DNA from: Caecitellus pseudoparvulus
Taxonomy: Eukaryota; Protista; Bigyra: Bicosoecida
NCBI GenBank assembly: GCA_965644315.1
Contig: CBFFRQ010000196.1
Coordinates: 1 to 64,000 of the forward strand
Direction: 5' to 3'
DNA: 64,000 nt
Shown here: piece by piece, positions 1 through 64,000 of the stretch
How the letters are laid out: each line of letters begins with the position of its first letter
Numbering within the stretch: position 1 is the first letter of the stretch
The notes under the pieces: generated by a model
Seen by the model: the letters and a program-made list of their open reading frames with translations, nothing else
Databases searched by the model: none
Told to the model about the DNA's origin: nothing
Program-made: the position numbers and the translations under genes

Positions 1-574
1 TAACCCTAACCCTAACCCTAACCCTAACCCTAACCCTAACCCTAACCCTAACCCTAACCCTAACCCTAACCCTAACCCTAACCCTAACCCTAACCCTAAC
101 CCTAACCCTAACCCTAACCCTAACCCTAACCCTAACCCTAACCCTAACCCTAACCCTAACCCTAACCCTAACCCTAACCCTAACCCTAACCCTAACCCTA
201 ACCCTAACCCTAACCCTAACCCTAACCCTAACCCTAACCCTAACCCTAACCCTAACCCTAACCCTAACCCTAACCCTAACCCTAACCCTAACCCTAACCC
301 TAACCCTAACCCTAACCCTAACCCTAACCCTAACCCTAACCCTAACCCTAACCCTAACCCTAACCCTAACCCTAACCCTAACCCTAACCCTAACCCTAAC
401 CCTAACCCTAACCCTAACCCTAACCCTAACCCTAACCCTAACCCTAACCCTAACCCTAACCCTAACCCTAACCCTAACCCTAACCCTAACCCTAACCCTA
501 ACCCTAACCCTAACCCTAACCCTAACCCTAACCCTAACCCTAACCCTAACCCTAACCCTAACCCTAACCCTAAC
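1..574 (+). repeat. Terminal telomeric repeat (CCCTAA)n = (TTAGGG)n, chromosome left end
   Basis: Uninterrupted taaccc hexamers from base 1 to 574, C-rich strand on +. Confidence 0.99.
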
Positions 575-665
575 TTTCCAAATGTCAACCTAATCATAGG
601 TTGTGCATTGCTAACAATGCCTAATCCAGGCGCTCGTGCACCCAAGTGTGGTGTTGCACAGCGCT
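575..665 (+). promoter_or_regulatory. Conserved structured 5' leader of the element family (also 8239-8328 and 11181-11270)
   Basis: Near-identical between A and B although downstream sequence diverges. Hairpins gcattg-ctaa-caatgc, gcct-aatcc-aggc and gcgct.gtgca...tgcac.agcgc. Confidence 0.6.
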
Positions 666-794
666 AGTGCATTGCATTGGGTGCGCGGGTGAGCAGCAGT
701 GCGATTTCCGCACGCCACGCTCCCCACGCAGTGCTAAGTGCGGCTCCGGCTGGACGCTGCACCACTGCTTGCCCGAAACCATTGCTTCATCATC

Positions 795-3700
795 ATGTCA
801 TCCAAGGCCAGCCAAGTCCTCGGCGTGCTCTTCGCGGACAAGTGCCTGGAGCAGCGTGTGTCAGGGCGGCCACGAACAGGCGTGCTGACTGACATGTCAC
901 GCCGAGGGGCAGCCCGGACTTTCCAGCTCGGTGGCATGGACATTGACTGCACGGATGGCCAAGATGCATCATTTTTCGTCCGCAAGTGGCTTGGCATCTT
1001 CGGAGATGAGCTGGAGGCCGAGTTTCCTGGAGCTGCTCCTGTGATGGTGCGCGCTAATTCCGCGCTGAAACAATCCGCACCAGGGCAGACCATTCTCCTT
1101 GTCACGCTGCCGAGTGACGGTGAAGGCCCCGCCATTGCCAAGTCCCTGCGCGTTGCTGCTGCTGTGCGAGAAGACTTCATCATCATGTTGAAGGGGGGCG
1201 GCTCTGTGGGCGTGGTGTACTCCAACACGCGGCAGTTCACGTCAGAGCGCGCCAGGGTCAGCGTGATCGCCCCTCCCTCTGTAGTGAAGGTTGCTCAAAA
1301 GATCTCTGAGGCAGCAACCAACATTGCCTGTGAGAGTGGGGATGTGTCCAAGATCTTGAAGCTTGTCCATGCCCATGTCACCAACACTCACTCCATCGCC
1401 AAGCGTGCTCCAAAGCCTGTCGGACACTCCGTCTCTCCAGAAGATGACGCCTCTGTCGACAAGCTGCCAAGCACACTGCCAAAGCCCCTTGCTGAAGGCG
1501 GTCCCAAGAAGAAGAAGACACGGAGGGGCAAACGCAAGCCATCGACAAAGAGCTCTCCTCCTCGGCGCTTTGCTGAACTGTTCAAGGAGGGCGTCGTGAC
1601 TACTCGCCCCACAGCGCCCTCCCCTCCATCTGCACCCGCCGAGTCGTCAGGCCAAGCTGCTCCTTCCCCTGAACATGTCCCTCTTCCGTCCACCAGAGTC
1701 AAGCGCCCGACCTTCAGCAGATGGGACTCGCCCAGCCCACGCAAGAGACCTCCTCCCGTGTCCCCGACAGCTGCGGCACTATCGGGCAGCGGGGCACAGC
1801 CACCTCTTGCAAGTCCTGCAAACACGGCACCCACTACGCTGCTAAAACTTGCTGACTGCAGTCGCCGACCAGCACGGCTTGGACAGGCAAACCTTGACTT
1901 GGGTTCCCCCTTGCAGCAACTCCTCGCCTCTGCGCACGCGTTCCGCAATAAGGACCAACGACACTGTGTCCAGGCCTGCTTTGAAACAGCAGCAGGAGAG
2001 CCACTCTTCAATGACGATGACCTTGTCCTTCTTCAACACGCAGCCACCATCCAAGCGGCGCAGACATCCTTCTGTGCTGTGTTGAAGAAGAGCAGCGCGC
2101 GTCACCCTGGCACACCAGACTCGGAGGTCCATGCTGTCTGTGAAACAGAACCTTCCATGCCGACCACCGAGCAAGACAAGCTTGACCTCTTTCAATCGTT
2201 CCTGTACCGACATGCGCCTGATGATGCAGCACTCACCAGTGCCTGTCCACCTGTGCTCCTCCCTGGTCTTCATCTCTTGCTCACGCGTATCAACGAGGGC
2301 CATCGGGAACTTGAAGGCGGCACAGTGTCTGGACACTGCCTGGTTGATGTCAAGGCAGAGAAAGAGATGACCTCCGAGGCAAAAGTCTTTGCTGGGGTGT
2401 ACTTCGCGTTTGCTCTCAGCTTGGTTGACACTGGAGGTGTCTCCCACCTTCAGCTCATTGTCGTCAACGCTGAGAAGTCCACACTTGTACTGTGGAACCC
2501 TGACGAACCCTTCAAGAGCACCAACATTCCAATCGACGGCTGCCTGAACACACTCGACTCGATGGGCATTGAGTCTGTGTACCGTGTCTCATCCTCCCCG
2601 CTGAGTGGCAAGCCGATTCCCTTCAAAGACAGAGTGCGGCTGGCCATGCTGTCCCTCAGGTCTGACTTTCCCCCACTCCCGTTCGTAGCTGAGGACGAGA
2701 CTGTCTACCCAAAGACTCTCATCACTGGCAAGACAACACGGGTGTACCTCCCTGTAGGCCGCACCACGCGCCAACAAGCAGCTGCCGATGAGAGAGCCAA
2801 GACGGTTGACCCCATACTGTCACTCATCCCAACATCTGTACAAGTCGCCGACCAGATCAGTAGCGATGCACCCCATACCCCTGTCGGCCGCGGAAGACAC
2901 ATGACACTCGCACTTGCTGCTTGGAATGTGCACGGCTCCTGCGGCCAGTGTGTCCACGATGTCGTCACCTGTGTCCAGTCTGTGTGCAGTGCGTCGTCCA
3001 TGTTGGCACTCTGTGTCACAGAGCCTGGGGGGCACGGCCTGCTCGACACGGAAGTCATGGGCCTTGAATGCTTCCGCCCAAGCCCGCCTGATCGGCCTGT
3101 CGGGCGGAGTGAGGTTGCCTTGCTGCTTGATCGAAGACTCAATGGCTCAGTGATCCCGGGCCTCGACGTTGATGGTCGCTGCATAATTGCTTGCTCGATC
3201 CCTGCAAGCCCACAACCCATCGCCATCATAGCCACGTACGTACCCAACTGGCACTCTTGGCAGCGAAAGAAGCCAGTCGCTGATCCGGACACGAAGCTTC
3301 CGTACCGGCAAGAGGTTTGGCGGCAGCTTGAGTCTGCTGTTCAACAGCTCCGCCTCACCCACATGATTGTCATCATGGGTGACTTGAACACTCATCCAGG
3401 TGACGAAGGGGTAGGCACGTGGGGAGCAGATCACTGGGAGAACCGGACCGGCATTCCCGAGCCCACTGAAGACATCCTGCAGATGCAGCTCCTCTGCGAG
3501 CAAGGCCCACTGATCCCAGCCGGACTTGGTGGCCTGCCAACGCACAGGTATGGTCGGGCTCTGGACCACATCCTGATGACTGAGGACCTCCACAGTATGT
3601 TGAGCAGACCACTGCACATCACAACAACGTTCTCCAGCGGGACGAAAAAGAGTGCCGCTCGACTAGTCCTCAGTGACCATCATCTTGTTGCAGCAGAAGT

Positions 3701-6700
3701 CCGAGTGAAGCCTGCCAAGCGAGTGTGGACATCATCCAAGAGCCCCCATGTACAGGCGGTGCCACCCTGGTGGACCTCAGCGACAGAGGCTGGGCTGGCA
3801 GCGCAAGCGATGTTTCGAGGATCCCTCAGCTCGCGGGCCACCGCGCTCCAGACAGGCAGCGCCGCCCCGAGCCTATCCTTTCTCAACGGTGCTATCGAAG
3901 CTGCGGCTATGGACACACATCGCAAGGCCAAGACCCCACGTGACCCTCTGCCCCAGCTGAAGATGGACATCAAGGCGGCCAGCGGGCTCAAGAAGTCCAT
4001 GACTGCACGCGTGTCCAAGCTGCGGAAGACCATTGCCAAGCTGCACCGGAAGCTCGCACTTGCCACCGGTCGGCATCCTCAGCCAGACCACGCCCGTGCC
4101 ATCCGAGAGGGAATCTCCATGGCCACTGAAGAGCTACACGCCACGCTTCAATGCCGCAAGGATGCAATGCGGAAGTGCACGAGGCTTGTGAAGAAGAAGC
4201 GACATGTCACTCTGTCCAGGATCCGAGCACGCTTGAGGGAACTCGCTGTCACGGATCCCTTCACTGCCCACCAACACATCAAGCGCCTGTCAGGTCGAGG
4301 TCGTCGAGCCCGTCGAGCTCCCATCAGGTCCGTGAAGTCCATGCAGGGAGTGCTCATCTCCTCCCCTGATCTGGTGAAGGAGGAGGTTGCCAAGCAGATG
4401 TCTGGCATCCTGAGTCACAACAAGCCCAGGCCAACATCGCTGAAGTACGGGCTGGCAAGGTTCCTTCCCTCAGCCCAAGAGTCCTTCACCCCGCCAGTGA
4501 CATGGCTTCCCTCCAAGAAGCAAGTCAAAGTCCTCATGGGATCACTCAGCTTGCATCGACACCCAGGCTCTGGCAAGTTCCAATCAGAGCACATCAAGTA
4601 TGCTGGGCCAGGCTTCCAAGACATCTACTCCCAAGCCGTCATCCAAGCGTTGCAACACGGCACCTGCCCGCCAGACTACCATGCAGGCATTGGGTCACTC
4701 ATCCCCAAGAAGACGAGTGAAGCTGGGCGGCCTCGCACATACCGCTTGATTGTATGCCGCCCCCCTCCTGCGAAGCTCTTCTTCTCAGTGGCCGCTGCAT
4801 GCCTGGAGTCCTGGATGCAAACATGGGTGTCGAAGGAGCAGGCTGGCTTCACTCGACACCGCAACACGCATGAGCACATCTTGGCTCTCCAAGAGGTGAT
4901 CAAGGGCCACCTGCGACAGTCAACAGCGCCAGTGCAAGTCCTGGTACTCTTCGTGGACTTCCGGGGAGCATTCGACTCTGTGAGCCACGCAGCCATCACA
5001 GAGATCCTTGAGGCTGCCTCCCTCCCTGCGCCACTCCTGGCCGTCATCAAGGAGTACATGTCCAAGGCGACGGTCTCCATCAACACGCGCCATGGTCTTT
5101 GTCGCCCCCTTCCTGTCAGCAATGGTGTCCCCCAAGGAGGAGCTCTGTCCCCCCTCCTCTTCAAGGTTGCGATAGATGTGCTGTCGCAAAGGCTCCACGA
5201 GATGCCCCTCCAAGGCATCCAGGGAGTGGGCATCCCAACACCAGCAGGCCATGTCACCCACACCCTGTATGCAGACGACCTGGCCTGCATCGCAACGTCT
5301 GCCACGGCCTTGCACCGAATCTTCGTAGAGGTGAAGGCCATCGCTGCCCGGGTTGGCCTTGCCATCAACCCGTCGAAGTCCGGGGTCATGATCCTTGCCA
5401 ACTCCGTGCGAGGCAGCCGGACACCAGTCAGTGAAAGGAAGAAGTTGGTGTGGCGCTCGGCTGCCCTCAAAGCGGGCAGCATGCTGAAGGTTGGCACCAA
5501 GTCCATCCAACGGGTGGCCGAGTACACCTACTTGGGTGTGCCGATGTCCGAACATCCTGCCAAGACCCGTGCACTTACCCTGCAACAAGCTGGGCTTGCT
5601 TGCATCCAAGCCGGGTTCACTGCGGGCGCGCTGCTCAGTGCCACCTGGCTCGATGTGCAGCAGCGGCACCTGGTTGGGTATGCCACTGTCACGTCAGCCG
5701 CCGACTACATGCTGTCCACCCAAGCCAACAGTTCCCTGCTTCCGCTGCGCGATGTTGACCGCGGCGTCGCCCTCGCCTTGGACAGGACCCAAGTCGGCTC
5801 GCAGAGTGCACTCATGCGCCCCCACAGCTACGCCAAGCTGGCTCTATGCGGAGTCCTGCCTGCCCACATCCGCTCCACGCAACTGCGGACTGGGATGTTT
5901 GTCAAGGCTCTCCGGATGCTGCACTCGGACACCCCTCTTGCCCGAGCTCTGTGCCTGACCATCCCGCAGGCCCTTGACCTTATGCCTGCTTCGATGTCGA
6001 CGACCTTCATCGTCGACACCATTGCTGATGGAGGTCGACTCCGGGCTGCCAGTGTCCCTGCTCCGTGGGCACTGCATGCCCTCTTGGACCTCTGGCTCAT
6101 GGGCTGCATGCCAGACCTTGCACAGCTTCGGCTTGCATGTGCACCTGGCTCTGAGCATGCTGCCACAGCCCTTGCCCAAGTCCTTGCCGGACTTAAGACC
6201 ACCCCGGGCCTCCACAGGTCTGCGGTGGTTGGGGTGGCTGCCAGCGAGACGTCGTCCATGGCCGAACCCCCGGCCTTCACGGCAGACACCCCCTGGGCCC
6301 TGCGTCGCCAAGTCCTCGCGTCGTATCTTCATGTAGCCCAGGCAGTGCCGAGTGCAGCTGCCCACTACACCACCGACAGCCGAATCCCCCAAGTGCAGAA
6401 GCCCAGGCCGTATCATCTTGGGCCTGGTGCGCAGCACTTCGTGTGGCTACATCCACTGCCACACGGGGTGAACCCCCTCTTCTGGGTCTGTCCTGATGAC
6501 AGGCCCACCAGAGTGATGGTCCATCACTTCCAGACCTTACAGCTTCTTCATGGGGGGGACAGTGCCACTCTGTACGAGTGCTGTCCGATTTGCGGACTCA
6601 ACACCGATGTACAGCTGCACGTGCACATCCTGCTGCACTGCACCCACCACGAACTCACCATGGCACGCCAACACACGATGACCAAGTTCAGAGAACTGGC

Positions 6701-7361
6701 CAACAGGTCAGCTGTGCCCGAGTCCGCGGCGGGCCAAGTGCAGTGCCTGCCCATCCCCCCCAAGATCTGCCACGCCCTCCTTCGTGCCCCCGACCCAGAG
6801 CCGCGAAGCCTGCGGGACCTCGAGGTCCTCCACAGGCTCCTGCTCTGCGGGCAGTGGCCTCACCGGTGGGGGCTGGCCGACGAAGAGCAGCTTGTCTCTA
6901 TGAAAGAGGCGGCTGTCCTCTCCCACCCCCACCTCGTCCACCGTGCTGGTCCTTGCCGTGTCCGTGCCCCAGCTGTATGGCAAGACATCCTGCGCAGCGC
7001 GGTTGAGTTCACAGCAAAGGCGTGGCGGGTCACAGTCACTTACATGTTGCGTATGACCGATGCCCACCACCTTGCTGTCCAGAGGCATGCTGAGTACCTG
7101 TGGTGGGCAGTACATGGGCGCGGGGCGCCGCTGCCTGGCCGCACGCAGCCAGTGCGGTCAGCGGCCACGCGGCACACGCGCAGGCCCCGCACTCGCCGCA
7201 GGGCACGCACCTTTTTCCCTGCCAAGGCTGGCCAAGTGCCGTCCACGGAGGGCAAGGTCCAGAGGACGCTGCAGCACTTCATGGGGCCTCAGCCAGCCCA
7301 TGCAGACACTGATGGTGAGGGGGAAGGGCCCGATGGTTCCTGTGAAGAGAGCGAGGAGTAA
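795..7361 (+). CDS. Retrotransposon polyprotein (~2188 aa): N-terminal ORF1-like/putative Cys-protease region, AP endonuclease (~2901-3700), reverse transcriptase (~4560-5540), CCHC zinc knuckle (~6582-6641)
   Basis: APE motifs WNVHG, VTE, TYVP, MGDLN, PTH, LDHI, SDH. RT motifs LIPK, YRLI, QAGF, VDFRGAFDSV, GVPQGGALSP, YADD, GLAINPSKS, YLG. CCHC is CPIC-x10-H-x4-C. First ATG at 795 aligns with the B-element ATG. Confidence 0.95.
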   Translation: MSSKASQVLGVLFADKCLEQRVSGRPRTGVLTDMSRRGAARTFQLGGMDIDCTDGQDASFFVRKWLGIFGDELEAEFPGAAPVMVRANSALKQSAPGQTILLVTLPSDGEGPAIAKSLRVAAAVREDFIIMLKGGGSVGVVYSNTRQFTSERARVSVIAPPSVVKVAQKISEAATNIACESGDVSKILKLVHAHVTNTHSIAKRAPKPVGHSVSPEDDASVDKLPSTLPKPLAEGGPKKKKTRRGKRKPSTKSSPPRRFAELFKEGVVTTRPTAPSPPSAPAESSGQAAPSPEHVPLPSTRVKRPTFSRWDSPSPRKRPPPVSPTAAALSGSGAQPPLASPANTAPTTLLKLADCSRRPARLGQANLDLGSPLQQLLASAHAFRNKDQRHCVQACFETAAGEPLFNDDDLVLLQHAATIQAAQTSFCAVLKKSSARHPGTPDSEVHAVCETEPSMPTTEQDKLDLFQSFLYRHAPDDAALTSACPPVLLPGLHLLLTRINEGHRELEGGTVSGHCLVDVKAEKEMTSEAKVFAGVYFAFALSLVDTGGVSHLQLIVVNAEKSTLVLWNPDEPFKSTNIPIDGCLNTLDSMGIESVYRVSSSPLSGKPIPFKDRVRLAMLSLRSDFPPLPFVAEDETVYPKTLITGKTTRVYLPVGRTTRQQAAADERAKTVDPILSLIPTSVQVADQISSDAPHTPVGRGRHMTLALAAWNVHGSCGQCVHDVVTCVQSVCSASSMLALCVTEPGGHGLLDTEVMGLECFRPSPPDRPVGRSEVALLLDRRLNGSVIPGLDVDGRCIIACSIPASPQPIAIIATYVPNWHSWQRKKPVADPDTKLPYRQEVWRQLESAVQQLRLTHMIVIMGDLNTHPGDEGVGTWGADHWENRTGIPEPTEDILQMQLLCEQGPLIPAGLGGLPTHRYGRALDHILMTEDLHSMLSRPLHITTTFSSGTKKSAARLVLSDHHLVAAEVRVKPAKRVWTSSKSPHVQAVPPWWTSATEAGLAAQAMFRGSLSSRATALQTGSAAPSLSFLNGAIEAAAMDTHRKAKTPRDPLPQLKMDIKAASGLKKSMTARVSKLRKTIAKLHRKLALATGRHPQPDHARAIREGISMATEELHATLQCRKDAMRKCTRLVKKKRHVTLSRIRARLRELAVTDPFTAHQHIKRLSGRGRRARRAPIRSVKSMQGVLISSPDLVKEEVAKQMSGILSHNKPRPTSLKYGLARFLPSAQESFTPPVTWLPSKKQVKVLMGSLSLHRHPGSGKFQSEHIKYAGPGFQDIYSQAVIQALQHGTCPPDYHAGIGSLIPKKTSEAGRPRTYRLIVCRPPPAKLFFSVAAACLESWMQTWVSKEQAGFTRHRNTHEHILALQEVIKGHLRQSTAPVQVLVLFVDFRGAFDSVSHAAITEILEAASLPAPLLAVIKEYMSKATVSINTRHGLCRPLPVSNGVPQGGALSPLLFKVAIDVLSQRLHEMPLQGIQGVGIPTPAGHVTHTLYADDLACIATSATALHRIFVEVKAIAARVGLAINPSKSGVMILANSVRGSRTPVSERKKLVWRSAALKAGSMLKVGTKSIQRVAEYTYLGVPMSEHPAKTRALTLQQAGLACIQAGFTAGALLSATWLDVQQRHLVGYATVTSAADYMLSTQANSSLLPLRDVDRGVALALDRTQVGSQSALMRPHSYAKLALCGVLPAHIRSTQLRTGMFVKALRMLHSDTPLARALCLTIPQALDLMPASMSTTFIVDTIADGGRLRAASVPAPWALHALLDLWLMGCMPDLAQLRLACAPGSEHAATALAQVLAGLKTTPGLHRSAVVGVAASETSSMAEPPAFTADTPWALRRQVLASYLHVAQAVPSAAAHYTTDSRIPQVQKPRPYHLGPGAQHFVWLHPLPHGVNPLFWVCPDDRPTRVMVHHFQTLQLLHGGDSATLYECCPICGLNTDVQLHVHILLHCTHHELTMARQHTMTKFRELANRSAVPESAAGQVQCLPIPPKICHALLRAPDPEPRSLRDLEVLHRLLLCGQWPHRWGLADEEQLVSMKEAAVLSHPHLVHRAGPCRVRAPAVWQDILRSAVEFTAKAWRVTVTYMLRMTDAHHLAVQRHAEYLWWAVHGRGAPLPGRTQPVRSAATRHTRRPRTRRRARTFFPAKAGQVPSTEGKVQRTLQHFMGPQPAHADTDGEGEGPDGSCEESEE

Positions 7362-7996
7362 GGCGGAACGCAGGCGTGCGGGCGGGGAGTGGAACAGCCA
7401 CGCTTGTGGCCGCGTCTACCCTCCACGAGTGTCCTGACGTGATGAACCTGTGTGAAGCGTGGTGATAACCACGGTAGCCCGAAGCAGATGCCCAAGACCT
7501 TACCTTTTACTTACTACATAGCCTGCGAGTAGCAGTGGAGTGAGCGGGAGCGTGCCTCGGGCCGCGGCGCGTGTGCAGCCGCAGTGCTGCACGGCCGCGG
7601 CCCGGATGGCGGCTGACGATGAAGCAAGCTCACTCACCACGAAACCAGGGCGTGACGGGTTGAAGAAGAAGGTCCTTTTCCTTTCTGTATCCCCCTTGAT
7701 GCGCGCGATGCGCTCTGTGGCGCGGGCGCGTGTGTGCGCACGGGTGCTGGTGTGCGCGATCGAATTCCGCACCACGCACCCGGCCGAGTTCCCGCGCAGA
7801 GGCGGAGCACACACCTCATGAAGGGCGCAGAGAGGCCTATGAGGGCCACAGAGGAGGTGGGTGAGGAATTTGGATTATGATCTGTTGTCAAGACTGCGCG
7901 GATGCCTGGGTGTGCTCTGGTGTGCCCCAGGTGTCTGGCGCTGGCGGAGCAAGGGATGAAGTGTAGCGGAGGAGGGCCAAGATGATGAATTGGAGC

Positions 7997-8188
7997 GGGC
8001 AGGGACCTGCCCTAGCAAGTGGCGGCAGATATAACGGGTGCAAGCCTGTGTTTGTTGCGAATCCGCGCCAAGCGGTAGCCGCTGTGGCGTCCTACATGTG
8101 CAGAGGTGCATTGTGGGGCGCCCGTGTGACGCTCAAGCTGTACGGTGCCAAGCTGTGCCGAGGTGAAATGCATTGTGAGTTGCTAACC
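7997..8188 (+). ncRNA. Conserved 3'-terminal cis RNA structure (copies at 10966-11174, 13908-14115, 16717-16920, 16979-17186)
   Basis: About six helices with compensatory changes across four diverged subfamilies (detailed in findings). Confidence 0.75.
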
Positions 8189-8238
8189 TAACCTAACCCT
8201 AACCCTAACCCTAACCCTAACCCTAACCCTAACCTAAC
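8183..8238 (+). repeat. Interstitial telomeric tract between element A and B1 (CCCTAA with CCTAA variants at both edges)
   Basis: ctaacctaacctaaccctaa...ccctaacctaac. Confidence 0.95.
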
Positions 8239-11174
8239 TTTCCAAATGTCAAGCTAATCACAAGTTGTGAAGTGCTAACATTGCCTAATCCAGGCGCTCG
8301 TGCACCCAAGTGTGGTGTTGCACAGTGCTTGCTGGTTGGGTGGTGCGCACCGGGGCGGGGTAGTGCGAATTCCGCACACCATCGCACCGTGGCTCCCAGT
8401 TTGCGCCCTCGGTCGGGGCATGCACCTGGGATCGACATCAAAAGCATCATTGACAAGCATCATGAACGCCCAAGTGGATCAAGTCCTGGGGGTCCTCTTC
8501 GTGGAGGGGTGCCTGAAGCGCAAGCAAGTGCTCGGCCCCAGAACAGGTGTCTTCACTGACATGCCACGTCGGGGTGCCGCACGCACCTTCGAGCTTGGAG
8601 GACCCCTGCCCAAGACTGATCATGATAGTTCATCTTCGGCACGGGACATGTGGCTCGAGGTCTATGGGGAAGCCGCCGAACGGCTGATCCCAGGGCTGAG
8701 TGCGGAATTCGGCAACGCCAATGCGGCCCTGCGCCAGGGACCCACCGGATCGCCAACCATCCTCGTCACGCTCGGAAGTGAGGGTGATTCACCAACAGTG
8801 GCACGTCAACTTCGCATTCTTGCTGCTCAAGAGGACGACTTCGCCATTCGAGTCGGCCAAGGTGGGTTCGTCGCCGTGGCCTACACCAACACCAAGCAGT
8901 TCGCATCGGCGAAGGCGAAAGTGAAGGTGAAGGCCCACCCCACCGCCATCCAAGTGGCCCACCAAGTGACCAAGGAAGCAACCGAAATCGCCTGCCAGTC
9001 AGGTGATGTTGCCAAGGTCATGTGCCTCGTTAGGTCCCACTTCGACCATGGCCCCGTGCCAGCCCAAGCCGTCCGTCCCAGTGTCAGACAATCCGTCCCC
9101 TCCGAGGGTGATGCACCTGTCGACACCAAGACACCATCGACCTGGACTGACACTCAGCTCGACAAGGCACCGAAGAAGAAGAAGACCCGTCGAGGCAAGC
9201 GAGGAAAGGGCAAGTCAGCCGGACGATCCCTCACCTTCGAGGACGTCTTCATCAAGAACGTCCGGCCACCTGCACCTCGACCAACCTCACCACCTGCCAC
9301 CCAAGGCTCACCCAAAGATACCGTCACCACCCCTGTGGTGCATGCCATGTTGCCTTCATCAAGGGTGCAGCGGGGCGTCGACCGCAAGTGGCCGTCCCCC
9401 ACCCCGTCGGGCGAGGCAAGCCCCGAGGTGCACCGGTATCGGCCGTCTGCAGCAGCAGCATGGGAGGTGATCACAAGGGTGGTGCCTCTTCATGACAGTG
9501 TGCGGACACCCGAGCACCTGGCCGAGTACCCCATCAAGCCTGGCCCTCTGGCCGACCTGCTGTCATCGACCCACGTGTACTCTAACGTGGGGGGGCGGGC
9601 CTGTGTCCAGGCCTGTCTCGAGACGGCAGCAGGGGAGAGGGTCTTCGAGGCTGGGGACCTCCTCCTACTCCAGCATGCAGCCACCATCAACGCTGCCCAG
9701 CTTGCCTTCAAGCACATGGTCAGGCAGCTGGAGGGGGTGGTCAGTGACTCGTCCAGCTCGGACATCATGGACGTCGGCCAGAAGCCACCCTCCCCCTTCC
9801 GCTCAGACGGGCAACGGGTGGCCGTCTTCCGCAACATGCTGCACCAGCACTCGCCGGATGACACCTTCCTGGCCCCAGGTACACCACCAGTCCTGCTTCC
9901 CGGCCTGCACCTGCTCATCGACCGCATCAACCAAGGGTACCGTGCCCCAGCCGGGCATGATGACCTTGGCCAGGCCGGCGTCGACCCCAGCCAGGTTGAT
10001 GAAGAGGGTGACCAAGAGGGGCACCTCGACGGAGTGCTGTATGCCTTCGCACTTCGAGAGGTGTGGACCGACAACACGGCCCATCTGCAGCTCATCCTCG
10101 TCGACCATGATCGAGGCAAGCTGGTGCTGTGGAACCCCGACATCCCTGACCTCCATGACGAGCTGCCCCTGCACAAGTGCATGACCCGGCTGGCAGCCGA
10201 AGGCATCAACGTCTTGTACCGGATCTGGACCACACCCGAGGCGGGCAGTCCAGCACCCTTCCGGGACAGGCTTCGAGGGGCACTCCAGTCTCTCCGAGAT
10301 GACTTCCCCCCCCTGCCTCACAAGGCCACCGACGGCACCGTGCACCCCCAGACCCTCATCGCTGGCAAGGGCACAAGGGTGGCCATGCCTCATGGGCGGA
10401 TGACCCGACAGCAGGCCGCCACCCTGGAGGCTGAGGTCAAGGACCCCCTCAAGCGGCTGGTGCCTGAAGACGGCGAGGGTCGCCTGCCCAAGGTCAAGGA
10501 TGTGCCCCACATCTCGATCGGGCAGATGGGTGGACGCCTGATGTAAGTCACCTGTGGGGGCATACTCCCTGTGCCACACATGACTGAAGCTTTGTGTCGC
10601 GACCGACGCACATAGCTGACATCGGACATTGGAAAGTCCAACCCAACCTCACCATCACCAACCCAACATCGATACCAACACATCAGGACTCGGCTCAGTG
10701 GAAGGGGAAGGCACTTGCAGCAAGATCTGTGAGGCCGCCCCCAAACCTGAGCCGAAGGGACAGCCGGGCTGGGTCGTGTGCTTGCATCTCAGCAACACCC
10801 AGTCCGTGTCGAGTCCATATCCTCCAGCCCACACCGCCACCCAAGCCAAGCAAGTCGGGTCTCCACCCCTGGACATCGGACCGAGACGGACGAGACTGGA
10901 CTGGACGGACAAGACAAGAGTGGACCGAGACCTGGACCTACACCTCAAGACCATCCCACCGGGGCGGGCGCTGAAGCGCCAAGACAGACGGCGACTTATA
11001 CAACGGACACGAGTCTGTGCTAGTCGCAAAGCCGTGCAAGCGGTGCCGTCGTGGTGTCTGTGTCACTGCATTCTGTTGTGGCGCAGGTGGCACCACATGT
11101 CCAAGCCCAAGCTGTACCATGATGTAGCCTGCATGGAGGCAATCTGCAATGCATTGAGTAGCTAACCCTAACCC
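8239..11174 (+). mobile_element. Element B1: non-autonomous relative of A (5' end + N-terminal-region ORF + 3' structured end; no APE/RT)
   Basis: The first ~90 nt are nearly identical to A's 5' end. The ORF is homologous to A up to the APE start. It ends gcattgagtagctaaccctaaccc. Confidence 0.92.
8462..10546 (+). CDS. 694-aa protein homologous to the pre-APE region of the element A polyprotein (ORF1-like plus putative cysteine protease)
   Basis: Shared blocks with A: QVLGVLF, PRTGVxTDMxRRGAARTFxLGG, IACxSGDVxK, KKKKTRRGKR, CVQACxETAAGE, PPVLLPGLHLL, HLQLI..LVLWNPD, GRxTRQQAA. Confidence 0.88.
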   Translation: MNAQVDQVLGVLFVEGCLKRKQVLGPRTGVFTDMPRRGAARTFELGGPLPKTDHDSSSSARDMWLEVYGEAAERLIPGLSAEFGNANAALRQGPTGSPTILVTLGSEGDSPTVARQLRILAAQEDDFAIRVGQGGFVAVAYTNTKQFASAKAKVKVKAHPTAIQVAHQVTKEATEIACQSGDVAKVMCLVRSHFDHGPVPAQAVRPSVRQSVPSEGDAPVDTKTPSTWTDTQLDKAPKKKKTRRGKRGKGKSAGRSLTFEDVFIKNVRPPAPRPTSPPATQGSPKDTVTTPVVHAMLPSSRVQRGVDRKWPSPTPSGEASPEVHRYRPSAAAAWEVITRVVPLHDSVRTPEHLAEYPIKPGPLADLLSSTHVYSNVGGRACVQACLETAAGERVFEAGDLLLLQHAATINAAQLAFKHMVRQLEGVVSDSSSSDIMDVGQKPPSPFRSDGQRVAVFRNMLHQHSPDDTFLAPGTPPVLLPGLHLLIDRINQGYRAPAGHDDLGQAGVDPSQVDEEGDQEGHLDGVLYAFALREVWTDNTAHLQLILVDHDRGKLVLWNPDIPDLHDELPLHKCMTRLAAEGINVLYRIWTTPEAGSPAPFRDRLRGALQSLRDDFPPLPHKATDGTVHPQTLIAGKGTRVAMPHGRMTRQQAATLEAEVKDPLKRLVPEDGEGRLPKVKDVPHISIGQMGGRLM

Positions 11175-11180
11175 AAAAAC

Positions 11181-14115
11181 TTTCCAAATGTCAAGCTAAT
11201 CACAAGTTGTGAAGTGCTAACATTGCCTAATCCAGGCGCTCGTGCACCCAAGTGTGGTGTTGCACAGTGCTTGCTGGTTGGGTGGTGCGCACCGGGGCGG
11301 GGTAGTGCGAATTCCGCACACCATCGCACCGTGGCTCCCAGTTTGCGCCCTCGGTCGGGGCATGCACCTGGGATCGACATCAAAAGCATCATTGACAAGC
11401 ATCATGAACGCCCAAGTGGATCAAGTCCTGGGGGTCCTCTTCGTGGAGGGGTGCCTGAAGCGCAAGCAAGTGCTCGGCCCCAGAACAGGTGTCTTCACTG
11501 ACATGCCACGTCGGGGTGCCGCACGCACCTTCGAGCTTGGAGGACCCCTGCCCAAGACTGATCATGATAGTTCATCTTCGGCACGGGACATGTGGCTCGA
11601 GGTCTATGGGGAAGCCGCCGAACGGCTGATCCCAGGGCTGAGTGCGGAATTCGGCAACGCCAATGCGGCCCTGCGCCAGGGACCCACCGGATCGCCAACC
11701 ATCCTCGTCACGCTCGGAAGTGAGGGTGATTCACCAACAGTGGCACGTCAACTTCGCATTCTTGCTGCTCAAGAGGACGACTTCGCCATTCGAGTCGGCC
11801 AAGGTGGGTTCGTCGCCGTGGCCTACACCAACACCAAGCAGTTCGCATCGGCGAAGGCGAAAGTGAAGGTGAAGGCCCACCCCACCGCCATCCAAGTGGC
11901 CCACCAAGTGACCAAGGAAGCAACCGAAATCGCCTGCCAGTCAGGTGATGTTGCCAAGGTCATGTGCCTCGTTAGGTCCCACTTCGACCATGGCCCCGTG
12001 CCAGCCCAAGCCGTCCGTCCCAGTGTCAGACAATCCGTCCCCTCCGAGGGTGATGCACCTGTCGACACCAAGACACCATCGACCTGGACTGACACTCAGC
12101 TCGACAAGGCACCGAAGAAGAAGAAGACCCGTCGAGGCAAGCGAGGAAAGGGCAAGTCAGCCGGACGATCCCTCACCTTCGAGGACGTCTTCATCAAGAA
12201 CGTCCGGCCACCTGCACCTCGACCAACCTCACCACCTGCCACCCAAGGCTCACCCAAAGATACCGTCACCACCCCTGTGGTGCATGCCATGTTGCCTTCA
12301 TCAAGGGTGCAGCGGGGCGTCGACCGCAAGTGGCCGTCCCCCACCCCGTCGGGCGAGGCAAGCCCCGAGGTGCACCGGTATCGGCCGTCTGCAGCAGCAG
12401 CATGGGAGGTGATCACAAGGGTGGTGCCTCTTCATGACAGTGTGCGGACACCCGAGCACCTGGCCGAGTACCCCATCAAGCCTGGCCCTCTGGCCGACCT
12501 GCTGTCATCGACCCACGTGTACTCTAACGTGGGGGGGCGGGCCTGTGTCCAGGCCTGTCTCGAGACGGCAGCAGGGGAGAGGGTCTTCGAGGCTGGGGAC
12601 CTCCTCCTACTCCAGCATGCAGCCACCATCAACGCTGCCCAGCTTGCCTTCAAGCACATGGTCAGGCAGCTGGAGGGGGTGGTCAGTGACTCGTCCAGCT
12701 CGGACATCATGGACGTCGGCCAGAAGCCACCCTCCCCCTTCCGCTCAGACGGGCAACGGGTGGCCGTCTTCCGCAACATGCTGCACCAGCACTCGCCGGA
12801 TGACACCTTCCTGGCCCCAGGTACACCACCAGTCCTGCTTCCCGGCCTGCACCTGCTCATCGACCGCATCAACCAAGGGTACCGTGCCCCAGCCGGGCAT
12901 GATGACCTTGGCCAGGCCGGCGTCGACCCCAGCCAGGTTGATGAAGAGGGTGACCAAGAGGGGCACCTCGACGGAGTGCTGTATGCCTTCGCACTTCGAG
13001 AGGTGTGGACCGACAACACGGCCCATCTGCAGCTCATCCTCGTCGACCATGATCGAGGCAAGCTGGTGCTGTGGAACCCCGACATCCCTGACCTCCATGA
13101 CGAGCTGCCCCTGCACAAGTGCATGACCCGGCTGGCAGCCGAAGGCATCAACGTCTTGTACCGGATCTGGACCACACCCGAGGCGGGCAGTCCAGCACCC
13201 TTCCGGGACAGGCTTCGAGGGGCACTCCAGTCTCTCCGAGATGACTTCCCCCCCCTGCCTCACAAGGCCACCGACGGCACCGTGCACCCCCAGACCCTCA
13301 TCGCTGGCAAGGGCACAAGGGTGGCCATGCCTCATGGGCGGATGACCCGACAGCAGGCCGCCACCCTGGAGGCTGAGGTCAAGGACCCCCTCAAGCGGCT
13401 GGTGCCTGAAGACGGCGAGGGTCGCCTGCCCAAGGTCAAGGATGTGCCCCACATCTCGATCGGGCAGATGGGTGGACGCCTGATGTAAGTCACCTGTGGG
13501 GGCATACTCCCTGTGCCACACATGACTGAAGCTTTGTGTCGCGACCGACGCACATAGCTGACATCGGACATTGGAAAGTCCAACCCAACCTCACCATCAC
13601 CAACCCAACATCGATACCAACACATCAGGACTCGGCTCAGTGGAAGGGGAAGGCACTTGCAGCAAGATCTGTGAGGCCGCCCCCAAACCTGAGCCGAAGG
13701 GACAGCCGGGCTGGGTCGTGTGCTTGCATCTCAGCAACACCCAGTCCGTGTCGAGTCCATATCCTCCAGCCCACACCGCCACCCAAGCCAAGCAAGTCGG
13801 GTCTCCACCCCTGGACATCGGACCGAGACGGACGAGACTGGACTGGACGGACAAGACAAGAGTGGACCGAGACCTGGACCTACACCTCAAGACCATCCCA
13901 CCGGGGCGGGCGCTGAAGCGCCAAGACAGACGGCGACTTATACAACGGACACGAGTCTGTGCTAGTCGCAAAGCCGTGCAAGCGGTGCCGTCGTGGTGTC
14001 TGTGTCACTGCATTCTGTTGTGGCGCAGGTGGCACCACATGTCCAAGCCCAAGCTGTACCATGATGTAGCCTGCATGGAGGCAATCTGCAATGCATTGAG
14101 TAGCTAACCCTAACC
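11181..14115 (+). mobile_element. Element B2: tandem copy of B1 (period 2942 bp)
   Basis: All ORFs in the track repeat identically at +2942. It ends gagtagctaaccctaacc. Confidence 0.92.
11404..13488 (+). CDS. Identical copy of the B1 694-aa protein
   Basis: Translation identical to 8462-10546. Confidence 0.88.
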   Translation: MNAQVDQVLGVLFVEGCLKRKQVLGPRTGVFTDMPRRGAARTFELGGPLPKTDHDSSSSARDMWLEVYGEAAERLIPGLSAEFGNANAALRQGPTGSPTILVTLGSEGDSPTVARQLRILAAQEDDFAIRVGQGGFVAVAYTNTKQFASAKAKVKVKAHPTAIQVAHQVTKEATEIACQSGDVAKVMCLVRSHFDHGPVPAQAVRPSVRQSVPSEGDAPVDTKTPSTWTDTQLDKAPKKKKTRRGKRGKGKSAGRSLTFEDVFIKNVRPPAPRPTSPPATQGSPKDTVTTPVVHAMLPSSRVQRGVDRKWPSPTPSGEASPEVHRYRPSAAAAWEVITRVVPLHDSVRTPEHLAEYPIKPGPLADLLSSTHVYSNVGGRACVQACLETAAGERVFEAGDLLLLQHAATINAAQLAFKHMVRQLEGVVSDSSSSDIMDVGQKPPSPFRSDGQRVAVFRNMLHQHSPDDTFLAPGTPPVLLPGLHLLIDRINQGYRAPAGHDDLGQAGVDPSQVDEEGDQEGHLDGVLYAFALREVWTDNTAHLQLILVDHDRGKLVLWNPDIPDLHDELPLHKCMTRLAAEGINVLYRIWTTPEAGSPAPFRDRLRGALQSLRDDFPPLPHKATDGTVHPQTLIAGKGTRVAMPHGRMTRQQAATLEAEVKDPLKRLVPEDGEGRLPKVKDVPHISIGQMGGRLM

Positions 14116-16074
14116 GCCACGGAGCGGCGGAAGCTCATCTGGCGATCCCGCTGGTTGAGGTCAGGGCAGTCCATGAAGGTCAAGGGGACACCCATCCAAC
14201 GCACGAGCACCTACTCGTACTTGGGTGTCCCCCTGTCTGAAACTATCAGCCGAACCCGACTGCTTGCCACGAGGCAGGCCACTCTGTCCTGCACTCGGGC
14301 TGGGTTCGGCTGCGGTGCCCTCCTCAGTAGTGCCTGGCTGAGTCCGATCCTGAAGCAGCGGATCGGCACTGCCTCCATCAACAGTGCCGCCGACTACATC
14401 TTGGCGTCCCAGGTCAGCAACTCGGTGCTGCCTTTGCGGGACGTCGATCGTGGACTCGCCATCGCCTTCAGCAAGGCCCAGCTGGGGATGCAAAGCTCGC
14501 TGGCACGCATGCACAACTATGCGAAGCTTGCTGTGTGCGGCGTCTTGCCAACACACATCCGGGCGACAAAACTCCGCAGCAACATCTTCATGAAGCTGCT
14601 GAAGAATGTCCAAGTGCCCACCCCCGTGGCCAAGGCGCTGTCCATCAGCCTGCGCCAAGCCCTGGACCTGCTCCCCTCCCCCCTGGACATGGCCGGCATC
14701 TTCCTGGCCAATGTCCGCCTCGACAGGCCAGGCGCCGGAGGCATCCCAGATCCATGGGCCTTACACGGTCTACTCGACCTCTGGCTCCTTGGATGCCTCC
14801 CTGACCGCGCACGCCTGGAGGCTGTGTGCCTGGAGCCGCCGCCTGACTCGGCCCCAGACGCACACGGGGTCGACATCACCGCTGGGATGGACCCCGCCCC
14901 CCCCAAGATCCAGCTGCTTGGACTCGCGGCGGCGGAGTCCTCGGATCTGTCCGCGGCCCCCCAGTTCCCGGACACCACCCCCTGGGCCACTCGGCAACGC
15001 GTCGTCGCCTCCTTCCTTCATGTGGCCCAGACGGTCAAGTGCAGTGCAGTTGGCTACACTCCCACGGGGGAGATGAAGGCCACCAGGCGTCCGAAGGAGT
15101 ACCACATCGGTGTGGGCGCTCGCTTCTTCGCCTGGCTGCACCCGATCCCTTCCTCTGTGAACCCAGTCTTCTGGGTCCACGAAGGCGATCAGGAGAGACG
15201 TGTGAAGGTGCACTTGTGGCAGACGCTTCAAGTGTTCAACGGGGATGACACCCCGACACTGTTCAGCGCCTGCCCCCTGTGCCACAGCGTCTCATGGTGC
15301 AGCCTGCAGGAGCACGTTCTCTTGGACTGCCCCCACCACGCCCTGGTCCCTGCGAGAAGGTCCGCCCTGTCCGAGGTGCGGACCTTCCTGTCCAGATCCA
15401 ATGATGCAGTGAGGGGGGTCATCAACTGCCAGTACCTTGAAGTACCCCCCTCACTGCTGGATGCCGTCGTCCACGCCGACGAAGGCCGCTTGTTGGGCCG
15501 CCCGTGTCGCCTGCTGCTGCTGCGACTGCTGCTGTGCGGCCAGTGGCCCCATCGGTGGGGCCAGCCCCCGGCACAGCAGCCTTGGAGTCCCGAGGCAGCC
15601 GCGGTCCTGAGTAACCCTCATGTCACTCTCCGCGGCTCCTCGGGTCCACTCCGCCCCCCCAAGTACTGGCGCGAGGCCCTGGTAGCCGCCACGGGCCTCG
15701 CGGTATCTGCGTGGGACGCGGTGGTGACGTGCATGCTCAGCCCTACCTCTCGTGCTGACCGTCACATCCAGAGGCACGCCCGGTACCTCTGGTGGGCGGC
15801 GCATGGACGAACGTGTCCTCTTCCAGGTTACTCGGCTCCTGATCCGAGTACTGTGAGGAAGCATGTGCGGGACGTGAAGACGCGGCGCTTCGAGCGCACT
15901 TACTTTCCTGTCAAGTCCCCTCGTCGGCCGCCTCGCTCCTTCACGAGGCAGGCCACCTTGCTCGACTTCAGGCTGGCACGGCCGGAAGTCCACGAGGAAC
16001 CTCCGGCACCGTCGATGTCATCCTCGGCGTCGTCCTCTGGGTCGTCCTTGAAGTGTCCATCTGACTCTGAGTAG
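14116..16074 (+). pseudogene. 5'-truncated but still open polyprotein C-terminal part (RT thumb, CCHC CPLC-x10-H-x4-C, PIP-like tail)
   Basis: Colinear with A: PLRDVDRG, PWALHxLLDLWLxGCxPD, VNPxFWV, LLLCGQWPHRWG, QRHAxYLWWA. Confidence 0.9.
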
Positions 16075-16922
16075 CGGGCGATGTGTGCAGGACGCGGCGC
16101 GAGGCGGTGCAAGCTTACGGCGTGGCGTGGTGACAACCACGGTCGTGCCTGAGCGAAGTGCGAGAGCAGGGTGATGTGATGTTCTTGATCGATGATGAAA
16201 CCTGTGGAAAGTTGGAGAATGTGGTGAAGAATATGCCCAGTATACTCACATGTTGGCTCGGGGTCCACGTGCAGCTCGAGATAGATTCCTGTGACGGAGC
16301 GCGCGGAATTTGGCAGGGTGAACACGCGGGCGCGCGGGGAAGCGTTGCAGGCGGGGCGCACCGGTCCTCTGGGCCTTGATTGATGAAGTGACTGGATAAT
16401 CTGTGAAGAAAGGGAGGTGTTCTTGGTGTTCTTGGTACGCGGGGGGGCGTTGTTCCGACGGTGCGCGCTGTACCACCGGCGTGGTGCAGTGCAACACCGT
16501 CGTGAAACGCCACCCGAAGGCGGCCACCGAGGCTCAGGACAGCGCGCAGTGGCCCCAGGCACACGTTCAGTGCCTGGCAAGGGCCAGGAGAAGCGGGGGG
16601 TTTCTGAATTATGAAACGAAGTGTGGACTTGGACGAAGCAGGAGTGGACCCGGCCCCCTCTGGCTCAGCCGACTGAGCCGAGAGGGCGCGGGAGGGACAG
16701 TTCAGCACGTATGGGCGGGCGCGGGCGCGCCCTAGCAAGCGGCGGCTTATACAACGGACGTATGTCCGTGATGGCTGCAGACCCACGAGAGTGGGAGCCG
16801 CTGTGGTGCCTACTACAGTGCATTCGTGTGCTGTGGTACGCAAGGCACCACGAGTGATGCCCAAGCTGTACCGTGCAAGAGTGTGCGGAGGCAAGTTGCA
16901 ATGCATTGAGTGAGCTAACCCC
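14116..16922 (+). mobile_element. Element D: 5'-truncated diverged family member (end of RT, C-terminal domain, 3' UTR)
   Basis: Begins in frame at ATERRKLIWRS (A: VSERKKLVWRS), just before YSYLG. It carries the shared 3' structured domain and ends gcattgagtgagctaacccc. Confidence 0.92.
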
Positions 16923-17197
16923 CCAAGAGACCGAGCTCTGGCCCCCTTGCGGGCATGTGGACCTTCTTTCGAAGGGGCGGGCGTTGAAACGCCCTAGCGA
17001 AGCGGCGGCTTATACAACGGACTCACGTCTGTGCTGGCTGCAGATCCATTTACATGGTAGCCGCTGTGGTGTACACCGGAGCGCACTCGTGTGCGACGGT
17101 GAGCAGGACACCACGTGTGATGCCCCAGCTGCACCGCGCCTGTGGCAAGCGTGGAAGCGAATTGCAATGCATTGACTGTCTAACCCCTAACCCCTAA
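16923..17197 (+). mobile_element. Element E: ~270-bp 3'-terminal remnant of a fourth subfamily, ending in ctaacccctaacccctaa
   Basis: Contains gccctagc..agcggcggcttatacaacggac..tgcaatgcattga, homologous to the 3' ends of A, B and D. Confidence 0.88.
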
Positions 17198-17849
17198 ACA
17201 GCGGGTCCCGCGCACTGCCTCCATCGTTGTGGGCGGTGTGTGTGGAGGGCGGGCTGTCACACTGCACGGCCTTGCCGCCCACCACCTCCACGCCACCCAC
17301 GAGCAGGGTGGACTTGCCGACCAAGCGAGCAGTGCGCTGGGCGAGGTGGGGCGGGATGGTGTTGCGGGAGCTGGGCGGCGTCGTGGCGTGCAGCCCCACC
17401 GCCGTGAACAGCAGCACCGGCGCCAGAGCCGTGCCCTGCTCCCTGCTCAGTGCCCCGTCTGCCAGTTGCAAACAGGCTGCCCGGGCCAGGGCGAACAGGC
17501 GCTCATCCCCAGCCAGCCACGCCGCCACGCCAGGCGGTGGGGGGCAGCTCCCCACACTCGCCACTGCCACGGTGTTCAGGACGGCGCCCAACCACCTGAC
17601 TGCCGGCTCCCGTACCTGCCACTCTCGCCGTCGCGGTTGAACACAACGATGCTGTCTCCAGCCGCCCCCGCTACACGTTTGCCCTGCGAAAGTCGCCGTG
17701 GAAGGTGCAAATATGGTTGCCACGTCGGCTGCGCCGGCACGCACGTCCTCTGACACTGCCACGTGCGTGATGAAGGTGCTGCCCGAGAGGAAGGCAGTGC
17801 CTTTCGCCAGCTCCACTTCGTTAGTGCCAGTGTTCTCCACGTGCACCAT
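17197..17849 (-). pseudogene. Broken distal copy of the UTP20-like fragment, truncated at the retroelement/telomere-repeat junction
   Basis: Matches 21742-22397, but the frame stops after ARDPLF where the intact copy continues WLLQRLS. Confidence 0.8.
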
Positions 17850-18652
17850 GGTCTGGGGAGCAAGGCAGCGGCGGTTGCGGAATTTGCACGCCACTCGCAG
17901 CCGTCGAATGCCCGCCTGCGCACCAGAGCATTCTCAACGCCAGTCTTGGAGCTGTCACCGCCTGAAACAGCCAGAGTACCACCTGCGAGGGGCACCAGTT
18001 GGAAGACGGGTGCCCCCATGGAGGCGCTGGACAGCGCCATGCCTTTGTTGTGGCTTGTGAGAGAGCAATCGCCACCACGCCAATGAATATCGTGTGGGCA
18101 AGGAAGGGTGACGGAGCCACACTGCCAGACACGACAAGGCCGCAACCCTTACACACAAAAGTGCGGGCACAGCAAAGCGGGCGGTTTTGCCCCGTCCACT
18201 GCAGTGTATGGACAGCGCTGCTCGGAGCGCACCAGTCCACCCCCTCCATCGCACTCCGCGCCTTGGCGCAGCTCCCGTCAGCACTCGAACGGGGATCTTT
18301 CGGATGTCCAGATAGCTAGTTCCGCACCTTTCGTGCTGGGATGATGCGCACCGCATCGAGCGGAGCGGGACACCCTTCATATGTCTTGCACCAAATTGCT
18401 CCTCATCCATTTCCCACTCTTACTTGTGGGTTCATTGGGCATCCGGACATCAGCGTGCATTGTGCCTTGTCTCCGCTCCTGGCCGCCACAGGTGAGCGTG
18501 CTCTGGTGCAAGTGCGGAAGTTGCTCCCTCGTACACGTCAGATGCGACAACGCCTCCCCGCCACACCAATGCACCTGCCTACTGCCTACACCCCACAGGA
18601 GCTTGCTGCATAGCACTGCCACACTTGGCAAGACCCCCTACCATCCATCGCC

Positions 18653-20998
18653 ATGGTGCGTGGGTGTAGGCACGGCGCCTCGCTTTCGCCAGCACTTGCG
18701 ACAAAGCGTGTCGCACACACTGCACGGCACACAGCGCCCTGCCCCTCCCCGACGCCTCAGGCAGCAGCAACAGGACAGGTCACGGAGGGCAGTGCAGCAG
18801 CTACTCCAGGCGTCGATGACACACACGCTGAGGCGGTGGCGGCATGCTTGCGCAAGATGCAGTGCTTGCCGGGCAGCGTCATGGACCACGGCCCAGCACT
18901 GCGAGGACTGGCAGCCATTGGGCGTGGCGAAGCGCCTGTTGCAGGTGATGACGCCCCATCGGCCATGAGCCTGGTGGAGCTGGAGGCTGCACTGCGTGAT
19001 GCGGGGAGTGCGCTGTTGGAGCAGGCTGGGCTGTTGGCGGGGCAGCGTGAGCGAGGTGGTGTGTGTGCTGCGCTGCAGTACCTGTCGTTCCGGTGCTTCT
19101 GCGCGGTGGATGTGCTTCATCAAGCGGCATCTGGTGTGGGTGTTGATGCGGTGCCGGGGGGCGAAGCACTGTGGGGCGCCATTGTGGGTGCTTGGGGCAG
19201 TGTACGGGCCGGTGTGAACGTAGAGGGTGCGCTGGCTGACCTGACGCGATGGTGGCAAGGCTTCATAGTGGAGGATTCGATTGTGGCTCGTGGGGTTGGC
19301 TCCGTCACACATGATGCCGGTGGCGAGGCAGCGATGGATGCGGCTCTGGCTGGCATGCGTCAGCAGGCTGGTTGGCTGCGAGGCGAAGCGGCAGGCGAGT
19401 TGACGAGTGAGAGTGCTGCGGAGCACTTGGAGTGTGCTGCGAGTGCGGTGGAAGAGTTGCGTGGGCTGTTGGGGTGTGCGCCGGTGATGAGTGGTCGGAG
19501 GGTGAAGGCTGTGGATGGCTTGGACTTGTCGGGCGGCTTGGGGTGCATGAACGGCAAGGGTGTGAGTGTGTACAGTGGGAGGGTTGAGATCGTGGATGAG
19601 GATGTGGGTGGAGCTGGGGATGTGGAGCAGTGGGCAGCAAGTGTGGAGGGGGGTGCGAGGGCGCTTGCCACGAGTGTTGGCGCTGTGAAGCGTGTTCAAG
19701 CGGCTCGCATCGCCCATGGCCTGCCGCGGATGGCGCAGACTCCACGCAAAGTCGCTATGGCACACATTTGTGGAGCTGGCAGGGCTGATGAGCCGGTTGG
19801 CGAGAGGAGCAGTGTCACAGTGCAAGTGCAGTGTGAGGCGGGTTGGCCGCTGAGGGTGTTCCTGGAGGATGAAGCGTGGGGCGATGTTGGGCTGGATGTG
19901 AAGCAGCGTGTGGCTGTGAAGGTGCTGGGTGTGTGTGCTGTGGCGGAGGCGTGCGGAGTGAGTCTGAGTGGTGTGGGTGTGGGGAGCTTTGTGGTGGTGG
20001 GTGTGGGGAGTGGCAGTGTGGGTGACCTTGTGGCCGCACTGGATGGGGGTGAGTGTGAGGTGGTATTGAGTGCGTGTGGCGGTGTGTGGGGCTTAGATCG
20101 CACTGAAGGCGGCAACCGTGATGTGAAGGGTGTGTTAAGTGTGCTGCGTGAGGTGCTTGGTGTGGGAGGTGGGGCCTTGGGTGGCGGATCGGGCGTTGGG
20201 TCGAGCTTCGTCGGCAGCGGTGAAGGTGGCGAACATGTATTGTCGAGCGCGTTGGAGGTGTTGGAGCGGGGAGGGAGTGGTTGCTGCATGGGTGCATACG
20301 CGGTGGCATGTGAAGGAAGTGGGGGTGGAGTGGGGCGTTTGTCAGGTGTGGAAAGTGCGGTGCGGGGTGTGCTTGATGGTGAGCAGGCAGCTGCTGCGGC
20401 AGGTCAGGCTGAGGCAGCTCAAGCTGAGGCTGTACCGGCTACAGAGTCGGAGGTTGCTGCCGAGCAAGTGAAGTTAAGCGAGGAGAACACCACAGCGTTT
20501 GTGGAAGCGTGCAAGGATGGGGAGCTTGCGAGAGTGCGCGAGTTGCTTTCATTGACGGGGGATGAGGCAGTGGATGTACATGCGGAAGGAAATGTTGAGA
20601 TCTGGCCAAGGGTTTGCAGACAGGGCCCTGAGGCTGGCTTCCGATGGGCCTGCGCCAGGGGCCGCACAGACATCGTGCGTGAGCTGCTGGACCTGACTGG
20701 GGCGCGGGCAGTGGATGTGCATGCGGCGGATGTGTTTGGACCCGAGGCCGCCTTCCGAGGCGCATGCGAGAATGGCCACACAGACGTTGTGCGTGAGCTG
20801 CTGGCCCTCACTGGGGCGCGGGCAGTGGATGTGCACGCGGCCGCTTGGGATGGACCTGAGGCTGGCTTCCGATGGGCATGCCGCAATGGCCGCACAGACA
20901 TCGTGCGTGAGCTGCTGGGTCTCACTGGGCATCGCAGGATCCCAGACAGCGTGCGACAGGAAGCCACCAAGTTTGAGAGCTTGAAGGAGTTGATTTGA
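18653..20998 (+). CDS. Gly/Val-rich N-terminus plus 38-aa ankyrin-like repeats (cap + 3 repeats)
   Basis: 781-aa ORF with repeats GPEAxFRxACxxGxTDxVRELLxLTGARAVDVHAA. Start codon uncertain. Confidence 0.75.
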   Translation: MVRGCRHGASLSPALATKRVAHTARHTAPCPSPTPQAAATGQVTEGSAAATPGVDDTHAEAVAACLRKMQCLPGSVMDHGPALRGLAAIGRGEAPVAGDDAPSAMSLVELEAALRDAGSALLEQAGLLAGQRERGGVCAALQYLSFRCFCAVDVLHQAASGVGVDAVPGGEALWGAIVGAWGSVRAGVNVEGALADLTRWWQGFIVEDSIVARGVGSVTHDAGGEAAMDAALAGMRQQAGWLRGEAAGELTSESAAEHLECAASAVEELRGLLGCAPVMSGRRVKAVDGLDLSGGLGCMNGKGVSVYSGRVEIVDEDVGGAGDVEQWAASVEGGARALATSVGAVKRVQAARIAHGLPRMAQTPRKVAMAHICGAGRADEPVGERSSVTVQVQCEAGWPLRVFLEDEAWGDVGLDVKQRVAVKVLGVCAVAEACGVSLSGVGVGSFVVVGVGSGSVGDLVAALDGGECEVVLSACGGVWGLDRTEGGNRDVKGVLSVLREVLGVGGGALGGGSGVGSSFVGSGEGGEHVLSSALEVLERGGSGCCMGAYAVACEGSGGGVGRLSGVESAVRGVLDGEQAAAAAGQAEAAQAEAVPATESEVAAEQVKLSEENTTAFVEACKDGELARVRELLSLTGDEAVDVHAEGNVEIWPRVCRQGPEAGFRWACARGRTDIVRELLDLTGARAVDVHAADVFGPEAAFRGACENGHTDVVRELLALTGARAVDVHAAAWDGPEAGFRWACRNGRTDIVRELLGLTGHRRIPDSVRQEATKFESLKELI

Positions 20999-20999
20999 T

Positions 21000-21245
21000 C
21001 CCAGGCCCCAAGCACAGACCAATGCACCATTCGACAAACCTGACACGCACCTCAGACCAGCACACATGCCCCACCTCCACCTCTCCCCATACCGCACCAC
21101 AATCCACCGCACCACAATCCACCGCACACACCACACCGCATCACACCTCATCACCATTCCCACGCACCCCACGCCCCCCTCACCTTCACTGCACTCCCCT
21201 CCGCACGGCACCAACGCCTCCCACACCCGCTTCCTGCCCTTCCCA
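21000..21245. repeat. C/A-rich low-complexity spacer with a short 15-bp tandem (caccacaatccaccg)
   Basis: Direct inspection. Confidence 0.6.
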
Positions 21246-22397
21246 CTACCGCCTCCGCAGCACCTTCAGCTTGTCCATGCGCTTCGCCACGTGGTGCTTC
21301 TTCGCCTGCGCCTTCTGGCTCCGACACTCTGCAGCTGCTGGCGGGTTCACCACCGCCTCCTGCGCCACCTGCTTCGCCCGCCGCTCCTTCGCTGCCGCCC
21401 TGGCCCGCCGCTCGCTGTTGTAGGCTGTCAAGAACACATTTGCACCCATGGCACCCTGCACACCCTCCAAGACCTCGGATGCAAAGGCGCCTGCCTCTGC
21501 TGCAGCGGCCGCCTGTTGTGCCTGCTCTGACCAGGATGGCGCGTCGGCCAGGCGGGGGTCGCTGGCCACGTGCTCTGCCGCCTGCACAATGCGGAACACT
21601 ACCCGCGCCACCGGCACCACGTAGCGCTGCAGGTCCGCCTGCGGCAAGTGCCCAGCCATGCCCCCGAACACGTTCAGCGCCGTGGTGGCCGCCGGCCCGC
21701 CCTGCTGCACTGCCGTGTTGCTGAGGCGCTGCAGCAGCCAGAACAGCGGATCACGTGCACTACTGCCGTCGTCATCTTGGGCGGTGTGTGTGGAGGGCGG
21801 GCTGTCACGCTGCACCGCCTTGCCGCCCACCACCTCCACGCCACCCACGAGCAGGGTGGACTTGCCGGCCAAGCGAGCCGTGCGCTGGGCGAGGTGGGGC
21901 GGGATGGTGTTGCGGGAGCTGGGCGGCGTCGTGGCGTACAGCCCCACCACCGTGAACAGCAGCACCGGCGCCAAAGCCGTGCCCTGCTCCCTGCTCAGTG
22001 CCCCGTCCGCCAGCTGCACACAGGCTGCCCGGGCCAGGGCGAACAGGCGCTCATCCCCAGCCAGCCACGCCGCCACGCCAGGCAGTGGGGGGCAGCTCCC
22101 CACACTCGCCACTGCCACGGTGTTCAGGGCGGCGCCCAGCCACCTGGCTGCCGGCTCCCGTACCTGCCGCTCTCGCCGTCGCGGTTGAACACGACGATGC
22201 TGTCTCCAGCCGCGCCTGCCACGCGCTTGCCCTGCGAAAGTCGCCGTGGAAGGTGCAAATATGGTTGCCACGTCGGCTGCGCCGGCACTCACGTCCTCCG
22301 ACACTGCCACGTGCGTGATGAAGGTGCTGCCCGAAAGGAACGCAGTGCCTTTCGCCAGCTCCACTTTGTTGGTGCCAGTGTTCTCCACGTGCACCAT
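21246..22397 (-). pseudogene. Fragment resembling the C-terminus of UTP20/DRIM (U3 snoRNP HEAT-repeat protein), with an apparently unrelated N-terminal part
   Basis: LFWLLQRLS...ASEVLEGVQGAMGANVFLTAYNSERRARAAAKERRAKQVAQEAVVNP matches the remembered UTP20 C-terminal pattern. Only ~380 codons are present, versus >2000 aa for a full gene. Confidence 0.6.
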
Positions 22398-23198
22398 GGT
22401 CTGTGGAGCACAGCAGCGGCGGTTGCGGAATTTGCACGCCTCTCGCAGCCGTCGAATGCCCGCCTGCGCACCAGAGCATTCTCAATGCCAGTCTTGGAGC
22501 TGTCACCGCCTGAAACAGCCAGAGTACCACCTGCGAGGGGCACCAGTTGGAAGACGGGTGCCCCCATGGAGGCGCTGGACAGCGCCATGCCTTTGTTGTG
22601 GCTTGGGACAGAGCAGTCGCCACCACGCCAATGAATATCGAGTGGGCAAGGAAGGGTGACGGAGCCACACTGCCAGACACGACAAGGCCGCAACCCTTAC
22701 ACGCAAAAGTGCGGGCACAGCAGAGCGGGCGGTTTTGCCCCGTCCAGTGCCGTGTATGGACAGCGCTGCTCGGAGCGCACCAGTCCACTCCCTCCATCGC
22801 ACTCCGCGCCTTGGCGCAGCTCCCGTCAGCACTCGAACGGGGATCTTTCGGATGTCCAGATAGCTTGTTCCGCACCCTTCCTGCTGAGATGATGGGCACC
22901 GCATCGAGCGGAGCGGGGCACACCTGACATGCCTGCTACCAAAATGCACCTCAATTATATCCCAAACACCTGTGATGTCACGGGACATTTGCACATCAGC
23001 GTGCCTGGCGTCTTGTCTTTAGTCTAGGCCGCCACAGGTGAGCGTGCACTGGTGCAAGTGCGGAAGTTGCTCCCTCGTACACGTCAGCTGCGACAGCGCC
23101 TTCCCACGGCACCAACACACGCGTCCACTGCCATCACCCCGCAGGAGTCGGCTTTACAGCACAGCTACGCCTGACTAGACCCCCTGCCATCCATCGCC

Positions 23199-26100
23199 AT
23201 GGTGCGTGGGTGTGGGCATGGTGCCTCGCTTTCGCCAGCACTTGCGACAAAGCGTGTCGCACACACACCACAGCACACAGCGCCCTGCCCCTCCCCGACG
23301 CCACAGGCAGCAGCAATAGGACAAGCCACGGAGGGCAGTGGAGCAGCTACTCCAGGCATCGACGACGCACAGGCTGAGGTTGTGGCGGCATGCTTGCGCA
23401 AGGTGAAATGCTTGCCGGGCAGCGTCATGGACCACGGCCCAGCACTGCGAGGACTGGCAGCCATTGGGCGTGGCGAAGCGCCTGTCGCAGGTGATGCCCC
23501 ATCGGCCATGAGCCTGGTGGAGCTGGAGGCTGCACTGCGCGATGCGGGGAGTGCGCTGTTGGAGCAGGCTGGGCTGTTGGCGGGGCAGCGTGAGCGAGGT
23601 GGTGTGTGTGCTGCGCTGCAGTACCTGTCGTTCCGGTGCTTCTGCGCGGTGGATGTGCTTCATCAAGCGGCATCTGGTGTGGGTGTTGATGCGGTGCCGG
23701 GGGGCGAAGCACTGTGGGGCGCCATTGTGGGTGCTTGGGGCAGTGTACGGGCCGGTGTGAACGTAGAGGGTGCGCTGGCTGACCTGACGCGATGGTGGCA
23801 AGGCTTTGAGGGGGGGGAGGTGGATGTAGCTGGTGAGGATGGCCCCGTCACACATGATGCTGGTGGTGAGGCAGCGGCGGATGCGGCTTTGGCCGGCATG
23901 CGTCAGCAAGCTGAGTGGCTGCGAGGCGAGGCGGCAGGGGAGCTGAGGAGTGAGAGTGCTGCGGAGCACTTGGAGAGTGCTGCGAGTGCAGTGGAGGAGC
24001 TACGTGGGCTGTTGGGGTGTGCGCCGGTGATGAGTGGTCGGAAGGTGAAGGCTGTGGATGGCTTGGACTTGCCGGGCGGCTTGGAGTGTCTGAACGGCAA
24101 GGGTGTGAGCGTGTACAGTGGACGGGTTGAGATCGTGGATGAGGATGTGGGTGGAGCTGTGGATGTGGAGCAGTGGGCAGGGAGTGTGGAGGCGGGTGCG
24201 GCAGCGCTTGTCACGAGTGTTGGCGCCGTGAAGCGTGGCGAAGCGACTCGCATCGCCCGTGGACTGCCGCGGATGGCGCAGACACCACGCAAAGCAGCAC
24301 TGGCACATATCTGTGGAGCGGGCAGGGCTGATGAGCCACTCGGCCAGAGGAGCATGGTGACGGTGCAGGTGCAGTGTGAGGCGGGGTGGCCGCTGGGGTT
24401 GTTCCTGGAGGATGAAGCTTGGGGCGATGTTGGGCTGGAGGTGAAGCAGCGCGTGGCTGTGAGGGTGTTGGGTGTGTGTGCTGTGGCGGAGGCGTGTGGA
24501 GTGAGTCTGAGTGGTGTGGGTGTGGGGAGCTTTGTGGTGGTGGGTGTGGGGAGTGGCAGTGTGGGGGATCTGGTGGGCGCACTGGATGGGGGTGGGTGTG
24601 AGGTGGTGTTGAGTGCATGTGGCGGTGTGTGGGGCACAGGTCGCTCTGATGGTGGCAGCAGTGAGGGTGGTGGTGTGTTGAGTGTGCTGCGTGGGGTGCT
24701 TGGTGTGGCAGGTGGTGCGTTGGGTGGCGGATCGGGCGTTGGGTCAAGCTTGGTGGGGAGCGGTGAAGGTGGCGAACATTCACTGTCGGGTGCGTTGGAG
24801 GTGTTGACGCGAGAACGGAATGGTTGCTGCATGGGTGCATATGCGATGGCGTGTGAGGGAAGTGGGGGTGGACTGGGTCATCTGGAAGGTGTGGAAAGTG
24901 CTGTGCGGGGTTTGCTTGATGAGGAGCAGGCAGGTGGTGCGGCGGGTCAGGCGGAGACAGCTGACGCAGAGGCTGTACCGGCTACAGAGTTGGAGATTGC
25001 TGCCGAGCAAGTGAAGTTCAGCGAGGAGAACACCACAGCGTTTGTGGAAGCGTGCAAGGAGGGCAAACTTGCCAGGGCGCGTGAGCTGCTGTCTTTGACG
25101 GGGGATGAGGCAGTGGACGTGCACGCGGCGGGATTTGTTCAGGTGGGGCCATTTCGCAGAAGTGATGGTCCTGAGGCTGCATTCCGGTGGGCATGCTTCA
25201 ATGGCCACACAGACATCGTGCGTGAGCTGCTGGGCCTGACTGGGGCGCGGGAGGTGGATGTGCATGCGGTGGATTGGTTTGGACCTGAGCCAGCCTTCCG
25301 AGTGGCATGCACCGAGGGCCACACCGACATCGTGCGTGAGCTTCTGGCTCTGACTGGTGCGCGGGAAGTGGATGTACACGCGGCAGATGAGGATGGACCT
25401 GAGGCCGCCTTCCGATGGGCATGCCGTGAAGGCCATTCAGACATCGTGTGTGTGCTGCTGGGCCTGACTGGGGCAAGGGAAGTGGATGTGCACGCAGCGG
25501 ATGAGGATGGACCTGAGGCTGCCTTCCGATGGGCATGCCGTGAAGGTCATTCAGACATTGTGTGTGAGCTGTTGGGCCTGACTGGAGTCAGGGCAGTGGA
25601 TGTTCACGCAGGGGATGGTTATGGTCTTGAGGCTGCCTTCCGAAACGCATGTTTTTGGGGCCACATAGATATCGTGCGTGAGCTGCTGACGCTCACTGAT
25701 GCAAGGGAAGTGGATGTGCATGCGGCGGATGATGATGGACCCGAGGCCGGCTTTCGAGAGGCATGCCATGCTGGCCACCCAGACATTATGCGTGAGCTAC
25801 TTGCCCTCACCGGCGCGCGGGCAGTGGATGTGCACGCGGCGGATGGGGATGGACCAGAGGCCGCCTTCCGAGCAGCATGCGGAAGTGGCCGCGCAGACGT
25901 TGTGCGTGAGCTGCTGGCCCTGACCGGGGCGCGGGCAGTGGATGTGCACGCGGCGGATGGGGATGGACCAGAGGCCGCCTTCCGAGCAGCATGCGGAAGT
26001 GGCCGCGCAGACGTTGTGCGTGAGCTGCTGGCCCTGACCGGGGCGCGGGCAGTGGATGTGCATGCGGCGGATGGGGGTGGACCTGAAGCAGCCTTCCGAA

Positions 26101-26645
26101 ACGCATGCCGGGGTGGCCACATTGATGTCGTGCGTGAGCTGCTGGGCCTGACTGGGGCGCGGGAAGTGAATGTACACGCGGATGACGCGGCTGGGCCAGA
26201 GGCCGCCTTCCGAGGGGCGTGTGTCAATGATCATGTTGATGTCGTGCATGAGCTGCTGGGCCTGTCTGGGGCGCGGGAAGTGGATGTTCATGTTGCGGCA
26301 TGGGGTGGACCTGAGGCTGCCTTCCGTTTGGCATGCGAGGAAGGTCACATTGACGTCGTGATTGAGCTGCTGGCCCTCACAGGGGCAAGGGAGGTGGATG
26401 TGCGCGTTGGCGATGATTATGGACCTGAGGCTGCCTTCCGTGGGGCATGCGCTAATGGTTACCCTGACATTTTGCGCGAGCTGCTTGGTCTCACTGGTCA
26501 CCGTGCGATCCCAGCCCAAGTCTGGCAAGAAAAGGGGGAGTCCATTGCCCAAGCAGCGCGTGATGCAGTGTGGGCTGGTACAAGCACTCGGCATGGGCGA
26601 CGTGGGATGCTCTTGCTGAGATCTCGTGGTGCGGGGCGTGCGTGA
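23199..26645 (+). CDS. Paralogous ankyrin-repeat protein (cap + 12 tandem 38-aa/114-bp repeats at ~25165-26500)
   Basis: 1148-aa ORF with the same N-terminus as 18653-20998 and an expanded repeat array. Confidence 0.8.
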   Translation: MVRGCGHGASLSPALATKRVAHTPQHTAPCPSPTPQAAAIGQATEGSGAATPGIDDAQAEVVAACLRKVKCLPGSVMDHGPALRGLAAIGRGEAPVAGDAPSAMSLVELEAALRDAGSALLEQAGLLAGQRERGGVCAALQYLSFRCFCAVDVLHQAASGVGVDAVPGGEALWGAIVGAWGSVRAGVNVEGALADLTRWWQGFEGGEVDVAGEDGPVTHDAGGEAAADAALAGMRQQAEWLRGEAAGELRSESAAEHLESAASAVEELRGLLGCAPVMSGRKVKAVDGLDLPGGLECLNGKGVSVYSGRVEIVDEDVGGAVDVEQWAGSVEAGAAALVTSVGAVKRGEATRIARGLPRMAQTPRKAALAHICGAGRADEPLGQRSMVTVQVQCEAGWPLGLFLEDEAWGDVGLEVKQRVAVRVLGVCAVAEACGVSLSGVGVGSFVVVGVGSGSVGDLVGALDGGGCEVVLSACGGVWGTGRSDGGSSEGGGVLSVLRGVLGVAGGALGGGSGVGSSLVGSGEGGEHSLSGALEVLTRERNGCCMGAYAMACEGSGGGLGHLEGVESAVRGLLDEEQAGGAAGQAETADAEAVPATELEIAAEQVKFSEENTTAFVEACKEGKLARARELLSLTGDEAVDVHAAGFVQVGPFRRSDGPEAAFRWACFNGHTDIVRELLGLTGAREVDVHAVDWFGPEPAFRVACTEGHTDIVRELLALTGAREVDVHAADEDGPEAAFRWACREGHSDIVCVLLGLTGAREVDVHAADEDGPEAAFRWACREGHSDIVCELLGLTGVRAVDVHAGDGYGLEAAFRNACFWGHIDIVRELLTLTDAREVDVHAADDDGPEAGFREACHAGHPDIMRELLALTGARAVDVHAADGDGPEAAFRAACGSGRADVVRELLALTGARAVDVHAADGDGPEAAFRAACGSGRADVVRELLALTGARAVDVHAADGGGPEAAFRNACRGGHIDVVRELLGLTGAREVNVHADDAAGPEAAFRGACVNDHVDVVHELLGLSGAREVDVHVAAWGGPEAAFRLACEEGHIDVVIELLALTGAREVDVRVGDDYGPEAAFRGACANGYPDILRELLGLTGHRAIPAQVWQEKGESIAQAARDAVWAGTSTRHGRRGMLLLRSRGAGRA

Positions 26646-26820
26646 TGGAAATTACCAACACGGTAACGGATTACCCCAGCGTTTTTCCACTTGCACAACT
26701 TCCAACTCCCCACGCGCCCAACCAGAATCCTGCACTACAGAGCAGCACCCCCTTTCAGCACTTGAACTGCATTCCAGGCTTAATCTTGTACAGTCTTGGA
26801 GCTTTGCACCGTGACGGCTT

Positions 26821-29800
26821 TCAAGGCATGACTCGCAAGTGAAGTCCGTTTAATGGGTCGCTGCCAAACACCCCCAAAAAGCTTGGAACGTCACAGAGAC
26901 GTGGATCGTGCAAGCCAACATCGTCGCATTTGTCCATCGTTGTGCAGTACACAAAGAAGAGGTCCACATCTTCTGGTCGAGAGATGGAGTCAATGAAGGT
27001 GGCAGCGTCTTCCCTATCTCCGCCACAGGATCCAGCGCTGTCCGCCGAAGCCTCCGCTTCAGCCTCCAGCACTTTGCGCACATGCTCATGCAGTTTCGAC
27101 CTGTGTTCAGTGCCCACAATTTCAGGCTGCATGCTGAGCACAGCTTGGCCGCCTTCGCTCTCCCGGATATGGCCTGGGACAGCAACTGGGACGCCAAAGC
27201 TCCACAGAACACTGCTCGCCAACGTCCCGAACTTCGGCTCAGCACTCCCCGACGGCTCAGTCTCGACTCCGCTGCTACGGCTCAAGGCAATTGTTTGTGC
27301 AAGGCGGCCAGGCTGGACATGCCAGGATTCATCCGCGATGAGCGCGATCAAGCGCATGAGGGAGCCAGAGTTGAGGAGCTCTGCTGCCTCTGCTTCCCCA
27401 ACTTCACTCTTCAAGTTCTGGAGTGGCTGGAGGTTGCTCCTGAAAGACAGCGGTTCAGTAGTCGTGACCAAGAAGCAAACTTGGAGTCTGTCGCGGCCAT
27501 CCTGCTTTGCGCGACGAAAGACGACAAAGTCAAGGTTGGGGAAGGCCTCGTGCATCTGGACAGTGTGGACGCCGTCCACTGGGAGCCCATGTAGCGCAGC
27601 AATGTCGCTGAAGGCAACAGTGTTCGTGCCCTCGTAGCTCTCGCAGTCCCAGTCCCACATCCGGCGGTGCTGCCGGAATCCCGAGCATCGTTGAGGGGTG
27701 AGGGCCCAGTTGCCCAGCATCTGCTCTGGTGTCAGTCCGCGTGCGGCGGACAGCTCCTCATACTGCCCGCTGAACAGCCCCATCTTCAGCAGAAATGCAA
27801 CACACAGAGCATATTCTGCATCATGCGCAAAGACTGGCGCAGCCGCTATCAGTTGCTCCATCGCTCGCCTCTTTGCTTTTGATATGTACTCTTGTCGTTG
27901 CTGTGGCTGGCTGGCTTCGGTCTTGAGCAGGGTCCTGAGCAAAGCCTTGAAGCCCATGGGTGTTGCAAACTGTGTGTTGCCAGAAAGGTCAATATCCAAG
28001 GGGTTCTTGCGTTGGAGAATGGAATGGCACATGAGCATGTCAGCGCTCATCAGCTTCGGGTAATCAAAGGGGTCTGCCCCGAATTTCACTCGGTGCTTGA
28101 CTTGCCTGGTGCATCGATCGCTCAAGTGGTCACGTTGATTTTCGACTGTTCTCTCAAGCCTCTTCATCACATCCTCTTTGATTGACCTTTCATGGTCGAT
28201 GTCTCGCACGAGCCAGCTCAGCATTCGCTGTCCGGCCGCCACGTTCTTGACGTACTTGTGCAGCATGGCGTGAACCTCGGGATCATGGGACAGCATGTCG
28301 AGGTGGTATGTTGGCAGTAAGAAAGCAATGTCTGACCCAATAGGAGTAGTTTCAAAGCTGTCTACTCTTCGAGGGTAGCCGTTGATGGGTGGGGCATCCA
28401 GGCCATGTCCACACAGCAAGTGGATCGCCAAGTTGTGTGAGAAGTATCCCAGCTCCATGAAGGTGTTCTGCACGCCCAAGCCAGGTGGGAAGTTAAACAA
28501 ACTCTCCCAGTTCATCTTTGCAAACTCATTCAGATACCCAACTTCTGGGCTGTACGCGAGCACTTTATTGCATGGTTCAGCCCACGACAGGAGTTGCTGC
28601 ACTACTTGCCAATGTTCGCTCAAGTTTGTGCCACGGTGCTCCAGCAGCTTGGCGTGGAGTTCGTAAGTCTCGTCAACAATCAGCATTCGGGGTGGGGTAC
28701 CGGCATCACCTCGTTTGGCAGTAAAGTGTCCCTCATTCGGGTGGAGGAGCTTCGCCAATGCCTGCACCCGTGTTTCGCTGTTGTCCAACTCCCCCAACAC
28801 GGAGTGCAGCTCTTCACTCACAAGTGCCTCTCCACAAGAGTTCCCCAAGCTCAGATCAGCCATGTCCTCGCTCAAGTATTCCAACTCGTCACCCAGAGTG
28901 AGGAGTTTGGAAGATGGAAGGTACAACAGGTCACCCCCGGCTCCCACCGTGAGCATCAAAGCGAGGGCTTGCAAGGTCGCAGTTTTGCCAGAGCCGACAG
29001 CTCCGGTAACCAGCAGTCCATGTGTACCTGCTTTGGGAAGCTCAATGGTTCTGGACAGGAACTGTGCTCGTTGGGGTGTCAAAACGAATGTCTTGAGCCC
29101 CAAGCGGTGGCGGTGGTCGTCAATCTCCTGGTTGTTCTCTGCGATTTCGCCAAACCCAACAAGAAGTGGGCGGAGCCGTAACTCGCTGTCAGATAGTTGA
29201 AAACGATTTGCCGTTTTCTCTGTTCGATGCCAGAGGAAGCTCTTCATGTACGGCAACCGCAGAACCACAGCTTCCAGCTTGCCATCCACGACTACGGGTC
29301 GGCAGCCAGGAGTCCACAGGTCGCTGAGCTCATCTGCCAACCCCTTGGCAAGGTGATTAACGCTGGGATCTGCACTTGCTGGGTCGGTGAGCATGCTGAG
29401 CTTGTGCAGGAGGGGCCAAGCTTTGGGGTCACGGGCAAGGAACGCTTGCTCTGCGTCGCGAAGCCAGCCGAAGTTGTCCCGGACCATGTCCAGATCTGCC
29501 ACGCCAAGCCCGCTGAGCAGTTTGTCTGCATCTTCTTTGGAGCACCCAAGTATCTGCAGAGCTGGGGGCACTTGCAGCTCGCTTGGGCTTTCTCCTGACA
29601 GGCTTGCCTGGACCAGGGCTCGCAAGGTGACAGCACAGTTTTCCACTTTCGGGGTGGAGCCGTAGTAATGCCAGCTCCACTCGCTACATAGCTGCTGCCT
29701 TGCAGGCTTCAAATGGTCAAGAACAAACGTTTTCCACAGCTCAGGGCTCACACGGTGCGGTCCATTATCAGCTGCAGCGTCCAGCTTCGAAAGCGACCAT

Positions 29801-30925
29801 CCGCCGTTTTCAAGGCAGTGTTGGAGTGTATCGAGGAAGCGGGAACCGACCAAGCCACCGATCTCCGGGGGAGCAAAGAGACTGAAAGCTGCACCTAGCA
29901 CTTCCGGGTCAAGAAGGGGGAGGACTTGGGAAGCGCCTCCAGGTGCCTGCACGTTCAGGGAAGCTGGGCGTACCGGGAGCGTGCTGCGCCGGGCATCGCA
30001 GGCGCACACACCGGGCTGTGAACCAAAGCGTGCTTGACAGTCAGTTTTGCTGCATCACAACACGCGCTCGACTCCAGTTTGTACAGTGCCTCTTTCAGCC
30101 TTTCGTGCCCGCCCAGGCCGTACTTGGCGGCACACTCGAGCACGGCGGCTTGGTCAACACCGTGCATGTTTGCGAGCTCTGCAGCGTACAAAGCAGCGCG
30201 TCGAGCTCCAGGCGGCAGGTTCATGAATGCATGTGTTTCGAGTGCTGGAGTATCCGCACCCTGCGGCACCCTTGTGCCATGTACTCGAGCCACAAAGCCT
30301 GTGGCCCACAGTGCCGCTCCTTCAGGTCCCAGGAAGGCTAACAAACACGCCTCCAGCCCCCCGAGCGCTGCTGTGTGGGATATGTTTATGGTGTCATGAC
30401 ACATCACACTCCCGACGAAGTTTGGTGATATCAGCTGACATGCAGCGTCAATGCACGGGGGAGCGGCCTGTGCACAAACAAACACACCCGCCGCTCATGA
30501 CGCTCGCCATCCCCAAGTCGCGCTCAAGGCGACGCACGCACCTCACAACCCATCAGCACACCCAGCGCCACCTCCACAGCTTGACCATCTATCTCACTCG
30601 ACTCCAGCGCATCCACTGCGCCCGCCAGACGCAACTGGTCACTTCCGCTCAGGGCTCCCCACCACGGTACACCCTCCAGCCGTGCACGCCACACCCCGCC
30701 CCCCTCACCACACACATCCCTGCCCTGCCCACTACCTGCCACACTACACAGTGACAAGCGGGGGATGAACACCACCGCAAGGTTCGGCGCGGGCAGGAGC
30801 GCCGGCACGGCAGCTGGTGTGGCTGCGCCAACTTCCGCCCTGCCACCACGCAGGCGCCGCCAGCGCGGCCGCCCTGCAGCCTGGCATGCTCTCACAAGCT
30901 TCGTTGTGTGCAGCATGATTGGCAT
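26821..30925 (-). CDS. Crinkler/RHS-like P-loop NTPase with probable C-terminal REase-like domain; 3 exons (predicted introns 30468-30541, 29947-30011)
   Basis: Walker A GAVGSGKT, Walker B MLIVDE, C-terminal FPNLDFVVF...VCFLVTT. GT..CAG introns join the ORFs in frame. Arg-rich N-terminus. Confidence 0.65.
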
Positions 30926-31045
30926 GCGAGTGGCGTGCCGTGATCGCCACAGGGAATGGGGGTATATGAGCTGGAAGTAGTGTTGTGTCTGCAGGCGCAC
31001 ACTGGCAGCGAGTCACAGGTGAAACGCAAGGCCCTCCGTTTCTGA
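30444..31045. repeat. ~600-bp header repeat (upstream DNA + exon 1 + intron), second copy at ~33359-33952
   Basis: High nucleotide similarity of the two segments, ending at the PCIDAA codons. Confidence 0.9.
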
Positions 31046-31707
31046 CAGCACGCCGGGCTGCAGGCCGGGCAAAACAATGCCCTTAGCTTCGCTGTGAATC
31101 TTAATTGGTACTTGGACCTGGCGTGGATCACCATGCCAAGCTGTGTTTGCTACGGTTGTCGGCTTCCTTCTTGTTGCGGACTAAGCATGGCAGCAGCTCC
31201 ATGCACATAGGCGACTGCAAAGTCCCGGGGGCTGTGTTCTCAAGGGTGTACAAAAACATGGCAAAATGAAAAGGTAGTGGGACTTTTTGCGCGGTGCGGG
31301 GATCGGGATACACGCGTTCCGTGTCCCACACAGCACAGCTCCGAGCTGCGTGTGCCCCGCGCCCAAGGACACGCGGACTGGTGCTGGTGGGTGTCATCAA
31401 GCGGCAAGCATGGAGAAATTGTTTCCATTCCATGGGAAGTCCACCAATTCAATGAATGCCAGCCAGGGTTTGCAGCCCTCTCCCATGAATGACCTACGTG
31501 GCGCCCATTGCAGTTGAGCGTGTCTTTTACTCGCCTCGCAGAGCACCACTGACAAGTCCATGCCCATACGGCAGCCAAAACGCCATCAGTGCTCCCTGCA
31601 AGCTTCTGCTGACACACTGGTCTTTGGTTCCGCTTGCTTGGGCTATCACCGCATTTGCGGACACCGCAGTGCGCACCGTCCACGCCCACCGCCACCCATG
31701 CGTGCAT

Positions 31708-33834
31708 CTACGCTTGCTCCAAGCTCATACTCTCTTTAAACTTCTTCAGAAACTTGTCCCAGGCGTGGTACTCTTTCGCGAAGACCTGGGGGAAGCGACC
31801 TGTTGGGGTTGCCACAATCTCTTCGATGCTCCTGCTCACGCAAAACTGCAAGAAGGCGGACAGGTCTTTCCCGCCAACGCCTTCAATGGTTTTATACTCC
31901 CAAAACTCGCCAACAATCCCCAGCACTTGCCGTGTATGCAGTGCTTGCACCGTTTCAGGGTTCACCGGACCCTGCGAAAGGAACACACACTTTTCCTCCA
32001 GCTGGGAAGTGCAGGTGCACTTCTCAAGCCCCAGCTCACGCACCTTTGACTGGACAAATGCGTGCTTCACCATAAGGGCTACGAACTCACATCGATCATA
32101 TTTGATCCGAGTTCCAAACGCGTCGGTGACGTTTGCTCTCTCTGGCTCCGGGAGTCGCTGCAGGGCTGGTTGCAGCAAGGCTTCAACCTCTGGCCGAACT
32201 TGAGCAGCCCTGACACTCTGCCAAGCACTCTGGAGACACTCATCCACCTGGTCCATAAACAGCTGCGAGCGAAACCAGTCAGGGTCGATTCCGTCAAATG
32301 AGAATGCCAGTGTTCCGTGCATGTCATGCAGGAGTCGACCAAGGTCAACACTGAATGCATGCTTGAGAAGCTTGACCACTCCAGGGTCCACTTTCCCAAG
32401 CGGTGCATTGCACTCAACCAGCCATGTGAAAGACGTGAACATGTAAGGATTGAGCACTGTCTCGAGTGTGTCAACATTCACTGGACTCTGCGAACGAAGC
32501 AGTTCTCCACACGTGTCGCACACCGCAAGCCTGTGATGGCCAGTCGCAACGTACCGTTGTCTGCACAAAAGCCAACTTCGCCACCAACACACTGATCTCA
32601 GACCATTGTTGCTCGCCTAGAACCGCAAAAGCCTTGTTGACTCGTGTCTGTTCTGACTTCGAGAGTCGCTGTAAGGCTGGCTGCATCAAGGCTTCAACCT
32701 CTGGTTGAATTTGTGCAGCTCTGACCTTCTCCCATCGCTGCTTCAGTTGGAAACATAGGTGTTCATCAATGAACGAATTCCAATCCCCCTCGATGGGCTG
32801 AGGTGGAGTCATGAAAGCCCCATACTGAATCTCAGCAAGAAGCTCAGGAAGGCTCTTGCCTGAGCAGTGGACCCGCAGGCTTCGAAAGAACGCATCAGCG
32901 ATGTTAGGGTCCGTGTGTGTTTGAAGCATCTTTCGCGACCCCCTGACAACGTCATGAGAAAGGAGCACACACAGGACTTCTTCGTCTAGTGGGTTCTGTG
33001 GCGAGAATGGTACTGGAGGTATGCCCTTGGAAACAGCGACGGGGCAAGGGCTCAAGCCGCACACCTGCTCATCGTGGAACGCCTGGCGCATCCGCGACAG
33101 CCAAGCTCGGTCAGGCGGCAGCTTCCCGCTATGCCTTTGTCGTCGCGAAAGTAACAATGCTTGGCGAAGTAACGCATCTACTTTTGCCTGACCATGTTGC
33201 AACTCGGGCTGCGATGCGTCACAACGCAGATCTGGACTCCCTGCGAGGCAAACGCGCACGAACAGCCGGAGGTCCTCCGCCCAGGCTGAAGAGAGATCAT
33301 ATGCTGAGAACGCCTGAGAGTACAGCTGAACCCTGGACGGCTCCAACACGAAGAGGGCAGCATCAATACACGGGGGTGGGGCCTGTGCACAAACAATCAC
33401 GAACGCCGCTCTCACCACCCCCCACGTCGCGCTCAACGCGACACACGCACCTCACAACCCATCAGCACACCCAACACCACCTCCACAGCTTGACCATCTG
33501 CCTCACTCGACTCCAGCGCATCCACTGCGCCCGCCAGCCGCCTCTGGTCACTTCCGCTCAGGGCTCCCCACCACGATACACCCTCCAACCGTGCCCGCCA
33601 CACCCCGCCCCCCTCACCACACACATCCCTGCCCTGCCCACTACCTGTCACACTACACAGTGACAAGCGGGGGGTGAACACCGCCGCAAGGTGCGGCGCG
33701 GGCAGGACCGCCGGCACAGCAGCTGGTGTGGCTGCGCCAACTTCCGCCCTGCCACCACGCAGGCGCCGCCAGTACGGCCGCCCCGCAGCCTGGCATGCTC
33801 TCACAAGTTTCGTTGTGTGCAGCATGATTGGCAT
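31708..33834 (-). CDS. Uncharacterised protein with the same header and an internally repeated helical domain; 3 exons (predicted introns 33383-33450, 32488-32554)
   Basis: Repeat WxxVRAAQxxPEVEALxQPALQRL occurs twice. A GTACGT..CGCAG intron restores the frame. Confidence 0.6.
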
Positions 33835-35092
33835 TGGAGTGACGTGTCGTGATCGCCACAGGGAATGGGGTGTATGAGCTGGAAGTAGTGTTGTGTCTGC
33901 AGGCACACACTGGCAGCGAGTCACAGGTGAAACGCAAGGCCCTCCGTTTCTGTCCCCATCGGTACTCAAGCAAAGCTCGCTGTGGCGCCAAACTTCGAAC
34001 CCCTTGCACAATCATAAATCAGTAGGCTTAAATTTTCACAGCTAAAGCTTGTGTCCGAGGCAAACCCTCGTTCCGCTCTTGACCCTTTCTTCGTCGCCTG
34101 CAAGACTGCCCAACCCCAAGATGGTGTAAGAACGTCAAGAGTTCCACACAGAGGCATGATCCCATGGAAAACCAGAACATTACCTTCCTTGCATGCCAGC
34201 CAAAACCCAAACTCAAGCTGGTTTTGCTTAGCAATTCTCAAATCTTGGGCTTGATGAATGGCGTAGCAAACGCCGGCACCCTTTGCGCGGCACCCGCTCT
34301 TCCAGGGCGGAAGGCATGGCTGAAACCAACTCCCAAGGGAGGACAAATCCTTTCATGATCATGCAGCGTTGGCCCACGGTCCTCCTGCCACCACTTTTGC
34401 ACAGCTAGCCACTAACGCCACACCTGCACATCTGCGGCAAACTTTCCCGACAACTGTTGGTCAGGGAGGAACCAAAACCTTCGTACCACACATCAATCGC
34501 CTTCTACATTCTCATGTATGAATGACAGCAGCCAGCCCAACTTCGCGTCAGGGTCTCCAGAGCCGACGCCGCCGGCCATGGCAAACGATACCGATTTCCG
34601 CAGCACAGGTCGCAGCTTTCAAAAGCTCCCTGGCAACCTTTCACTCGGCAATGGCGCAAAGATGAACGCCAGCGTAATAAAAATACTAGACAGACTTGAT
34701 GCTAGCTGCCCATGTCGCCCACCCCAACCTCTCTCGTCACCAGAGTGCAGAACCTTGCAGGCTGGTATAGCCCAACGAGAGTCCGCTGTTGTGAGGAGCG
34801 GCTTACAAAGGCATGGCTGTCGACGTTCCTGGACAGCAGCGGGAGTAAGCGTGTACGTTGGTTCGAGTCAACCACGCGGAGTTTCTTTGTTCGATTCGTT
34901 CCAATGGCGGTTCAGCCTCGATCAGGGCAGGGAATGCTTGCACGTCGCTACGGTTGCAACGCCAGCCAAGCCTGGCAAGCTGGTTGGCGGAGAGACAAGA
35001 AATCAAATCAATCCCTTGATGTAACGATACACGCGACATGGGGTATACCTGGTTAGTTGCATTTGCAGCACTCCACACGGGCGTTTCTGCCC

Positions 35093-38000
35093 CTACTTTG
35101 CTGCCGACGGCGCAGGCAAAGGCAGGAAGTCGCCACCCATCATCACATGCACCAGCGGAGAGTCAAGGAACTCTGAGCATCCATCCAAATACTTTGTGTT
35201 GTCTTCAATGTTCCTGCAGGTGACATACAGCATGTGCACCCGCCACTCTGGCGAGCTGCCTTCCACCTTAGGCACTGCCGTCACCCTCAGCTTCTTGTCG
35301 GTGTTCTGCTCAGTGCCATGCTCGTCGCCAATGCCACGTGCACCACCTGCAGGCAACTGTTCTGCCTTTACCCGCACATCTGCACCCAGCAGCTCCAGCC
35401 AGGCATTGGCGAGAGTCAAGCCCCCTCCGTGCCCTGCCCACTCAGTGGGCCAGAGGTTGATGCGTCGCTGCCCTCGCCGCCCATGTGCGACATCTTCACG
35501 CTCCCATCTTTGAGCGACTCGAGGTGGGACCCTTCTGAGAGCACCACCTGTGCAATGCCGCGCAAAGCAGCGGGCACACCCTCATACTCGGGCTTTTTGG
35601 ATGCGTGGCGGTACAGGTCGAGGTGCGTCGCCGCCACAAATACTGCGTGTTTGCCCCCCTTTTCGTCGCAAAACACTTGCAAAGCATCCAATCCAAGGTT
35701 CTTGTCCAGCGGCTGAACGACCCAGGCATCACCTGGATGCAAGTTGTGCAAGGATGTCAGCGAATCTGCAGGCATGAGGAAGCTCTTGCCTGTGACCTGG
35801 CTTGGTGGCACGCCGCTGGCCTGTGGTTTGTCCTCACCACCCTCATCCCATGCTGACATTCGCCCCATGTGCCCCAAACGGGGAGTCTTGCTGACTGATG
35901 CAGGTGAGACCACCTTCATCAGCTCTGAGGCGCTTTCCTTGTTGGGATACTCCCAGGTATCCAACACCTCCTTGGGGACAAACGTTTGCCCCACGGCCAG
36001 CGCGCGGTGTCCACACGCACCAAGCGCCAGAAGCTCGGCCACTTCCTTCCCAATGTGCGTCTGCTGTGAAGGGTAGACTCCAATCTGCCAAGTATACTCA
36101 TGGCGTCTTGGTCCCCTTCCCTTCCTGTCGAGCAGCAACCGCAGCACAGCATGCCTGGCGGCCAAGGACACAAACCTCGCATTTCCCCACAACCTCATAA
36201 ACTGCACGTCAAGGCGTGTCAACAAGGAGGCGTCCGCCAACCAATCAAGTTGGTGTTGAGTGTGAATATTCCACGTCACCGACGACAAAACTAGCCAGGA
36301 AAGCTCGTCAAGCTTGCCGCTCTCGCGAAGCTGCCGCTCGAGGGAGTCTTTCAGCTCATCAGACACTTGGTGGAATGTCGCCCACAAGGCTTGCTTGTGC
36401 CCTGTGTCCTGAACATTGCGGCGGTCTTGCAGGAGAATCCCTGGCATGGCGCTGTAGTACAGCAGCAATTCCTCAAGCTCGCGATCTGCTTGGCTTGTAG
36501 ATGCGTCGGTCACCCCTTGGCGCTCTGCACCAGCCAGCGATGGCTCTGGACCTACGCCACTGCCTGGCAGTGCTGCCATAGTCCCCGTTGCGGCTTGCCC
36601 CAGGTCGGCAAATACATCCCAGAGCTGGCCCTTGATCGCGAGTCCTAGACTGGTGTCTGGGGAGCTTGTCACCACGTCCATAGTGCCTACTTTCATGTTG
36701 TGGTCCTCTGAATCGGGGCAAGGTTGCACATCCTCTGCCAAGCAACTGGGTTGTCCACCTCTCACCTGCTGGTCCAAATCATGCACTTCCTCCATCACCA
36801 ACAGGCGGGGATTCTCGGCAGGCCCACTTTCAATCAAGCCCATTGATATGGCAAGCTCATTCATCGCAACCTTTGTCGACTGCCCGAAAGAGCTCTGTGT
36901 CGGCTGCATGTGCAGCCGCAGCTTCTCGCCAGAATGAGAGTCCCCAGGGCGCGTGCTCAGACCTTGCAGAAGCGGGTTTCCTTCACCACCAACATGTGCA
37001 AGGCCATCTCGTACATACAGCACGTCAGCCCCTGCGCCCACAGCCGCGATGCTGGCCAGCGCCGCCAGGATGGTGCTGTTGCCGCACCCATGCACCCCGA
37101 TCAGCCTGTGCCCTGGGCCTGTAGATACAAGCCTATCTGCAACCTGTGAAAGGAAAGATTTGTGCTCTTCCGTCCACTCAAGGCTCAGCGTGCGCACCGC
37201 CTCCCGTGGTAGCTGGTCCAGCGTGCCATCCGGGCGTGGCTGTACGGTAGGTAAGTGAATGAAGCCAGCGCTCTTTGGCTCTTGTGTCAACGGAAGCAAG
37301 GATGGTGCAACCACGTCGTCCACCGCCGCACATATGCCATGCACTTGCTGGACATCTCCCGGTTTCAATCCTTCACGAGGAACGGGAAGAAAGAAACGCG
37401 TTGAAAATGACTCAAGCATGCCGTTCTGGTCAAACACGGGTTCCAGTCCAGCTGTGTCCACGGAACCATTTGGCGCGTATCCGCTGTCTGCAACGTCAGC
37501 TCCATCTTCAACTTCCCTGTAATACTTCCTCTGCAGCTCATCCTCGGCATGCGCAAACCACTGCAGCACGCCACGCTTGCCTTTCAGCATCGCTTTCCCC
37601 AGACCAAGCTGCCATCCAAGCACGTGCTGCACCGCCCGACGATGGCTGCCATCTGGCAAGAACTCCTGCCCAGTCGCACTGTCAAGCAACACCTCCCGCA
37701 GCGGCAGCACCACATTCGAGACACCCACGGAGGCCATTGCGGCAGCCCATGAAGCCTTCGCTTTGGCTTTGTCCTCGTCGGCAGCACGAGATGCGGCGTC
37801 CGCGGCAGCGCGAACATCCGTCATCACACCCGAGAACAATACCTGCACCACATGCTCACGAAGTTCTGGCGTCAGGACCATGTAGGTTTCAATGAACTCC
37901 TTGTTGATGAGGAAAGAGGGTGCCAACACAAACTTTTCCATGTTCATCTTCACCTCCCGCGCTGCGGCCTTCCGGGCCTGCTCATCCAAGCCTTGCAGTA

Positions 38001-38528
38001 AAGCTGGCATTGAGGTCAAAGCGATTGCCAGCGCTGTGGCTGTCGTTGGGTTGGAACCCTGCGTCTCAAGCAAAGGTCAAGTGAGTCAGTGCACGCCGCA
38101 GCGAAACGCAAAGTGCAAATGCCACCACACGTAACACCTACCAGAGGCAGCTCAGAGGGTAGAAACTCCACGGCCTCGTCCAGCCCAAGATCACGCAAGG
38201 CAGTGTGCAGACCCCCAGGCATATGCACAGACTCCTCTCCCATCGCCAGGAGCACAGTGTCAGGGCTTGGCAGCTTCGCTCTGCTGCTGAAGCACGCTAC
38301 CCCCCCGCCCGGCAAGGAGCGGCAAATATGTGCCACAGATACATACTCTCGTTGCGGTACACTGCCCATCATGGCTTCCCAGGGGTGCTCCACAGAGGAG
38401 GTGTACTCAAAGCAGGCGGTGGGCTTCGAAACGCCGGCAAACGAAACGCCACCACGCCAACTGCGCTGCACGGCGCCCCTGAGTGCCCTGCGGAACGCAG
38501 GTGCTGCTGAGCGAGACGAAGACAACAT
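35093..38528 (-). CDS. Second Crinkler/RHS-like NTPase paralogue with degenerate Walker A; intron near 38070-38140, apparent frameshift at the G-run ~35421
   Basis: GVHGCGNST..ALASIAAVGAGADVLYV aligns with GAVGSGKT..ALALMLTVGAGGDLLYL. Walker B-like LLVMEE. C-terminal NLGLDAL..VFVAAT. N-terminus MLSSSRSAAPAFRRALRG. Confidence 0.6.
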
Positions 38529-38962
38529 GATTGAGGGACAATGCCAGGCAAATTGGGCACGGCGCTCAGGATCTGGACGCAAGCGTGCAGTTGGTATGGG
38601 ACTTGCGCAGGCAGGCAGCTTCTCCAAATCACTTCGAAGAAACTGCAAAGCCTTACGCAGCTCAGGGGTGAGCTTGCCTGCGTCGCTTGTGGGATTGTTT
38701 TGTGCTAGCTTGCTGCTTTGTGACAAGGAAAGGCCAGTCGCGGGCATGAGAATTGTGTTGAGGTGCACAGTGCTCGCCTGAGTTTTGGTCCGGCGGTGGT
38801 GCCAAGCATGCGCGCAAAGCACTCTGTGGTTTCCCGGCCAAGACCCCCTGCTTAGCCCTGTGCAGCTTGATACAAATAGGGAGTGCATGTTGCTCAGTAT
38901 CCCGATTCTGCAAGTGACCAGCACTGGCGTGGAGCCTCCACCAGTGACATGTCAACAGTGTT

Positions 38963-41900
38963 TCAAGCCGTATCACTGAAGGTAGACAGGTCTGACTTGA
39001 CACGGTGTGGAAACATGTGTGAGGACAAATTTGGCAGCCCTCCAGCTGCCTCTAGCATTTTCGTGTCTCCCGCAGCTTCAATGGCCGCCGGCACTGTCAT
39101 ACAGGAAAGAAGGGCGAGATAGGCAGAGACAGAGCGGCGGTATCCAAGGGTACAGCACCACATACCCCAATGAGGCAAGGATGAGTGGTAGGTCATGGAC
39201 GGGTGCTCGTCTACAAACACCTGCAGCCATTCATAGACTGCCATCGTTTGGGACTGTATGGACGATGTGATGAGGACCAAGAGCAGCCCCACGGCCAAGA
39301 GCAACGGCAAGGCGAAGAAAGCTGCCGAGGTATACAGTGTGACCTGTGGCAGTGTTGAGTGAGCAGGGCTCGCATCAGATTCCACCAGCGCAGACCACGC
39401 TGCCAGCCAGAGCCCAAGGGTGACAGCACTTTCTAGCGTATTTAGAGCGGAGCTGCGGTACGGCTTGAGCGCTCGCTGCACCAAGAACGAGGCTGTAAGC
39501 AGGAGCAGCAAAGCTGCAAGCTGACTCCGAGCGCCCCGAACAAGGAAGACAGCGGCAACCAGAAACGTGCGCTGAGGGAGTACCGCGAGCAGCTCCCATG
39601 CCAAGCAGCTGGGCTTGGTGTGCTTGCCGTCCCGCGCCATGATCTCATGGCGCTGTGCGTGGGGCGCTCTCAGGCCTGCAAGGAGCGTCCCGGTGCGCAT
39701 TCGACTCCACTCCACATGCTGCAGTCGCTGCGCCTTGGATGGGTAGCACACCACGCAACAGGGGATGAGTACCATGACAAGGAACCCCAGCCCAGCTGCG
39801 GTCCCGAGTGCAGCAGTGAAGAGAGCTTGTAAGGAGCCCGAGCCTGTATCCCCTCGCAGGAGATGCACGGACAACTCGGGCACCCAGATTACATCTAGCA
39901 CCTGCAGGAATACGATGCAGAACGACGGATACGCAAACAAGCCATACAGCACAATTACATGAAACCATGCAAACCCACGCCGGCCGGGAGTTACTTTGGG
40001 CTTTGCTGGCTCAACCAGCGCCGCAGGCCTCCAGTTCTTTGTAGCGCTTGTGTCGTCCAGGTCAACGGCAGTGCGGTCATGAACAGGCCTAGCCCAGTGT
40101 TCAGCTTCGTCATCTGGCTCCACGACATCAACTGCGTCAACAACGATGGTGCTGGCATCATCAAAGAACTCGTCATCCACTGAGGCCTCACCATGCTGCT
40201 CTGTAGGTGGCTGCACACTGTCATGCTGCACCTGTGTTTCCTGCTCAGGGCCCGTGTTCACCACGCTTGGGGTGACAACTGCATGCTCTTGTTGGGATGC
40301 CAGCTCTGGTAGTGAAGCTACAGCCGTTGCACGTGGACCAGGCGGGTGGCTGTGCAGCTCCCCGAGACGTGGGATGCCAGGTGCCCGCTTGGCATTCAGA
40401 TCGCGCACTGCCTGCTGCACGTGCTGCTCAATCCGCGCAAGGGCGTTGGAGGCGTACTGTGCTCCAGGCTGAGGCTTCCTCCTCGGGCAACAGGTAGTGC
40501 AGCCGAGCACCCCAAGTAAAAGCACCACCTGCAATGCCACCGCTGCAAGTCTATGATATGGAGAGGTCATCGACCACGCACACTGGGAAGGGATCGAAAT
40601 GAAGCCAGGGGACATGGAAACGGTGGCAAGCCAGTCAAGAATGAACGGCCACGCGGTGGGCGGCGGTGTTGAAAGCTGCGACAGGACCCAATTCATCTGG
40701 CACCAGCCAGTCATTATCCTGAACAAAGCCACCAGTATCGATGTCTCCTTGGGCGCCCGATTGCTTCGCACGACGAGGAAAACTATGACCAGCACTGGAA
40801 CGAAGGCTCCAGTAAGGCTGAGGACCAGAGCTTGTGCCCATGGGGGGCACTTGCGGCACTGCGCAGCTGCACTCTGCCGAGCCCAGCCGTGGAGGCACTC
40901 CCCACATAGGACACCTCTGTGGCCTTCCAGGCAGGTCATGTTTGCACTGTTTGGCACCGTGATACATGCCTCCCTGGGCCAGCACTGTTGAAACCTCTGT
41001 AGAGGCTCCGCGTCGGATCCAGCCTGAGATTCCTCTTCCTGGAAAGCGGGCGACAGCGCAGACCTGTGTGCTTGCAGGTCCAAAATCCGCTGACCAAGCT
41101 CAAGGTCTGAGGGGCGACTTGCCGTTTGCGTGGCAAACTCAGCGGTCCAAAATCCACTCTGCACTCGGAGATGGCCGGCGACACACGCGCCGCCCTGCGT
41201 CGCACACGCTCTGCAGCTGGCAGCTCCAGGAAGGGAAAAAGTGCCACGGGGGCAAAGCGAGCAGGTTGGCCCAGCCCCATATGCTTGCACAGCAAATGAC
41301 CCTGCAAGGCACTGGCGACAGTCCCCTGGGGAGAGACCCTCTTTGGAAGCATCAGCTCCGGGAGACACTCCCCACCCAGGCAAGCACGTGCAGCCAAGAG
41401 AGCTCTCAGACGGGGCAAGGCCGGCGCCGGAACAGTTTTGAGGGACAGCTGCGAGCTGGGTGATCCCCAGCCCTTGCTGCAGTGGGGCTCCGCGAAGCAC
41501 CGGCATGGCAAGAAACATAGTGGGCTCTGTCTGCTCTGCAAACACTCGCCACCTGGTAGACTGTAGGAGCACATCAGCTGCCACACTTCCTCGAACTGCA
41601 GAGCCAGGCGGGAGGTACAGCCGCAACTCTGAACCAGGATCCATGCCTGTTCGGGAAAGTGCTGCACCGATGCTGTCCCTTTCACGAACGAGGAGCGAGT
41701 ACTGCTGCTCAAGCCCGCTGTAAACCGCCAGGCGTTGCAGCGGCGCCGGGCAAGTACTTGCTGGCCCTCGTGCATCGCACAAATTCCCTTGCACTGTAAC
41801 GTTTGACAGACCACTTGATGGGAGCCCTTGTTCCACCTGCACAGACAGCTCAGCCCTGCTCTGCATCTCACTCGCAGAGCCCTCCACGTTCAGCACAGCC

Positions 41901-43699
41901 TTCTCTTGCACGACTCCACAGAGAATATTCAAAGAGGAGTCGGCCGCTTCACATGGCTCGCGGGTATGCTGAGCACTGACTGACACCCAGGCCTGTGATT
42001 GGGGCCGCTGGAGCAGTTGGGGGCTCGTGTGCACAGCGAGCCAAGCCGAGTTGCGGAGCTGCAAGCCGGCGACGTAACTTGCCAAGACAGGAAAGACAGC
42101 CAAGCTTGTCGTCCCAGGTCGGCCTTCCCTGATTCGTAATTGTGAGGACGGCAACACTGCAACTGCAGCCACAGTGCGCACTGTCAAGTGCACTATCTGC
42201 GACACGACGCTGGTGGCCGCAGCGCCCTCAGCGGGCCAACTTCGAACATGGAAGCTGGCCAGGAAGTCGGCCGCGACACTGGAACTCGCAAGGGAGGCTT
42301 CCATGTGGATCACGAGGCGTACACCTTGGCCTGGGAGCAGCTGGCCTGTTAGGCCGACGGAAGTGGACAGGTCGCCAACTGATGTGGCGATGTGTCGTAG
42401 CAGGCCCGTAGCTGCTGCGGAGGCAACCCCCCCAGGGACTGCACACCGCAGACCAGGCACACACACTGCAACCCAGGGAACGGGGGTTGGGATACTTGAG
42501 GTCAATGCCCAAGATGTGACCGCCGGGCCATCATTGCGCAGAAGGTGGTCAATGCTCCTGTTCAAGCCAAGCGGGACGTGCCACAAAGACGCTGTCTGAA
42601 ACGTTTGCAGCCCCCTCTGCACCACGGTAACTTGAAAGGGGACGACGACGAGTTCTGAACTTGCACTAGCCGCATGGCTTTGCAAGGAAACGTTGCCGGA
42701 GAGGGGCACGCCGTGGAGCAGCAGAGTGCCACGGTGCGTTCCTGGCCGCAAAGCTGCAGCTGAAAACGACACAGTCGCAATGACAAGGTTGTAAGGGGCA
42801 GAAAAATAACGGTTCTGGCCCAATGACGCCGTGAACCATGTGGATACTGTCGGCGTCGTGGCCAGAGACACGCCTTGCAGGCGTGGTGCTTGTAGCTGCA
42901 CCACTACTTCTTGCTTGGCAGCGCAAGCAACGGCGTCGTATGCTGGGCACGAAAACTCCACACGGTGTGGGTACACGCCCAGCACTGTTGTGCTGCCCAA
43001 CTTCTCAGCTTCACAAGCCGCAGGAGAGAGGCTGCTGCAGTTGGAGCTTCCGAGCGGCAAATCCAGCCCGCTGCTCGGCACCGCTCTTGCCGGCACCTCC
43101 AGCCCCGCATGCACTTGCAGGGGCACAAAGCCCCTGAGTATGGGATGCGTTGCGTTTCCCAACGTAACCACAAGCCCGATGGTCTGCTGCGCGGGCACTG
43201 CGGGAACGCCTGCTTGGGCAGCAGCCCCAAGTTGCATCACGAGCTGCCCCTCCAAGCAGCCTGACAAGCGCACAGCATGGAGACGGACAGACCACCACAG
43301 ACCAAGGTCTTGGCAGGGAGCCCAACCAGTGTGCGATGCCCCTGTGCATGCAACGTCTACATGCCGGGCTTCGCCCAGCAGCGACAAGGGCACGTGAAAG
43401 TGTGCTGGGTTGCCGACGAGAGTGCCGTCACGGGCTGTGGGAAGAAGCAAGGCCGCTGGCAACCGCGGCATGACAACCATGGACCCTTTCCAATCCACAG
43501 CTTGTGTTCCGTTTGCATCTCGCCAGCAAGGGCTCCCGTGTGATGCGTTGGCTGGGATGACGTGTGCGCAGGTGCAGGTATCGCGTTGGGCCACTGAAAA
43601 GCCAGCACACGGAAGGGCAGCTAAATTGAATACGAAACCCAAGACAAACACCCACACGTGTACAGGCTTGGCTGAGGACCGCTGCTTGGTTGACTTCAT
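38963..43699 (-). CDS. Large surface/membrane protein: signal peptide, long ectodomain, Cys-rich (GCC2/GCC3-like) repeats, multi-pass TM C-terminus
   Basis: Hydrophobic N-terminal segment, CRQCLAGSF/CSLCPRGTF/CLEGHRGVLCGEC motifs, 7 or more hydrophobic helices. Confidence 0.8.
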   Translation of the reverse strand: MKSTKQRSSAKPVHVWVFVLGFVFNLAALPCAGFSVAQRDTCTCAHVIPANASHGSPCWRDANGTQAVDWKGSMVVMPRLPAALLLPTARDGTLVGNPAHFHVPLSLLGEARHVDVACTGASHTGWAPCQDLGLWWSVRLHAVRLSGCLEGQLVMQLGAAAQAGVPAVPAQQTIGLVVTLGNATHPILRGFVPLQVHAGLEVPARAVPSSGLDLPLGSSNCSSLSPAACEAEKLGSTTVLGVYPHRVEFSCPAYDAVACAAKQEVVVQLQAPRLQGVSLATTPTVSTWFTASLGQNRYFSAPYNLVIATVSFSAAALRPGTHRGTLLLHGVPLSGNVSLQSHAASASSELVVVPFQVTVVQRGLQTFQTASLWHVPLGLNRSIDHLLRNDGPAVTSWALTSSIPTPVPWVAVCVPGLRCAVPGGVASAAATGLLRHIATSVGDLSTSVGLTGQLLPGQGVRLVIHMEASLASSSVAADFLASFHVRSWPAEGAAATSVVSQIVHLTVRTVAAVAVLPSSQLRIREGRPGTTSLAVFPVLASYVAGLQLRNSAWLAVHTSPQLLQRPQSQAWVSVSAQHTREPCEAADSSLNILCGVVQEKAVLNVEGSASEMQSRAELSVQVEQGLPSSGLSNVTVQGNLCDARGPASTCPAPLQRLAVYSGLEQQYSLLVRERDSIGAALSRTGMDPGSELRLYLPPGSAVRGSVAADVLLQSTRWRVFAEQTEPTMFLAMPVLRGAPLQQGLGITQLAAVPQNCSGAGLAPSESSLGCTCLPGWGVSPGADASKEGLSPGDCRQCLAGSFAVQAYGAGPTCSLCPRGTFSLPGAASCRACATQGGACVAGHLRVQSGFWTAEFATQTASRPSDLELGQRILDLQAHRSALSPAFQEEESQAGSDAEPLQRFQQCWPREACITVPNSANMTCLEGHRGVLCGECLHGWARQSAAAQCRKCPPWAQALVLSLTGAFVPVLVIVFLVVRSNRAPKETSILVALFRIMTGWCQMNWVLSQLSTPPPTAWPFILDWLATVSMSPGFISIPSQCAWSMTSPYHRLAAVALQVVLLLGVLGCTTCCPRRKPQPGAQYASNALARIEQHVQQAVRDLNAKRAPGIPRLGELHSHPPGPRATAVASLPELASQQEHAVVTPSVVNTGPEQETQVQHDSVQPPTEQHGEASVDDEFFDDASTIVVDAVDVVEPDDEAEHWARPVHDRTAVDLDDTSATKNWRPAALVEPAKPKVTPGRRGFAWFHVIVLYGLFAYPSFCIVFLQVLDVIWVPELSVHLLRGDTGSGSLQALFTAALGTAAGLGFLVMVLIPCCVVCYPSKAQRLQHVEWSRMRTGTLLAGLRAPHAQRHEIMARDGKHTKPSCLAWELLAVLPQRTFLVAAVFLVRGARSQLAALLLLLTASFLVQRALKPYRSSALNTLESAVTLGLWLAAWSALVESDASPAHSTLPQVTLYTSAAFFALPLLLAVGLLLVLITSSIQSQTMAVYEWLQVFVDEHPSMTYHSSLPHWGMWCCTLGYRRSVSAYLALLSCMTVPAAIEAAGDTKMLEAAGGLPNLSSHMFPHRVKSDLSTFSDTA

Positions 43700-44462
43700 C
43701 GCGCTGCAGCTTCTGTGTGGGCTGTGGCTGCTGCAAGCGTCCTGGCGATGCGAGGCGTAACCGCGCCGAAACGCCAGCGACACCCGCCTGCACCGACGTG
43801 GCGCTGCGCCTCTGGCGGAGCGCCACCTGATGCTAAATCCAGGGAAACAGCAAGGGAGTGTGTCAGCTGTCCCCGGGCCAGAGTCAGGATCGCAGGGCTG
43901 GCACGCGGAGCAACACGCGTGTCTGGTGTCGAGCACCTCGGCAAGTCGCGAAGCCCCGGTGAGAGTATGTGTTGTCAGCCCACACTGCGGGAACCATCAC
44001 ATGCTGGAACAAGCGTCCTGCATACTTGAGGTAACTTTGTCATGCCGTGATTATTTCGATTGTGCTTCTTCGTTGGAGCCGGCGCCGGGCAGAGCTTGGC
44101 GACGATGAATGCCACACCCGCTGCTCGCTGTGGTAAGGGTGGGCAGTCCACAGTGGCAAACCAGACAACCAGCTTGATTTTTGCAGCATGTGATTCAACT
44201 GATAGGCGGTGTGCTGTGCAGGCAACAGAGGCGCACGTGTCATTCACCAACGACGCTGCCGGGGGACCAAGTCGGAGAACCAGGATCAGCCTCATCTTCG
44301 GAGCCTGGAGCAAGGCCAAGGTAACGCATGCTGCCAATCAGCCGTAATGAGGCTGAAGCGCCTCTGTGTCCTCCCAAAACCTTTGTACGTGCGGCAAAGA
44401 TGTGGATCGGTCATCCTCCACGGCAACCACCCACAATACAAACACCAATCACTGCACCTGGC

Positions 44463-45269
44463 ATGAGACCCGCCTACAAGCATGTTGTGACACGCTTTGA
44501 ACCATTGCCCAGGTTCAAGCAAGCCATGGGGGGGTCCGACGAGTTCGAGGCTGCCTCGCGTGCATACTGGCGAGAGCGGCACCGAGCCGTGCAGCACCTG
44601 TCTGACAGCCAGTACTTGCTGGCACACATGGTCAGACTGCCCCTGTATTTATGGGAAACTGCAGTACCTGCGACGGGTGCCGTTATTGTGGCTGACATGT
44701 TGCACAGCTACGCAAAGGGGTTCCGCGCAGCGTGAGTTTCGGCGGCGTTTCAGGCGGATGGCCACACCCCTGTCACTTGTGCTCCCCACCTCCACAGCTC
44801 CATTGGCGAGCGGATCAAAGCATCTGGGCCTGTGGGCGTGCGGACTGCACTGCGCATGGCAGGCCTCGTCGTGCTACAACAAGCCACAGAGCAGGCTCTG
44901 TGTCGCACCCTGCGGGTGGGTGAGCGATACGAAGCTGACCCATACGATGGCCTGGGCCGTCTCACAGTGCTGCGGGCAGCAGCTGGGCTTGCAGCAGGGG
45001 CGGCCGTCGCTGCGGTTGGAAAACACGGTTTTTCGTTCTTTCATTCCGCTGCCCGTGCAGCGCGGCACCCGAAACATGTGTACGTGGGAGCCTGGTCCCT
45101 CGCCGGTGGCTTCTGGGGCATGAGCGGCACAGCGCACGTTGCCAGCGTGTCCCTGAACGCCAGAGCAGCATGGGGTGAGGCGCTTGGCGGGGAAGCAGCG
45201 CCAGCCGACTTGAAGGCCCAAGTGGCCGCCTCTGCCGCCCAGGCGCGGAAGGGGGGAGAAGACAGGTGA
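44463..45269 (+). CDS. Hypothetical small membrane protein, 2 exons (intron ~44732-44797)
   Basis: Two adjacent ORFs bridged by gtgagt..ccacag, with Gly/Ala-rich hydrophobic helices. Confidence 0.4.
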
Positions 45270-45289
45270 CGCCAAGTTGGGCAATGCAC

Positions 45290-48200
45290 TCACTTTGCAG
45301 CCTTGCCGGCGGCTGCCTTGTGCTTGCCCTTGGGCTTCAGCAAGCCTCGGTGCCACAGCTCACTGCGTGCGTGCAGTGCGGCTTGCTGGGCGCGCTCGTT
45401 CGCCGCCCTGCGACCGGCAATCAGCGCAGCCAGCGTCGCTCGCAGGTGCTTCAGCTTCACCCGCACATGCTGCTGCTGCTGTGCCGCCCCTGTGTCACCC
45501 GCCACCTGCATCCAGTAATCCAGGCTGCCCCCTGCAGCCACGGCTTGCATGCTGCGCTGGCTACCTGCCGCACTGGCGAACTCCAGGACACTGGTGGTGG
45601 GCGGTGAGAAAACAGTGTTGGCCAGTCCGCCGCCGCCCACACCCACCACGACGTCAGCCAGCTGGAACATGCGCAGAACGGCGGCCAGGGGCGCCGCCGC
45701 CACGTCCACCTCCACGATCGTCATGCGCGCGTCCACCACGGGCACTGCGCCAAAGGAGCCGTTGAACTGCGACCCGTCCACACGAGGCGTCAGGAGCGTG
45801 CCCCCTTCATGTGCAGCCTTGCTGGCATGGACGGCAGCTGCTCGCCGCTTGGCCAGCGCGCCTTGGGCCGCCTCCTCCTGCTCAGTGCGTAGCCATGCGC
45901 GCAGGTGCAGGAGGCCAGTCTCGGCAGCCACCTGCATGTCGTCGGCTTGCCACCGCTGGCCAATCATGGGGTGAGTCATCTGGGCGAGCGTGTCGGAGTC
46001 ACTGGCGCCAACGGACATGACGACGGCAGGCGAGCCAGTGCGCTGGCCTCGCATGCCGCCGTGGTGCGTTTCCTCCACAGCCTCCTGGAAAAACGCCTTG
46101 AGGCAGCGCATCACCGCCTGGGGCTTGGCTAGCGCCCTCCCCGTGTCCACATCACTCGTGACAACCACCACGTTGCGAATGGGGGGGTACGCCAACACCG
46201 TCCCATTATCCCACAGAAAAGGACTGCTGAAGCCGCTGAAGCTCTGCCAGGCGGGGGGGGGCTCCTCCCACTCCCCGTTCTGCTGGTCAGCGCTGCCTGC
46301 CTTGGCGCGCTCAGCACGGCTGCGTTTCTTCCACTTGCGCCGGCGGCGTGATTTGACGCGTTTCTCGCCCGTCTCTACCTCCGCTGCCCTGCGCACTTCT
46401 TGCGTCGTGTCCAGAGCATGCTCCGGCTGGGGCTTGGGCACCAGCAACCCTGCAAAGTGGCGGCGCACGAGCTGCAGGAGTGCTCGTGGGGCAACGGGGG
46501 GCGGCACGCGCACATCCTCCGAAGCTTGTTCACCCCACACCTCCACGCCTGCCGCCAGCAGGGACGGTTTCACTTCCCCCTGCGTTTCAGTTGCGGAGCG
46601 TCCACGCAAGCCTACCTGGGACAGTGGCAGCTTGCCCTGCAGCCGAGGCTCCCACACAGCAGCCAGAGCACGACGAGATGCGATGGACTCGCTGGCGTTG
46701 AAGGGCGGTGGCAGGGTCAGCCTGTCAGCAGCAGACAGCACTGTTTCTGCGGTCGCCATCACCTCCGCATCAGCCATGGTGCTTTCGGGGACAGCTCCCA
46801 GCCCCGTTGGCGCCCGGTGTGGCGGGGGGCCCCATGTGCCCACGAACAGCTTGTCAGCATGCACGACAGTGTGGTGGGGGTGCACGAGCACCATGTGCCC
46901 AACGCCAATACGCAGCATGTCAGCGAACGCACCCACGTACGGCGCCCCGGCTCGCAGGAGAATACGCATGTCAGGCAAGTCTGCCATGGAGGCGTGCCCT
47001 GCGCCAGAGGCACGGTTCTTCAACTGTTCAGTGACCAGCATGAAACGCGGCAGCACCTGCGTCACCCACGCAGTGTACGTGTCTTGCCCAGGCTGGATTA
47101 GGGACAGGCCCACTGGCACTCGAACCACTTGCTTTGCGGGTGGCGCCATGCCGCCTGTGCCTGCATCGCCGTGAAAGTGCCGAGCCATGTGGCTGACCGA
47201 GCCCGCATCCACTGCGAAGACGGTCTTGTCATCGTACACAATGCCTGCTGCCCCTTCTACAAACACGTCTTCGAACTCGAGAAAGTGCATCTCGCCCTCC
47301 CAGAACCGACCCGTGACACACCCCGCATTCGGCCCGAACTGGTACGAAGCAGGCAGCTGTGCGTACGTGCCGAGGGCTGGAGCCAGTGGCGAGGCGTCTT
47401 CCGCTGCGGGTGTGCCGAAAGACGCCGCACCCGCCACACGCCCTGTCCACGATTGTGCTGAAGCGGACGCCTCAGGCACGAACTGCGGCAGGAAGGAGCC
47501 ATAGGGCTCGCCCCAGGTGAGAAAGTACAGCGGGTCTGCCGCCACCAACCCCCTCCGCATCCCACTCCGCAGCGGTGTCCGCCAGACTGGACATGTGGGC
47601 AGTGACGTTGGTGACGAGCTCTCGCCTCCGCACCGCACGCCCTTCGCCCTGTGCAGCATCAGGCCACGTGGCGCGTGGGCCCATGTCTGCAACTGTTTGA
47701 GCCAGGCGCCTGGGGCCACCTACGCTCCCGCTGCTCCCATCGTCAGCCGCCTGCCAAGGTTTGCCAGTGCTGAGCGCGACATCCTGAGACTCCACGGACA
47801 CCTCCCGTACCCTGGAAGCCTTGCGTGCGGCGTGAAGCGATGCCTGCAGGCGCCACCGCTGCAACACCTTGCTCTGTGCCAGGGCCAGTGCTGGGGCAGC
47901 GGCGTCCCATCCCCCCACCGCCTGCAACTGCTCACCCAGCGCCGCTAGCGTGCGCCCCTCCCAAACGAGGCGCTCCATGGCCTGAAGGCGCTGGGAGGCG
48001 GAGCTGACGTTGGCTAGCACTGCAGTTTGCGCCACACTTGCCTCCCGCACGGCTGCCAGTGTTGCGTTGGCAGCTTCTCGCTCCTTGCCACCCAGGGCCT
48101 GAGCGGCCGAACCCTGCAGAGCCAGAGCGAAGGCCTTGGCTTCCGGGAAGGCTCCACAGGCCTGCACAGCATCTAGCGCTGCGCTGTACTGTGCCTCCAC

Positions 48201-48383
48201 ACCTGGGTTCAAGTCCCCATGTCTGGAAAGCGCGGTGGGGTGCGCAGCTGCCGCCAAGGCGCCTCCGCAGGGAGTGCTGCTGTCCACGCCGATCCACGTG
48301 GGCAGCTCAACCGCTGCCTCCCCTGCCGCTAGCACCAGAGCAAGAGCTCCAAGCACCGCCCTGAACACCTTCATACCCATCAT
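45290..48383 (-). CDS. Secreted glycosyltransferase family 61 (DUF563)-like protein; apparent frameshift near 47720
   Basis: Signal peptide MKVFRAVLGALALVLAA, YTAWVTQVLPRF, and C-terminal MFQLADVVVGVGGGGLANTVFSPPTTSVLEF. Confidence 0.7.
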
Positions 48384-49052
48384 GAATATCGGTGATTCGG
48401 CTCTTGAGTCGGCAAATCCTCCTGTGCTGATGCAACCGGACTCGCTTTCTTCAGCGACCTTGCGGAAATCGGGCAGACGATGGCTCCCAACGAAATAGCC
48501 AGGGGAACGAGAGAACAGGCACAGAAGTGCCCAAGTACGGATGTGGGACAATACATCAGGTACATGTCAGCTTTCACGTGCTTCGAATTTTCCTTTACTT
48601 CCTCGCTGCGCGAGTTCGGAGCCTGGGCGCGAGGTGCTGGACAAGACGCAGCACAGCACAGACCTCGAGGGAACAAAATCCACGGCTGAAAGCGAGCCCT
48701 GTGGAATGCACAGTGGCGTTTTCAAGAGCATGCAAGGGTCAGCTGCGGCGTGCACTCCCCGCGATCGCAAGGCCTCCTGTCCCACTCACACCAGCCTCCT
48801 TTTTTGACCCGGCCGCATCAGTGAACTGCACCCGATTCGACGCACAGCTGCATTGCCCCGCTCCCGCTGGTCGTGCCCTGCATTTACACCCACTCGGCGC
48901 CCGCTACCGCCACCACCTCTGCCACGTGCGCCTTCCAAGGCTGCCTGGCTGCGGAGCAACTGCAGTCGCATGCGGCGAGTGCGAGACCTGCTCTGCCACG
49001 GCTGCACACCCGTCGGAACTCTGCAAGTTAGACGCCTCTGCCCTTTTCAAAC

Positions 49053-50146
49053 ATGAACAAGTATGAAGTGCTGGGCATTGTCGGGGAAGGAGCCTACGGC
49101 GTCGTGCTGCGGTGCCGCAACAAGGTGAGGCCTGGCTCGCGAGCGGAAATTGCACATCGCGCGGGCGCCGGGAAGGCGACGTGGGCACCAGCTCCCTGCA
49201 CGGCGTGCTCCCTGACGCACAGGAAACGTCCGAAACCATTGCAATCAAGAAGTTCAAAGAGAGCGAGGGTGCGTGCTCCGTCGAAGCTCCGCAGGAGCTG
49301 GCCCTGCACACTCCACGCACCGCTGCGCAGATGATGATGTGGTGCGCAAGACCACGCTGCGGGAGGTGAAGATCCTGCGGCAGCTGCGCCACCCCTGCAT
49401 CGTGTCCCTGCAAGAAGCCTTCCGGCGCAAGGGCAAGCTGTACTTGGTCTTCGAGTACGTGGAGCGGAACTTGCTGGAGTTGCTGGAGGCGCACCCGGGC
49501 GGCCTGAGCCAGCAACAAGTGCAAACCTTCATCTTCCAGCTGTGCATGGCCATTGACTGGTGCCACTCGCACCGCGTCATCCACCGCGACATCAAGCCTG
49601 AGAACCTGCTCGTGGACGCCGCAGCAGGCACCCTGAAGCTGTGTGACTTTGGGTTCGCACGCACCCTGCCCAGCAAAACCTCCTCTCGCGCCAAGGCACT
49701 GACAGACTATGTCGCCACAAGGTGGTACCGGGCGCCGGAGCTGCTGCTGGGCAGCACAGACTACACCACTGCCGTGGATATCTGGGCCATCGGCTGCATT
49801 ATGGGGGAACTGGCAGACGGGCAGCCACTGTTCCCCGGTGACTCGGACGCCGACCAGCTGCACGTGATCCAGCGGGGCATTGGGCCCATGACTTCCGCCC
49901 AAATGGAGCGCTTCTTGAAGGCCAAGCGCTTCCGCGGCGTGAAGTTCCCCGACATCTCCCGCTCGGCGTCCCTTGCGGAGAAATATGGCGCCATACTGCC
50001 GCCCGCTGGCGTGGACTTCATGCGGGACTGTCTGCGCATGGACCCCGCCCGCGCCTCACGGCACGGCAGGCTGTGCTGCATCCCTTCTTCAGCGGGCTGC
50101 CTGAGGCGTTCAGGTGGGACACCGTACGAACCCGACTCCCCAAAGA

Positions 50147-50177
<31 letters not shown>

Positions 50178-51489
50178 AGCAGCACCGGCAGCAAGCCGAG
50201 GTAGCACCAGCACAGCGACAGAGGCCAGTGGACGAGCAAGTGAAGTGGCATTCCAGGGAGGGGGGGGGCATGCCCCCTCTGCTGTGGCACGCCACACACC
50301 GTCAGAAGTGGGGTGGGGCCACACCCAGGCTGCCCGGGGTGGTACTGGTTCGCGGGGCGGCCACCGAGCGCCGAACACGACGAAGTGGCTAGGGTCGGAT
50401 GCCAGCGGAGGGCGGGGCGGCATCCGGAACACCATGCAGACGCTGGGCGTGGGCAGTGAGGACGGCATGCCAGCTCGCATGCCGTCTCGGGCTGGCAGCA
50501 GGGCGGGCGGTCCGGCTGTGCTGCGGTCCCTGTCGCGGGGGGGGCACCGCAGCGGGGGAGGGGGGGGTGACGGCCTGCACATGATGGGCGTGATGGGTGC
50601 CGAGCCAACACCCAGCAGTGTTCCGCATGCATCTCCCCCCGCGGCCACCCACGCCAGCGAGGGCAAGGACTCCCCGGATGGGTATGAAGACGAGTGGGAG
50701 GAGAGCAAGAGCCCCGCGATGATGCCGGCGCAGCCCCTGCATGCCAGCCCCGCCCAGCCGCGCCGTGTTATCCCCCTGCAGGCGTCTGGACCAGACCCCG
50801 CCAACCGCACACCCAGCAAGCTGGGCATGTACGGCGCTGCTGCGCGGGCAGGAGGCGGCGGCGGCGGCGGCGACGTGTCTGGTCACACCTCCTCGCGTGC
50901 CAGTCGTACACGCGGCTCTCGCAGGCGGCGGCAAGGGTCTCGCCCCGCCACACGCGCCACGCCACACCGCAGCAGCAAGGGCGCCGAGCGCCACTCTTCC
51001 AGAGGCACCGGCGCTGGAGCCGCATACGGCACGGGCCCTGCCTCCTCCATGTACAGACCAGGTACCAGGGGCGACGGGGACACGTCCAGGCGCCAGCGTG
51101 TGCCCAACGCACGCCATGCGTTGCCTGGGCCCGTGCACGTGGCCGGTCGCGTGCCGGGTCGCGGTCGCGAACAGCGGCACGTCGCAGCGCCGACTCGGAG
51201 CGGCCTGGGGCAACCTACTCACCGCCCTGGCCAGCAGCTGGGCAGCTCTGCCACTGCTGTGGCGCAAGCTCGCGCTGATGCGGCAGGCTCACGGTCCAGC
51301 GGCGTGCAGTTGCCAGGCGGGCCGCTGGCGGATATACCCTCCTTTCACCAGCGCTCAGCGGCTGCAGGGGCCCGCTTGCAGCCGCTGGGCTCTGTGCCTG
51401 AAGCCCAGATTCCCGAACAGAGCTTCCGCAAGAGTCAGTTCTACGTGGCGCCGCTGCCGGGGTTTGGCGCAGCGGCACACCACAAGTAG
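49053..51489 (+). CDS. CDKL5: Cyclin-dependent kinase-like 5 (CDKL5/LF5-type) kinase, introns 49125-49221 and ~49269-49330
   Basis: [24 protein letters not shown]|[15 protein letters not shown]|[41 protein letters not shown], and a long low-complexity tail. Confidence 0.88.
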
Positions 51490-51643
51490 AGCGCTGACTC
51501 CCCAGTGCACGCAGCAAATTCACTCACTCACCAAAACAAACCCGTTCAGCACCTTCCACTGCATGCCACATGCACCAGCCGACCCCTCTCGCCGCCTGCG
51601 CAAGCTCGCTTGCGCTGCCGAGGCCACACCTTGCCACTGCACA

Positions 51644-53155
51644 ATGTCCACAGCCACACCAGCCGGCGGCGGCCCGCCAACAGCAGCATGCATGAGTACC
51701 CCAGAAATGGTGGACTTGGCGGGCATTGCCCAGCGCCACCTGTCCCAGGAAAACCAAAAACTGCGCCAGGAAGTGCAGGCTCTGGTGCATCGGGAGCAGC
51801 ACCTGCGGGAGCTCATTTCAGCCGCCAGCACGCCGGCGCCGCCTGCGCAGGTGGCCGACGCCATGGCCCCCGATACAGACCCCCAGCAAGAACGCTTGGC
51901 GAACTTCATGCGCCTGAAGCAGCTGCTGCCGCCCCGCATCGTGTCAGCCGTGATGGGTGATGTCGACGTGGCCGCTGGCGACCTCGCCACCACTGCACCT
52001 GCCACCGAGGGCACAGACTCAGCGCAGGGCGGTGAGCCTGCGCAAGAGGCCATCCTAGCTCAGTTAGACGAAGACCTGGCTGAAATCCCCCCCGACATGC
52101 AGCAGGCAGCGCTGCGCGAACACATCGTCTGCCTCATGCACCAGATCGAGGAGCAGGAGTCAGAGATCTTCCTCTTGCGCTGTGACCTGCAGCAGCCCCT
52201 GCCTCAGGCCCAGCCCTCGGGGCCAACACAGGCACAGCCTTCGTCCGGTGCCGAGGAGGCCCCGCCTGCGTGGGCCCAGGCGCTCCTGGCAGGCATGCAG
52301 AGTCTCTCGCAGCAGGTGCAGGCGCAGGGTGAAGCCATCCAGCGCCTGGCAGCGCAGCAGGGTGCGACGCCCGCCCCAGCGGCGCCAGGGGATACCTCCC
52401 AGGCAGCACAAACCCTGGGCACGTCCATGACCACGCCACAGCAACCAGATGCCCCACAGACCTCCGCCGACGCCGGCCAGCTCAGCACTCTGCAGCACAC
52501 TGTGAACCACGGCATGCGGAAGTTGAAGGAGGGCCTGGGGCGCATTGGCGCAGATGTGCGGACCATCAAGGGCCGGTTGACCGCCCCCTACCACGCGCAC
52601 AGCATAGTGCAGCCCCACGAACCCGTGCCAGTGCCAGTGCCCGCTGCCTTGCCACCCGGCCGCAACAGCCCCCCTCCAGGCATGGCACAGGGGGGCCGCG
52701 TGTCACCAGCCAGCGTGGGCCCACCACCTCCACCCCAGCCGGCCTCCCTGGACCCTCAGGCCCTGCATGGCATCCTGCGCCGCGTTGTGAGCGCCACCAG
52801 CCGGGTGCAAGACAAGCACCGCTCAGGCGAACTGCCCTCCCCAGCCCACCCTCGCTCAGCAGGCTCCACGTCAGCCACACACGGCACCAGCCGTGGCACG
52901 CCCACGGCGCAAGGCAGGGCTGATGCCGGCGCCCACCCCAGTCCCATCGAGCGGCAGGGACGGTTCGTGGACCGCGTCGCAGTTGCCGCGGCGGCCACAC
53001 GGGCCACCGACGCGCCACCCAGCACCAGTGCTGACTACGAGGCCCGCCTGCGAGAAAAGGCCACTCGGGGGGCCAAGGCGGCAGGGCTGCGGCGCCGGCG
53101 GCGAGGTTCGCAGACCTCCACAGACCGCTCCGAGAGCAAGGCTGGCAGCCTGTGA
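51644..53155 (+). CDS. Hypothetical coiled-coil/Pro-Gln-rich protein
   Basis: Open frame with heptad-like segments (LSQENQKLRQEVQAL; LMHQIEEQESEI). Confidence 0.6.
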   Translation: MSTATPAGGGPPTAACMSTPEMVDLAGIAQRHLSQENQKLRQEVQALVHREQHLRELISAASTPAPPAQVADAMAPDTDPQQERLANFMRLKQLLPPRIVSAVMGDVDVAAGDLATTAPATEGTDSAQGGEPAQEAILAQLDEDLAEIPPDMQQAALREHIVCLMHQIEEQESEIFLLRCDLQQPLPQAQPSGPTQAQPSSGAEEAPPAWAQALLAGMQSLSQQVQAQGEAIQRLAAQQGATPAPAAPGDTSQAAQTLGTSMTTPQQPDAPQTSADAGQLSTLQHTVNHGMRKLKEGLGRIGADVRTIKGRLTAPYHAHSIVQPHEPVPVPVPAALPPGRNSPPPGMAQGGRVSPASVGPPPPPQPASLDPQALHGILRRVVSATSRVQDKHRSGELPSPAHPRSAGSTSATHGTSRGTPTAQGRADAGAHPSPIERQGRFVDRVAVAAAATRATDAPPSTSADYEARLREKATRGAKAAGLRRRRRGSQTSTDRSESKAGSL

Positions 53156-53373
53156 CACGCCTGCGCCAAACCACTCACGCCGTGTACACAACCCCCACAC
53201 TGCCGTCCAAAGCCCCTGTATTTCTCCCCTTTCCGCCATAGCCATGGTCTCCACTCGCAGCCGCAGCAGCGGCCGCCGCCGCCGCCGCCCAGTCCCCTGA
53301 GCCGCAGGCTGCGCCATCTTCGCCTGACTCCGTCGCACCTCCTGACCATGCCAACGAGCCTGAGGCTGGACCA

Positions 53374-54422
53374 ATGGATGCCACTGACTTGCTGCGTGCC
53401 ATCTTCGAAGCCCATGATGCAGATGGCAACGGCGTGCTGAGCCTCAGCGAGCTGGCAGTGGTGAGGGCCCTTCGCTGGTCGCGTTCAAACGAATTTCCGC
53501 AACACAACCGCCACGCCCACCAGCACAGGCGTTTGCCGCTGCTGGCGTGCCCCGGAGCTACATGGAAGTGCGCGAACTCCTGGAAGACGCCGACACTGAC
53601 CACAGGTTCGTTACTGTGCCGCTGTCCCTCCTACATGCCTGCGCAAGGGCTTGCCATGCTGCACTCTCCGCTCGCTTCGCCTGGCACAGCGGCGACTTGG
53701 ATTTCGAGGAATTCCTGAAGGCAGTGCGGGAAGCCGGCCCCGCCTCTCCCTGGGCGTCCTTGGGTACATCTGACTCCCAAGGCCACGCCGAGCGCGAGGC
53801 AGTTGTGCGGGCTGAAGCCTCCCTTTCTCGCGTGCTGGCCCCACTGCACACTCAGGCGCACAAGGACGCACTGCTCATGGCCGAGGGCGATCCGACCCGC
53901 TACATCGCCCTGCCCGGCACAGACATCGCAGTGCCCCTCGCCACCCCCGGCTCGCGCATCTTGGGCCGGACGCTGTCGCTGCTGGTGCTTCTGGCAGCCA
54001 GCGTGGCTGCGGCCGCGCTGACGGCCGCCACAGCCGGCACAGTGGCTGCCGCTGTCCACCTGTACAACCGCCCGTCTGTGGACATCTCCCTGGCTGTCCT
54101 GGCAGGTCTCGCCGAGGGGGGGCACATGCGCTGGGCGCTGTTGGGGGGTGCCCTGCTTGGGCCCCTCGCTTTCGCCTCCTTCCCCGCCCTGCGCCGAGGC
54201 AAGACGGTGGCGGCCTGGCTGGCCGGCAACACCGTCATCGTGGCATCCACAGGGCGGCCCCTGCACCCCCTCCTCACCATGCTGCGGGAGTCCGTGTCAG
54301 GCATGTGCCTGCCTCTGGACTTGGGCTTTGCGCTGTGTGTGTCTCCCTCTGGCCAGCGCCTCGTGGACTACTTGTTGGGCACGCAGGTCGTGGCTGACGT
54401 CACGGCGGATGTGGCGGCCTGA
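53374..54422 (+). CDS. EF-hand pair plus RDD-like membrane domain protein (2 predicted introns)
   Basis: DADGNGVLSLSE and DTDH|SGDLDFEE loops. C-terminal GKTVAAWLAGNTVI..TG..LRE..QRLVDYLLGTQVV is RDD-like. Confidence 0.65.
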
Positions 54423-54676
54423 GGCCCCGTCTGACGCGTGGGAACCACAGTTCTCGCCGCGTGACAATGCAGCTTGCGTTTCAAGCAGGCCCTGCAGCAG
54501 GCGGAGCTGACTCGCGTCTCCAACACCGTGTCAATACACAGGCATCTGTGTGTGAATGCTAGCAAACGCCTACACTCTTCTTGCCCCCTGTACTGAAGCA
54601 CCGTGAAGTACGGCACGCAGCGTGCGCAAGCGCTCCCTCCTCAGCCCACCCTCGACGCCGGCCCCTGCCCCGCCAT

Positions 54677-56546
54677 GATGCCTGGAGGCACCCTGCGGGA
54701 CCGCATGAACGCAACACAGCTGCGCATTACAATGGACCAGATCCATGCAGCCGCCAACCCGGCCGAGGAGCAGGTGGGTGTGCTCTGTGTCCACTTGTGT
54801 GCGCTGCCCTCCTGGTGCACTGCACCTTGCCGCCCGTTACGAAGCACAGGCTCTGGCGGAGCAGCTGATGAACGCAACGCCGACTTCCAGTGTCGTCTCG
54901 GATGATGACTTGTTTGATGGCCCCGCGGGCTTCTCGAGCGGCTTTGCGAACACCTCGGGAGTCAGTGGCTCATCGGTAAGCTTCGTGGCATGGCGTTTCG
55001 CGTCGCGCTGCATCTCGGCACTCCACTCACACTCACCACCCCACCGCGACGCCACGGCACAGTCCCCAACAGACGGAGGACTTTCATTGGCTGTGCCCAC
55101 TCCCGGCCTGCACAGCGCAGCGCCTCTCCCTGACTTTGAGAAGCAGGCCGTGCCAGCTTCAGCCACACCCCGCACATCTGCCCTCAGCGCCAGCATCGCC
55201 GCTGACCGCGCCCGGGACGGCGTCATGCAGGTGCACCAGTTCAGTAGCGAAGCCGGGGACTGGGTGCAGGTGCCCATGGCCACTGCCGTGGCCGCAGCCA
55301 CCCCCAGCCAGAGGAAGCCGCCCCCTCCCACCCCAAGCGACACCCCAGGCGCCCCTGATGTCGACTCGGCGCCACCCCCCCACCCACACCGCCCAGACAT
55401 CCATTTCCTCCCTACCAAGCCTGGCCCCCGCCACGGGCATGCAGTACCGTTGGCAAATGACGCAAATGCTAGCCTCTTGCTCCGTGGGCGAGGTGCTCCG
55501 CGGCCTCGTTCGCCTCTGCAACCAGCAAGGCGGCTGCTGGTTGTTGCCAGGGCAGCAGCCAGCACCTGCTGCAGACCAGTCTTCCTGTGGCGCCGCGTCC
55601 AGCGCCTTCCAGCTGCGTGTCGCCGAGGACGGCGAGGCGGACTTCGACTTCCCCTGCCTCCCCCGCGCCGCCAAAGTGGCCGGGCTGGGGGAAGAGGAAT
55701 TCGCCGTGTGCAGCGCCGACAGCCAGCAGGAGGTGCTGCAAGTGCGCCTGCACCATACGACGTCCAAGGCAGGCAAACCCGTTCTGCGGCTCTTTCTTCC
55801 GCCACCCGCCTCCGCCGGGCACAGAGGTGTTCGACCCGTCCCCTGTGCCCAGGGGAACGGGCTCCACGCCCACACCCTCGCCCACCGCCTGCCCTTCGTC
55901 AGCTGCTCCGGAACATGCCCACACCAGCGCCGGTGCACCTACCCAACCCGCCGTCCCCACCGCCCAGCCCCTCCGACTGTGGTCCAGGTCAGGGGAAGTC
56001 TTCACACCCGTCCCAGTGCAGGCCACGCCTGCAGCCCAAACTTCACCCGCCCGACACCAAGACGCGCCAGCGTTCGCACTATCAGACAGCGAAGACACGA
56101 GCCCAGAGGGCGATGGCAGCGGCAGTGGCAGCGGCGCTGAGGAGGAGGAGGTGGAGACGGGCGGCCGCGGTAGCCACACGGGCCTGCAAGTGACGTACAC
56201 GTCAGCGGGTGGCGAGGGGGGGAGCTTTGGTGGGGCGCTGGGCAGTGTGGCTGCAGTGCCCATGGGGCGGGAGGGTGCCGGACACCTCGCTGCGCACACA
56301 GCCCAAGTGGGCGCACCCGGCGGCGCAGACATGATGCGTCAAATTGCAGAGTACCGCAGAGCGCGGTACGGCAGACAGCCGCCAGCTAGCGAACAAGGGG
56401 TGCCTGCAGTGCTGGGCAAGCTGGCAGCAGGCCTGTCAGCCGAGCCCCGGCGCAGGCAGTTGCTGGAGAGTGACGAGGATGCGCTGGCAGCTGCCATCGC
56501 AGCTGTGGACGGCACGGGGTCACAGGCAGCTGCGCCCTCGCTCTGA
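54677..56546 (+). CDS. Hypothetical multi-exon protein (structure uncertain)
   Basis: Coding-like segments in shifting frames with GT-AG boundaries. No family recognised. Confidence 0.35.
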
Positions 56547-56889
56547 TCTTGCCTGGCCCGGCAGTAATGCACATGTACATGTAGAGGGGGGTTGCCCCAG
56601 TCCCCTGCTGCTGGAGCCAGGCGGGGGCAAGCACGGGATGAAACGTGCCAGGTGCATTGCGGAGAGTCGAGCCACGTGCTCTAAACAGGCTGCCAAGTGC
56701 TGGCGTCACGGCACCAGCGCACAGGCCCCATTTGTGCAAGGCTTTGCTGCGTGAGCAAGCCTGCAGCCGCTGGATCATTTGAAGAGGTTGCCTGTTGTCC
56801 TGTGTGGGCTGCGGGCCAGACTCCCAACCAGCTTGCTCGGCCAGCTCAAAGTGTGGGCCCACATTCAGTGGACCAAAGAGCACATGCTA

Positions 56890-57486
56890 TCACTGTGCCG
56901 AAACAGTGGCCGTCTCTGGACTGCCGCCTGGCACCATCTGCGCCGGAGAGAGAACGTGACCAATTTGCACAGCAAGCCCCGAGCACCCCGCCGCGGTAGG
57001 CGCCGATACGCACCATGGTGACGTGGTTGCCGTTCAGGAGGATCTGGTCCAGCTTCTCGGTCGTGGTTCCTGACGCTGTCGTCTTGCTGTTGCGCAGCAC
57101 AAATGCATGAGAAGTGGTAAGGCCAAACAACTCGTGCACGCGGTACGCCACTCACTACTCCGTCACGTCTTCAAGCACCATGTTCACAAAGTCATCGAAG
57201 CCCTTCAGTGTCCCCACAAACTCGCGGTCGCCACGAAGAATTACCCACAGCTTGGACTGTGCAGCGGGGAGGGCAGGTGCTGCAGAGATAATGGATGCCA
57301 CTGGCCAACGTGCGGAAATAGCCTCACCCCAATGCACTTGCCCACAAGCTCTGCGAGAGGGAGGGGAGGGAAAAGCATGAGGAAGCTATGAACAGCACTA
57401 ATATCACCACAGCCCGTATCCTGCGGCGTTCACGTACCCAAGGGGAGCAGCTGGGGCAGCCCTGTCGAGGAACCGGAGTCTGCCAT
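56890..57486 (-). CDS. LSM5: U6 snRNA-associated Sm-like protein LSm5, 5 exons
   Basis: [16 protein letters not shown]|ELVGKCIG|[33 protein letters not shown]|..[14 protein letters not shown]|MVPGG. Confidence 0.92.
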
Positions 57487-57917
57487 GTCTGGCGTGCAAA
57501 CAAGCAGTTGCGAATCGCCGGAGATGGAGGTAACGAACTTGTCACGAAGCAGGTGGTCAGTCTCGGGTGGGTGTGTTCTTGTTTGAAAATTGTGGATTTG
57601 CACACATCCTACGTTGGGTGTGCACGGGGCCGGGTAACGCTCGTGAGCTGCTGTTTGCAAGGTCTAGACGAGGCGTGGGTGTTTTCGCAAAAAATCTCCG
57701 CCGAAAAAACTCAAATTTGCAGGAAAAGCCCCCGATCAGACTGCGTCCAATTGTTTACACGATGTACAGGCCCAAGTAAGCGCCTTTGCATTCTGCTTGA
57801 TCGATCAGAGGCGCCTTTCGTGTGGATTTCACCTGCCGCCTGTCTGCTTGGGGCCAAAGCGCAGATTCTTACGCACGGCTGCGGGAAGCTCGTTAGAGGG
57901 AGTCGGCCTTCACAAGC

Positions 57918-59365
57918 ATGGGCGCTGTAAATCTTCTAGGCGCGCTTGTAGCTTGTAGCGTCGCTGGTTTCGTTGGAGCAGGTGCGCTGCGTGTGCTGAA
58001 ACTCCCTGCGTTTCTCCGTCTCTCCGGCACACACCTGGACTGCAATGCGCACAGACTTTGCGTATACGACGTTCAACGACACCTCTGGGCTTGTATTCCT
58101 TGGCTCAGCAACAACAAGCGACTGCTCTGGGGGAGCGACCGTAAGGTTCCCAAGCTCCCGGTCCTGTCTCGACTGCCAGGCACTGGTGAACTCTTGCATG
58201 TCCTTCGCAGCATCCGTACCAGCCGAGGCACGGCAGTGCAGACGGCAGCGGGCGCATTCCTGGCCTGATTGTAAGTGCAGGGTGCCACAACCATGCTCTT
58301 CAAGGCTGAAAGTGCGAGCGTTTGGCCCTGCTTCCCTCGCAGTCCGAGGGTGTCACCACGCACACGTCGTACGAGACGAGCACCAACGACCCCAGCGACA
58401 GTGACTACATCGCGTCAGCCTTGTCAGTGTTTGGCCACCGCGAGGCGTTCGCAGAGTCGCCACGACCCGCGGCGCTGTGATCTGCGCATGAGGTATGGAC
58501 AGCTCTCGGTCACGCCGCACTAAACCGCGCGCAGCACCCCCTGCGCGACACCCACAGGCTCACTCCATCCAAACCATACAAGCAAGGAGCTGTCTGGCGA
58601 AGGTCACCGGTGCCGTTGTCAGGGGGCTTTGAGGCAGGGTTTTCGTTTCAGATCTCAGACCATTCCCGCGTCTGCCGAAGGGTGCGCGATAAGGCCTTCA
58701 GCACTCGCTTGTACGAATCATGTATGGTGCACGGAGGGGATGGATTTGCATTCGTTCTGCACAACGATGCCAACCGCACGGAGGCGCTCGGGGTGGACGG
58801 GGAGCGCTTGGGCTACACTGGCATCCGCAACGCCATCGCAGTGGAGTTCGACACGTGGTACAACCCGAGACATTGGCGACCTGTTCCACGACCACATTAG
58901 TCTGCAGGCCTCAGGCCCCCTAGCACCACTGGCCTCCAACCAGTCACAGCTGATGGGGGCAGCGAGGCCCCACCCCTCGCAGATGGGAGGGTGCACAGCG
59001 TCAAACTGCAATACTTCCCGCACCTGAAGTATGAGCTGCTCCAGCACTTTTCCGCCACCCCCCAGTTGGTCCCTTTTCTCAAAGATGCAGGCGAATCACG
59101 TCGCATTGGCACCTTTGTTGTATACATCGACAACATGACTGCACCCTTGACAGCGGTGCCCATCAACCTGAACGTGGCAATGGACCTGCCCGACGGTCAA
59201 GCGTATGTTGGGTTCACAGCCTCCACTGGAAAAGCGTGGGAGCGGCACGACATGTTGTCATGGTACTTTTGCGAGTATCCAGGCTGTCCTAGGAGTGGCC
59301 TGGGCCTGGTGGATTGGCAAGCGACCCTTGATTTCATGGATGAGGATGAAGTGAACCCTCGATGA
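57918..59365 (+). CDS. Secreted legume (L-type) lectin domain protein, multi-exon with apparent frameshifts
   Basis: RLTPS..QGAVW, GGDGFAFVL, LGY, IAVEFDTWYN, YVGFTASTG..HDMLSWYF. Confidence 0.8.
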
Positions 59366-59535
59366 AGCAATGCAGCGCCTTGCGCACACCCTCCTCTCAC
59401 AAAATGCAAAAACGGAAGATATGCAACCAAGTCGACACTTCATGTTTGCAAGCCATGAATCTGCTGAAGTGGCGACCCGTCCCCATTGCCATTCTGTAGG
59501 CGCCGCATGTGCCAACTCGCCGGCGCAAGTTCAGA

Positions 59536-61275
59536 ATGGCGCCTGGTCAGAGCCAGGGCCCGGTCCTCGTGCTGTGCGCGGCGACCCTTGCCTGCACTTT
59601 CCTCTGTAGCGTCCATTCCTTCAATGTCACATTGAGGGCGCCATCGCAGGGGGACTGGATTGCGGGTGACGAGGTCACCGCGGAATTTGAAGTGTGGCGT
59701 TTGCACGGCGAGCAAGTGAGCAACGCCCTCATCCGCTTGGATGGCAAGTACCAGCCCTTCTGCAACATTGATCTGACGGACATGGCTGAGTCTGTGGTGG
59801 TGCAGTGCACTCTCCGGCTGGAAGCACCTCAAGTGCACTGGCTCCGAGTCTTCGTCTTCTCAGGGCAAGGCACGAGCTTCAAACAGCACAGCATCGTCTT
59901 CACGCAGATTCCTGCAGGCCTGCGTCAACCCCAGCCCTGGTGGTCAGGGCGGCTCCCAGCCAATCACGTTGGTGCTGGCGACTGGCTTGACGGCTTCCGC
60001 TCCAAACGAAGCGACAAGCTAAAGCCTCCTGCGATGCTACCGACAGGGGAAGATGTCGTAGCTGCTGCAAGCAACCAAGTGAGCAGAGCTCCGGAGGAGT
60101 GCCGAGTCCAGCACTCGAATGCGTCTGCCCCCCTCTTGTGCACCTCGGCCTTCCACACAAGATCCCGCTCCAAGCTTCTTGGGCCACAGTGGACCAGTGC
60201 ATGGAGGCGTGTCAGCGTCGCACAGTGGATTCAGCAAGGTGCAACGCCAACGTGTGCGGCAGCCTCCACTCTCGCTGCAACTTTCGCCACAGAGAGTTCA
60301 GCACAGCACGTGTACGACACGATTCAATCGTTGAAGGCACAGGACGCAAGTCTCGGCGTTGTCGTGTTTGTGTACGGTGCTGCTGAGCCCTGGTGGGAGA
60401 CGGAGCAGTGGATGACTGTCCCCTGCATCCGCTTCGTTGTGTTGCCGGGCCACATGCGACTGTGGTTCCTGAAGCACTTCCTGACGCCAGAGACCTTGCA
60501 AAGTTGGTCCTGGCTTCCCACGAACGAGGCCCACCCCCCACTCCACGTGGTGTTCTTCGATGATGACGTGGACGTGTCCCGGCTCCAGCTGCCTGGCTTC
60601 ATCGCAACCATGCACCGACTGGGCATCCACCTGGCACAGCCTGCCCACGATGCATCCTCAGAGACGTCACACGCGCTGCTCTTTGCTGGTGCCCACGGAA
60701 CATCAAGCCCTGGCTCCTTCTCTACTTTTGTGGAGTGTGGGCCGGTTGTGGTTGCAGAGCTTGAAACCTTCAACTGCATGATGGAGGTTGTGAATGAGTT
60801 TGGCGTCTCAGGCTACGGCTTCGACTTCTTATGGCCCGCACTCTGTGCACCCCACACCACCGCACTTCTGCATAACTTCACCATTCGTCACTTGAACAGG
60901 CAAGGGCTCTCAGCCAAGCCAAATGCCATGGGCCAGATGGCTGCCGATGGCATCGCAGCCCTCGCAGGGGCGTCGTTGGCTGGCCTGCTGCCAGACTTAG
61001 AGTGGGTGGCGCCAATGATGGGAGCCATCCGAACATCAGCACGGAAAACTATCCAGCGCATCTTGCAGTACTGCCCTGAAACCCGACAAAACTCTGACGA
61101 GGACCAGTGCACAGCGAGCGTCGTTGCCGCGCACCAGGCCGGCACTGCTCTGTCAGCAAGCAAGGCCCCGGGTCGCTGGAATCAGCACCAGCGCCCCATC
61201 TTGTTCCCCAACAAGACTACCTCCTTTCCTTGGGGCGAACTTGTCATGGGGCCGTCAGTGGAGGCAGCTCGATGA
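59536..61275 (+). CDS. Secreted DUF707-like (GT-A-type) protein
   Basis: Signal peptide, VVFFDDDVDV, LAQPA, TFVECGPVV, SGYGFDFLW. Confidence 0.7.
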   Translation: MAPGQSQGPVLVLCAATLACTFLCSVHSFNVTLRAPSQGDWIAGDEVTAEFEVWRLHGEQVSNALIRLDGKYQPFCNIDLTDMAESVVVQCTLRLEAPQVHWLRVFVFSGQGTSFKQHSIVFTQIPAGLRQPQPWWSGRLPANHVGAGDWLDGFRSKRSDKLKPPAMLPTGEDVVAAASNQVSRAPEECRVQHSNASAPLLCTSAFHTRSRSKLLGPQWTSAWRRVSVAQWIQQGATPTCAAASTLAATFATESSAQHVYDTIQSLKAQDASLGVVVFVYGAAEPWWETEQWMTVPCIRFVVLPGHMRLWFLKHFLTPETLQSWSWLPTNEAHPPLHVVFFDDDVDVSRLQLPGFIATMHRLGIHLAQPAHDASSETSHALLFAGAHGTSSPGSFSTFVECGPVVVAELETFNCMMEVVNEFGVSGYGFDFLWPALCAPHTTALLHNFTIRHLNRQGLSAKPNAMGQMAADGIAALAGASLAGLLPDLEWVAPMMGAIRTSARKTIQRILQYCPETRQNSDEDQCTASVVAAHQAGTALSASKAPGRWNQHQRPILFPNKTTSFPWGELVMGPSVEAAR

Positions 61276-61488
61276 ACTGCTGCGGCTCCTGTGCAGGCCT
61301 ACACCTTGACTTCTAGCGCTGACAAATCCATTCATCAGCATACTTTGATACCACAAGGTGTGGAGACACATGTCAATGCATTGTGAGGGCTGCAGAGGTC
61401 CCCTCCTGGCACTGGGGTGAGCCCCCACCCTCCTGCGTTTCTACATGAAACGCGACGCACAACGCCAGCTCGCACATACCTGACAAGC

Positions 61489-64000
61489 ATGCCTGGGAGC
61501 CGAGCAAAGCGCTGCTTAGTGTTCTTTGCATCCCTTTCATATGCGTTAGCCACCCAGCTGCGCATCACTGAAGTCATGGTGGTCTCCCGTATGCAGCACC
61601 GCAACTTGAACGTGAGCTGGGTGGAGGTCACAAACTTCGGGCACCAGCCGTGGAACCTGACAGGGGCCTCCCTTTCCACTGGGGACCACGTGAACAAGAA
61701 CAACAGCGTGTACAGCGAAATAATACTGCAGCCCTTCCGCTCCGCACTTTTACACAGCGGGCTTGACGACAAGAAGGTGGACCAGGCGGTGCGGGAGGCG
61801 TGGGGGCTGCCATCTGACACGCTGGTGGTCGGCGTGCGGCCCTTCCGCCCCGATGCCGAGCCGCTTCACCTTTCAAGGGAAGCCACAGGAATGGTGACTC
61901 TCTTTGATGCAGGCGGGGTGCTTGTCTCGCGGGTTTCGTGGAGCTCCACGGCGCGGCCCGGTGTCGCGATGCAATGGTCAGCGCAAGGGGAGGCATTCGG
62001 GGAGGCTGCGGCAGGGGAGCTCGGGGCCTGGGAAAGCAGCAGCAACTCTAGCTCCGAACGCGATGTGGGCTCGCCTGCCCTGTACGCCGTTGCTGCAGTC
62101 GATGCAGTGCCTGGTTCAGCTGGCTTGGACCCACAGAGCGGCATTCAGTTTGGCCGCAGTTTCGTGATCTCGCGTCCCCCACGTCCGGATGCGACGCCTC
62201 TGTACACCTTGACTGACTTCTCGCGACAAACACCAAGACCCCTTTTGGACCCACAAATCCCAGGGACCACTTCTCATTCACTGTTCGAGTGGGGCTCATG
62301 GCTGATCTTTGCAGCCAACACGTCGCAGCACGGAGACGAGGTGTGGGCGTGGCATGGTCACACGAATGCGTTCTTCCCATCTCCCCCTGAGATACAATTC
62401 GACATCGTCCCAGGGCCACAGTCTTCATCTCCTGCCTTCTTCACAGCGTTTGATGGTTCGGTTTTCTTCGCCGCATCCACGAAGGAGGGCCGACGGGAGC
62501 TTCACTTTCTGAGCCACTCCCCAGGCTCGGAAAGCCTGGCCCTGACCAACCTGGACGCAGCCGACAAGCAAGTGGAGGCTGGCGGCTCGCCCGCCCAGGA
62601 TCCGTACGACCTTATGCATGTCCCACCCCTATCTTCACGGGCACCTCCGACCAATGTCGGCTGGCTGGTGTTCGGCGCCACGTCGGCCGCTAGCGGAACG
62701 GAGCCGTGGTTTCTTTGCTGGGCCTTCTGACGGTGCCCCGCATGCTGGCTGATGTGTGCCCTGGCCCATGCAGTTCTGCCCCAACAGGTTGGGTGCGATG
62801 GCGCTCTTCCCTCCTGTTCACGGCCGATGATGGCGTTCACGGCTCTGAGCTGTGGCGATACACCGGTGACATGGCTGGGCCAGCAGTGCTTGGGACAGAC
62901 CTGCACATGGCAGCAGACATCGAGGCAGGGGCAGCTTCCAGCTCCCCCCGCTCAGGGGTTGTCTGGCGAGACACCTTCCTCTTCATAGCTGACACGGCAG
63001 CGCACGGTACTGAAGTTTGGGCGTGGAATGGCGAGGAAGCTCCGCAGATTCTGTTCGAAGTGCAGCGAGGACCCTCAGACTCAGCTGTGCAAGCCCTCAC
63101 TGAGTACCATGGCGCTATTTTCTTCACAGCAGTTGGAGCAAACTCGGGGCGTGAGGTGTGGACTTGGGAGGGGCAGGGGCGCCCAAGAATGCTGTTCCAC
63201 CACCCGCCCGCAGGCTCCAGCGGCCTCGGCAGCGTGCGAAGTGGGGCACACTTCTGGCGCATGCAAGGCGAGCTTTTATGGGCAGCAGATGATGGGCGGC
63301 ACGGAATTGAGGTCTTCCGAACGTACAGGCACCCCGACACGACGGATGCGCTGTGTGTGCCACTCCAGGAACAGAGCACGCTGGGGGGTGTGTGGGACTT
63401 GCGAAGCACGCTGCAGCCAGTCACGGAGCAGGCTTGCGCTTTCAAACTTACCGTGCCTGATTGCGACCATTGTCAGTTGGGGTATTCCATTGCTGTGGAC
63501 GGCGCTGTCCGCTTTCCTTCCCAGCTGGTGGCGACATCTATCCTTCACAACGGCGGCAGGGGGGCAGCGTTCGTCTTCCACCGCCTCGCGCTGACGGAGT
63601 TCACCGGTCCCAAGGCACCCTTTCAGTGGACCCTGGCCGCAACGCTCACCGGACTGGACGATCAGCCAGGAGATGCCTGTGGCACTTCTACCGCCTTGTC
63701 GGGGCCCTGGCTTGCGGTCGGGTGCCCGCGCTGCGAATGCTTCGGCAGGCCGGGTACACATGTTTCGGTGGGGGCACGGAGCATGGAGACTGCACTCCAC
63801 ACTTCCGTCACCATCGACAATGGGCATGCAACCTGAGTTTGGGGCCGCCCTCAGCATGCACGCCCATGGGGCGGAGCCCAACTCTGGTCGTTGGTGCGCC
63901 GGGAGCGGATGTGGCGGGTGTGTCGGGCGCAGGAGCCGCGTCAGTGTGGGAGCTCCGCTATGGTCTTTGGGAGCATGTCCAGGTGCTGATGAGTGACACT
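61489..64000 (+). CDS. Secreted protein: lamin-tail-like domain + ELWxxDGT-like repeats + FG-GAP repeats (frameshifts; runs off window)
   Basis: LRITEVM..WVEVTN..NLTG; GDEVW, GSELW, GTEVW, GREVW; LGYSIAVDG, GTSTALSGPWLAVG. Confidence 0.65.

Follow-up and report, generated by a model that had tools for sequence, protein, structure and literature searches.

Head-to-tail arrays of telomeric LINEs beneath TTAGGG repeats at chromosome ends of Caecitellus pseudoparvulus

Telomere-specialised retrotransposons are known from a handful of lineages, and the literature searched here lists only insects, Giardia, Chlorella, a few fungi, rotifers and an anole lizard (PMC10088271, PMC12857005). In Drosophila, the Jockey-clade elements HeT-A, TART and TAHRE form head-to-tail arrays found only at chromosome ends, with the 3' end toward the centromere. 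Autonomous and Gag/ORF1-only members coexist, the ORF1-only member is the most abundant, 5' ends are lost by erosion or truncation, and APE is retained in the RT-bearing members (PMC5537684, PMC6581046). The R1-clade elements TRAS and SART of Bombyx are APE-type LINEs confined to telomeric repeats in a host that has telomerase, and their recognition by the RT requires a 3' UTR structure (PMC4700185, PMC7265360). The endonuclease-deficient Penelope-like elements Athena and Coprina carry short reverse-complement telomeric repeats at the 3' end, which let the RNA attach to exposed G-rich overhangs, and are restricted to termini (PMC8557442). The fungal MoTeR1/MoTeR2, FoTeR and Cnl1 are telomere-inserted non-LTR elements of TTAGGG organisms with telomerase, and cluster with CRE/SLACS (PMC12857005). 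Giardia GilM/GilT and Chlorella Zepp are LINE-like elements accumulated at telomeres in tandem or nested arrays, next to telomerase repeats (PMC10088271).

We analysed a window of 64,000 nt from C. pseudoparvulus (assembly GCA_965644315.1, contig CBFFRQ010000196.1, positions 1 to 64,000), together with the other contigs of the 30.6-Mb genome, here denoted by C and a number. The initial annotation had described five related non-LTR elements lying head to tail under a telomerase-type cap, and this layout was confirmed with small coordinate corrections. The contig starts with a (CCCTAA)n cap (1-574), read on the C-rich strand, with 94 overlapping perfect telomere 12-mers against 0 expected in shuffles. 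All five elements are on the + strand, with their 5' ends facing the cap. None has poly(A), and each ends in ATGCATT-N5-8-CTAAC plus 12-57 nt of telomere-like tail. No flanking direct repeats were found.

Element A (575-8182) is a full-length autonomous LINE of 7608 nt. Its 5' UTR (575-794) begins (A)CTTTCCAAATGTCAA, and is followed by a single intact ORF (795-7361) of 2188 aa. The ORF1-like N-terminal region (795-2864, residues 1-690) has an RRM-like domain, a basic and proline-rich linker, and a candidate papain/Josephin-like domain. It gave no Pfam hit, and the fold leads are weak. The APE-type endonuclease domain (2910-3680, residues ~706-962) had a Pfam PF03372 (Exo_endo_phos) score of 27.2 bits, just over the 24.5-bit cut-off, and carries the motifs WNV, TEPGG, YVPN, GDLN, PTH, LDHIL and SDH. 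The catalytic motifs (N, E, D/N, D and DH) are all present, and are conserved in seven divergent lineages sharing under 35% identity. The reverse transcriptase domain (4701-5540, residues 1303-1582) was recognized as RVT_1 with an E value of 2.9e-29. Downstream of the RT there is a CX2CX10HX4C (CCHC-type) motif (6582-6641), conserved between A and D, and a structured 3' UTR RNA module (7995-8182) ends in ATGCATT-N8 just before CTAACC. No Pfam hit was found in the 620 residues after the RT. At least 12 full-length copies of A, with 98-100% identity, sit at other contig ends.

A 57-nt telomere-repeat tail (8183-8239) joins A to B1 (8240-11161). B1 is a full-length 2.9-kb element with an ORF (8462-10546) of 694 aa from the first ATG, encoding only the ORF1-like part, 41% identical to A residues 1-703. 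After a 20-nt junction, CTAACCCTAACCCAAAAACT (11162-11181), follows B2 (11182-14103, ORF 11404-13488), which is 100% identical to B1. B is not a derivative of A, its 3' module being only 55% identical to that of A. A 12-nt junction, CTAACCCTAACC (14104-14115), leads to D (14116-16914), a 5'-truncated copy of 2799 nt that starts inside the RT C-terminal region. D matches A residues 1558-2167 at only 43% and is therefore a truncated copy of another family, not of A. It is a recombinant, with an X-family body (93-98% identity) and the last ~200 nt 100% identical to the Z-family 3' module. After another 12-nt junction, CTAACCCCCCAA (16915-16926), element E (16927-17179) is a 253-nt 3' fragment of the W family, containing the 3' module only, 95% identical to C19_5. 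The innermost tail of 21 nt, CTAACCCCTAACCCCTAAACA (17180-17200), marks the boundary to ordinary subtelomeric DNA.

The same architecture was found genome-wide. In a fully scored search with the RT core, 55 of 56 matches lie within about 21 kb of a contig end in the telomere-ward orientation. The exception is a fragment at C23:10669-11163, in the opposite orientation 10.7 kb from a contig start; C208:38599-38865, on the minus strand, is a second odd place. In ten chromosome ends the 3'-end motif occurs 46 times on the telomere-to-centromere strand and 0 times on the other. There are at least eight related families (A, B, X, Y, Z, W, U and V), occurring essentially only at chromosome ends, with the sense strand continuous with the C-rich telomere strand. 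The autonomous members encode one long polyprotein with an ORF1-like part, APE, RT and a CCHC motif. B is the most abundant and youngest family, with at least 47 near-identical full-length copies at contig ends. It is very unlikely that these arrays are an assembly artefact. Many short contigs (5-60 kb) begin with such arrays, and several copies carry frameshifts that may be homopolymer errors. However, more than 60 contig ends, including 11 contigs of 0.2-1.5 Mb, show this architecture with different junctions, and two independent public assemblies (L066 and L068) show the same element-telomere joints. This assessment was made without read data. A metagenome contig holds a full element, 52% identical at the protein level, with (CCCTAA)n on both sides.

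In the collections searched, which included no named LINE reference set, the RT clade has almost no relatives. Sequence searches gave only an isolated cluster, with only 7 proteins reaching E<1e-30 among 1.8 billion representatives, and the nearest solved relatives were generic, namely R2Bm (9e-17) and L1 ORF2p (5e-12). No similarity to GilM/GilT or Zepp above the general LINE background was seen in these searches. Compared with the Drosophila elements, a CTAAC telomere-complement tail takes the place of oligo(A) at junctions, one fused ORF replaces gag plus pol, and telomerase is present and caps every array with TTAGGG repeats, while in Drosophila-type telomeres the arrays replace telomerase repeats. 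TRAS and SART have two ORFs and cut a defined site inside long (TTAGG)n tracts, whereas here there is a single ORF with no Pfam domain in residues 1-702, and the proximal tracts are almost always under 60 nt. The Athena and Coprina elements have PLE-type RTs without an endonuclease and with hammerhead ribozyme motifs. Here the RT is LINE-type with an intact N-terminal APE, and an Rfam search of the array found no ribozyme family or other match. MoTeR, FoTeR and Cnl1 carry a C-terminal restriction-enzyme-like endonuclease, while here the endonuclease is APE-type and lies N-terminal to the RT. The system combines features previously seen separately: polarised arrays with an abundant ORF1-only member as in Drosophila, an Athena-like telomere-complement 3' end, a TRAS-like intact APE and structured 3' UTR, and full coexistence with telomerase.

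Every family shares a conserved 5' leader and a ~190-nt 3' RNA module, followed by an element-encoded CTAA(C) end. The module has 44 pairs, 24 of them with compensatory change, which was reached by 0 of 500 shuffles, and 92% of cells are paired, against 27-46% in slid controls. Minimal tails of 4-5 nt (CTAA, CTAAC) directly abut non-telomeric DNA, showing that the elements carry their own 3' end.

Both A and B show 5' truncation series with a common 3' end. The B copies have truncation points at 242, 1024, 1181, 2422, 2717, 2755, 2822 and 2899, pointing toward retrotransposition rather than plain duplication. We also considered that these are old subtelomeric repeats, now spread and homogenised mainly by recombination or break-induced replication between ends, with little or no current retrotransposition. 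In its favour, C18 and C30 share two identical junctions and the same element order, C32 and C151 share an A|B junction with the same filler, and nine B copies on six ends are identical apart from one G-run length difference. This reading is quite unlikely, because 42 of 44 junctions in the ten ends are unique, the A and B ORFs are intact, and recombination alone does not create new tails or stubs. Further, age is graded along the arrays, young copies being distal and old ones proximal. The rank in the array correlates with identity to copies on other ends (Spearman -0.45, p 0.006), the median identity being 99.99% distally and 96.1% proximally.

The tails argue against random insertion into the cap. 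From 44 tails in the ten ends, 43 are 57 nt or shorter (median 13 nt), while caps are 400-5356 nt, with a P of 1.6e-35 under a uniform nick in a 400-nt tract. A TRAS/SART-like mechanism, in which the APE nicks the G-rich strand of duplex repeats at a fixed position (after GGTTAG) and target-primed reverse transcription inserts the element inside an existing tract, without telomerase being needed to rebuild the distal side, is less likely but not ruled out. In its favour, the APE motifs are intact in every lineage, indicating an endonuclease under selection, which a purely end-attaching element would not obviously need. The register of the 3' junction is constant, with CTAAC always first, and the sense strand runs with the C-rich telomere strand, as is probably the case for TRAS. 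Three junctions carry long tracts (113 nt, about 413 nt in C5 and 547 nt in C44), L066 and L078 also have long repeats on both sides, and a 32-nt B stub lies between long telomere tracts. These fit insertion into duplex repeats as well as addition to a normal-length end. On the other hand, tails of 4-8 nt join directly to truncated older elements, with no telomere tract to cut.

With respect to telomerase, we detected a TERT gene, with the RBD at 79 bits plus an RT domain. An 8-nt filler, GGCAAGGA, lies between CCCTAACC and three different element 5' ends, one of them in an independent public contig, and is hard to explain without telomerase acting on the cDNA end. The only other genomic copy of the 14-mer reads CCCTAACCGGCAAGGA, at an internal intergenic site (C13:457817-457832, minus strand), with about 0.014 chance matches of that 16-mer expected in this genome. 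This locus is a candidate telomerase RNA. It reads CCCTAACC, which would template GGTTAGGG, but an 8-mer is common by chance and this alone is weak evidence. The candidate had no Rfam match, its fold is no more stable than shuffles (z -1.09), and no read-through of its 5' flank was found in telomeres.

Together, these results support the reading of the initial annotation, that a polarised, telomere-restricted APE-LINE system with an ORF1-only member adds successively under a telomerase-made cap, more strongly genome-wide than in the window. We consider it probable, in the absence of RNA and read data, that these LINEs attach to chromosome ends and are recapped by telomerase. In the inferred mechanism, the RT binds the 3' module of its own or a partner RNA, and the CUAAC(C..) 3' end pairs with the 3' end of the G-rich strand, mostly at ends that have lost almost all of their repeats. 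That 3' OH primes reverse transcription outward, giving full-length or 5'-truncated copies. Telomerase then extends the cDNA 3' end and rebuilds the TTAGGG cap, sometimes copying a few bases beyond its template, while erosion, abortive reverse transcription and recombination between ends reshape the arrays. Priming from the overhang rather than from an APE nick remains an inference, and annealing of a telomere-complement tail to the G overhang is an idea already described for the endonuclease-deficient Penelope-like elements (PMC8557442).

Apparently all LINE copies in this compact genome are telomeric, and many are identical, showing that they were active very recently. More tentatively, retrotransposon addition could be a regular second arm of telomere maintenance that works together with telomerase, with every LINE in the genome belonging to one deep-branching, telomere-dedicated clade. 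Its RNAs would be copied onto ends that have lost nearly all their repeats, and telomerase would then heal the cDNA end, leaving occasional copies of telomerase-RNA bases next to the template. This would make the system a living intermediate between telomerase-only telomeres and the Drosophila transposon telomere, and would mark the telomerase RNA gene of a lineage where none is known.

The fused ORF1 region with a possible papain-like domain is a new LINE protein architecture, although the whole-protein AlphaFold model of the B protein was poor (pLDDT 44) and feature hits at 0.76 were at noise level. A frameshifted B subgroup differed by a single G7/G8 homopolymer, possibly a sequencing error. 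Extra hits of CCCTAACCGGCA were 24-32-nt B stubs and not longer fillers, and the 3' stubs of 24 nt begin exactly at GGCAA, which matches the flank at the C13 locus.

The contig began with 574 nt of perfect (CCCTAA)n, followed by five elements on the + strand: A (575-8182), B1 (8240-11161), B2 (11182-14103), D (14116-16914) and E (16927-17179). Each element ended in a conserved ATGCATT-N5-8 block, followed by CTAAC and a short telomere-like tail, which was 57 nt long after A, 20 nt after B1, 12 nt after B2, 12 nt after D and 21 nt after E. No element had poly(A) or flanking direct repeats. Ordinary subtelomeric DNA with ankyrin-repeat genes started at about 17.2 kb.

Element A carried one uninterrupted ORF (795-7361, 2188 aa), with Pfam RVT_1 (E 3e-29) and Exo_endo_phos domains. 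The endonuclease domain had every APE catalytic motif: WNV, TEPGG, YVPN, GDLN, PTH, LDHIL and SDH. These motifs were kept in seven lineages sharing as little as about a third of their residues, showing that the nuclease is under selection. Downstream of the RT there was a CX2CX10HX4C motif, and no RNase H or other Pfam domain was found. B1 and B2 were 100% identical and encoded only a 694-aa protein, 41% identical to A residues 1-703 and stopping where the APE domain would begin. D aligned to A residues 1558-2167 at only 43%, indicating a 5'-truncated copy of a different family. E was the last 253 nt of yet another family.

The ORF1-like region had no Pfam match. The model of the whole protein was poor (pLDDT 44). 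Nevertheless, its N-terminal domain (B residues ~39-140, 8564-8881) gave human L1 ORF1p RRM entries as the top three of 48,161 chains (Z 5.8, 90 aligned, rmsd 3.5), although from a low-confidence model. A separate model of B residues 360-620 (9539-10321; 1899-2684 in A) reached pLDDT 70. Its long-coverage matches were all papain-like cysteine peptidases, including Josephin-type deubiquitinases and clippases (Z 7.1-5.8), and C39 peptidase domains, staphopain and streptopain (Z 6.0-5.2). Foldseek returned only non-significant hits (best E 7e-3), but of the same kind. Cys (in CVQAC), His (in AHLQL) and Asn (in WNP) were invariant in five families. All scores were below the level that proves a fold, and the potential peptidase is only a lead. 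A protease could release the ORF1 part from the fused polyprotein, possibly by self-processing.

The window is part of contig C196 of a 30.6-Mb assembly with 215 contigs (designated here by C and a number). In this assembly, A had at least 12 full-length copies at 98-100% identity, plus a 5'-truncation series. B had at least 47 full-length copies at about 100% identity, and its truncated copies started at positions 242, 1024, 1181, 2422, 2717, 2755, 2822 and 2899 and shared the same 3' end. B copies fell into two groups, differing only by G7 versus G8 in a homopolymer run (region of 9599, B position ~1360), which shifts the frame and is either a propagated frameshift variant or a sequencing error. 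D-like copies were also numerous. Every + strand hit was within about 24 kb of a contig start. A search with the RT core scored all 95 candidates and gave 56 strong matches, of which 55 were terminal and had their 5' end pointing outward. The exception was a 208-aa RT fragment at C23:10669-11163 (-), in the opposite orientation and 10.7 kb from a contig start. The only other family fragment not obviously in a terminal array was a 267-nt 3' fragment at C208:38599-38865 (-), 19.6 kb from a contig end. RT identities fell in tiers of 100, about 70, about 60 and about 37%, showing that several families coexist. No LINE-type RT was found away from contig ends.

We assembled the outer 20-36 kb of ten chromosome ends: the window, all of C12, and C18, C19, C30, C32, C41, C44, C53 and C67. 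In these ends, the 3'-end motif occurred 46 times on the telomere-to-centromere strand and never on the other strand. Full-length elements began at (A)CTTTCCAAATGTCAA, directly after telomere repeats. The families recognized were A (7.6 kb), B (2.9 kb), X (7.75 kb), Z (7.8 kb), Y (8.9 kb), W, U and V. The 5' leader was conserved (575-640 in A and 8240-8300 in B1), with 83% identity between A and B, against 41% for the proteins. It contained three telomere-like CTAA[CT] motifs in its first 60 nt, which on the cDNA 3' end read as TTAG-like motifs and might help capping or telomerase priming.

The constant polarity means that the first cDNA strand is continuous with the G-rich strand and grows outward. 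If elements were nicked in at random positions of even a 400-nt tract, the very short proximal tracts would have a probability of 1.6e-35. Identical B copies carried tails of 6, 8, 12, 16, 17 and 20 nt, indicating that the short tails are original and not decayed. Tails of only CTAA or CTAAC abutted truncated older elements, and therefore at least these bases belong to the element's own RNA. Distal copies were young and deeper copies were older: the median identity to a copy on another end was 99.99% at ranks 1-2 and 96.1% at rank 4 or beyond (Spearman correlation -0.45, p 0.006). Together with the telomerase-RNA-like fillers described below, the short tracts, the element-encoded CUAAC end and the age order favor attachment to chromosome ends that have lost nearly all repeats, followed by telomerase recapping, although this inference was made without read or RNA data. 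The same mechanism has been described for endonuclease-deficient Penelope-like elements (PMC8557442). On the other hand, the conserved APE and a few insertions with long repeats on both sides keep a TRAS/SART-like nick model alive (PMC4700185), and both routes may be used.

Of the 44 junctions, 42 were unique. Two were shared by C18 and C30, which had the same element order (B, X, X), indicating a segmental copy between ends. C32 and C151 also shared an A|B junction. Recombination between ends thus also moves array segments and clearly contributes, but it cannot create the unique junctions. An assembly artefact is very unlikely, given the independent assemblies.

A TERT gene was present on C77, with a 1389-aa open frame, a Telomerase_RBD (79 bits) and an RT domain. 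At three different 5' junctions the telomere repeats ended in the same phase, ..CCCTAACC, and were followed by the 8-nt filler GGCAAGGA before unrelated element sequence: (i) the normal B 5' end at C32:11714, also seen at C151; (ii) an A copy truncated at position 7156, at C32:14795; and (iii) an element in an independent public assembly (L068). The only other occurrence of CTAACCGGCAAGGA in the genome was internal, at C13:457817-457830 on the minus strand. This site (C13:457817-457832 (-), within L070:1296-1545 (-) of the extracted sequence) read gagtCCCTAACCGGCAAGGAgtggag, in a gap of about 290 nt between ORFs, with a T6 run about 215 nt downstream. A 16-mer match is expected about 0.014 times by chance in this genome. 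CCCUAACC is exactly a 6-nt template plus 2 alignment bases for TTAGGG. We read the fillers as telomerase starting on a non-telomeric cDNA end, a few bases 3' of its template. The locus remains only a candidate telomerase RNA gene, having no Rfam match, no unusual folding stability (z -1.09) and no read-through of its 5' flank in telomeres. Two further observations fit this reading: the C32:14795 junction shared GTG with the bases after the filler, and two independent 24-nt B stubs began at GGCAA, the same as the first five flank bases.

B 3' fragments of 24-32 nt were found inside telomere tracts at C140:2146, C177:9385 and C187:1947 (L076:1502, L077:1502 and L078:1502 of the extracted sequences), and a 13-nt X stub was found at C53:485-497 (in L062), embedded in or directly under telomere repeats. 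Such B stubs are what abortive reverse transcription, or terminal erosion followed by telomerase healing, would leave.

The last ~190 nt of 16 diverged copies, including an element from a metagenome, could be aligned and folded into a common multi-helix structure of 44 pairs. Of the cells, 92% were paired, against 27-46% when partners were slid. Compensatory changes were found in 24 pairs, against 1-12 in slid controls, and no shuffle out of 500 reached the observed covariation. No Rfam family matched. B kept the structure, but shared only 55% of the bases with A and 68-69% with the D/Z type. B is therefore not a derivative of A, and its RT donor is unknown. D was a recombinant: its body, up to about 16515, was 93-98% identical to X, and its last ~200 nt were 100% identical to the Z-family 3' module, showing that 3' modules are exchanged between families. 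By analogy with SART1 and R2, we infer that this module is the recognition handle of the RT, and that it allows trans-mobilization of B. In addition, a self-complementary CAATGCATTG (core ATGCAT in A) was found 6-8 nt before the CTAAC end in every family (11143-11155, 14085-14097, 16895-16907 and all other 3' ends). It could pair two RNAs, for dimerization, hitch-hiking of B or template jumping.

A word-indexed search found one close relative, 52% identical, on a marine metagenome contig, which held a complete element with (CCCTAA)n on both sides. An exhaustive search of 1.8 billion representatives found only seven proteins below 1e-30. Among them were a 3724-aa protein, on a contig starting with telomere repeats, and a 2150-aa protein (34% identity over APE and RT), on a coral metagenome contig (L067, 7899 nt) without telomere repeats at either side, suggesting that not every member of the wider clade need be telomeric. 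Everything else was at generic LINE level.

The system works like Drosophila HeT-A/TART and like Athena. However, it is a member of neither, nor of the CRE-clade MoTeR/FoTeR/Cnl1 groups or, probably, the R1-clade TRAS/SART, because defining features of each were tested and were not fulfilled. No description of such elements was found in the literature searched.

In the ordinary subtelomeric DNA further inward, three tandem 114-nt repeats (68-100% identity) were found at 20624-20965, inside the 781-aa ankyrin-repeat ORF (18653-20998). A 239-nt duplication linked 17214-17452 and 21762-22000, at 95% identity.
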